From positions 4,401 to 36,400 of the forward strand of contig NZ_JBATWY010000099.1 of the NCBI RefSeq assembly GCF_049672945.1: a stretch of 32,000 nt of DNA, given 5' to 3'. Numbering within the stretch: position 1 is the stretch's first letter; each line of letters begins with the position of its first letter. Of this stretch, positions 1-32,000 are shown piece after piece. Source of the DNA: Haloferula sp. GTDB taxonomy: Bacteria; Verrucomicrobiota; Verrucomicrobiia; Verrucomicrobiales; Akkermansiaceae. The notes beneath the pieces were generated by a model that saw nothing but the letters and a program-made list of their open reading frames with translations, did not search any database and was not told the DNA's origin. The translations under genes were made by a program, and so were the position numbers.

Positions 1-1090
1 CCGAGGTCAGATTCGCCACTGGCGGCAGCAGCCAATAGGGCTGGTCATCATTCTGCGGCTCCCACATCCGCTCATTCATCCACGGGCTTGGAGGTGGCTC
101 ACTCAGGCCGATTTGAGCCGCGAAACTGAAGATGGTCTGATGCTCCATGCGCCAGCCGGAATCGCCACCTTCGACGACATGGACGATCCGCGCCTGATCT
201 CCCTGATCCGAGTTATTATCGACCGTGATCGCATTCCCCCACGCATCGAATGCGATCTCCTTGGGATTCCTCAAACCGGTGTGGATGACCTCGAAGTTCG
301 TTCCATCTGGCTCAAATCGGAAGATCGCTCCTTGATCGGGATACTCGTAGGTCTTGCCCTCATTCGTCTTCACGTTGAAGCCGCGGTCGCCGATCGTTCC
401 GTAGATCCTTCCGTCCGGACCGAGCGCGAAGCCATTCAGATCGTGACCGGAAAAGGAAACCCTGACTCCAAAGCCCTCCTCAAGCGTCTCGCGAACCTCC
501 GCCTTGCCATCTCCATCATTGTCGCGGAGAGCATAGATCTTCGGAATGTTTGCGAGGAAAATGGTGCCCTCGTAGGCAAAGACTCCGGCCGCCGTTCCAT
601 CGAGCTGGTCGTTGAAACCATCGGCAAAGACTTCGGACTTGGTGTAGCGACCATCCGCACCCTGATCACTCAATCGCCGAACCACTTCCGAGCGCTCGGT
701 CATTGCCGCCAATGGTGCCTTTTCCCGCCACTTCTCATACATCGCCGCCCGATCCTCGACCGTCTGGCTGCCCATGTCATCGAGCAGCCAGTAGAGCCGG
801 TCACGGTTGTCATCGACTCCGAAGCGAAAACGATGCGTTTCCGTGACGAAGATCGCGCCTGACTCATCGATCGTCAGAGCCGTGGGCGAGGTAATGCCCT
901 CACCTTCATGGTCCGCCACCAGCCGCAAGCTCGTTCCCGGAGGAATCGTCACACCCGGTATGGCGTCGCTTGCAACCAGGCCCTTGACCACTGGCGGGGT
1001 ATCCTTCCCGTTGCCATCCGCATACGGATCCCTCTCGGCTCCATAGGCCGACAGGCTGAGCAAGGTGGCGAGCATCGTTCGGCGCATCAT
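1..1090 (-). CDS. PVC-type putative membrane-bound dehydrogenase / beta-propeller protein, N-terminal part (gene runs off the left edge)
   Basis: Not in the ORF track because it is open to position 1. My translation of the minus strand from ATGATG at 1090 gives MMRRTMLATLLSLSAYGAERDPY..GVTIPPGTSLRLVADHEGEGITSPTALTIDESGAIFVTETHRFRFGVDDNRDRLYW..LRNPKEIAFDAWGNAITVDNNSDQGD..VEGGDSGWRMEH.. with no stop. It has a signal peptide plus the motif pattern I associate with the Pirellula/Verrucomicrobium 'putative membrane-bound dehydrogenase' N-terminal domain. The listed + ORF 113..862 is its antisense shadow. Confidence 0.75.
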   Translation of the reverse strand, partial: MMRRTMLATLLSLSAYGAERDPYADGNGKDTPPVVKGLVASDAIPGVTIPPGTSLRLVADHEGEGITSPTALTIDESGAIFVTETHRFRFGVDDNRDRLYWLLDDMGSQTVEDRAAMYEKWREKAPLAAMTERSEVVRRLSDQGADGRYTKSEVFADGFNDQLDGTAAGVFAYEGTIFLANIPKIYALRDNDGDGKAEVRETLEEGFGVRVSFSGHDLNGFALGPDGRIYGTIGDRGFNVKTNEGKTYEYPDQGAIFRFEPDGTNFEVIHTGLRNPKEIAFDAWGNAITVDNNSDQGDQARIVHVVEGGDSGWRMEHQTIFSFAAQIGLSEPPPSPWMNERMWEPQNDDQPYWLLPPVANLTS

Positions 1091-1229
1091 TCCGCGGAAG
1101 CTAGCCATTTCATCCGCCATGACAACGCTCTGATCACCCCGATCTTGCCATCTGGCAGTCCGACTCCTGCAAATTACGCGTCCCGAATCACTTGCGGCGC
1201 TGCCCATGGCGCTCTAGAACCCCCGCGCC

Positions 1230-2081
1230 ATGGCCGGGTTCTTCTCCTCGCTCTACAATAAAATCTCCAACAAAGCCGAGGTCGACTGGGACGAACTCGA
1301 AGCAGGCCTGATCGCTGCGGACCTCGGTCCCAAGCTCTCCATGGGGATCATCGACCAACTTCAGGACCTCGGTCGGCAAGTCACGGCTGAGGATGTCATC
1401 GACATCACCCGTGCCCGGATTTCCGAAGTCCTGCCCCCCGATTCGCCACCGCCCCTGCCGCTCTCCGGCGACAAGCCTTTCGTCTTTTTCGTCGTCGGGA
1501 TCAATGGCGTCGGAAAAACCACCTCCTGCGCCAAGCTCGCCCACTGGCTGCAAGGCCGGGGAGCGCCGACCGTGCTCGCGGCGGCCGACACCTTTCGCGC
1601 CGCCGCCACCGAACAGCTTCAGCGCTGGGGCGAGCGGCTGGACATTCCAGTCGTCACCGGAGTGCCCAATGCCGACCCCTCCTCGGTCTGCTACACCGCC
1701 CACCAGAAGGCCATCAACGAAGGTGCCAAGTATCTCATCTGCGACACCGCCGGCCGCCTTCATACCCGTCACAACCTGATGGAGGAACTCGCGAAGATCC
1801 GCCGCACGCTCGGCAAACAGGACGAGCATGCCCCCCATCTCACCCTGCTCGTCGTCGACGCCACCACCGGATCGAACGCCATCCAGCAGGCGATCAAGTT
1901 TCACCAAGCATCGCCGCTCGATGGTTTGATCGTCACCAAAATGGACGGCTCTGGGAAAGGCGGCGTGGTGGTCTCGATCTACGATCAACTCAAGATCCCC
2001 GCCCGTTTCGTCGGGACCGGCGAAGAACCCGAGGCCTTTTCCTTGTTCAACAAGAAGAGCTTCATCGAAGAAATGCTTTGA
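1230..2081 (+). CDS. ftsY: signal recognition particle receptor FtsY (short form, NG domain)
   Basis: ATG start. It has the SRP-GTPase motifs GINGVGKTTSCAKLA (G1), DTAGRLH (G3) and TKMDGSGKGG (G4), and ends FVGTGEEPEAFSLF, which is typical of FtsY. Confidence 0.95.
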   Translation: MAGFFSSLYNKISNKAEVDWDELEAGLIAADLGPKLSMGIIDQLQDLGRQVTAEDVIDITRARISEVLPPDSPPPLPLSGDKPFVFFVVGINGVGKTTSCAKLAHWLQGRGAPTVLAAADTFRAAATEQLQRWGERLDIPVVTGVPNADPSSVCYTAHQKAINEGAKYLICDTAGRLHTRHNLMEELAKIRRTLGKQDEHAPHLTLLVVDATTGSNAIQQAIKFHQASPLDGLIVTKMDGSGKGGVVVSIYDQLKIPARFVGTGEEPEAFSLFNKKSFIEEML

Positions 2082-3190
2082 TCCCCCGCGCTCCCATCTC
2101 GATCACCGGATGCGGTGCCCTCAGCGGTTTGGGTCACGACCTTGCCGCTCATCGACTTGCCATCCAAGGTGAACCGACCTGCTTCCGAGCTCTGTCGGGA
2201 ATGCCCGCTGCCCCAGTTGGTTTTGAAGCCCAGCACGCCAGCTGGATTGAACCCCGCTCCCTGCTCAATCATCGCAAGTGGTCGCCCATCAGTGCCGCCG
2301 CCGTCCACGTTGCCCGCGAAGCCCTCGAGTCCTCCGGCTGGTCTCTCGAAGAACGCAAGGACGCCGCGGTGTTCGCAGGCACCAGCCGTGGAGCCGTGGC
2401 CGGATGGATCGAACCCTGGCCCGAGCGGCGAGCCTTCGGTCTGATGGCTGCCAGCAACTCCCTCCCCAGTGAGCCCGCCTCCGCCGTTTCCTCCGAACTT
2501 GGAATCGATGGCCCTTGGCAAGTGCTTTCCAGCGGTTGCTGCGCCGGACTCGATGCCCTCGGCATGGCAGCCCTCTGGCTCGATGCCGGCCTCGCGCAGC
2601 GTGCCCTCGTCATCGCCGTCGATCTTCCCCTCGTCGGCCCCATCCTCGAAGCTTACAAGGCCACCGGCATTCTCTCATTCCGCAATCATTGCGATCCTCT
2701 TTCCATGGAAAGCGACGGCATGATTCCCGCCGAAGGGGCCGCTGCGCTCTGCCTGGAACGAAAGGATTCTCCCTCCGCGCCCAAGCTCGTCGGCTATCTC
2801 TCGGTTGGAGACTGTTCCGATCCCCTGGGTGGAGCGGACGATCATCCCTCGCTTCGCCGGATGATCCGAGAGGCTGCCGACGCCTTGGGAAATCCATGTC
2901 TGGTGATCCCCCACGCCAGCGGCACTCGAAGCCAGGCCATTTCAGAAACCAGCGCCATCAGAGCAACCCTCGGCGCGGACACCATCATGCTTCCCCTCAA
3001 AGCCTGGACCGGTCACACCGTCGGTGCCAGCGGTCTGCTTGAAACCGCCATCATCGCCTCCCAGCTCAACTGCCCGCAGGCCAGCCCATCCATTTTCCCG
3101 ACATCACCTCCACCCGGATCAAGCCTCCTGAAAATTGCTTCGGCGATGGGTGGCAAACACTCACTTGTCGCCCTGCAGTCACCGTCATGA
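2078..3190 (+). CDS. beta-ketoacyl synthase (KAS I/II-like, thiolase fold) family protein
   Basis: TTG start overlapping the ftsY stop. The N-terminus ISITGCGALSGLG resembles KAS. A candidate Cys-His-His triad is present in SSGCCAGLDAL, IPHASGTRSQ and KAWTGHTVGASG. Its stop overlaps the next gene's ATG (ATGA). Confidence 0.8.
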   Translation: MIPRAPISITGCGALSGLGHDLAAHRLAIQGEPTCFRALSGMPAAPVGFEAQHASWIEPRSLLNHRKWSPISAAAVHVAREALESSGWSLEERKDAAVFAGTSRGAVAGWIEPWPERRAFGLMAASNSLPSEPASAVSSELGIDGPWQVLSSGCCAGLDALGMAALWLDAGLAQRALVIAVDLPLVGPILEAYKATGILSFRNHCDPLSMESDGMIPAEGAAALCLERKDSPSAPKLVGYLSVGDCSDPLGGADDHPSLRRMIREAADALGNPCLVIPHASGTRSQAISETSAIRATLGADTIMLPLKAWTGHTVGASGLLETAIIASQLNCPQASPSIFPTSPPPGSSLLKIASAMGGKHSLVALQSPS

Positions 3191-4293
3191 ACGAACTCAG
3201 CATCGAAGTCTCCATCGATGACCAGCGACTCGAGGTCCTGCAGGATGGACGGACCATCCACACCTTCCCGGTCTCCACCGCCGCCAAAGGCGTCGGCTGC
3301 CAGTACGGCAGCTATCGTACCCCAACCGGTCGCTTTCGCATCGCTGAGAAGATTGGAGACGATGCCCCGACCCATACCATTTTCAAAGGCCGGGCGGAAA
3401 GCGGACGATGGGACGGTTGCCCATGCGACCACGATCTCGTCCTCACCCGGATCCTCTGGCTGGATGGCCTCGAACCATCAAATCAGAATACCAAGGACCG
3501 TTACATCTACATCCATGGCACCAATCATGAATCGAAGCTCGGAACCCCCGCCAGTTGGGGCTGCATCCGCATGGCCGCCGAAGATATCATACAACTTTCC
3601 CAACTTGTCGAACCCGGAACCCTCGTGACCATCCACCCACCCACCCAGAGGACAGCAAAGCTCATCTTCTTCGATTGCGACTCCACGCTTTCCACGATCG
3701 AAGGCATTGACGAACTCGGTCGCGCACGAGGACCTGAAGTCTTCGCCAAGGTTGAGGCACTGACCAACGCCGCCATGAACGGACAGATCCCGATCCAGGA
3801 AGTCTTCCCGAAACGCATGGAAATCATCCGCCCGGACCGCGTCCTATGCGACGCAATCGCGGACCTCTATGTGAAAACCATCACTCCGGGGACTGAATCC
3901 GTCATCGCCAAGCTCAAGCAAGCTGGCTGGACACCCGTGATTCTCTCAGGCGGCTTCGCCCCTCTCATCCTGCCTCTGGCGAAGCACCTCGGCATCGATC
4001 ACGTCGAAGCCGTTCCTCTCTCGTTCGACGACGAGGGAAACTACACAGGATTTGATGCCGATTACCCGACCACCCGCAATGGCGGCAAGCCCGAGATCAT
4101 CCGGGAATGGAAGGATGCCCTGCTTCCAGAACGCACCATCATGGTCGGAGATGGGATTTCGGACCTTGAATCACGATCAGAAACCGATCTTTTCGTCGGT
4201 TATGGAGGCGTCGTTTCGCGCGAGGCCGTCCAAGCAAAAGCTGACATATGGATAACCCATATGGGTGATCTCCTTGAAAGAATCGAGCTCTAG
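3187..4293 (+). CDS. fusion protein: N-terminal L,D-transpeptidase (YkuD) catalytic domain + C-terminal PSPH-type phosphoserine phosphatase (HAD)
   Basis: The N-terminal half carries the YkuD signature IYIHGTNHESKLGTPASWGCIRM (His..Cys). The C-terminal half carries HAD motifs FFDCDST (DxDxT), ILSGGF, GGKPE and VGDGISD. It aligns by eye with eukaryote-type PSPH (EGIDELG.., SGGF.., GDGxxD). No N-terminal signal peptide or TM segment is visible. Confidence 0.85.
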   Translation: MNELSIEVSIDDQRLEVLQDGRTIHTFPVSTAAKGVGCQYGSYRTPTGRFRIAEKIGDDAPTHTIFKGRAESGRWDGCPCDHDLVLTRILWLDGLEPSNQNTKDRYIYIHGTNHESKLGTPASWGCIRMAAEDIIQLSQLVEPGTLVTIHPPTQRTAKLIFFDCDSTLSTIEGIDELGRARGPEVFAKVEALTNAAMNGQIPIQEVFPKRMEIIRPDRVLCDAIADLYVKTITPGTESVIAKLKQAGWTPVILSGGFAPLILPLAKHLGIDHVEAVPLSFDDEGNYTGFDADYPTTRNGGKPEIIREWKDALLPERTIMVGDGISDLESRSETDLFVGYGGVVSREAVQAKADIWITHMGDLLERIEL

Positions 4294-4441
4294 CCAACAC
4301 CCTGCAAAAAGACTTGTTTGGCAGCTTTCCCGAATGGATTCAAAAATGCACCAAGATAAATAGTCTCGTGCAATTAAATGGAATCACGGGCACAAGATAC
4401 CACTTGAACCCGCCGGAAACCCGACTTACACATCGGGTGTC

Positions 4442-4786
4442 ATGAGCACCAAGAAGAAAGTTAACTCCGCCAAAGGCCGGAGATATACCCGGGCCGAAAA
4501 GGCCGACATCCTCGCCTACGTGGAGCAAGTCAACTCCCAGAAGGGCCGCGGCGGCCAAAGCGCGGCTTCGAAAAAATTTAAAATCTCCCCGCTGACGATT
4601 TCCAGTTGGATTCGCAGCGGTTACGGCGAATCTAGTGGGATTCCCGCCATGCCCGGAGTTGGCAGCAGCGGGCCGATCGGCAAGAAGCTGGCCAAGCTCC
4701 AGGCCCTGCACGACCAAATCACCCGCATGGAAAAGGAGCTTTCGAAAACGAAAGCCCAGTTCAACGCGCTGAAGAGTTCGCTCTAA
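4442..4786 (+). CDS. small helix-turn-helix protein with C-terminal coiled coil (IS3 OrfA / transposase_8-like HTH, no partner orfB)
   Basis: ATG start after an AT-richer 148-bp spacer. RRYTRAEKADILAYV..SAASKKFKISPLTISSWIRS looks like an HTH, and the C-terminus KLAKLQALHDQITRMEKELSKTKAQFNALK is heptad-like. A Rho-independent terminator follows. Confidence 0.6.
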   Translation: MSTKKKVNSAKGRRYTRAEKADILAYVEQVNSQKGRGGQSAASKKFKISPLTISSWIRSGYGESSGIPAMPGVGSSGPIGKKLAKLQALHDQITRMEKELSKTKAQFNALKSSL

Positions 4787-4807
4787 ATCGGCCTCTGGAT
4801 CTCAACC

Positions 4808-4843
4808 ACCCCCTTTTCGGACTACCCGAATTGGGGGTTTTTC
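4808..4843 (+). terminator. Rho-independent terminator after the HTH gene (lies between convergent genes)
   Basis: The stem ACCCCCTTTTCGG / CCGAATTGGGGGT is imperfect and is followed by a TTTTT run. Confidence 0.6.
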
Positions 4844-4870
4844 GTAGCCCGGCATCATGCCTATTCGGAC

Positions 4871-5389
4871 CTATTGACCGGAAGGGAAGAAGACCTCGGT
4901 CTCGATATCAAACCAAACCACCTCTTCGCCGCTAAACGCAAAACGCCCGAGGAATTTCTGGTCCCGAAGCATCAGGGGAATCCAGTGGATATCATCACTC
5001 CACATCTGATTGAAGGGAATATCGTGAAGCCGGAACCAAATCGGCTTCGCTTCGACGGTCTCCGTCGGAACCCCTTCGAAGTCACGCGCCAGATAGACGT
5101 GACAGAGAATATCAGGAACGTCGGACATCGCAAAATGGAGTTCGCCCACCTTGGTCGGCCTCAGGGCCGTGATCAGCAACTCTTCCTGAGTCTCCCGGAT
5201 CGCGCACTGCAGTGGAGTTTCACCAGGATCGATCTTTCCTCCAGGGCCATTGATTTTTCCCGCGCCGAGCCCCCGCTTCTTCTCAATTAAAAGGATCTCC
5301 CCGTCCTTGATGATGAACATCAGCGTCGCATGCGTGTGACCCCGCCAACTGCCCCAGTCGATCGGTGAGTCTGCCTTGCTGGAGTCCAT
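4871..5389 (-). CDS. NUDIX hydrolase (MutT/8-oxo-dGTPase-like)
   Basis: ATG start. The Nudix box is GPGGKIDPGETPLQCAIRETQEELLI (GX5EX7REUXEEXGU). It lies 12 nt downstream of gcvP on the same strand. Confidence 0.9.
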   Translation of the reverse strand: MDSSKADSPIDWGSWRGHTHATLMFIIKDGEILLIEKKRGLGAGKINGPGGKIDPGETPLQCAIRETQEELLITALRPTKVGELHFAMSDVPDILCHVYLARDFEGVPTETVEAKPIWFRLHDIPFNQMWSDDIHWIPLMLRDQKFLGRFAFSGEEVVWFDIETEVFFPSGQ

Positions 5390-5401
5390 AAGTTCGTTGA
5401 A

Positions 5402-8245
5402 TCAATTCTCCGCGTAGGCTTCGACACTGTCACAGGTGCAGACAAGATTGCGATCGCCGTGGACATTATCAATTCTGGCAACCGCAGGCCAGAACTTGTG
5501 CGTCCTCAACCAATGAAGCGGATAGGCTGCTTGCTCGCGGCTATAGGGATGATTCCAGTCATCGCCGCATACGGCCTCGGCGGGATGCGGCGCATTCTTC
5601 AGCACATTGTCCTTCGCATCCGCATCACCGGAGACCACATCCATGATCTCGCCATGGATGGAAATCAGCGAATCACAGAATCGATCCAACTCCGCCTTCG
5701 ACTCCGACTCGGTCGGCTCGATCATCAGCGTCCCCGCCACCGGCCAACTCATCGTGGGTGAGTGATAGCCATAGTCCATCAGACGCTTGGCCACGTCCTC
5801 CACCGTGATGCCGCTCCGCTCAGCAAGCGGACGCAGATCAATGATGCATTCGTGCGCGACCAGCCCCTTGTTGCCGGTGTAGAGAATTGGGAAACAGGAA
5901 ATCAGGCGCCGTGCCATGTAATTGGCGTTAAGTATCGCGACTTCGGTCGCTTCGGTCAGTCCCGGGCCACCCATCATGGCGATATACATCCATGAGATCG
6001 TATTGATCGAAGCACTGCCCCACGGAGCGGAACACACCGTTCCCTCTTGCGAATCCAGTTCGGCATGACCCGGCAGGAAGGGAACCAACTGCTCCGCCAC
6101 ACCGATCGGTCCGACGCCCGGCCCGCCACCCCCGTGAGGAATGCAGAAGGTCTTGTGAAGATTGAGGTGGCAGACGTCCGCACCAATCCGCCCGGGGCTT
6201 GTCAGTCCCACCTGCGCATTCATGTTGGCACCGTCCATGTAAACCTGCCCGCCCGCCTCATGGATCGCCTCGCAAATCTCAATAATCGTGTCCTCGAAAA
6301 CGCCGTGCGTTGATGGATAAGTCACCATCAGTGCCGCAATCCTTTCACGATGTTCTTCGATCCGTGCCTTGAGGTCATCGACATCGATATTCCCCTGCTC
6401 ATCGCAGCGAACGCCGACCACCCGCATCCCGGTCATCACCGCCGAGGCAGGATTGGTTCCATGGGCCGAAACGGGGATCAGACAGACATCCCGCTCAGTA
6501 TCGCCGCGCGACAAGTGATAGCGTCGAATCGCCAGCAGCCCGGAATACTCACCTTGTGATCCGGCATTCGGCTGCAACGAGACGGCCGCAAATCCGGTAA
6601 TCTCCGCGAGCCAACCCTCAAGTTGGCCAAGCATCTCCCGATAGCCCTCGCTTTGATCCGCAGGCGCGAAAGGATGCACGTTCGCCACTTCGTTCCAACT
6701 GAGCGGAATCATTTCCGAAGTCGCATTGAGCTTCATCGTGCACGAGCCCAGCGGAATCATCGATTCGTTCAGCGCGAGATCCTTCGACTCAAGACGCTTC
6801 ATGTAGCGCAGCATCTCGGTTTCGGTGTGATACGAATTGAAGACCTTCTGCTGCAGAAACTTCGACGTCCGCGCCAGTGAGTCACTCCAAGCCGGACTCG
6901 ACTCCCCTGCGGCCTTCTTCAGCGCCTCAATATCGGTCGTCGCCCCCAGTACCCCGGCGATGAAAACGAGATCTTCAAAGGTGCTCGTCTCGTCGAGGGC
7001 AATCCCCACCCTTGATGCATCGACCTGCCGAAGATTGAAACCCTTGGCCGCCGCCTCCGCGACCACCCGGGCCGCACCCTCGGTCTCGACCGTCAGTGTA
7101 TCGAAAAAGGCGCCCGAGCAAATTTTCACGCCACCAGCGGCAAGAACCGCAGCCAGCGCCCCAGTTTTCCGATTCAGCTCTTGCGCGATCGCCTTCAGTC
7201 CCTGCGGACCGTGATAAACGGCATACATTGATGCCATCACCGCCAGCAGCACCTGCGCGGTGCAGATGTTCGAAGTCGCCTTGTCGCGGCGGATGTGCTG
7301 CTCACGCGTTTGCAGGGCGAGACGGAATCCAGGCCGGCCCCGGGCATCGACGGAAACTCCGATCAATCGCCCGGGGAGCTTGCGCTTGAGCTTGTCGGTG
7401 CAGGCCATGAAACCCGCATGCGGACCACCAAATCCCATGGGGACACCGAATCTCTGACTTGAGCCAATGCAAATGTCCGCACCGAATTCGCCGGGTGGCT
7501 TGAGCAAGGTCAGTGCCAGCAAATCAGAGGCGACGATCCCCGTTCCCTTCGCACCCTTCACCTTGGAAAAGAACTCCGCGAAATCGTCAACCCTCCCACA
7601 GGTGTCGGGATACTGCACGAGTGCCGCGAAAAACCCTTCGCATTCGGCAGGCTCGAACGAACGCCAGTCTCCGACCTCAACCGCGATCCCCAACGGTTCA
7701 GCCCGCGTTTTCACCACATCGATCGTCTGCGGGTGGCAGGCATCGGAAACAAACATCACCCGCCCCTTGGGCGCACCTGTTAGAGCGAGACTCATCGCTT
7801 CCGCCGCGGCAGTCCCTTCGTCGAGCAGCGAGGCATTCGCCACATCGAGACCGGTCAACTCCGTGACCAGCGTTTGAAAATTCAGCAGTGCTTCAAGACG
7901 ACCCTGAGCGATCTCCGCCTGATAGGGAGTGTAAGCGGTGTACCAACCCGGGTTCTCCAGGATATTTCGCTGAATCACGGCAGGCACGTAGGTGCCGTAG
8001 TAGCCCTGCCCGATATAGGACTTCAGCACCCGGTTTTTTCCCATCACCGACTTCAGCCAGGCCAAGGCCTCGGGTTCCGAACGGGCTTCGGGCAAGTCCA
8101 AGGGCTTTTGGGAACGGATTCCGGCCGGAACGGCATCATCGATCAAAGCGGCCAGCGAATCGTAACCGATGGCCTCCAGCATTTCATCGAGATCGGAGCC
8201 CTTCGCTCCCAGGTGGCGGCTGCGAAAATCAGAGTGAACGGTCAT
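5402..8245 (-). CDS. gcvP: glycine dehydrogenase (decarboxylating), glycine cleavage system P protein, single-chain form
   Basis: About 947 aa with typical GcvP blocks: RHLG.., [34 protein letters not shown], and [16 protein letters not shown] containing the PLP lysine. The start is trimmed from the track's TTG (8272) to the ATG at 8245 ([13 protein letters not shown]). This removes the overlap with gcvH. Confidence 0.95.
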
Positions 8246-8264
8246 CGTATTTGCAAAAAAACAC

Positions 8265-8642
8265 TCAGCCAATCATCGCACTGTAAGCGGCGGCATCCAT
8301 CAGCTTCTCAAGCTGGGATTCGTCCTTCACCTGGATCTTGAAGATCCAGCCCGAGCCATACGGATCAGTATTCACCAGCGCCGGATCCGCCTCCACCGTC
8401 TCGTTCACCTCCACCACCTCACCGGCAATCGGAGAGTAGATGTCACTGGCCGCCTTCACTGATTCCACCACCGCGGTGGGATCTCCGGCATCGACCTGCC
8501 GCCCCACTTCCGGGAGCTCGACAAAGACCACATCGGTGAGCTCTTCCTGCGCATGATCGGAGATCCCGATGGTCGCAATTCCGTCCTCAAAGCGGACCCA
8601 TTCGTGAGAACTGGCGTAGCGGAGATCGTCTGGAGTATTCAT
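8265..8642 (-). CDS. gcvH: glycine cleavage system H protein
   Basis: 125 aa with [39 protein letters not shown] and the lipoyl-lysine motif VESVKAASD. Confidence 0.95.
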
Positions 8643-8654
8643 CGTCTGAAAGGC

Positions 8655-9743
8655 TTATCCTTTGTTCGCTGTCGGTTTGTAAAACGGTTTCTTCACGACC
8701 TGCGCAGGAAAACGTCGGCCGCGAACGTCGATCCACACGGCAGTCCCCAATTTGGCGGACTCGACCGGCAAATAGGCCAAAGCAATCCCATTGCCGAGAC
8801 TCGGAGAAAGCACGCCGCTGCCCAATTCTCCCAACTCCGTCCCGTCCTCCATGACAACCTTGTAGTGCGCCCTCGGAGGAGCCCCCTTCTCCAGATATTC
8901 GAGCGCCACCAGTCGCTGCTTCAGACCCTCTTGCTTCTGACGGGCCAGCACCTCGCGACCGACGAAATCGCCTTTCTCCAGATCCACGAAAAAGCCAAGG
9001 CCCGCTTCCAAAGGCGTCCTCTCGGGCGACAAATCACTGCCATTCAGGGGATAGCACATTTCCAGCCGCAGCGTATCGCGAGCGCCCAGACCACAAGGGG
9101 TGGCCCCAGCTGCGACAAAGGCCTCGAACATCCGCTCGCCCTCATGCGCCGGACAGAAAAACTCAAAGCCATCTTCTCCGGTGTAACCCGTGCGACAAAC
9201 CACCTCATTTTCGGAAAGCTTCGCAATGCCATTCCTCGGTGGCAGCTCCTCGTCAGCAAACAGACGTGCGAAAACCGCCACCGAATCCGGCCCCTGAACC
9301 GCCATGCCTGCCCACTCGTCACTCTCATTCGCCAGTTCCACACCAGCCACCAGATGCCCCTGAAGCCACGCGAAGTCCTCATCGATCATCGAGGCATTCA
9401 CCACCAAGAAGAACTCCTCGGCCGAGACACGATAGAGGATCAGGTCGTCGATGACCCCTCCCTTCTCGTTGAGCATCATCGTGTACTGACCCTGAGCATC
9501 GCCGAGACTTCCGACGTGATTGGTCAGCACTCCGTCGAGCCACTCGCCGGCAGCCACTCCCCGCACCACGAACTGCCCCATGTGCGAAATATCGAAGATC
9601 CCGGCCTTTTCCCGCACCGCCGAATGCTCACTGAGAATCGACGAATACATCACCGGCATGTTCCACCCAGCGAAAGGCACCATTCTCGCTCCCAGCCGCT
9701 CATGCAGCTCCTTTAACGGACTTTCCTGAGTTTCCCCTGACAC
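8655..9743 (-). CDS. gcvT: aminomethyltransferase, glycine cleavage system T protein
   Basis: SPLKELHERLGARMVPFAGWNMPVMY plus the rest of the ORF is typical GcvT. The track ORF begins at a TTG at 9764. I prefer the in-frame GTG at 9743, which is preceded by AAGGTGG. The start is uncertain by 21 nt. Confidence 0.92.
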   Translation of the reverse strand: MSGETQESPLKELHERLGARMVPFAGWNMPVMYSSILSEHSAVREKAGIFDISHMGQFVVRGVAAGEWLDGVLTNHVGSLGDAQGQYTMMLNEKGGVIDDLILYRVSAEEFFLVVNASMIDEDFAWLQGHLVAGVELANESDEWAGMAVQGPDSVAVFARLFADEELPPRNGIAKLSENEVVCRTGYTGEDGFEFFCPAHEGERMFEAFVAAGATPCGLGARDTLRLEMCYPLNGSDLSPERTPLEAGLGFFVDLEKGDFVGREVLARQKQEGLKQRLVALEYLEKGAPPRAHYKVVMEDGTELGELGSGVLSPSLGNGIALAYLPVESAKLGTAVWIDVRGRRFPAQVVKKPFYKPTANKG

Positions 9744-9831
9744 GCAGCCACCTTGAGACGGCAATCCTCAACGTCAAGCCAAGGGGTAACGCTTTCAGCA
9801 GGCCGATGCCAGCCAGTCGACGTCCGCCCCC

Positions 9832-10068
9832 TCAAATCCGCCGCTCTGGATCCTGAAGACCCCTGAATTGCCGGTAGAGCACCTCCACCTTGGTCCTGGC
9901 CCACGGAGTTCTCCTCAGGAATTTCAAACTCGATGTGATGGAAGGCTCATGGCTGAAGCAGTTGATCCGGATTCGGAAGGAAAGATCCTCCCAGCCGTAG
10001 GCCTCAACCAGCTCGGTCAGCATCTTCTCAAGGGTAATGCCGTGAAGCGGATCTTGGCTCATCGCCAT
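9832..10068 (-). CDS. DUF2132 / VF530-family small putative DNA-binding protein
   Basis: 78 aa. [60 protein letters not shown] matches my memory of the DUF2132 consensus almost block for block. Confidence 0.85.
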
Positions 10069-10170
10069 GGCTCATACAGGATCGCAGGCCATTGGCAAGA
10101 CCGAGCCCCTCGCCCCGCGCCCGGGCTCAACACTAGACAAAGCCTCCCCGAGCGAGCACAAGCTCTCGTC

Positions 10171-10455
10171 ATGAAGAAGTCCTTCCCGCTTACCGATCCG
10201 AAACATCAACCCGAACGAGTGGTCGCCTCCATCAAGAACGACGTCCGGAAATACGTGAAGCGCGAGCGCCGCAAGGAGCTTCCTGAAGGGGTTGATTTCT
10301 GGGACTTCGCCTGCAAGGTGGGAAAAGACGAGGCCACTCCTGAAGCCTGCCACCTCGAAGAAGTCGTCAAAGCCATCGATGCCGTCGCGAACTCCGGCGG
10401 CACCTCGGTTTACGTCGAGATCATTGCCACTCCTGGCGTCAGAAATCGACGCTAA
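10171..10455 (+). CDS. DUF6172-family small basic protein
   Basis: The internal ATG at 10171 gives MKKSFPLTDPKHQPERVVASIKNDVRKYVKRERRKELPEGVDFWDFACKVG.. . The longer track ORF (from 9868) is antisense to the DUF2132 gene and was trimmed. Confidence 0.75.
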   Translation: MKKSFPLTDPKHQPERVVASIKNDVRKYVKRERRKELPEGVDFWDFACKVGKDEATPEACHLEEVVKAIDAVANSGGTSVYVEIIATPGVRNRR

Positions 10456-10609
10456 AGCGAGGCGGTTTTCCCATTTCGAAGCTACCGTCGGACTGATTGG
10501 AAAAAACTCACAAGATTCCACATGCATGCATTTCATTTCATGCTTTCTTAGTCATGTGCCCGGTGGTGAAACTGCTGGGCGGAAACAAACATACGACCCA
10601 ACCAAAACT

Positions 10610-11311
10610 ATGAAGCATCCCCTAAATGGAATCCTTGCAAGCGCGTTTCTTCTCTCTGGAAGCCTTTACGCTGCTGACCTGCCACCAACTGCTGAAGAGC
10701 AGAAAGCACTGACCCCGAAAGCGGTTCTTGATCAGCTGATGGCCGGCAACGCCCGCTATGCCGAAGGCAAGCTCGCCAATCCAAATATCGAAAAGCGTCT
10801 CAAAGCCACCTCGACCGGCCAGTTTCCGAAAGCCTACATTCTTTCGTGCGTCGACTCTCGAGTTCCGGTTGAAATGGTCTTCGATCAAGGAATCGGCGAT
10901 GTCTTCGTCGGCCGCGTTGCCGGTAATATCGAGTCCGTCGAACAACTTGGTTCGGTTGAATTTGCCACCAAAGCCGCCGGCGCCAAGCTGGTGATGGTCC
11001 TCGGCCACGAAGCTTGTGGCGCCGTCAAAGGAGCCTGCGATCACGTCAAAATGGGCAACCTGACCGCACTTCTTGCTGAAATCGAGCCCGCCGTGAACGC
11101 GGTCGAAGGCTTCGAAGAGGATCAGGAAAACTCGAAGAATCCCGAATTCGTCGCAGCTGTGATCGAGAAGAACGTGCGGATGACCGTTGCCGACCTGCGC
11201 AAGCGCAGCGAAGTCCTTTCCGAGTTGGAAAAGAACGGTGACATCATGATCGTCGGAGGCGTTTACGACCTCGACGACGGCAAGGTCACCCTTCTCGACA
11301 TCGCCGAGTAA
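10610..11311 (+). CDS. beta-class carbonic anhydrase with N-terminal Sec signal peptide (exported)
   Basis: The ATG at 10610 gives MKHPLNGILASAFLLSGSLYA/ADLPP. The beta-CA zinc and active-site blocks are CVDSRVPVEMVFDQGIGDVFVGRVAGN and VLGHEACGAVKGAC. The upstream part of the track ORF (from 10292) has no CA similarity. Confidence 0.9.
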   Translation: MKHPLNGILASAFLLSGSLYAADLPPTAEEQKALTPKAVLDQLMAGNARYAEGKLANPNIEKRLKATSTGQFPKAYILSCVDSRVPVEMVFDQGIGDVFVGRVAGNIESVEQLGSVEFATKAAGAKLVMVLGHEACGAVKGACDHVKMGNLTALLAEIEPAVNAVEGFEEDQENSKNPEFVAAVIEKNVRMTVADLRKRSEVLSELEKNGDIMIVGGVYDLDDGKVTLLDIAE

Positions 11312-11350
11312 GTCTCGGCGAAAGCCTCTTGTTGGACAAAGTATGAACCA

Positions 11351-11380
11351 AAAACGGTCGCCTTCGGGCGGCCGTTTTTT
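11351..11380 (+). terminator. Rho-independent terminator of the carbonic anhydrase gene
   Basis: AAAACGGTCGCC-TTCG-GGCGGCCGTTTT hairpin with one G:U pair, followed by a TTTTTT run. Confidence 0.65.
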
Positions 11381-11405
11381 CTTACACGCATTGGGGGTTC
11401 CCGTC

Positions 11406-11508
11406 GTGGCATGACCGTCCCGGTCATGATTGCAAGAGTCTGCGGGGCCGCTTGAACTTGGCGCTGTTCTACCTTCCGGATGAGCCATGACCGAGACGGT
11501 CATGCCAC
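11406..11508. repeat. paired hairpin / 14-bp terminal inverted repeat element in a 400-bp convergent intergenic region
   Basis: GTGGCATGACCGTC (11406-11419) is the exact reverse complement of GACGGTCATGCCAC (11495-11508). Each arm is also a local hairpin: CATGACCG-TCC-CGGTCATG at 11410-11428 and CATGACCG-AGA-CGGTCATG at 11486-11504. Confidence 0.5.
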
Positions 11509-11717
11509 GGTGCCAGCAGCTGGTTACCGATCTTTGAACGGCGTGCCATTCGTCACCGTTCTCAAAATCTGGAGCCCGATCTACCATGATTGAGCGGATG
11601 ATTTCAGGATGTCGTGCCTTTCATCCTCCTCATCCAATTCATCTTGGTCCAAATCCCTACCCGCACCTCATTACCCTGGCCACCGCCACCACTTGGCCAC
11701 CCTAATCTTGGTAAACC

Positions 11718-12545
11718 CTACTGCTTTTCAAGGCGCTGCTTCAGCTCCTTCAGGGTTTTCTCCATGCTTTCCAGCAACTCCATGGCCTCATTCACCGGCA
11801 GCTTCGGATCGGGCAGCGTTGAGAGTTCCTGCATCGTCGAAACAATGATCCCAATGAAGAGATTCAGGATCGTGAATGTCGCGATGATGATGAAAGGCAC
11901 GAAAAATGCCCAAGCCCAGGGATGAACTTCCATGACTGGCCGGACGATCCCCATCGACCAACTCTCCAAGGTCATGATCTGAAAGAGGGAGTAAAGGCTG
12001 TGGCCAAGACTTCCGAACCACTGGGGATGACTCTCACCGAACAGCCCGGTCGCCAGCACCCCTGCGGTGTAGAAGAAAATCGCCATCACCGCGACCACTC
12101 CCAGCAAGCCGGGAATGGCATGAAGGAAAGCCGCCACGACACGCCGAAGCTGCGGAATCACCGTCAGCAAGCGCAGAACCCGGAGCACTCTCAGCGATCG
12201 CAGCACCGACCACGGCCCGATCCCCGGAACCAGCGCGATCCCCACCACGAGGAGATCGAAAATGTTCCAGCCATTCCGCCAAAACAAGCGGCGGTAGGCG
12301 AAGATCTTGATCGCCAACTCAAGGATGAAAAAAACCAGACAGGCTTTGTCGATCATCCTGAGGATCGTCCCGTGGCGCTCCATCATCGCCGCCGAGGTCT
12401 CGAATCCGAGAATGACGGCATTGATCAGGATCACCACCACCACCACCATCTGCATCCGTGAGCCATCAATCCACTCGGCCAAACGCAGACGTCCGCCCGA
12501 GACACCCGGGGAACCGCGCAAGGCAGCTAGGTCCTCTTCACTCAT
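11718..12545 (-). CDS. bacterial voltage-gated sodium channel (NaChBac/BacNaV family, single 6-TM domain)
   Basis: The S4 segment has Arg every third residue (LRSLRVLRVLRLLTVIPQLRR). The pore/selectivity filter LFQIMTLESWSMGIVRPV carries the NaChBac TLESW signature. There is a C-terminal coiled coil (ELLESMEKTLKELKQRLEKQ). The start is trimmed to the ATG at 12545 (MSEEDL..) so it does not overlap the upstream regulator gene. Confidence 0.9.
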   Translation of the reverse strand: MSEEDLAALRGSPGVSGGRLRLAEWIDGSRMQMVVVVVILINAVILGFETSAAMMERHGTILRMIDKACLVFFILELAIKIFAYRRLFWRNGWNIFDLLVVGIALVPGIGPWSVLRSLRVLRVLRLLTVIPQLRRVVAAFLHAIPGLLGVVAVMAIFFYTAGVLATGLFGESHPQWFGSLGHSLYSLFQIMTLESWSMGIVRPVMEVHPWAWAFFVPFIIIATFTILNLFIGIIVSTMQELSTLPDPKLPVNEAMELLESMEKTLKELKQRLEKQ

Positions 12546-12579
12546 CGACACCTGATCATTCGAATTTCCTGAGTCACGC

Positions 12580-12891
12580 TCAACCCAGGATTTCAAGCAA
12601 CTCGCCAATCGAATGGCGACTCTCCAACGGATGCCGGAAGCGGGCTTTGCGGTTGATGGTGTAGTGGTTTCGACGCCCATCCTTGCGCACTTTCAGCACC
12701 TTCTCTTCGATCAACTCCGCGAGAATCCTCTGCACCGCACGCTGGGTAATCCCCACTTCGTCCGCAAGGTCCCTGATCCGCATTGCCGGCTCACGATCCA
12801 GAACCACCAGGATATGGAAGTGATTGGTAAGAAAAGTCCATCCACTACCCACAGCAGGACTCGAAGATGCTCGCGATGATTTTTGTTGCAT
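12580..12891 (-). CDS. winged-helix transcriptional regulator (ArsR/MarR-like)
   Basis: MRIRDLADEVGITQRAVQRILAELIEEKVLKVRKDGRRNHYTI forms an HTH plus wing. The start is either the ATG at 12891 or the GTG at 12903. It lies 34 nt upstream of the channel gene on the same strand. Confidence 0.8.
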   Translation of the reverse strand: MQQKSSRASSSPAVGSGWTFLTNHFHILVVLDREPAMRIRDLADEVGITQRAVQRILAELIEEKVLKVRKDGRRNHYTINRKARFRHPLESRHSIGELLEILG

Positions 12892-12898
12892 GAATTTT

Positions 12899-12924
12899 AA
12901 CACACGATACTCCGGACGTGTGTT
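12899..12924. promoter_or_regulatory. candidate operator: perfect 8-bp inverted repeat in the divergent regulator/sbtA control region
   Basis: AACACACG-N10-CGTGTGTT sits in the ~90-bp gap between the winged-helix regulator start and the sbtA start. A regulatory function is inferred only. Confidence 0.3.
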
Positions 12925-12981
12925 GCTTAGCGCCGCTCATTTTGAAAGTCAAGCGGGCACCTCAGGCAATACCTGATCGCC

Positions 12982-13935
12982 GTGGACCTTCTCATTCAGA
13001 ATCTGATCTCTCCCGTCGTTCTTTCGTTCGTTCTTGGAATGCTCGCCCGATGGGTGAGAAGCGATCTGGAAATTCCGAGTGCCATCTACCAGGGGATGTC
13101 GATCTACCTGCTCTTTGCCATCGGCCTTAAAGGAGGCGTCTCCCTCTCGGAAACTCCAGTAAGCGAGCTCATCGCGCCTGCCGGACTGACGCTCGTGCTC
13201 GGTGCCCTCACCCCGCTGTCCGCCTTCTTCCTGCTCCGCAGCTTCGGCAAGTTGAGCCGGGTGGACGCCGCGGCGACCGCCGCTCACTACGGTTCGGTTT
13301 CGGCCGTGACCTTCATCGCCAGCCTCGAGGCGGTGAAACTCGCAGGCCTGCCCTCGAATGGATACCTCCCCGCCCTGCTGGCAGTCCTTGAGGTCCCCGG
13401 CATCATCATCGGCTTGCTCCTTGCGCGTCAATCGCGCGCCGGCGGATTGAAATCGGCCCTGCACGAAGTCGCCACCGGCAAGAGCATCTTCCTCATGGTC
13501 GGCGGACTGGTCATCGGAGCGGTCTGCGGAGCCACCAAGGTCGAAGGCGTGGCGCCCTTCTTCGTCACCCCGTTCAAAGGAGTGCTCTGCCTTTTCCTGC
13601 TCGAGCTTGGAATGGTCGCGGCGGGACGAATCGGCGACCTCAAGAGCGCCGGCTGGCGACTCATCGTCCTCGGATGCTTCCTTCCCATTTTCCATGGCAC
13701 CATCGCCACTTCTCTGGCCATGTGGATCGGCATGGCACCCGGCGGGGCGGCGGTTTTCGGAGCCATGGTCAGCAGCGCCTCCTACATCGCGGCACCAGCC
13801 GCCGTGCGTATCGCCTTGCCCCAGGCCAGTCCCGGGATCTATCTTACCCTCTCACTTGGAGTGACCTTTCCCTTCAATCTTGCGATCGGCATTCCCATCT
13901 ATCTCAAAGTCGCCGCTTACCTCTACCAGACATGA
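12982..13935 (+). CDS. sbtA: sodium-dependent bicarbonate transporter SbtA-family permease
   Basis: GTG start. It is polytopic, and MDLLIQNLISPVVLSFVLGMLARWVRSDLEIPSAIYQGMSIYLLFAIGLKGG is the typical SbtA N-terminus. It shows a two-fold internal repeat architecture. Its stop overlaps the sbtB start (ATGA). Confidence 0.9.
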   Translation: MDLLIQNLISPVVLSFVLGMLARWVRSDLEIPSAIYQGMSIYLLFAIGLKGGVSLSETPVSELIAPAGLTLVLGALTPLSAFFLLRSFGKLSRVDAAATAAHYGSVSAVTFIASLEAVKLAGLPSNGYLPALLAVLEVPGIIIGLLLARQSRAGGLKSALHEVATGKSIFLMVGGLVIGAVCGATKVEGVAPFFVTPFKGVLCLFLLELGMVAAGRIGDLKSAGWRLIVLGCFLPIFHGTIATSLAMWIGMAPGGAAVFGAMVSSASYIAAPAAVRIALPQASPGIYLTLSLGVTFPFNLAIGIPIYLKVAAYLYQT

Positions 13936-14249
13936 GCAAAAAGGTTTCACTCAAGCTCGTCACCATCGTCACCGAAGGTCTGCTTAAGGAAGAGTTCATG
14001 ACCCTGCTGCGCAAGCATGGAGCCACCGGCTTCACCATCACCCGCAGCGAAGGCGAAGGCTCGCGCGGAGCCAAGACCCGCGATTGGGAAGGTCCGAACC
14101 TCCGTTTTGAATGCATCGTTTCCGAAAAAACAGCGGACATCATCCTCGAGAATATCGGGAAGGTCTACTTTGAGAACTATTCGGTGATTGCCTGGATTAC
14201 CGACGTCACCGTTCTCCGGGGAAGCAAGTTTGTCGGAGACAGCGAGTAA
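13932..14249 (+). CDS. sbtB: PII-like signalling protein SbtB
   Basis: The ATG at 13932 gives MSKKVSLKLVTIVTEGLLKEEFMTLLRKHGATGFTITRSEGEGSRG..NLRFECIVSEKTADIILENIGKVYFENYSVIAWITDVTVLRGSKF. This aligns by eye with cyanobacterial SbtB (KLVIVTE..GA.GYT..G.GSR..FE..KYF..VL.G..F). It lacks the cyanobacterial C-terminal CGPEGC redox loop. The track ORF from 13674 overlaps sbtA out of frame and was trimmed. Confidence 0.85.
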   Translation: MSKKVSLKLVTIVTEGLLKEEFMTLLRKHGATGFTITRSEGEGSRGAKTRDWEGPNLRFECIVSEKTADIILENIGKVYFENYSVIAWITDVTVLRGSKFVGDSE

Positions 14250-14424
14250 GCTCGGCTCACCCGCTGGACTTTCCGGAAGCGGCGGCCGTCATCAGCCTCA
14301 CCAACTCAAGCAGCCCTTCGGTTTCGGACTCCCGTTTCCACACCGCCGAAGAGACCAGCGTCAGCTTCGGCTTGCTCATTTTGACAAACACGACCCCCGA
14401 GTGAGGCAGCAGGCTGACGTCGTG
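14079..14424. repeat. direct repeat copy A (~345 bp: functional sbtB 3' end + duplicated lysR 3' end)
   Basis: By hand alignment it matches 16154..16497 at an offset of 2075 then 2073 nt. Confidence 0.9.
14257..14424 (-). pseudogene. orphan 3' fragment of the LysR-family regulator gene (last 55 codons + stop)
   Basis: I count 3 mismatches in 168 nt against 16330..16497, of which 2 are synonymous and 1 gives G to S. It would encode HDVSLLPHSGVVFVKMSKPKLTLVSSAVWKRESETEGLLELVRLMTAAASGKSSG* and has no upstream part of the gene. Confidence 0.8.
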
Positions 14425-14490
14425 TTGCAAAGCACCATTTCACATTCGTTTCTTTCCAAATGCCGAGGGATTCGCTTTCCTACCACCATA

Positions 14491-16137
14491 ATGAAACGAC
14501 TTGTTCCGATGCTTTGCCTTTTCTTCGCTTGTCCAGGCTTTGCCAACGAGGCAGCCTTGCAGGCTCAACTCAAGGAACTTCAGAAAGTCACGGATGCTCT
14601 GGGAGAGCCGGATGCAGAGAACCAAAAGGAAGTCTACGCGGTCCAGATTGCCCGGTCGACGACCCAGTCTCTTGCGACGCAATTCTCCAGCGGCAACTTT
14701 CAATCAATGCAGGCGCAGATCCAACAGTCGTCATCACAACTTGCGGCACTTCCCAATGACTTCCGAAAGGCTTTGAATGCGTTCAACATCGAACTCGAAA
14801 AGCACTTGCAAGAGCTGAACGAGGCTCGAATCGAGGAACTCGAAGACTTCTTCGCGCGCCTGAGAGACGAAATCATCGCCGCGAAAAAGCCCGAAGACCT
14901 CGACCCACTCCTTGAGGAAATTTCGCAGCGATCCACAGACCGCAGCTACGGTTCAGGGAAGCTGAATCAGGAAATCTCAAATCTTCAGCAGAAGGTCTCC
15001 CAAAGTTCAGCCATCGTTTCCGAGTGGCAGAACTATCTCATGGCCGAAAGCATCAACGATGGCCCAGCCTGCAAAAGAGCTCTGGAGAATGTTTCACGCT
15101 ATCTAAGCTCCAACCCGCTAATTCCCCGCTCCCACGTGTTGCGACTCTTGAATCCCCAGGTCTCCGTTCCGGCACCAACACCGCCCAAACCCGAGAAAGG
15201 TGCTGATCCCACGTCGGCAGCCGACGCTGAGGCTTTTACTCCGTTTCCTGAAATCGAAAAGGCACTCGAACGCGGCGGCGATTGGAATGAAATCGCGAAG
15301 TTGCTCGCCGCGCTACCCCCAGCCCAACAAGCCGACCAACGGATCAGCGAGTTCCGAAGTGCCATCGAAAAACTCATCACCCTTTCTGCCTTGGATGAAG
15401 CGGTTTCGTTCCTCGAACTGATCGACGCCATCATAAATGCCAACGAGGAAGCATGGATCCTCAAAGGCACATCATTCCGCGCAGCACGGGACAGTTTCCT
15501 GATGAAGTCCCTCCAACGGCACTATGCCGAGACTTTGAAAAAGTCCGAGATCAAGGCCACTTCTCCGGCCCAACTTCTCGATCAGCTGACTTCCCATTAT
15601 TTGGATCTCCGCGAGTGGGCCTTGGCCTCAAAGGTGCTATCGGATCAGGAAGCCTTGGCCCGGCTTGATCGCTTCGGTAGTGAGCGGATCTACTCAAGCG
15701 ATGCAGAAGCCCTGAAGGCGCTCGCGCGAGCCGAGGCCGCCGCCTCGGCCGAAGAAATCGAGCTCGCGATCAAATACTATCGGCTCGCTGCGGAAAAGTC
15801 CTCCGACGCGCGGGTCTTCCGGGCCTCATTCGAGGGCCTCAAGGCCTTGAAGGAAACCAAGCCTGAGGCCTTTGAAAAGGCGGAAGAGGAAGCGAGAGAG
15901 GACGCGGCCATCCAACGGGCAAAGCGAAAAAGCTACCTCGTCCGCGACAGTCGCAATCGCTCGATGGAATCCATGGCACAGCAGGTGGGAAAAGATGGTG
16001 AGATCCCCGACAAGTTGAAGAATTACATCCAAAAATTGCTGAGAGACGAAATGCCCGACATTCGCATCAACTTCCTTGAGACCATACTCGATGAGTCCAG
16101 CGATACCACGACCCGCGAGGACAAGGCCGAGCACTAA
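14491..16137 (+). CDS. secreted, predominantly alpha-helical hypothetical protein (548 aa), no recognisable family
   Basis: The ATG at 14491 gives the signal peptide MKRLVPMLCLFFACPGFA/NEAALQ. The remainder is a long E/K/Q/A/L-rich helical or coiled-coil-like sequence with a Pro-rich linker (VPAPTPPKPEKGADP). Sampled lines are about 45-52% GC, against about 60-65% in the neighbours. The first 101 codons of the track ORF (from 14188) are antisense to the lysR fragment and were trimmed. Confidence 0.75.
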   Translation: MKRLVPMLCLFFACPGFANEAALQAQLKELQKVTDALGEPDAENQKEVYAVQIARSTTQSLATQFSSGNFQSMQAQIQQSSSQLAALPNDFRKALNAFNIELEKHLQELNEARIEELEDFFARLRDEIIAAKKPEDLDPLLEEISQRSTDRSYGSGKLNQEISNLQQKVSQSSAIVSEWQNYLMAESINDGPACKRALENVSRYLSSNPLIPRSHVLRLLNPQVSVPAPTPPKPEKGADPTSAADAEAFTPFPEIEKALERGGDWNEIAKLLAALPPAQQADQRISEFRSAIEKLITLSALDEAVSFLELIDAIINANEEAWILKGTSFRAARDSFLMKSLQRHYAETLKKSEIKATSPAQLLDQLTSHYLDLREWALASKVLSDQEALARLDRFGSERIYSSDAEALKALARAEAAASAEEIELAIKYYRLAAEKSSDARVFRASFEGLKALKETKPEAFEKAEEEAREDAAIQRAKRKSYLVRDSRNRSMESMAQQVGKDGEIPDKLKNYIQKLLRDEMPDIRINFLETILDESSDTTTREDKAEH

Positions 16138-16153
16138 CAGCTTGACAGACATT

Positions 16154-16497
16154 CGTGATTGCGAAGGCCCTGATCTCCGCTTCGAATGCATCGTTCCCGA
16201 GGAAACGGCGGACACCATCCTCAAAAACTGGGAAGGTCTACTTCGAGAACTATTCGCTGATTGCCTAAATTACTGACGTCACCGTCTTGCGGGGAAGCAA
16301 GTTTGTTGGAGCTGGCGAGTGACTTCAACTCACCCGCCGGACTTTCCGGAAGCGGCGGCCGTCATCAGCCTCACCAACTCAAGCAACCCTTCGGTTTCGG
16401 ACTCCCGTTTCCACACCGCCGACGAGACCAGCGTCAGCTTCGGCTTGCTCATTTTGACAAACACGACCCCCGAGTGAGGCAGCAGGCTGACGTCGTG
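16154..16497. repeat. direct repeat copy B (~345 bp: decayed sbtB 3' end + functional lysR 3' end)
   Basis: See copy A. The boundary between the roughly 81%-identical and roughly 98%-identical parts falls at the lysR stop codon. Confidence 0.9.
16157..16322 (+). pseudogene. decayed 3' fragment of an sbtB-like gene
   Basis: It reads ..RDCEGPDLRFECIVPEETADTILKN against sbtB ..RDWEGPNLRFECIVSEKTADIILEN. A 2-nt deletion then shifts the frame, followed by an in-frame TAA equivalent (gcctaaatt). The sbtB 5' two-thirds are absent. Confidence 0.8.
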
Positions 16498-17232
16498 CGG
16501 CAACACCCCGACACCGGCACCTCCCGCGACCAGCCCGAGCATTTCCTGAAGTCCATCCGCCTTCATCCGGACCTTGGCCACAAAGCCAGCACGTCCACAA
16601 AGATCGGCAAGCATTGCCGGTCGACCAGGAAAGTGATTCTCGTGCAGACTGACAAAGGGCTCCTCCGCCAGTTCGGCCAGATCCACCGACTTCCTCAGAG
16701 ACAACAAGTGGTCGTCCGGCAGCACCACCGCCATCGGTGTCTTCTTGATCGCAGCCACCTGAAACTCATTCGCCAGTTGCGGGCATGGCGTGCCTAACAG
16801 AGCGAGATCAATCTCATCCTCCCGCAAGGCTTTCTCCTGCTCATGAGGCGACATGCTGCGGATCACAATGCACGCATCATCATGCTGCTGGTTGAAGGTC
16901 CGCATCGCACTTGCCAGAAAACCCGGCAAAGCCGTCTCGATAAAACCCACCCGGATCGTCCTTCTCAGCGGCTTGCTGAAGACCTCCGCGGCCAACTTGA
17001 GATCCCCCGCCCGACGCAGCAAATCCTGCGCGTGCGGCAACACGCCCGTCCCCGCCTCCGTCAGCGACAACCCACTCGCATCACGCTCGAAGAGCGGCAC
17101 CCCGAGTTCATCCTCAAGGTCTCGAATTTGCCGCGAGACCGCCGGTTGCGAAATATTCAACCTCGCCGCCGCACGACTGATACTCCGCTCAGCGGCCGCC
17201 ATCACGAAATAGCGCAAATGCCTCAGCTCCAT
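16330..17232 (-). CDS. LysR-family transcriptional regulator
   Basis: The ATG at 17232 gives MELRHLRYFVMAAAERSISRAAARLNISQPAVSRQIRDLEDELGVPLFER, the canonical LysR HTH, followed by a substrate-binding domain. It is divergent from the pirin gene. Confidence 0.9.
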   Translation of the reverse strand: MELRHLRYFVMAAAERSISRAAARLNISQPAVSRQIRDLEDELGVPLFERDASGLSLTEAGTGVLPHAQDLLRRAGDLKLAAEVFSKPLRRTIRVGFIETALPGFLASAMRTFNQQHDDACIVIRSMSPHEQEKALREDEIDLALLGTPCPQLANEFQVAAIKKTPMAVVLPDDHLLSLRKSVDLAELAEEPFVSLHENHFPGRPAMLADLCGRAGFVAKVRMKADGLQEMLGLVAGGAGVGVLPHDVSLLPHSGVVFVKMSKPKLTLVSSAVWKRESETEGLLELVRLMTAAASGKSGG

Positions 17233-17237
17233 GGGGT

Positions 17238-17252
17238 ATAACTCATAGGCAT
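17238..17252. promoter_or_regulatory. weak candidate LysR box (T-N11-A, partial dyad) in the lysR/pirin divergent spacer
   Basis: ATAACTCATAGGCAT has the partial dyad AT..CT...AG..AT and lies about 70 nt upstream of the pirin ATG. This is a motif-level guess only. Confidence 0.2.
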
Positions 17253-17318
17253 GGGAGACCAAAAGACAAGGTATTCGCCGCAGTCCCCAGCCTGAGTCAT
17301 CCTTGCGACGTGAAACAA

Positions 17319-18035
17319 ATGACCACACCACCATTCAAAGTCCGCCGCGCCAAGGATCGCGGCAACGCCAACCACGGCTGGCTCAACGCCCGCTTCACCT
17401 TTTCCTTCTCGAGCTACTTCGATCCCGACCACATGGGCTTCCGGAGTCTGCGCGTCATGAACAACGACACCATCGCTCCCGGCGGCGGCTTCCCCACCCA
17501 TGACCACAGCGACATGGAAATCTTCACCTACATCGTCAAAGGCGAGCTCGCCCACAAGGACAGCATGGGCAACGGATCAACCATCAAGGCCGGTGACCTG
17601 CAATACATGAGCGCCGGATCCGGCGTCAGTCATAGCGAGTTCAATCCCTCCTCGGAGAACTCCGCCGAACTCTATCAGATCTGGCTTCACCCCAAGGACC
17701 GCGGCGGGGCACCCCGCTACTCGGAGAAACCTCTCGGAGACTCCGCGAAAAACAACACCCTCACCCTGCTGTTCTCCGGCGATGGCCGCGACGCATCCAC
17801 TGAAATCCGGCAGGACGCCGAGATCTACTTTGGCAAGCTCGACGCGGGCAGCTCGGCTCAGATCCCCGCCTCCGATCAAACCCCGAACGTCTGGCTCCAA
17901 GTCATCGCAGGGGAGCTGAGCCTGCTCGACCAAACCCTGAGCACCGGTGACGGCATCGCCATCGAAGATGCTCCCCACGCCCTCGACATTCTGGCAGCTG
18001 CCGACAGCCGTTTCCTCGTCTTCCGCCTCAACTGA
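17319..18035 (+). CDS. pirin-family protein (YhhW-like bicupin, quercetin 2,3-dioxygenase-like)
   Basis: RRAKDRGNANHGWLNARFTFSFSSYFDPDHMGFRSLRVMNNDTIAPGGGFPTHDHSDMEIFTYIVKGELAHKDSMGN is the pirin N-terminal cupin with its metal-binding His residues. I prefer the ATG at 17319 to the GTG at 17310. Confidence 0.9.
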   Translation: MTTPPFKVRRAKDRGNANHGWLNARFTFSFSSYFDPDHMGFRSLRVMNNDTIAPGGGFPTHDHSDMEIFTYIVKGELAHKDSMGNGSTIKAGDLQYMSAGSGVSHSEFNPSSENSAELYQIWLHPKDRGGAPRYSEKPLGDSAKNNTLTLLFSGDGRDASTEIRQDAEIYFGKLDAGSSAQIPASDQTPNVWLQVIAGELSLLDQTLSTGDGIAIEDAPHALDILAAADSRFLVFRLN

Positions 18036-18209
18036 ACCTCACCCAAATGCTCTTATTCAAAACTCGTCCTTCGTCCCTCCTGCTCGTTCTCGAATCGATG
18101 GGCTCGTCAGCTTCTTTTCGACGACAAGGAACGACGACGAGCACGATCAGAGAAACACGGATCCCAATAGTTTAACCACGCACCATTGAACTCCCAACCT
18201 TACATCATC

Positions 18210-18599
18210 ATGAAAGACAAAGCTCCCATCATCGCCGGCGGCCTGCTCGGCCTTACATTCATCGCCTTTGGCCTGAACCATTTCATCAACTTCCTTCCGG
18301 CACCTCCCAGTCCGCCGGAAGGATCACCTCCCGCCATGTTTTTCGGCGCGCTCTTTGCCAGCGGATATCTGACCTTCATCAAGGCCGCCGAGATCATCGG
18401 CGGACTCCTGGTCGCGATCCCAAAAACGCGGAACTTCGGCCTGCTGGTCCTCGGCCCGGTGGTCGTCAACATCCTCGCCTTCCAGATCTTCATGACCGGT
18501 GGCGCTGGGCTCTTGCAGCCACCCGTTCTCTTGGTCAGCGTGCTCGCAGCCTTCCTGCTGTGGTCGGCCCGCACCAAATTCCTCGCTCTTCTCAACTGA
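18210..18599 (+). CDS. DoxX-like small integral membrane protein
   Basis: It has four hydrophobic segments. GLNHFINFLPAPP..GALFASGYLTFIKAAEIIGGLLVAIPKTRNFGLLVLGPVVVNILAFQIF resembles the DoxX family. I prefer the ATG at 18210 to the TTG at 18186. Confidence 0.7.
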   Translation: MKDKAPIIAGGLLGLTFIAFGLNHFINFLPAPPSPPEGSPPAMFFGALFASGYLTFIKAAEIIGGLLVAIPKTRNFGLLVLGPVVVNILAFQIFMTGGAGLLQPPVLLVSVLAAFLLWSARTKFLALLN

Positions 18600-18617
18600 T
18601 CCCAACCAAACGTCATC

Positions 18618-19142
18618 ATGAAAGTCCTCGCATTCGGTGGTTCCACCAGCTCCACCTCCATCAATCGCCAGCTCGCCAACCACGCCGCCAGCCTCATTCC
18701 CGACGCCGAAGTCACCGATCTCGACCTGAGAAGCTACTCGCTCCCGATCTACAGCTCCGACGAGGAGGAAGCCAATGGCGTCCCGAAAGATGCCCATGCC
18801 TTTCTCGAAACCATCAGAGCGCATGACGCCATCGTCGTCTCACTCGCCGAGCACAACGGCTCCTATTCCGCCGCCTTCAAAAACCTCTACGACTGGACCT
18901 CTCGTATCGAGACCAAGCTCTGGTCGGAGAAGCCCATGCTTCTAATGGCCAGCTCCCCGGGAGGACGCGGTGGCGCCACCGTCCTCGAAACGGCCAAAGC
19001 CACCTTCCCCCGCATGGGGGCGGACCTCAAAGCCACCTTCAGCCTGCCATCGTTCTACGACAATTTCTCGAGCGAAAGCGGCGTGAGCGATCCCGCCCTC
19101 GCTGCCGAATTATCGGTGGCCGTCGCAAAAATGTCTCACTGA
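18618..19142 (+). CDS. NAD(P)H-dependent FMN reductase / flavodoxin-like quinone reductase
   Basis: MKVLAFGGSTSSTSINRQLA.., then ..IVVSLAEHNGSYSAAFKNLYDW.. and ..SSPGGRGG.. is the typical NADPH-dependent FMN reductase pattern. Confidence 0.88.
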   Translation: MKVLAFGGSTSSTSINRQLANHAASLIPDAEVTDLDLRSYSLPIYSSDEEEANGVPKDAHAFLETIRAHDAIVVSLAEHNGSYSAAFKNLYDWTSRIETKLWSEKPMLLMASSPGGRGGATVLETAKATFPRMGADLKATFSLPSFYDNFSSESGVSDPALAAELSVAVAKMSH

Positions 19143-19154
19143 TTGATTCGAAAC

Positions 19155-19493
19155 TCACAAGGGAGGCTCGAGCTTGGGAAACTTGACCTTCTCTGAGTTG
19201 ATCGAAGCCAGCTGAATCGGAAACAGATGGATGCCGGAAGGATTCCTCTTCCCAGCCTTGACGACTGGATGCTCCGACGCAGCGACGTAACGCCTGGTCT
19301 TGTCATCCAGAAGCAGGATAAGCTTGTCGGACTGCCGGTAGTATCCGACCAGTGGAGGAACCTCCGAGTCTTTGCCGCCGCCCTTGATTCGAAATGGAGT
19401 GCAAGCCTCCCCATCAACCAGGGTTTGTGGATCGAACTCCGTCTCACAACGGTATTCTTTACTCGGACTCGCTCGCGAGAAACTCACCGCCAT
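19155..19493 (-). CDS. hypothetical protein, possibly a 5'-truncated gene remnant
   Basis: Residues from ..EYRCETEFDPQTLVDGEACTPFRIKGGGKDSEVPPLVGYYRQSDKLILLLDDKTRRYVAASEHPVVKAG.. look protein-like and sit in a lower-GC patch of about 50%. The only ATG (19493) lies inside the antisense of the ABC ATPase fragment, so the N-terminus is doubtful. Confidence 0.35.
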   Translation of the reverse strand: MAVSFSRASPSKEYRCETEFDPQTLVDGEACTPFRIKGGGKDSEVPPLVGYYRQSDKLILLLDDKTRRYVAASEHPVVKAGKRNPSGIHLFPIQLASINSEKVKFPKLEPPL

Positions 19494-19791
19494 GATCGTC
19501 ACCCACGATGTCGATGAAGCCGTCTTCATGGCCGACCGCTGCGTCATGATGTCGAATGGTCCCAAGGCCGGCGTCGGCGAGATCATGGAGATCGATTTCC
19601 CCCGCCCCCACGACCGCAAGGAAGTCTTCAACGATCCCGCCTTTTTCCAATACCGCGAACACCTCCTCGCCTTCCTCGAACAGCGCGCCCACCTCAATGG
19701 CGAGAACCGCATTCACAAGCGCAGCAATCTCATGGGATTCTGCGGCGGGGAGAAAACCAAAGCACCCGCCGCCTCCACCTCGGCCGCCTGA
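19459..19791 (+). pseudogene. 5'-truncated ABC transporter ATPase, NrtD/CmpD/CynD (nitrate/cyanate/bicarbonate, NitT/TauT) type
   Basis: LLGLAREKLTAMIVTHDVDEAVFMADRCVMMSNGPKAGVGEIMEIDFPRPHDRKEVFNDPAFFQYREHLLAFLEQRA covers the H-loop and C-terminal region of this ATPase subfamily. Walker A, the Q-loop, the LSGGQ signature and Walker B (about 150 or more residues) are absent upstream. Confidence 0.75.
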
Positions 19792-19876
19792 GGATCCCCG
19801 ATCACCCGATTTCAAAATAATCAGCGCCCGAATCCGCGGCACTGTCTCACTTTTCGTGCCTTGCCATCTCGCTCCA

Positions 19877-19888
19877 GCCAAGCTTGGC
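19877..19888. promoter_or_regulatory. perfect 12-bp palindrome upstream of the ATP-grasp operon (candidate operator)
   Basis: GCCAAGCTTGGC lies about 53 nt upstream of the ATG at 19941, in the 149-bp leader of the six-gene operon. A regulatory function is inferred only. Confidence 0.25.
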
Positions 19889-19940
19889 CCGCTCTGTGCT
19901 TGGACTCCTCCGAGCTCCCTTTGCAAAACCTAGATCCTGC

Positions 19941-21371
19941 ATGTTTGAAGGCTATACGACCGACGGATTCCACGACGAAATGTTCCTCCCAGACGGCTCC
20001 CCCCGCAAATACTGCGAAGGGCTTCTCGAACGTTTCCAGCACATCCCCGCCGAAGACTTCGATACCCGCCGAGCAGCCTGCGACAGCCATTTTCTGAGAC
20101 AAGGAGTCACCTTCAACGTCTACCACGACAACCAGGGCACCGAGCGCATTTTTCCCTTCGACCCGATGCCGCGGGTCATCCCTGCCGCGGAATGGGATCA
20201 CATCGAGACCGGCCTGACCCAGCGGATCACGGCGCTCAACCTCTTCCTCCACGATGTCTATCATGATCAACAGATCATCAAGGAAGGTGTCGTCCCCGCC
20301 CACCTGGTGGAAAACGCCGCCCACTACCGACCCGAGTTCCGAGGTATCGATGTCCCCGGTGATATCTACGTGCATATTTGCGGCACCGACCTCGTCCGCG
20401 GTGACGACGGCGAATACTACGTGCTCGAGGACAATGGACGCTGCCCTTCAGGTGCCTCCTACTTGTTGGAAAACCGCAACGCCCTGAAGCGCGCCTTCCC
20501 CGCCATCTTCGAGTCATCCGGCGTCCGCCCGGTCCAGTCCTATCCGACGGACCTGCTGGACATGCTTCACTACATCTCTCCGGGACGCGACATCGATCCG
20601 GTCTGCGTGCTTCTCACCCCGGGCGTCTTCAACAGCGCCTACTTCGAGCACTCCTACCTTGCCCGCCAGATGGGCATACCGATCGTCGAAGGACGGGACC
20701 TCGTTGTTAGAAACAGCTTTGTTTACATGCGGACGACCGAAGGTCTGGTCCGAGTCGACGTCATCTACCGCCGCATCGACGACGACTTCATCGACCCGCT
20801 CGTCTTCCGCAAGGACTCGGTCCTTGGCGTCCCCGGACTGATGGAGGCCTACCGTGCCGGTAATGTCGGACTCGCCAACGCCGTCGGAACCGGCGTCGCA
20901 GACGACAAGGCAATTTACCACTTCGTGCCCAAGATGATCGAGTTCTACCTCGGTCAGGAAGCCATCCTTCCCAACGTGCCCACTTATCTGGCCGTCGACG
21001 AAAAGGATCGGGAATACATCCTCGATCACCTTCCCGAATTGGTCGTCAAATCGACCAATGAATCGGGCGGCTACGGCATGCTGATGGGACCTTCCGCCAG
21101 CAAGGAGGAAGTCGAAGCCTTCAGAAAAAAGATCATCGAGGACCCCGGCAACTTCATCGCACAACCGGTGCTCGCCATTTCCCGCTGCCCGACCTGGACC
21201 GAAGAGGGCATGCAGGGCCGCCACGTCGATTTACGGCCTTACATCATTTACGGGCGCGAGATCAAGATCGTCCCGGGCGGCCTGACGCGCGTCGCACTGA
21301 AGAAAGGTTCGCTCGTCGTCAACTCATCCCAAGGAGGCGGCAGCAAGGACACCTGGGTTCTCAGTCATTGA
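19941..21371 (+). CDS. circularly permuted type-2 ATP-grasp protein (COG2308; former DUF404/DUF407)
   Basis: The ATG at 19941 gives MFEGYTTDGFHDEMFLPDGSPRKYCEGLLERF... Blocks such as RIFPFDPMPRVIPAAEWDHIETGLTQRITALNLFLHDVY, LVRGDDGEYYVLEDNGRCPSGASY, NAVGTGVADDKAIY, VVKSTNESGGYGM and LRPYIIYG match the family as I remember it. Confidence 0.92.
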   Translation: MFEGYTTDGFHDEMFLPDGSPRKYCEGLLERFQHIPAEDFDTRRAACDSHFLRQGVTFNVYHDNQGTERIFPFDPMPRVIPAAEWDHIETGLTQRITALNLFLHDVYHDQQIIKEGVVPAHLVENAAHYRPEFRGIDVPGDIYVHICGTDLVRGDDGEYYVLEDNGRCPSGASYLLENRNALKRAFPAIFESSGVRPVQSYPTDLLDMLHYISPGRDIDPVCVLLTPGVFNSAYFEHSYLARQMGIPIVEGRDLVVRNSFVYMRTTEGLVRVDVIYRRIDDDFIDPLVFRKDSVLGVPGLMEAYRAGNVGLANAVGTGVADDKAIYHFVPKMIEFYLGQEAILPNVPTYLAVDEKDREYILDHLPELVVKSTNESGGYGMLMGPSASKEEVEAFRKKIIEDPGNFIAQPVLAISRCPTWTEEGMQGRHVDLRPYIIYGREIKIVPGGLTRVALKKGSLVVNSSQGGGSKDTWVLSH

Positions 21372-21374
21372 ATC

Positions 21375-22415
21375 ATGCTATCCCGAGTCGCAAACGCCCT
21401 CTACTGGATGGTCCGCAACGTTGAGCGGGCCGACAACCTCGCGCGCATGCTCGAGGTCAACGAGCAACTCCTTCTTGATGTCGATCACATCGACCTCCCC
21501 CGCTTCGAGGCCTTCTGGCGGCCCATCGTGCAAAGCACCGGAGATGACACCCTCTTCGAAGAACTCTATCCCAAAGGCAGGAGTGCCGAGATCATCGAGT
21601 TCCTCTGCATCGACAAGGCGAACCCAAACAGTATCCGATCCTGCATCGGCCAGGCACGGGAAAACGCCCGTACTGTTAGAGACCAACTCTCCGAAGCGAT
21701 CTGGGAGGAACTCAACGGCCTCTTTCTCTTCCTCAACTCACCGGATGCGGATGCCTTGCTGAGCGCCAACCCGCAGCACTTCCACGAGACCATCCGCAAG
21801 TCGGCCAATGTCTTCAACGGCATCATCTCGTCCAACCTCAGCCGCGACAATGCCTGGGACTTCATGGAACTCGGGCGAAACATGGAACGTGCGGACAAGA
21901 TCACCCGCATCCTCGACTTCACGACCTTTCTGCCGAAAGAGGGCGCGGAAGCTTCTTTGATCGATCACCACTGGAACGCCACGCTGCGCGCCTGCGGTGC
22001 ACGCAGTTCGTTCCAGATCCGCTTCCGCAATCACCCAACACCGCAGAACATCATCGACTTCCTGATCTTTGATCGGAATTTCCCGCGCTCGGTTCGCTTC
22101 TGCATCGACTCCGCCGATGCCGCTCTGCACCGAATCTCAGGCAGCCAACGCGGATCGTTCTCCAACGAAGCCGAGCGGGCTTCAGGGCGCCTGCTCGCCT
22201 CGCTGGCCTACGGTTCCGTCGATGAGGTGTTGGAAACCGGACTCCATGATTATCTCGACGGCCTTCAGACCCAGTTCAATCGAATTGGTGATGAGATCTT
22301 CAGGGAATATGTCCTCTTGCCGGACTCTGATGAAAGCGTTCCACCCATCCCGGGAGAATCCATCTCCGCCGTGGTTGCCTGGCAGATCCAGCAGCAGCAA
22401 CAACAGCAGCAGTAG
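21375..22415 (+). CDS. alpha-E domain protein (COG2307; former DUF403) with C-terminal Gln8 tail
   Basis: It starts 3 nt after the ATP-grasp stop. MLSRVANALYWMVRNVERADNLARMLEV is the canonical alpha-E N-terminus. NAWDFMELGRNMERADKITRILD is the second conserved helix. It ends ..AWQIQQQQQQQQ*. Confidence 0.92.
   Translation: MLSRVANALYWMVRNVERADNLARMLEVNEQLLLDVDHIDLPRFEAFWRPIVQSTGDDTLFEELYPKGRSAEIIEFLCIDKANPNSIRSCIGQARENARTVRDQLSEAIWEELNGLFLFLNSPDADALLSANPQHFHETIRKSANVFNGIISSNLSRDNAWDFMELGRNMERADKITRILDFTTFLPKEGAEASLIDHHWNATLRACGARSSFQIRFRNHPTPQNIIDFLIFDRNFPRSVRFCIDSADAALHRISGSQRGSFSNEAERASGRLLASLAYGSVDEVLETGLHDYLDGLQTQFNRIGDEIFREYVLLPDSDESVPPIPGESISAVVAWQIQQQQQQQQ
22389..22412 (+). repeat. 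(CAG)3(CAA)2(CAG)3 trinucleotide tract encoding the terminal Gln8 of the alpha-E protein
   Basis: Read directly as cag cag cag caa caa cag cag cag tag. Confidence 0.95.
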
Positions 22416-22442
22416 CCTCCACATCCAAGAGGCCCAAGCGCA

Positions 22443-23297
22443 TTGAAGTCCAATCCACGATATCAAGTTCGGCATCGAACTTCGTTCCACTATGCCGCTC
22501 CGGTCAGTGACAGCGTCAATACGCTCCACCTGCACCCAACGACATTCCCCCTTCAGAAGACGATCTCTTGCTTCGTCCGGATAATCCCCGCCACTCGTCT
22601 TAGGTCCTTCCACGACCTCTTTGAAAACATCACCCATCACTTCGAGGTCCCTTCACTTCATCAGCGTCTCGAGGTCGAGAGCCTCCTCAAGGTCGAGAAC
22701 CTTCCCCTGACCCTGACCGACAAGGACAAGGCCGCCACGCTGGATGTCTACAGCGACGCCAAGATCACCGAAGCCATCTGGCCCTTCCTCCAACCCACCA
22801 CCTACGTCGCCTCGGATACCGAGATCTGGAGACAGGCCGTGGACCTGACCATAAAGAACGAGACGGTTCTCGAAAAAGCCCAGAGCATCATGAGCTGGCT
22901 CCATACGAATCTGATCTACGACCAAACTTCGACCAAGGTCAGCTCACGCATCGACGAAGTTTTCGCCCAGCGCTCCGGCGTTTGTCAGGATTTCACCCAT
23001 CTCATGCTGGGATTGTGTCGCTCGATCGGCATTCCGGCCCGCTACGCCTCCGGATACCTCTACAATGGCCCCTCGGACACCCTCGTCGGCTCCCAGGCCT
23101 CCCACGCGTGGGTCGAAATCCACCTTCCCGAGAGCGGGTGGATCGGGCTCGATCCGACCAACAATACCTTTGCGGATGAACGGTTCATAAAGATTGCCGT
23201 GGGCCGGGATTATGACGATGTCGCCCCGATCAAAGGTCAGTATTCCGGAACCGCCAGCTGTCGAATGGAGGTTGACGTTGCCGTCACTCATCTCTAG
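22443..23297 (+). CDS. transglutaminase-like cysteine peptidase family protein (Bact_transglu_N + transglutaminase core; COG1305)
   Basis: TTG start with no in-frame ATG nearby. The N-terminus YQVRHRTSFHYAAPVSDSVNTLHLHP is Bact_transglu_N-like. The catalytic triad contexts are GVCQDFTHL (Cys), SHAWVEIHL (His) and GLDPTN (Asp). Confidence 0.9.
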   Translation: MKSNPRYQVRHRTSFHYAAPVSDSVNTLHLHPTTFPLQKTISCFVRIIPATRLRSFHDLFENITHHFEVPSLHQRLEVESLLKVENLPLTLTDKDKAATLDVYSDAKITEAIWPFLQPTTYVASDTEIWRQAVDLTIKNETVLEKAQSIMSWLHTNLIYDQTSTKVSSRIDEVFAQRSGVCQDFTHLMLGLCRSIGIPARYASGYLYNGPSDTLVGSQASHAWVEIHLPESGWIGLDPTNNTFADERFIKIAVGRDYDDVAPIKGQYSGTASCRMEVDVAVTHL

Positions 23298-23368
23298 CGC
23301 GTCCCTGTAAACATCCTCGCCGCTTTGGCCCAGCCTGAGCTAAACGTATCCCACTCCTTCTGCCGGTC

Positions 23369-26300
23369 ATGTCGATCCACTGCTCGCTTCACCACCTCAC
23401 CGCCTACAAGTATTCCAAGCCCGTCCAGCTTGGCCCTCAGGTCATCCGCCTTCGCCCCGCCACCCATTCGCGCACGGAAGTTCCCTCCTACTCGCTGAAG
23501 ATCACGCCGGAGAAGCACTTCATCAACTGGCAGCAGGACCCCCAAGGCAACTTCCTCGCTCGCGTCGTCTTCCCGGAAGCCGTCCGCGAATTCTCGATCG
23601 AGGTCGACCTCATCGCCAACTTGGCAACCATCAACCCCTTCGACTTCTTCCTCGATGAATACGCCCAGCATTTCCCTTTCGATTATAGCGAAGAACTGAC
23701 CACCGACCTCGAACCCTATCTCGTCAAGGAAGTCCGCGGTCCGAAAATGAGGGAGTTCCTCACCAAGGTCCCGATCACCCACGGCATGGAAGCCAACGCC
23801 TTCATGGTCGCAGTCAACAACTACGTCCATCAGGCCGTCGGCTACACCATCCGCATGGAACCGGGTGTTCAAAGCACCGAGGAGACCCTCACCAAACGCA
23901 CCGGATCCTGTCGCGACTCGGCCTGGCTGCTGGTCCAGGTCATGCGCCGGCTCGGCATCGCCGCGCGCTTCTGCTCCGGCTATTTGATCCAACTGAAGGC
24001 CGACCAGAAACCCGTCGACGGCGGCGCGGAAGGTCCCTCCGAAGACTTCACCGACCTCCACGCTTGGACGGAAATCTTCCTCCCCGGCGCAGGCTGGGTC
24101 GGACTCGATCCCACTTCCGGCCTTCTCACGGGTGAAGGCCACATCCCCCTCTGCGCCGCCGCCCACTACCGCAATGCCGCCCCGATCTCGGGCTCCCTTT
24201 CGATGTCCGACGACACCGAGACCGATTTCGAATTCGACATGAAGGTCGAACGCATCCGCGAAACGCCGCGTGTCACCCTCCCCTACACCCCGGAGCAGAC
24301 CGCTGAGATCGAGAAGCTGGGACAGGCCATCGACAAGAAGCTCAAAAAGCAGGACATGCGCCTGACCATGGGCGGCGAACCGACTTTTGTCTCGGCCACC
24401 GACATGGAGGCCCCCGAGTGGAACACCGACGCGCTCGGGCCGACCAAGGAGCTCTACGCGGATCAACTCCTCCACCGACTCTACAAGAAATTCTCCCCCG
24501 GTGGATTCCTGCACCACGGTCAGGGCAAATGGTATCCTGGCGAACCGCTCCCCCGCTGGTCATTCACTTCTTATTGGCGGCACGACGGGACACCCGTGTG
24601 GAACGACCAATCCCTTTTCGCCGACCATCGCGTCGACTATGGATATGGTAGCAAGGAATCCGAAGCCTTCATCAAGCTGCTCGCCAAGAACCTCGACATC
24701 TCCCCTGATTTCATTCGTGCCGGCTACGAGGACATCTTCTACTACATGTGGAAGGAAAGGCGTCTGCCGATGAACGTCACCGTCGAGAATCCGAAGCTCG
24801 CCGACAAACTCGAACGGGAAACCATCAGCAAGGTCTTCGAACAGGGCCTCGGCTCACCCGTTGGCCACCTTCTTCCCATCGCCCGTGGCGTGAGTCCCGA
24901 GGAATGGATCACCGGACCCTGGTTCCTGCGCGGCGAGGAACTCTATCTTGCTCCCGGCAATCACCCGATGGGCTATCGCCTGCCGATGGACGGCCTCCCC
25001 TGGGCCGAGCGGATCGATCAGCCGATCCTCGAACCCTACGACCCCTCGATCCCCCGCGACCCCTTTCCAGCCGAAAGAATCCTGCCACCAGCCCTCCGTC
25101 AGCCAAACCCGGTCTCGGCCATGGCGACCACCATTCGCGGGCAGTATCAGGGCGATCCGCGCGGCGAAGACCCACGCCGCACCAGCTCCAAACAACGCCA
25201 GGACGCCCTCGCCGAACCTCAGGTCGGGAAATCCGCCTCCGGACAGGTCCGCACCGGCCTTTCGGTCGAGCCGCGCGACGGACGACTCCACGTCTTCATG
25301 CCACCACTGGTCAAGGCCGACGCCTATCTCGAACTCGTCGGTGCCTTGGAGGAAACCGCCAAGTCGCTTGGCACCCCGATCCGGATCGAGGGCTACAAGC
25401 CGCCCTCCGACCCACGGCTCAATTCCTTCTCGGTCACACCCGACCCCGGTGTCATCGAAGTCAACATCCACCCATCGAAGACCTGGAACGAAATCGTCTC
25501 GAAGAACAAGGTCATCTACGAGGAAGCTCGTAATATCGGACTCGGCACCGAGAAGTTCATGGAAGACGGCCGCCATTCCGGAACCGGCGGCGGAAACCAC
25601 ATCGTGGTCGGAGGCGACACCCCGCTCGATTCCCCCTTCCTGCGCCGGCCGCACCTGCTGCCCTCGCTGATCACCTACTTCAACAACCACCCGTCCCTCT
25701 CCTATCTCTTCTCGGGACTCTTCATCGGACCGACTTCACAGGCTCCCCGCCTCGATGAAGCCCGCCATGAAACGCTCTACGAACTGGAGACCGCCTTCTC
25801 GGCGCTGCCGAAGGGCGACACCACGCTCGACCACTCCCAGTGGCTCGTCGACCGCATCCTGCGCAACCACCTGGTCGACATGACCGGCAACACCCACCGT
25901 GCCGAGATCTGCCTCGACAAGCTCTACTCTCCGGACAGCACCACCGGCCGCCTCGGACTCCTCGAGATGCGGGGCTTTGAAATGCCACCCCATCCTGAAA
26001 TGGCGCTCGCCCAGCAGCTCCTGATCCGCGGACTGCTGTCGCGATTCTGGGACAACCCCTACACCGCCAAACCCGTCCGCTGGGGCACCTCGATTCACGA
26101 CAAGTGGATGCTGCCCCACTTCATCAAGGACGACATGGAGGACATCGTCACCGACCTGCGTGCCAACGATCTGCCCTTCGACGCCGCCTGGTTCGAACCC
26201 CATCACGAGTTCCGCTTCCCTCTGGTCGGCGAGTACGACCAACGCAACCTCCACCTCGAACTCCGCCAGGCGATCGAACCATGGCATGTGCTCGGTGAAG

Positions 26301-26761
26301 AGCAATCGAGCAGCGGAACCTCCCGCTACGTCGATTCCTCGGTCGAACGCCTCCAGCTCAAGGTCAGCGGCTTCACCGACTCTCGCCACCAGGTGACCTG
26401 CAATGGCGTTTCCGTCCCGCTTCACCCGACCGGCCGTCAGGGCGAATACATCGCCGGCATCCGCTACCGCGCCTGGGACCCCTACTCCGCCCTCCACCCG
26501 ACCCTGCCGATCAACTCGCCGCTCACCTTCGATGTCGTCGATACCTGGAACCAACGCTCGGTTGGCGGCTGCAAGTACCACGTCGTCCATCCCGGTGGAC
26601 GCGCTTATGACGATTTCCCGCTGAATGCCTTTGTCGCCGAAAGCCGTCGCCGTTCGCGATTTTTCACGATCAATCGCTCGCCAGGCAAGCTCGACCCTCC
26701 GGCACCAAAAATCGACCGCGAGTACCCCATGACCCTCGACCTTCAGCGATACCCTGCCTAG
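23369..26761 (+). CDS. large transglutaminase-family protein with DUF2126-type C-terminal region (COG4196-like, 1130 aa)
   Basis: [62 protein letters not shown] is a Bact_transglu_N domain. The core is [28 protein letters not shown], then [22 protein letters not shown]. A conserved extension of about 800 aa follows (..[12 protein letters not shown].., ..[10 protein letters not shown].., ..[13 protein letters not shown].., ..[12 protein letters not shown]..), typical of DUF2126. Confidence 0.92.
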   Translation: [1130 protein letters not shown]

Positions 26762-26814
26762 GGTCCCCGCACGTTCCACTCCGGAGGCCCGGCCAAAGAA
26801 CGCATCGCCACGTG

Positions 26815-29370
26815 ATGCCCCAGCAGCAAGCCCAGTCTCAAGTTCCCGCAGCCGCCGACTCCGGCGGGCTTTTCGGCGCGTATGTGCCGGGCACCGGGGT
26901 GTTCGACGAGTTCCGCGACCAGCGCCTCGGCACCGAGTCGCCATGGAAGGATTTCGCCAAACGCATCAATGACTTCGGCTCCGAAGGACTCACCAACTCG
27001 TGGAAACGCGGCGAGGACATGCTGCGGGAAAACGGCATCGCCCACAATCTCCTCTCCGGCGAATCCGAGGAAAGCGTCCGACGCTGGGATCTCGATCCCC
27101 TCCCGATGCTCATTTCCGAAACGGAGTGGGCTTCGCTCTCCAAAGGCGTCATCCAGCGAGCCAAACTCTGGGACCTCATTCTTCACGACTGCTACGGGAA
27201 CCAGAACCTGCTGACCAGCGGCATCCTCCCCCCTTCCGTGCTCTTTTCCCAACCGGGATACGTCCGTTCGCTCCGCGGTCTGCCGAAACCAGATAGACCC
27301 CTGCTTTCCCTGTATGCCGTCGATGTTGCCCGCGATCCCAATGGCAACTGGACGGTCATCGCCGACCGGACCGAAACTCCCAACGGCATGGGATTCGCCC
27401 TCGAAAACCGGATCGTCCTCTCGAACGTCTTTCCCGAAACGTCGAAGAAACTGCATCTGGTCCGCCTCGCCAGCTTCTTTCAGGAACTCCGCAGCACCCT
27501 CGTTTCGCTCGCCTCCTCCGCCGTTGATACGCCAAGCGTCGTACTTCTCTCACCAGGACCGGGCGACAAAACCTATTTCGAAGACGCCTTCCTCACCCGC
27601 TACCTCGGCATCACCCTCGCCGTCGGCAGCGAACTGACCGTCCGCAACGACCGTCTCTTTCTCAAGACCGTCCGTGGACTCCAGCGGGTGCACGTCCTGA
27701 TCCGGCGCGTTCCGGATGGCGATGCCGATCCGCTCGAAATGCCGACCTCCAACCTCGTTGGCATCCCCGGCCTGATGCAGGCGATCCGCTCCGGCACCGT
27801 CGCGGTCATCAACCCACCGGGCACCGCCATCGCTGAAGCGCCCGCATTCCTTCCCTTTCTGCCGGCCATTTCCCGCCACTTCACCGGCGAAGAGCTGCTC
27901 ATCCCATCGATCGAAACCCACTGGAACCGAGCCGGCGGCAACGTCGAAACCCTGCTCACCTCGGGTTCCGCCGTCGTCAAGAGCGCCTTCACCCGAAACC
28001 TCTTCCCTCCAGCGCTCACCCGCTCACTTGATCAAGCCCAGCTCGATCAGCTCCGCCAGAAAATCACCAGGAACCCCGAGCAGTTCGTGGTCCAGCGCGA
28101 GATGCCCTTCTCCACCGCTCCGGTGTGGAATGGCAGTTCGATCGAAGCCAGACCCGTCGCGGTCCGGCTCTTCGTCTTTGCCAACGGCGACGACTACCGC
28201 GTGATGCCCGGCGGACTTGTGCGCAGCGCTTCCCGCTCGGACACTCTCCCGGGTCTCTCCCTTCACGAAAACACCAGCAGCAAGGACCTCTGGGTTCTCG
28301 GCAATCCCGCCAATCCTCCCCGTGTCACTTCAAACCTGACCCACCGGGTCGCCATTCGTCGAGGCCGCGGCAATCTCTCAAGTCACTCAGCCGACAACAT
28401 GCTCTGGATCGGCCGCTACTCGGAACGCTCCGAGTCCGCCACCCGCGTCCTGCTTGAAATCGTCCTGACGGCGGTCGACGAGGACTCCTCTTCGGACCTG
28501 CTTCCCGTCCAACCCCTTCTTCACGCCCTGTCGAAGCTGGACTACCTGGACGAATCAGACGTCGCGAAGTTCTCCGGCGACTTCGACCGCCTGTCACTGC
28601 TCAGGCTCATCAACTCCATTTACTACAAACCTAGTAAAAAACGACCACCGCATCTCGACTCGATCCCTGACAACCTCGGCCGCCTGAGATCGCTTGCCGC
28701 TCTTTCACGGGACCGCTTGTCCAACGAAACCTGGAGGATCGTACAAAACCTGGAGAAGATCGGCCATGGTCTGCAACCGAGATCCCTCTCCGGCCTGCGC
28801 GCACCGCTGCAACAGGCCATCCTCCTCCATTCGGCCTTCAACGGCACCTGCCGCGAAAACCTTACCCGCACGGAGAGCTGGCGTTTCCTCAACATCGGCC
28901 GCCGGCTCGAACGCTGTTCGTGGCTGCTGACCCTCGTGGAGCAGGTCCTCAGCGACCACCGCCTGCCACCCTCGGCCATCCTCGATGCGCTGCTTTCGGT
29001 CACCGACTGCACCATGACCTACCGCTTCCGCTACCAAGGGGCGCCCCAGCCCCTTCCAGCGCTCGATCTCGTGCTCTTCGACCCTGCCAACCCCCGCGGC
29101 CTCGCCTACCAGCTCGCGGACCTCGACCAGAATCTCTCGGAGCTCCCGCAAACCAACGATGAACGCATCATCCGCCCGGCCCATCGCACCATTCTCCGGG
29201 CTCTTCACTTCGTCCAAACCGAGCTACTCCAGGCACACGATGAAAAATCCGAAGCCGTGAACCTGAAACGAGTCCAAACCTTCGTCACGGACCTGCGCAA
29301 GAATCTCCCCACAGTCGCTGAGCAGCTCGGCTGGGAATTCTTCACCCACGCCTCCTACACCGCTACCTGA
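26815..29370 (+). CDS. fusion protein: circularly permuted ATP-grasp (N-terminal ~480 aa) + alpha-E domain (C-terminal ~330 aa)
   Basis: The N-terminal half is paralogous to 19941..21371 (RRWDLDPLPMLISETEWASLSKGVIQRAKLWDLILHDCY; NGNWTVIADRTETPNGMGF; NPPGTAIAEAPAF). The C-terminal half is paralogous to 21375..22415 (HSADNMLWIGRYSERSESATRVLLEIV; ESWRFLNIGRRLERCSWLLTLV). I prefer the ATG at 26815; a GTG at 26812 is also possible. Confidence 0.9.
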   Translation: MPQQQAQSQVPAAADSGGLFGAYVPGTGVFDEFRDQRLGTESPWKDFAKRINDFGSEGLTNSWKRGEDMLRENGIAHNLLSGESEESVRRWDLDPLPMLISETEWASLSKGVIQRAKLWDLILHDCYGNQNLLTSGILPPSVLFSQPGYVRSLRGLPKPDRPLLSLYAVDVARDPNGNWTVIADRTETPNGMGFALENRIVLSNVFPETSKKLHLVRLASFFQELRSTLVSLASSAVDTPSVVLLSPGPGDKTYFEDAFLTRYLGITLAVGSELTVRNDRLFLKTVRGLQRVHVLIRRVPDGDADPLEMPTSNLVGIPGLMQAIRSGTVAVINPPGTAIAEAPAFLPFLPAISRHFTGEELLIPSIETHWNRAGGNVETLLTSGSAVVKSAFTRNLFPPALTRSLDQAQLDQLRQKITRNPEQFVVQREMPFSTAPVWNGSSIEARPVAVRLFVFANGDDYRVMPGGLVRSASRSDTLPGLSLHENTSSKDLWVLGNPANPPRVTSNLTHRVAIRRGRGNLSSHSADNMLWIGRYSERSESATRVLLEIVLTAVDEDSSSDLLPVQPLLHALSKLDYLDESDVAKFSGDFDRLSLLRLINSIYYKPSKKRPPHLDSIPDNLGRLRSLAALSRDRLSNETWRIVQNLEKIGHGLQPRSLSGLRAPLQQAILLHSAFNGTCRENLTRTESWRFLNIGRRLERCSWLLTLVEQVLSDHRLPPSAILDALLSVTDCTMTYRFRYQGAPQPLPALDLVLFDPANPRGLAYQLADLDQNLSELPQTNDERIIRPAHRTILRALHFVQTELLQAHDEKSEAVNLKRVQTFVTDLRKNLPTVAEQLGWEFFTHASYTAT

Positions 29371-29372
29371 TC

Positions 29373-30260
29373 GTGCGCTATTCCATCCATCACCGCACCG
29401 TCTACCGCTACGAGGACAATGTCTCGTACTCGCATCATCTTGCACGGCTCACACCACTTGAGACCCCGGTTCAGAACCATATTTCATCGCGGATCGTCGT
29501 CACTCCCGCACCCGATATCCTGACCTCGCACCGCGACTACTTCAACAACCCGACCAGCTTCTTCTCTCTCGCCTCGCCGCATCAGGAACTCGTCATCGAC
29601 AGCCACTCCGAAGTGGTCATCGCCCACTCCCCCGCCAACACGCTCGACTTGTCGCCCGCTTGGGAGATCGTCCGCGACCAGGTCCGGCGATCCACGATTT
29701 CGGCCGATCTCGCGGCGGCGGAATTCTGTTTCGCCTCCCCGCTCTGCCCGGTTCTGCCGGACCTTGTCGCCTACACGCTCGAGTCCTTCCGCCCGGGGAC
29801 CCCGATCCTTCAGGCCACCACCGACCTGACAAGGCGGATCCACGAGGACTTCTCCTTCGACAACTCCGCCACCACCGTCACCACCCCGGTGAGCGAGGTT
29901 TTCGCCAAACGAGCCGGAGTCTGTCAGGACTTCGCCCACCTCCAGATCTCGTGCCTGCGCTCCCTCGGGCTGCCGGCGCGCTATGTCTCCGGCTACATCC
30001 GCACCGATCCACCTCCCGGAAAACCGAGACTCATCGGTGCCGACGCCTCTCACGCCTGGATTTCCCTCTACGTCCCCCAGCTCGGCTGGACGGACTTTGA
30101 TGCCACCAACAACATCATCCCCACCACCAATCACATCTGGGTGGCACACGGTCGCGATTACCACGACATCTGCCCGATTCGGGGCACGGTTTATGGCGGT
30201 GGCACCCAGACGCTCGCAATCGGGGTCACGGTCACGCCGCTTGAGTCGGCTTCATCGTGA
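29373..30260 (+). CDS. transglutaminase-like cysteine peptidase family protein (Bact_transglu_N + core), second copy
   Basis: The GTG start lies 2 nt after the previous stop. It begins MRYSIHHRTVYRYEDNVSYSHHLARLTP. The triad contexts are GVCQDFAHL, SHAWISLYV and DFDATN. Confidence 0.9.
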   Translation: MRYSIHHRTVYRYEDNVSYSHHLARLTPLETPVQNHISSRIVVTPAPDILTSHRDYFNNPTSFFSLASPHQELVIDSHSEVVIAHSPANTLDLSPAWEIVRDQVRRSTISADLAAAEFCFASPLCPVLPDLVAYTLESFRPGTPILQATTDLTRRIHEDFSFDNSATTVTTPVSEVFAKRAGVCQDFAHLQISCLRSLGLPARYVSGYIRTDPPPGKPRLIGADASHAWISLYVPQLGWTDFDATNNIIPTTNHIWVAHGRDYHDICPIRGTVYGGGTQTLAIGVTVTPLESASS

Positions 30261-30415
30261 ATTCACCCAATGATCCCGCTCGCCAAGTCATCGGGAAATT
30301 CCGGAATGCCTCACCAGCCATGCGTTGGTTGCGACTGAAAAAATCTGCCATCCTGGTCACAACCACTGAATCCCCGGACCAGCTAGTTCATAGCGTCCCA
30401 TAGGCTCAAAATCAA

Positions 30416-30850
30416 TTGCCCCGACTTGACAGCTCGGACACCCGACACTACCTGAGAAGCGTGTTTCGGCACCTCATCGTCGTCCTTGGCTGCATCCACT
30501 TGCTGGGTGGTCCTTACGGCGTGCTTCAGGTCATCGCCTGGACCGGGATGATCGTCAGCTACTCCCAAACGGAAGGGATTTCGAAAGGCCTCGCTCAAAC
30601 CTTCGACGGAGAGCATCCCTGCTCGCTTTGCGTTGCGATCGTTGACGCCAAAAAGGACGATAACGACAAGCAGCCTCTCTCGGGAGCTCCTGATAAACTC
30701 TCACTCAAAGAGCTTACACTCCCCGCGCAGATTACCCTGCGTGAACCGAGATCGAGTGAACCTCCAGCACGGCCCTACCTCGAGCCTTCGGCAAATCGCA
30801 TGAAGCTCCTCGTGGCCCCGCCGATTCCGCCTCCGCGCTCGTTCGCCTGA
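30416..30850 (+). CDS. hypothetical small membrane protein with HPCxLC motif and Pro-rich tail
   Basis: There are two hydrophobic segments (HLIVVLGCIHLLGGPYGVLQVIAWTGMIVSY), then TFDGEHPCSLCVAIVDAKKDD and a C-terminal APPIPPPRSFA. The start is uncertain: TTG at 30416 or in-frame GTG at 30461. The antisense ORF 30383..30616 is less protein-like. Confidence 0.5.
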   Translation: MPRLDSSDTRHYLRSVFRHLIVVLGCIHLLGGPYGVLQVIAWTGMIVSYSQTEGISKGLAQTFDGEHPCSLCVAIVDAKKDDNDKQPLSGAPDKLSLKELTLPAQITLREPRSSEPPARPYLEPSANRMKLLVAPPIPPPRSFA

Positions 30851-31125
30851 GCTGTTAGGACTCCCTGTCAGGGAAGTTTTCCCTCGAAGTGCATGTCATG
30901 CGTTCCGCGTCCCTTTGTCCGGACCCGGTCGTCGCATGACCCTTGAGCCCGCTTCCCGCAGCTCCAAAGAGATCCCTGCCTGACCGTGTCGCAACACGGC
31001 AGTCAGGACTGAACACCGCGTTGGCGCTTTCGACAGCTTCGCCGACTCGATCTCACAAGTTCCCAGCCAAACTGGCTGCGGTCCCATCGGCTGTCATCAA
31101 CCGAACCAACAACTCTCATTTTCTT

Positions 31126-31809
31126 ATGAAATCTATTCCTATTCTCACCGCACTTGCCGTCACCGCTCAAGCTGCCGTCGTCGACACCAATTACACCAAC
31201 CCCGGCCCGGACGGAGCCGCATTTCCCTACGAGGCATTCGTCACGATGTCCGCCAACGACTCCTGGTCCTCCGTCACCACGGTCGGTGGATGGAGCTACG
31301 TCGACCTCGCCAGCGGAGCCAATCCGAACCGTGGCTGGGGTCATGCGACGAGTTGGTATCTTCTTCAACTCGACAACGATTCCATCATCACCCTCTCCAT
31401 GAATGGCACTTCGGCCGACGCGCGACCGGGCTTCGTCATCTTCTCCGGAGAGTCCATCAACGACGATCCGGCCGCCCTTCACACCTTCTCCAACAACGGC
31501 CTCGACTGGGTCATGTTGAACGATTCATGGGATGATAATGGCGCGCTCAAGGCTGCGGCGAACGGAGACAACACCAACGATCCCGGGCTCGGATTCGCCG
31601 GAAATGCCGTCAGCTTATCCGCGAATAGCGTCACGGATTCCTTCTCGCTCCCAGCAGGACGATACACCATCGGCCTTGGAAATGCCGCCGACTCCGGCAG
31701 CTCTCCCACCGGGCAGGATATGAACTTCGACTTCGCCACCATCCCCGAGCCCTCAGCAGCGGCACTCCTCGCCCTCGGTCTCGGATTGAGCCTCCGCCGT
31801 CGCCGTTAG
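31126..31809 (+). CDS. PEP-CTERM sorting-domain secreted protein
   Basis: The ATG at 31126 gives the signal peptide MKSIPILTALAVTAQA/AVV. The C-terminus ATIPEPSAAALLALGLGLSLRRRR is a PEP motif, TM helix and Arg cluster. The upstream part of the track ORF (from 30943) was trimmed. Confidence 0.85.
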   Translation: MKSIPILTALAVTAQAAVVDTNYTNPGPDGAAFPYEAFVTMSANDSWSSVTTVGGWSYVDLASGANPNRGWGHATSWYLLQLDNDSIITLSMNGTSADARPGFVIFSGESINDDPAALHTFSNNGLDWVMLNDSWDDNGALKAAANGDNTNDPGLGFAGNAVSLSANSVTDSFSLPAGRYTIGLGNAADSGSSPTGQDMNFDFATIPEPSAAALLALGLGLSLRRRR

Positions 31810-31822
31810 ACTTCGAATCCCC

Positions 31823-31850
31823 GGGCCGGGAAGCCCGAGCTTCCCGGCCC
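31823..31850 (+). terminator. perfect 12-bp stem hairpin after the PEP-CTERM gene (no T-tract)
   Basis: GGGCCGGGAAGC-CCGA-GCTTCCCGGCCC lies 14 nt after the stop. It lacks a U-run, so its role as a terminator is uncertain. Confidence 0.4.
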
Positions 31851-31859
31851 CCATTCACC

Positions 31860-32000
31860 ATGCCTCTCCGCCTCCTCATTCTCCTCGCGCTCACCGTCCA
31901 CTGCGCCGCCTTCGAACACTTCGAAGCGCGACAGGTCCACCCTGTCGATCTTACCCCCGATGGCACGAAACTGCTTGCGCTGCAAAGCGTCCCGCATCGT
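31860..32000 (+). CDS. secreted hypothetical protein, N-terminal 47 codons only (runs off the right edge)
   Basis: My translation from the ATG at 31860 is MPLRLLILLALTVHCAAFEHFEARQVHPVDLTPDGTKLLALQSVPHR, which is open to the window end. It is a signal peptide followed by a propeller-like 'LTPDGTKLLA' start. Confidence 0.5.
   Translation, partial: MPLRLLILLALTVHCAAFEHFEARQVHPVDLTPDGTKLLALQSVPHR

Follow-up and report, generated by a model that had tools for sequence, protein, structure and literature searches.

At the convergent sbtB/lysR junction of a Haloferula sp. genome, a 1.7-kb segment carrying one orphan gene lies between two direct repeats of the junction itself, and the two halves of this repeat differ in age: the orphaned end of sbtB is decayed and that of lysR is nearly unchanged. 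The explanation we prefer, to which we assign a probability of roughly one half, is an old illegitimate duplicative insertion, followed by homogenization of the lysR half through homologous recombination (gene conversion). The locus is a well-documented instance of an ordinary genome-rearrangement mechanism rather than a new molecular system. All coordinates below refer to the window, that is, the complete 32,000-nt stretch of DNA that was analyzed.

Duplicated gene ends and the resident genes

The locus includes the following features:

12982..13935, plus strand: sbtA-like bicarbonate transporter gene (Pfam Sbt_1, E=8e-108)
13932..14249, plus strand: intact sbtB-like PII gene, 105 aa, the final 57 codons of which are within copy A (Pfam P-II, E=6e-18)
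14079..14424, no strand: direct repeat copy A (sbtB tail, 7-nt spacer, lysR tail), from repeat detection and alignment
14257..14424, minus strand: orphan 3' end of lysR, 56 codons with the stop counted, matching the end of the live gene at 98.2% identity
14425..14443, no strand: left junction, ~5-19 nt of filler separating the lysR homology from the homology with the module in metagenome contig L026
14444..16152, plus strand: inserted module, with ~47 nt upstream of a 548-aa gene and 15 nt downstream (89% match to L026:129-1837)
14491..16137, plus strand: orphan gene 'geneX', encoding a protein of 548 aa that is predicted to be all-helical, with a signal or lipoprotein-like peptide at the N terminus
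16154..16497, no strand: direct repeat copy B, from repeat detection and alignment
16154..16322, plus strand: orphan decayed sbtB tail, with a 2-nt deletion, a TAA, and changes at conserved residues
16330..17232, minus strand: intact lysR, 300 aa, divergent from a pirin gene (Pfam HTH_1 and LysR_substrate; synteny)

The repeats were recovered by independent repeat detection (families D1 and D2, spacing 2073/2075) and pairwise alignment in the same positions where the first-pass annotation had placed them, and are the only two occurrences in the 5.28-Mb assembly. Each copy comprises the final 57 codons of sbtB (stop included), a spacer that measures 7 nt rather than the 8 nt initially reported, and the final 56 codons of lysR, likewise with the stop counted (168 nt). 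As previously described, copy A keeps the intact sbtB, and copy B joins a frameshifted sbtB tail to the intact lysR. Across the entire 346 bp, the copies are 89% identical, with a pronounced contrast between the sbtB and lysR parts (Fisher p=1e-8). In the sbtB part (14079-14249 in copy A), 139/171 positions (81.3%) are identical, the 2-nt deletion in copy B being counted, compared with 3/7 in the spacer and 165/168 (98.2%; mismatches at 14265, 14313, and 14350) in the lysR part; the corresponding dS values between the copies are 0.64 for sbtB and 0.048 for lysR. The computed alignment thus bears out the unequal divergence claimed from hand counts, namely, about 80% with a 2-nt indel against 3 of 168 mismatches. 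The maximum chi-square breakpoint falls after 14255 (reached in 0/5000 permutations; p<2e-4), one base short of the lysR stop codon, the complement of which occupies 14257-14259, in agreement with the switch in identity at this stop that had been noticed by eye.

The sbtA and sbtB genes belong to a CA / ion channel / HTH / sbtA / sbtB island (10456-14256) that is missing between the same core genes in the genomes G001 and G004; the resident SbtB shares 95% amino acid identity with P0003. By contrast with this island, lysR, the gene whose 3' end is duplicated, is a core gene, and its synteny with the pirin gene, a DoxX-like gene, and flavodoxin is kept in G001, G004, L029, and L032.

The inserted module and its junctions

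The DNA between the repeats is a discrete module: the segment 14444-16152 recurs at 89% identity and in unrelated surroundings in L026 (positions 129-1837), a metagenome contig that holds the only known relative of the module. Duplicative insertion implies that such a copy exists. The GC content of the insert is 54.4% vs 58.2% for the genome, 59.8% for sbtAB, and 60.6% for lysR, confirming the impression of lower GC gained from the letters. The gene it carries, geneX, is an ORFan with two known members that is now located directly downstream of sbtAB. In the databases searched, it has a single homolog and belongs to no known family, with no matches in Pfam, PADLOC, PDB sequences, phages, or plasmids; protein searches that include metagenome sources yielded no further copies, and no second copy of the module was found in this genome. 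Comparison of geneX with the L026 copy gives a dN/dS of 0.26, so that the gene is apparently subject to purifying selection. The AlphaFold2 model of the protein has a mean pLDDT of 47.

The ends of the module coincide with the inner edges of the repeats to within 1 nt on the right and ~13-19 nt on the left. At the right junction, the L026 flank TTCGATTGC resembles the window sequence TTCGTGATTGC, overlapping the sbtB sequence CG(C/T)GATTG; this might be a microhomology between the native flank of the module, for which L026 is an 11%-diverged proxy, and the start of sbtB in copy B (16154-16162). The insert lacks terminal inverted repeats (the best end-to-end inverted alignment scores 6 vs a shuffle mean of 7.3) and a transposase, its sole ORF being without a Pfam or PADLOC match; no tyrosine or serine recombinase was found between or beside the repeats. 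Target-site duplications produced by transposons are short (2-15 bp) and identical. Repeats of 346 bp with 89% identity, accompanied by neither terminal inverted repeats nor a recombinase, are not of this kind, as the first-pass annotation had concluded.

In L026, the module adjoins a Y1-transposase-like (RayT/IS200-like) gene and sits between two copies of a 26-nt hairpin motif. The possibility that the module is an IS200/RayT-type unit was considered and rejected: the window junctions lack the motif, the sole genomic occurrence of which is on contig C52. A donor or empty site of the module was sought in this genome, but the C52 DNA upstream of the RayT-like gene proved unrelated. Retention of the tails as transcription terminators was rejected as well, given that folds downstream of sbtB, lysR, and geneX give z-scores of -0.5 to +0.4.

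Two orphan tails and the empty site in relatives

The orphan sbtB tail has lost 2 nt between 16226 and 16227, carries an in-frame TAA at 16266-16268 in place of the Trp (TGG) found in all homologs, and is altered at several conserved residues. In a three-way comparison with the related contig L027, the site patterns in the sbtB tails comprise 13 shared, 10 A-specific, and 19 B-specific sites, vs 24 shared, no A-specific within the repeat, 2 B-specific, and 1 at which all three sequences differ in the lysR tails. No more than one change is peculiar to the orphan lysR tail, which holds 24 lineage-specific states in common with the live lysR. The own changes of the orphans, 19/169 in sbtB vs 1/168 in lysR, differ significantly (p=2.5e-5). 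The B-specific changes in sbtB include 7 synonymous and 12 nonsynonymous ones, in addition to the indel and the stop, and fit neutrality (p=0.33), not constraint (p=2e-6); the A-specific changes, in the intact sbtB tail, are 9 synonymous and 1 nonsynonymous. Because the changes peculiar to tail B are of the neutral type, the sbtB orphan is much older than the lysR orphan. Constraint on tail B, as could be read from NG86 omega values of 0.15-0.27, was dropped in view of the synonymous fraction among its own changes (7/19). Hypermutation during break-induced synthesis was rejected by reasoning as the cause of the 18% divergence: the density of changes is far too high and the end, at 177 nt, too abrupt.

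In phylogenetic trees, the lysR tails are sisters, with branches below 0.01, and the sbtB tails, with long branches of 0.065 and 0.17, fall into an unresolved polytomy. The sbtB tail of copy B is closest to the SbtB of the same genome (78.6%). The tail of copy A shows dS of 0.8-0.9 to its orthologs vs 0.18-0.26 for the 5' half of the same gene; this unexpectedly large distance calls for at least one further recombination event.

The empty site, in which sbtB and lysR converge directly across 7 nt, is present in four to five contigs from three related lineages (L027, L028, L034, L036, and L029), so the insertion is derived, as had been predicted. Comparison of L027 and L036 reveals 8/171 differences in the sbtB tail vs 34/168 in the lysR tail (p=1e-5), that is, 95% vs 80% identity, with dS of 0.15 and 1.09, respectively. 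Furthermore, comparison with the island-free G001 and G004 places the end of the island precisely at the lysR stop. Judging by these sequence comparisons, sbtAB and lysR alleles appear to have been reshuffled among the relatives at the sbtB/lysR boundary, with discordant genealogies.

Origin of the arrangement

Under the preferred explanation, the 1.7-kb segment with its orphan gene would have entered the convergent sbtB/lysR junction in this Haloferula lineage through a single illegitimate, recombinase-independent event, probably of the template-switch or microhomology type, in which 346 bp of the target were copied, leaving both genes intact, each with an orphan tail beyond the insert. The insertion would be old, with the orphan sbtB tail decaying neutrally ever since. 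A fresh event of this type gives identical repeats, so a second process is needed to account for the present state: the lysR half would have been homogenized later, most likely through gene conversion in which the intact lysR, 2 kb away, acted as donor to the orphan tail; had the tail instead been replaced from an empty-site allele of the same species, the pattern would be the same as after intragenomic conversion. The near-identity of the lysR half is uninterrupted, involves shared derived states, and sets this half significantly apart from the rest of the repeat, as expected of gene conversion. Conversion tracts from copy B into copy A that reached far into sbtB would import the frameshift and the stop codon, so the surviving tracts would end near the gene boundary, and selection may have set the end observed here. 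The first-pass annotation had left a choice between different origins of the two halves and homogenization of the lysR part. With one orphan decayed and the other near-unchanged, sequence evidence favors homogenization, and a separate origin of the sbtB tail, to which the discordant genealogies pertain, is the less favored option. Against the preferred explanation, conversion between tails that are ~15% diverged is inefficient, so that repeated homogenization must be assumed, and only for the lysR half; by symmetry, the sbtB half could equally have stayed homogeneous; and the tract ends less than ~10 nt from the stop, closer than selection alone would demand, a coincidence that we estimate at roughly 5-10%.

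The reshuffling of sbtAB and lysR alleles at the same boundary in relatives makes plausible, although distinctly less probable, an origin from two alleles, in which the sbtB tails derive from different sbtAB alleles and the lysR tails from near-identical core alleles, through recombination between related genomes. The possible routes are homology-facilitated illegitimate recombination, a replacement resembling C-terminal displacement, a Campbell-type circularized fragment, or unequal exchange bridged by foreign DNA, and the identity switch at the lysR stop would mark the island/core boundary. Such a mosaic agrees with the genealogies of the island and lysR, which are discordant in relatives and switch at the same point, with the exact end of the island at the lysR stop, with the dS between the sbtB tails, which is at the between-lineage level, and with the lack of tree support for these tails as sisters. 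However, the neutral-type changes in tail B are unlike those of a recently functional allele; the tail is nearest to the SbtB of this very genome, and no B-type functional SbtB (77-94% identity) was found among 5.8 billion proteins. A two-allele origin would also require at least two separate structural events along with a donor with a matching lysR. A homologous crossover no more than ~10 nt from the stop would lie in the least conserved part of lysR. The 2.07-kb unit, moreover, contains no replication or integration gene, which bears as well on the Campbell-type integration of a circle that was proposed initially: the geometry is compatible, but any crossover point leaves the donor-resident divergence in both halves, so that a single crossover alone cannot produce unequal divergence, and the predicted equality is not seen.

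An assembly artefact, such as a chimera, a mis-resolved loop (the true state being an unoccupied site together with a separate 2.07-kb circle or tandem array), or a stitch of two strains, appears improbable, even though the genome is MAG-like (258 contigs, the smallest of 1511 nt, N50 of 43.5 kb, 95% complete) and the 168-nt near-identical repeat makes a loop in the assembly graph. Neither novel junction (from the lysR tail through the filler to the module, and from the module to sbtB codon 50) contains common sequence able to cause a false join, so molecules carrying these junctions must exist; the three differences in the lysR part, spaced 48, 37, and 74 nt, leave the copies phasable by ordinary k-mers or reads; the assembly holds no alternative contig for the locus; and a chimera would not account for the decay of just one of the two orphans. 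Most unlikely of all is a mobile element that duplicated an exceptionally long stretch of its target, or one that integrated site-specifically and supplied a replacement for the gene end. The duplicated gene ends do resemble att sites that restore the target gene, and the module has moved between genomic contexts, being next to a Y1-transposase-like gene and flanked by the hairpin motifs in L026. The insert, however, has no integrase, transposase, terminal inverted repeats, or hairpin ends; the 26-nt motif is not found at the window junctions; no phage or plasmid relatives were found; independent insertions of the module sharing end sequences and duplications have so far not been seen; and, to our knowledge, transposition of the IS200/IS605 type yields no duplication.

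Template-switch/microhomology-mediated rearrangements (FoSTeS/MMBIR) have been modeled chiefly for copy-number variants in eukaryotes (Hastings et al. 2009, PMC2621351). The present locus shares with these the DNA from elsewhere flanked by a target duplication of hundreds of bp and the absence of a recombinase, and its junctions show a short filler and a possible microhomology; unlike in those cases, the mechanism is inferred here from two junctions, with one microhomology judged on the diverged proxy flank. As in gene conversion between a gene and a duplicated fragment or pseudogene, a tract with 3/168 differences is bounded by diverged sequence, with a partner in direct orientation 2 kb away; unlike in the usual concerted evolution, only one half of the repeat is homogenized, the tract ends at a gene boundary, and a conspecific allele is just as possible a donor as the intragenomic copy. 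Orphaned 3' gene ends are left by C-terminal displacement in T6SS effector-immunity arrays and Rhs (Kirchberger et al. 2017, PMC5361080). In common with such homology-facilitated illegitimate recombination, there is an orphaned 3' tail downstream of new DNA, an intact live gene, and one illegitimate junction; in contrast, two convergent genes each leave an orphan tail here, which makes the repeat a genuine direct one, the cargo consists of one unrelated gene and not of a fresh version of the module that was displaced, and the relative ages of the orphans are at odds with a single displacement. With Campbell-type or att-site integration, the locus shares direct repeats of the target flanking the insert, restored target genes, and the possibility of excision by recombination between the repeats, but it has no integrase, replicon, or element genes, and 346 bp is long for an att core.

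There is also a slim chance that the sbtB/lysR boundary is a recurrent point of recombinase-free module exchange in the Haloferula clade, with the duplicated ends serving as recombination arms of a reversible cassette. If so, the carbon-uptake island and the orphan gene would be modules swapped as wholes, and the 2.07-kb unit could pop out, amplify, and be re-captured behind the bicarbonate-uptake operon. Irrespective of that, the locus flags a junction where island and core alleles reshuffle in several lineages, and is a dated, internally controlled case of segmental homogenization vs pseudogene decay. It is a natural record of the gain of a single foreign or orphan gene by a bacterium without a mobile element, in which duplication of the target allowed two convergent, tightly abutting genes both to survive.

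The repeat pair and the inserted module

Independent repeat detection and alignment both recover the two direct repeats described by the first-pass annotation; these two copies are the only ones in the 5.28-Mb assembly. Each comprises the final 57 codons of sbtB (PII-like), a 7-nt spacer and the final 56 codons of the minus-strand lysR gene; the earlier account of their content was accurate, except that it gave the spacer as 8 nt.

Features of the locus (gene identities from Pfam)
10607-11311, beta-carbonic anhydrase
ion-transport channel
winged-helix regulator
12982-13935, SbtA
13932-14249, PII/SbtB-like protein
14079-14424, direct repeat copy A
14491-16137, + strand, inserted gene, the sole gene between the repeats (548 aa, N-terminal signal or lipoprotein-like peptide)
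16154-16497, direct repeat copy B
16330-17232, minus strand, LysR
pirin gene, divergent to lysR

The hand-counted divergence (about 80% identity plus a 2-nt indel in the sbtB part, 3 of 168 differences in the lysR part) agrees closely with the computed alignment, and the inequality is real: the sbtB parts are 81.3% identical, with a 2-nt deletion in copy B, and the spacers match at 3 of 7 positions, whereas the lysR parts are 98.2% identical, with three differences, at 14265, 14313 and 14350 (Fisher p=1e-8). The switch in identity, previously placed at the lysR stop codon, maps by maximum chi-square to a breakpoint after 14255, one base ahead of the complement of that stop (reached in 0 of 5000 permutations). 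The single-gene insert is indeed lower in GC (54.4% between the repeats versus 58.2% for the genome and ~60% for flanking genes).

The inserted gene has no relatives in Pfam, PADLOC or PDB sequences, none in phages or plasmids, no homologues across 34 other genomes of the genus and exactly one relative (86% amino acid identity) among 5.8 billion proteins; its structure model is all-helical, of low confidence (mean pLDDT 47). The single homologue is encoded on an ENA metagenome contig, L026, in which positions 129-1837 match window 14444-16152 at 89%, the rest of the contig being unmatched. The homology ends at 16152/16153, abutting the first base of copy B, and on the left 13-19 nt past the end of copy A; the module's neighbors on L026, a RayT/IS200-like gene and serine dehydratase genes, are unrelated to the window. 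The inserted DNA forms a discrete module. The ATG at 14491 is conserved as the start position in L026, and the divergence of the two gene copies (dS 0.27, dN 0.07) points to purifying selection. The L026 flank at the right junction is TTCGATTGC, the corresponding window sequence TTCGTGATTGC, which runs into sbtB; the resemblance might represent microhomology. The left junction contains a short filler. The insert has neither terminal inverted repeats nor a recombinase, and a transposon or integrase-borne element was rejected on these defining features; the repeats are thus, as previously argued, not transposase target-site duplications.

On L026, the module is flanked by two copies (L026:1-26 and 2003-2028) of a 26-nt motif with the hairpin core AAAAGG-ACACA-CCTTTT. 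The adjoining Y1-transposase-like RayT/IS200 gene is 80% identical to G000:C52:3604-4724, on a contig of the assembly studied here, and copies of an 85-nt element at L026:33-118 occur on three other contigs of that assembly (two on C215, one each on C133 and C98). In the window, long open frames run antisense across both lysR tails (14188-16137 and 16261-16797, both +), the first, from a TTG at 14188, being continuous with the frame of the inserted gene (649 codons); these most likely reflect high GC content. About 150 nt 3' of the inserted gene, a hairpin (CTTGC-GGGGAA-GCAAG, 16286-16301, +) is followed by a T-rich run. Its stem, absent from copy A, arose through two base changes in the orphan sbtB tail, of which one is private to it and one also occurs in L027; by pattern alone it is terminator-like, the fold z-score of the region being not significant.

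Empty sites and the variable space beside lysR

Four Logan contigs, representing three other lineages, have sbtB and lysR converging directly across 7 nt, with no insert or repeat; this is the arrangement that the first-pass annotation had suggested looking for, and by comparison with these relatives the insertion in this genome is derived.

Empty-site contigs and their identity to the window
L027, L028 and L034, ~89%
L036, 88-91%
L029, distant, 72-79%; the entire carbonic anhydrase-to-SbtB island abuts lysR

The island of carbonic anhydrase, channel, regulator and sbtAB fills the space between a DUF6172-like gene and lysR in this genome and in L029 (window 10456-16329). It is absent from the related genomes G001, where only 11 nt separate the end of the small DUF6172-like gene from that of lysR (L018), and G004, where the space is likewise empty by gene order (L019); in L032 and L033, purT occupies it. 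The space downstream of lysR thus varies within the group, and the comparison places the boundary between island and core at the lysR stop. In a further relative, G002, the same island adjoins Mnh antiporter genes.

Unequal ages of the two orphans

With L027 as the reference in three-way site counts, the 169 comparable sites of the sbtB tail include 13 at which A and B agree against L027, 10 A-specific and 19 B-specific changes; the corresponding counts for the 168 sites of the lysR tail are 24, 0 and 2, with one site different in all three. Synonymous divergence between the copies is 0.64 in sbtB and 0.048 in lysR, and in trees the lysR tails are sisters on branches below 0.01, whereas long branches (0.065 and 0.17) lead to the sbtB tails, which fall into an unresolved polytomy together with the other lineages. 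The A-specific sbtB changes (9 synonymous, 1 nonsynonymous) are in the proportion expected for a live gene. Those specific to B (7 synonymous, 12 nonsynonymous, the 2-nt deletion and a TGG-to-TAA stop replacing a universally conserved Trp) are compatible with neutral decay (p=0.33) and incompatible with constraint (p=2e-6). Private changes number 19 in the 169 nt of the orphan sbtB tail and at most 1 in the 168 nt of the orphan lysR tail (p=2.5e-5), so that the former is old and the latter young or rejuvenated; on these counts, no single event suffices.

The copy A sbtB tail is itself unusually distant from its orthologues (dS 0.80-0.89); over the first 49 codons of that gene dS is 0.18-0.26, and between the tails of L027 and L036 only 0.15 (Fisher p=0.006). 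Between L027 and L036, the discordance is reversed at the same boundary, with 8 of 171 differences in the sbtB tail (95% identity) and 34 of 168 in the lysR tail (80%; p=1e-5). Together, these patterns imply that homologous exchange has separated sbtAB from lysR more than once in this clade. When window positions 13555-14249 and 16330-17098 are set beside L027 and L036, synonymous divergence among the three lineages is 0.35-0.56 for lysR, about twice the 0.18-0.35 for sbtA and for the 5' half of sbtB; this, with the L027-L036 contrast in the two tails, suggests that the spread of sbtAB alleles from lineage to lineage has been independent of lysR.

A proposed two-step history

The most economical history, to which we assign a probability of about one half, has two steps. 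An illegitimate, template-switch-type insertion, proposed on account of its geometry, its junctions and the lack of element features, would have duplicated 346 bp of the target, leaving both convergent genes intact; the lysR half would then have been homogenized through homologous recombination. The simplest source would be gene conversion with the intact lysR, 2 kb distant, as donor; recombination with a conspecific allele, its right-hand crossover lying within the orphan tail, would have the same outcome. Were a B-to-A tract to extend into sbtB, it would carry the frameshift and the stop codon with it; selection would therefore confine surviving tracts to the lysR side, which explains the approximate, although not the exact, position of the switch. 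Of the first-pass annotation's proposals, insertion is upheld by the empty sites, and Campbell-type integration is unproven; of its two explanations for the asymmetry, homogenization of the lysR half is favored by the old sbtB and young lysR orphans, with two origins as the rival.

That rival, a donor with the same lysR and a different sbtAB allele, arriving by homology-facilitated illegitimate recombination, displacement or Campbell-type integration, is possible but the less probable account. The sharp boundary would follow from it naturally, and the allele shuffling in relatives lends it support; however, the sbtB orphan would have to predate the lysR orphan, so that at least two structural events would be needed, no functional B-type sbtB allele is found among 5.8 billion proteins, and tail B is nearest to the genome's own SbtB. 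An assembly artefact is far less plausible still. The assembly (258 contigs, N50 43.5 kb) is probably metagenome-derived, its smallest contig, 1511 nt, resembling a binning cut-off; yet no sequence capable of causing a false join is common to both novel junctions, and an artefact would leave the unequal decay of the orphans unexplained.

The geometry of the locus matches that of duplicative template-switch insertions (PMC2621351) and of the orphaned 3' ends in displacement events (PMC5361080), and the identity pattern of the repeat pair is that of classical segmental gene conversion. No new mechanism is required; the locus is real and adds a well-documented case to processes already known, its interest being modest.

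Follow-up and report, generated by a model that had tools for sequence, protein, structure and literature searches.

A complete Anbu-less, two-set ATP-grasp/Alpha-E/transglutaminase cluster in Haloferula sp. with a candidate sigma-54 promoter

In a 32,000-nt stretch of Haloferula sp. DNA (the window), six plus-strand genes, g1 to g6, at 19941–30260 make up what is, by domain content, a complete Anbu-less member of the known, widespread circularly permuted (CP) ATP-grasp/Alpha-E/transglutaminase (TGase)/DUF2126 system, the 'Anbu operon'. The gene combination itself is not new, the system reportedly having been predicted by Iyer et al. in 2009, and, in line with the original prediction made from this DNA, no substrate has been assigned to it in the literature up to 2026. 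The new observations are conserved Gln-rich termini on both ATP-grasp/Alpha-E units and, in the regulatory context, a sigma-54 element together with the adjacency of a nitrate-type ABC transporter in Haloferula relatives. We lean slightly towards reading the whole as one nitrogen-starvation-type operon encoding an Anbu-less two-set amidoligase system that would run an amide make-and-break cycle. The features of the locus are:

19885..19900, + strand: sigma-54-type -24/-12 promoter element TGGCCCGCTCTGTGCT (putative; pattern match, conserved block)
19941..21371, + strand: g1, stand-alone circularly permuted ATP-grasp ligase (predicted), 476 aa, domain at aa 77-452 (Pfam)
21375..22415, + strand: g2, stand-alone Alpha-E protein, 346 aa (Pfam PF04168)
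22389..22412, + strand: Gln8 C-tail of g2, aa 339-346 (orthologue tail statistics)
22443..23297, + strand: g3, small transglutaminase-fold Cys-His-Asp protein, 284 aa (Pfam PF08379 + PF01841)
23369..26761, + strand: g4, fusion of a TGase-like module and DUF2126, 1130 aa (Pfam, AF2, Foldseek)
26815..29370, + strand: g5, fused CP-ATP-grasp and Alpha-E, Rv2567 family, 851 aa (Pfam, AF2, Foldseek)
26815..26841, + strand: Gln-rich N-terminus of g5, MPQQQAQSQ (homologue N-terminus statistics)
29373..30260, + strand: g6, second small transglutaminase-fold Cys-His-Asp protein, 295 aa (Pfam PF08379 + PF01841)

All six open reading frames lie where they had been placed earlier, separated by gaps of 3, 27, 71, 53 and 2 nt; the fourth, previously given as about 50 nt, shortens to exactly 50 nt if g5 starts at GTG 26812. 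For g1, the ATG at 19941 is favoured over the TTG at 19884 because orthologues align from residue 1, and the TTG start of g3 is preceded, 10 nt upstream, by an AAGAGG ribosome-binding site. An independent gene call reproduced g5 and g6, and proteins 100% identical to those of the cluster are annotated in a Haloferula sp. assembly. The short gaps, none of which holds a terminator-like site, suggest that g1 to g6 form one transcription unit.

Profile-HMM searches returned from Pfam exactly the predicted families for all six proteins. On the ligase side, g1 matches CP_ATPgrasp_2 (PF14403, E 5e-167) and PF04174 (E 1e-149), g2 matches Alpha-E (PF04168, E 1e-89), and g5 joins CP_ATPgrasp_2 (aa 97-472) to Alpha-E (aa 521-843); one g5 homologue (P0133) carries the NCBI name 'uncharacterized protein Rv2567'. 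The g1 and g5-type paralogue families share 48 positions that are at least 95% conserved, including R153, D164, R179, E236, R277, R278, D285, N313, R432, R450 and D470. In the Alpha-E domain, W11, R14, E17, R18, R24, R102, E171 and R172 are at least 90% conserved across 103 stand-alone and fused sequences, and these include the two Glu-Arg motifs of g2, E17-R18 and E171-R172. The AF2 model of g5 (pLDDT 85.7, pTM 0.81) retrieved PDB 3N6X as its top Foldseek match (target-normalised TM-score 0.86), followed by eukaryotic-type glutathione synthetases, glutathionylspermidine synthetase and YgiC/YjfC; similarity to glutathione synthetases is at target-normalised TM-scores of 0.6-0.65, with 11-14% identity to the characterised enzymes, and the Alpha-E half had no PDB neighbour in Foldseek. 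A Yersinia homologue of the ATP-grasp protein releases phosphate from ATP (PMC6376114).

On the thiol-enzyme side, g3 and g6 each combine Bact_transglu_N (PF08379) with Transglut_core (PF01841), and g4 carries the same two domains in a TGase-like module (aa 1 to ~280) followed by DUF2126 (PF09899, 1258 bits; aa 282-1125, nt 24212-26743). The Cys/His/Asp contexts that had been quoted for the three TGase cores are present as described, and the triads are conserved in homologues: GVCQD/HAW/DPT with C181, H221 and D237 in g3 (intact in 15/15 sequences), GSCRD/HAW/DPT with C181, H231 and D247 in g4 (81/81 proteins, with Asp in 78 and alignment gaps in the other three), and GVCQD/HAW/DAT with C184, H227 and D243 in g6 (Cys in 63/64, His and Asp in 64/64). 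The g4 protein is ~55% identical across phyla, has at least 8000 homologues at E <= 1e-10 and shows very many invariant columns in an alignment of 54 sequences. In Foldseek, the N-terminal part of its AF2 model (pLDDT 73.9) matched 3ISR (E 4e-12) and TgpA, and the DUF2126 part gave recurrent weak matches to glutamine synthetase (E 0.02-0.2, ~290 columns), a relationship for which sequence profiles returned nothing. This weak but consistent fold signal marks DUF2126 as a putative glutamine-synthetase-like amidoligase.

Comparing gene neighbourhoods at 80 related loci, 65-66 of which were evaluable for any one question, we found two conserved units, g1-g2 and g4-g5-g6. The fused g5 adjoins g4 in 59/66 loci and is directly followed by g6 in 55/66, and in 34/65, spanning at least five phyla, the split pair g1-g2 immediately precedes these genes in the same orientation; these counts bear out the Rosetta-stone argument that the split and fused forms act as one enzyme. 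The proposed division into three plus three genes therefore needs amending: its second half stands as g4-g5-g6, whereas the first unit is g1-g2 and g3 is a movable accessory, which occupies the g2-g4 interval in no group but the Haloferula clade and comes after g6 in subdivision-3 Verrucomicrobia. The two sets have diverged strongly (g1 versus the N-terminal half of g5, 29% identity; g2 versus its C-terminal half, 24%; g3 versus g6, 33%), and their arrangement is common to Verrucomicrobiota, Planctomycetota, Betaproteobacteria, Desulfobacterota and Sumerlaeota, so that the two-set design is, as had been proposed and judging by these comparisons, ancient. Four of the loci carry Anbu: in L020, L034 and L054 it is part of the composite cluster itself (in the g2-g4 slot in the first two), and in L027 it lies beside a second Alpha-E/TGase set of opposite orientation. 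The window itself, as claimed, lacks both Anbu, for which a tblastn query taken from the real Anbu of L054 had no match at E <= 10, and a precursor open reading frame, which the gaps are too short to hold.

The original prediction correctly left the substrate blank and missed the regulatory context. The sigma-54 element lies 41 nt upstream of the g1 ATG. The pattern alone is not significant (3 matches in the window versus 1.9 expected); the element is a conserved block within an otherwise poorly conserved spacer in a footprint of the window and L001-L003. A census of the 300 nt 5' of each orthologue found the motif upstream of g1 in 19/40 (47%) and of g4 in 25/77 (32%), compared with 0/42 for g2, 2/58 for g5 and 5/61 for g6, all of them internal genes, and 23/742 (3%) for control ORFs. 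Sigma-54 promoters also serve roles unrelated to nitrogen, and the exact motif is missing in about half of the orthologous clusters, which counts against a nitrogen reading; within the window we saw neither sigma-54 nor NtrC-like activator genes and identified no activator-binding site near the element. The element is nevertheless consistent, by analogy, with the published NtrC/sigma-54 control of homologues under nitrogen limitation. In P. putida, PP_2686-2688, part of the PP_2685-2688 operon, rise 11-37-fold under nitrogen limitation and are assigned to NtrBC (PMC7801951, PMC3325844, PMC8050072), and in B. cenocepacia, I35_5080-5083, encoding an ATP-grasp, an Alpha-E, a TGase and a large TGase protein, depend on sigma-54 and NtrC (log2 -6 to -9.4; PMC5491218). 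A Bradyrhizobium CP_ATPgrasp gene has a predicted RpoN site in front of it, and marine metagenomes show these domains varying in abundance together with urea-metabolism domains (PMC3597751). Among Haloferula relatives, H. chungangensis has, 123 nt upstream of g1, the end of a nitrate-type ABC transporter (TIGR01184, scoring above its cut-off), and in H. rosea the g4-g6 triad lies within the operon of that transporter; this linkage is not maintained in the window, since the neighbouring transporter there is a 3' remnant only. Given the candidate sigma-54 promoter and the control of homologues by nitrogen limitation described in the literature, the function is less blank than had been stated.

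The same data bear on two other readings. That g1-g3 and g4-g6 are independent neighbouring modules with different substrates and roles would fit the roughly half of loci where g4-g5-g6 occurs with no g1-g2 nearby, and also Dechloromonas and Azonexus, where g1 and g4 are each preceded by a sigma-54 motif of their own. We regard it as improbable, because same-strand adjacency recurs in at least five phyla, the gap before g4 in the window measures only 71 nt and has no promoter or terminator match, and separate promoters, where present, are both of sigma-54 type. Some conflict systems contain TGase-like and ATP-grasp domains, but a role in anti-phage defence or another conflict is very hard to credit for genes that are highly conserved (~55% identity across phyla), chromosomal and housekeeping-like, match the base composition of their surroundings, gave no PADLOC match for any of the six proteins and have homologues under nitrogen regulation.

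Under the nitrogen-starvation reading that we favour, an NtrC-type activator would fire the promoter at 19885-19900 upon nitrogen limitation, and all six genes would be made. The g1-g2 pair and fused g5, which have the fold of glutathione and glutathionylspermidine synthetases, would by analogy activate a carboxylate, probably of peptide or gamma-glutamyl type, as an acyl-phosphate and couple it to an amine, with Alpha-E as a presumably obligate helical partner bearing the conserved Glu-Arg motifs. DUF2126 of g4 may be a third, glutamine-synthetase-like, ATP-dependent carboxylate-amine or carboxylate-ammonia ligase, and g3, g6 and the N-terminal module of g4, with their Cys-His-Asp triads, would cleave or transfer Gln- or gamma-glutamyl-type amide bonds, releasing ammonia or an amine. 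The net result would be an ATP-driven cycle of making and breaking amide bonds on a ubiquitous cellular substrate, either a common metabolite or the cell's own proteins, serving nitrogen scavenging or re-allocation in starvation. Against this proposal, pull-downs of the Yersinia operon proteins recovered no stable complexes and Anbu showed no activity (PMC6376114).

For such a cycle, g2 and g5 have candidate TGase substrates built into them in the form of their Gln-rich termini. The Gln8 tail of g2 is encoded by a mixture of CAG and CAA, and Gln-rich C-tails recur among its orthologues: of 134 stand-alone Alpha-E proteins, each representing one cluster at 50% identity, 31 have Q as the final residue and 15 finish with QQQ, and Gln accounts for 14.1% of the last 15 residues versus 4.0% of the body, compared with controls showing a QQQ end in 0/120, at least four Q in the last 15 residues in 0/120 and a single terminal Q in 2-3/120. 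The N-terminus of g5, MPQQQAQSQ, has no other start codon before the conserved core; among 39 close homologues, 27 carry Q[STAQ]Q within the first 20 residues (controls 0/116 and 0/146), where Gln reaches 16.7% versus 3.7% in the body.

These termini also resemble the Gln C-terminus of Pup, which is deamidated before ligation, and so speak for protein or peptide tagging akin to pupylation, reportedly what Iyer et al. first predicted in 2009: the ligases would tag proteins, and the TGase-like enzymes, with Anbu where present, would remove the tag or degrade the target, so that nitrogen starvation might lead through tagged proteolysis to amino acid recycling. A glutamine-synthetase-like ligase like PafA and Dop, a proteasome-like peptidase at some loci, the lack of small-molecule pathway partners or transporters conserved across phyla and an induction that fits increased protein turnover all point the same way. 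We nonetheless hold tagging to be unlikely, because the window has no small tag gene and the 80 loci share none, Anbu is missing from the window, the characterised enzymes closest in structure to the ATP-grasp use small peptides and amines as substrates, and Anbu showed neither peptidase activity nor complexes with other operon proteins (PMC6376114). Those structural relatives, which include homoglutathione synthetases, would rather suit biosynthesis of a small gamma-glutamyl or peptide metabolite (a glutathione-like thiol, polyamine conjugate or compatible solute) that the TGase-like enzymes trim or recycle, as would the three ligase domains in each operon and the deposition of 3N6X as 'putative glutathionylspermidine synthase'. 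We consider this quite unlikely in turn: the cluster proteins have no NCBIfam equivalog match, no precursor-supply or export genes are conserved nearby, three thiol enzymes to three ligases is unusual for a purely biosynthetic path, and Rv2411c and Rv2567 were negative in the sole metabolite assay tried, for GABA-trehalose.

Among known systems, the 'Anbu operon' of Proteobacteria, Cyanobacteria and Cytophaga (ATP-grasp COG2308, Alpha-E COG2307, transglutaminase COG1305 and Anbu), exemplified by P. putida PP_2685-2688 and the Y. bercovieri operon, contains the families of g1-g2-g3 in the same order, and the NtrBC control of the P. putida operon matches the element before g1; the window differs in lacking Anbu and in having a second diverged set, g4-g6, in the same operon. 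The B. cenocepacia H111 cluster I35_5080-5083 (BCAM1233-1236) has the order DUF404/407, DUF403, TGase-like, large TGase-like, equivalent to g1-g2-g3-g4, and its large protein, from its description, probably contains DUF2126, but a fused ATP-grasp/Alpha-E and a second small TGase are not in the published cluster description (PMC5491218). M. tuberculosis Rv2411c (CP ATP-grasp) and Rv2567 (fused ATP-grasp/Alpha-E) belong to the same Pfam families and have no assigned function in the literature as of 2026; in H37Rv, unlike the window, the two sets presumably occupy separate loci. Glutathione synthetase, glutathionylspermidine synthetase, YgiC/YjfC and 3N6X share the CP ATP-grasp fold, which would imply acyl-phosphate and then amide formation, but at 11-14% identity, and the cluster's ligases have an obligatory Alpha-E partner with no solved relative. 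With Pup/PafA/Dop, the system shares the putative glutamine-synthetase-like ligase fold, a proteasome-like peptidase link in some genomes and a Gln terminus that could need deamidation; it differs in having no small tag protein, in using ATP-grasp ligases and TGase-fold thiol enzymes in place of Dop, and in carrying its Gln-rich segments on enzymes of 346 and 851 aa, one of them N-terminally. Protein-glutaminase, an enzyme of the transglutaminase fold, has protein-bound Gln as its substrate. Transglutaminases form protein cross-links at Gln residues (PMC6376114), and the Cys-His-Asp catalytic set is common to these enzymes and to g3, g4 and g6. The Bact_transglu_N-type proteins might hydrolyse, deamidate or cross-link; the nearest solved structures are 3ISR (from C. 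hutchinsonii, a 'putative cysteine protease') and TgpA of P. aeruginosa.

The six plus-strand ORFs of the original prediction were all found where it had placed them, separated by gaps of 3, 27, 71, 53 and 2 nt, with the g4-g5 gap shortening from 53 to 50 nt if a GTG start at 26812 is used. A Pfam search recovered all of the families that had been expected, as full-length and very strong matches in the six proteins (TGase, transglutaminase):

19941-21371, + strand: g1, ATP-grasp; Pfam CP_ATPgrasp_2/1 (PF14403/PF04174), E 5e-167
21375-22415, + strand: g2, Alpha-E; 346 aa
22443-23297, + strand: g3, small TGase; Bact_transglu_N and Transglut_core
23369-26761, + strand: g4, TGase-DUF2126; Bact_transglu_N, Transglut_core and DUF2126 (PF09899, 1258 bits)
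26815-29370, + strand: g5, fused ATP-grasp/Alpha-E; CP_ATPgrasp (E 3e-121) and Alpha-E; 851 aa
29373-30260, + strand: g6, small TGase; Bact_transglu_N and Transglut_core

By their PF14403/PF04174 domains, g1 and g5 are both CP ATP-grasp proteins; none of the six proteins matched an NCBIfam model. The paralogues are strongly diverged and hence old, as had been proposed, with 29% identity between g1 and the N-terminal half of g5, 24% between g2 and the C-terminal half of g5, and 33% between g3 and g6. A scan of the window placed no terminator-like site within any of the g1-g6 gaps; in a combined scan for sigma-70 promoters and terminators, the number of sites was not above that in shuffled sequence and the intergenic gaps were empty. 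The window cluster appears to be one transcription unit, and its base composition resembles that of the remainder of the window. The g4 and g5 products match annotated proteins of a Haloferula sp. assembly at 100% identity, and the nearest genomes are those of an uncultured Haloferula and H. chungangensis (92% identity for g4).

Relatives of g4 are numerous, with at least 8000 candidates in a g4 search. Scanning a one-genome-per-species collection, we found a g4 relative encoded in 522 of 533 candidate stretches and analyzed the best 80 loci, a sample skewed to the Planctomycetota-Verrucomicrobiota group and Betaproteobacteria. On the same strand, g4 is followed by g5 and g6 in 59 of 66 evaluable loci, and g1-g2 lie upstream in 34 of 65. 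The exact gene order of the window occurs, among the 80 loci, only in the Haloferula clade (four loci, L001-L004); a g3-type gene follows g6 in subdivision-3 Verrucomicrobia, and most other lineages have no g3. Thus, of the two back-to-back three-gene modules originally proposed, the linkage of two sets holds and the 3+3 order does not: conservation is of a g1-g2 unit and a g4-g5-g6 unit, linked in many phyla, with g3 optional. That these are two unrelated modules, merely neighbors, we regard as very unlikely. In L001, the closest relative, three opposite-strand ORFs (4750-9617, - strand; 288, 1039 and 294 aa) make up a 5.3-kb insertion that parts g3 from g4 and so splits the operon; the 1039-aa ORF has neither a Pfam nor an NCBIfam match.

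The proposed lack of Anbu, a proteasome beta-like Ntn-hydrolase, was corroborated, as tblastn with the Anbu of locus L054 gave no match in the window. Anbu genes were present in only 4 of the 80 loci, two of them Betaproteobacterial (L020 and L034):

L020, 608-1321: Anbu, between g2 and g4, the slot of g3 in the window
L034, 8781-9494: Anbu, between g2 and g4, the slot of g3 in the window
L054, 20281-21015: Anbu, gene order g4-g5-g6-g1-g2-TGase-Anbu
L027, 20757-21479 (-): Anbu

A sigma-54-type promoter element precedes the operon:

19885-19900, + strand: -24 GG / -12 GC element TGGCCCGCTCTGTGCT, 41 nt upstream of the g1 ATG

Taken alone, this motif is not significant, since the window has 3 matches and 1.9 would be expected. 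However, the element is the sole conserved block in an otherwise diverged spacer shared by the window and L001-L003, with GG and GC fixed and the spacer bases variable. Moreover, the motif lies within 300 nt upstream of 19 of 40 g1 and 25 of 77 g4 orthologs, mostly at -33 to -65, compared with 0/42 for g2, 2/58 for g5 and 5/61 for g6, the internal genes, and 23/742 (3%) for control ORFs from the same loci. The footprint in relatives and the enrichment at cluster starts together make the element convincing. In the Dechloromonas/Azonexus group (L025, L029, L034, L046, L047), each cluster has two sigma-54-type elements, TGGCAyGGAAnCTGCT at -33 of g1 and TGGTTCGnnTnTTGCT at -51 of g4, a sequence pattern that implies two putatively co-regulated transcription units. 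Upstream of the window promoter, a five-sequence alignment contained no conserved block, no NtrC-type inverted repeat was conserved 5' of the promoter in the alignment of relatives, and an activator gene is absent from the window. Rfam gave no match in the whole window, so no riboswitch precedes the operon.

Published experiments on homologs point the same way. Pseudomonas putida PP_2686-2688, which belong to a PP_2685-2688 operon, are upregulated 11-37-fold on nitrogen limitation and have been assigned to NtrBC (PMC8050072, PMC7801951, PMC3325844); an ATP-grasp/Alpha-E/TGase/large TGase cluster of B. cenocepacia is among the strongest sigma-54/NtrC targets (PMC5491218); an RpoN site has been predicted for a Bradyrhizobium CP_ATPgrasp gene; and across marine metagenomes these domains rise and fall with those of urea metabolism (PMC3597751). 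The window element agrees with these experiments, and by analogy the operon would be induced in the window organism through a presumed sigma-54 activator. Given sigma-54 promoters before clusters in several phyla, nitrogen limitation, rather than general stress, would be the condition in which to look for a function.

The genomic context in Haloferula includes a nitrate-type transporter. Directly upstream of the operon lies a remnant of it:

19471-19791, + strand: ABC ATPase remnant of a nitrate-type transporter, last ~105 codons only

In H. chungangensis (L003, 2336-7346), the transporter is complete: besides its NMT1_2 binding protein it has a permease and two ATPases, both scoring above the TIGR01184 cut-off, and it ends 123 nt before g1. 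Because only the remnant survives here, with FMN reductase, pirin and LysR regulator genes, unrelated to the operon, now ahead of it, the transporter was lost or rearranged in the window genome. In H. rosea (L006, 8375-21267), g4-g5-g6 lie within the same nitrate-type transporter operon, with the binding-protein gene on one side and the TauE, permease and ATPase genes on the other, and g1-g3 are absent within 10 kb. Further upstream in the window are genes for bicarbonate transport, a PII-like protein, carbonic anhydrase and glycine cleavage:

5402-8272, - strand: glycine cleavage P protein
8655-9764, - strand: glycine cleavage T protein
10292-11311, + strand: carbonic anhydrase
11718-12680, opposite strand: ion channel gene, amid the carbonic anhydrase and SbtA genes
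12946-13935, + strand: Na+-dependent bicarbonate transporter SbtA
about 13950-14249, + strand: PII-like SbtB-type protein
14188-16137, + strand: 649-aa ORF, no Pfam match

The stretch 10292-14249 resembles a gene set for inorganic-carbon uptake, here in a Verrucomicrobium. No glycine riboswitch was found in the window by Rfam.

The most likely reading is that this is a nitrogen-limitation-controlled operon in which three predicted carboxylate-amine ligase domains, dependent on ATP, and three thiol enzymes with a Cys-His-Asp set, presumably amide-directed, would act on a ubiquitous substrate. Clustering of the other flanking ORFs across the 80 loci yielded no cross-phylum partner, the best cluster (12 of 81 loci) being a generic ABC ATPase; with no conserved partner genes, the substrate should be either something present in every cell or the operon proteins themselves. 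The expectation that no precursor-peptide ORF would be found was also borne out, as the gaps measure 2-71 nt and a small conserved ORF is absent in the 80 loci. A graspetide-type RiPP cluster was rejected, since no precursor peptide gene lies beside the ATP-grasp in these gaps or loci.

Two alternatives would also fit nitrogen control, and only the substrate sets them apart. A pupylation-like tagging system appears rather unlikely, as neither the gaps nor the flanks hold a small conserved ORF for a tag protein with a C-terminal Gln or Glu, and the only Gln termini are those of the 346-aa g2 and the 851-aa g5. Biosynthesis of a small metabolite of gamma-glutamyl or peptide type is, in our estimation, distinctly improbable. 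A role in defense is extremely improbable and was dropped, as PADLOC returned nothing for the operon.

The predicted activities of the operon are consistent with the conservation and folds of its proteins. Across the two ATP-grasp paralog families, 48 positions conserved at 95% or more are common to both, including most of the charged ones. Judging from these alignments, neither paralog appears defunct. The AF2 model of g5 (pLDDT 85.7) matched best the structural-genomics entry 3N6X (target-normalized TM-score 0.86), followed by eukaryotic-type glutathione and homoglutathione synthetases, glutathionylspermidine synthetase, and E. coli YgiC/YjfC. The likeness to glutathione-type synthetases is at the fold level only (11-14% identity), and a glutathione or glutathionylspermidine synthetase proper was rejected because neither g1 nor g5 matched the curated NCBIfam equivalogs. 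Alpha-E adjoins ATP-grasp in both units, with g2 starting 3 nt past g1 and the two domains fused in g5; its Glu-Arg motifs, E17-R18 and E171-R172, are at least 90% conserved in 103 stand-alone and fused sequences. A structure search with the Alpha-E half of the g5 model found no PDB neighbor.

The intact Cys-His-Asp set occurs three times in this operon, in g3, g4 and g6; the sequence contexts quoted for these TGase cores were correct, and the residues are kept in essentially all orthologs of the three families. The g4 protein is exceptionally conserved: homologs from different phyla are ~55% identical, and in an alignment of 54 sequences much of its 1130-residue length does not vary. AF2 modeled it at pLDDT 73.9; the N-terminal region of the model resembles TgpA and the TGase-like 3ISR from C. 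hutchinsonii, and the DUF2126 region gives many consistent but weak matches to glutamine synthetases (Foldseek E 0.02-0.2). Against PDB sequences, a 54-homolog g4 profile matched with its TGase part alone and found no solved relative of DUF2126. An amidoligase of the glutamine-synthetase type has been predicted for DUF2126 in the literature; the model-based data fit that prediction, short of proof.

Both ligase units bear a flexible Gln-rich segment at one terminus, and in each case a TGase-fold gene comes next, as seen from the termini of g2 and g5:

22389-22412, + strand: C-terminal Gln8 of g2, encoded by mixed CAG/CAA codons
26815-26841, + strand: N-terminus of g5, MPQQQAQSQ, not removable by any alternative start

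These are compositional features kept in Planctomycetota-Verrucomicrobiota relatives. Tails of g2 orthologs range from Q7 to Q10 within the Haloferula clade, whose counterparts in subdivision-3 Verrucomicrobia have an unvarying MVQQEEQQQQ and those in Planctomycetota tails of the QSQSQS type; many g2-type tails have a conserved Trp or Met-Val ahead of the Gln run (W-Q-x-Qn), and Betaproteobacterial g2 orthologs have no comparable tail. Stand-alone Alpha-E proteins were clustered at 50% identity and represented by one sequence per cluster; of these 134, 31 terminate in Q and 15 in QQQ, and Gln makes up 14.1% of the last 15 residues versus 4.0% elsewhere. A QQQ end, or at least four Q in the last 15 residues, occurs in 0/120 g4 and 0/120 g5 homologs taken as controls. 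Close homologs of g5 have Q[STAQ]Q within the first 20 residues in 27 of 39 cases (controls, 0/116 and 0/146), with Gln at 16.7% there versus 3.7% in the body. A co-occurrence of Q tails with g3 is confounded by phylogeny, being limited to two clades, and we make no claim from it.

We treat these Gln-rich ends beside TGase-fold genes as a lead from sequence composition, not a result. One tentative and rather doubtful idea is that the g2 Q8 tail and the g5 MPQQQAQSQ segment are built-in substrates of g3/g6, with Gln-to-Glu deamidation or Gln-Lys cross-linking switching or assembling the ligases. A RimK/LysW-like model, in which the g2 tail would offer its C-terminal carboxylate to the ATP-grasp, is a lesser option and leaves the g5 N-terminal segment unexplained. 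The placement of Gln-rich termini of both ligase units beside presumably Gln-directed thiol enzymes is directly testable; if true, the built-in-substrate idea would describe a self-modifying enzyme machine under nitrogen-starvation control, and no protein of the Bact_transglu_N type before g3/g6 would have been assigned a protein substrate. If the operon is a nitrogen-recycling device, it would represent a new branch of the bacterial nitrogen-stress response.

Iyer et al. (2009) reportedly delineated the CP-ATP-grasp/Alpha-E/TGase/DUF2126 amidoligase system, and the families, their association, the split and fused Alpha-E and the Anbu link were already described in 2008-2009. The system is widespread, M. 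tuberculosis included, and its chemistry has been a prediction since 2009. Structural papers on Anbu from 2017 reported no function and saw no stable complexes, and phosphate release from ATP by a Yersinia ATP-grasp homolog is the sole published activity (PMC6376114); a 2026 preprint tested the M. tuberculosis family members Rv2411c (CP ATP-grasp) and Rv2567 (fused ATP-grasp/Alpha-E) as negative candidates only. The operon as such will not surprise a specialist. The sigma-54 promoters, the lack of conserved partner genes and the Gln-rich ends narrow the search for the substrate without solving it, and these leads render an old question more testable. What we add is the cross-phylum sigma-54 signal, the Haloferula transporter context and the Gln-rich termini. 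With the 'Anbu operon' system, the window shares CP ATP-grasp, adjacent or fused Alpha-E, TGase and DUF2126; that system often, but not always, includes Anbu, whereas the window lacks it. The window cluster is thus the same system, with Anbu and g3 as optional parts, and is a further case of it in which the gene order is a clade-specific variant.
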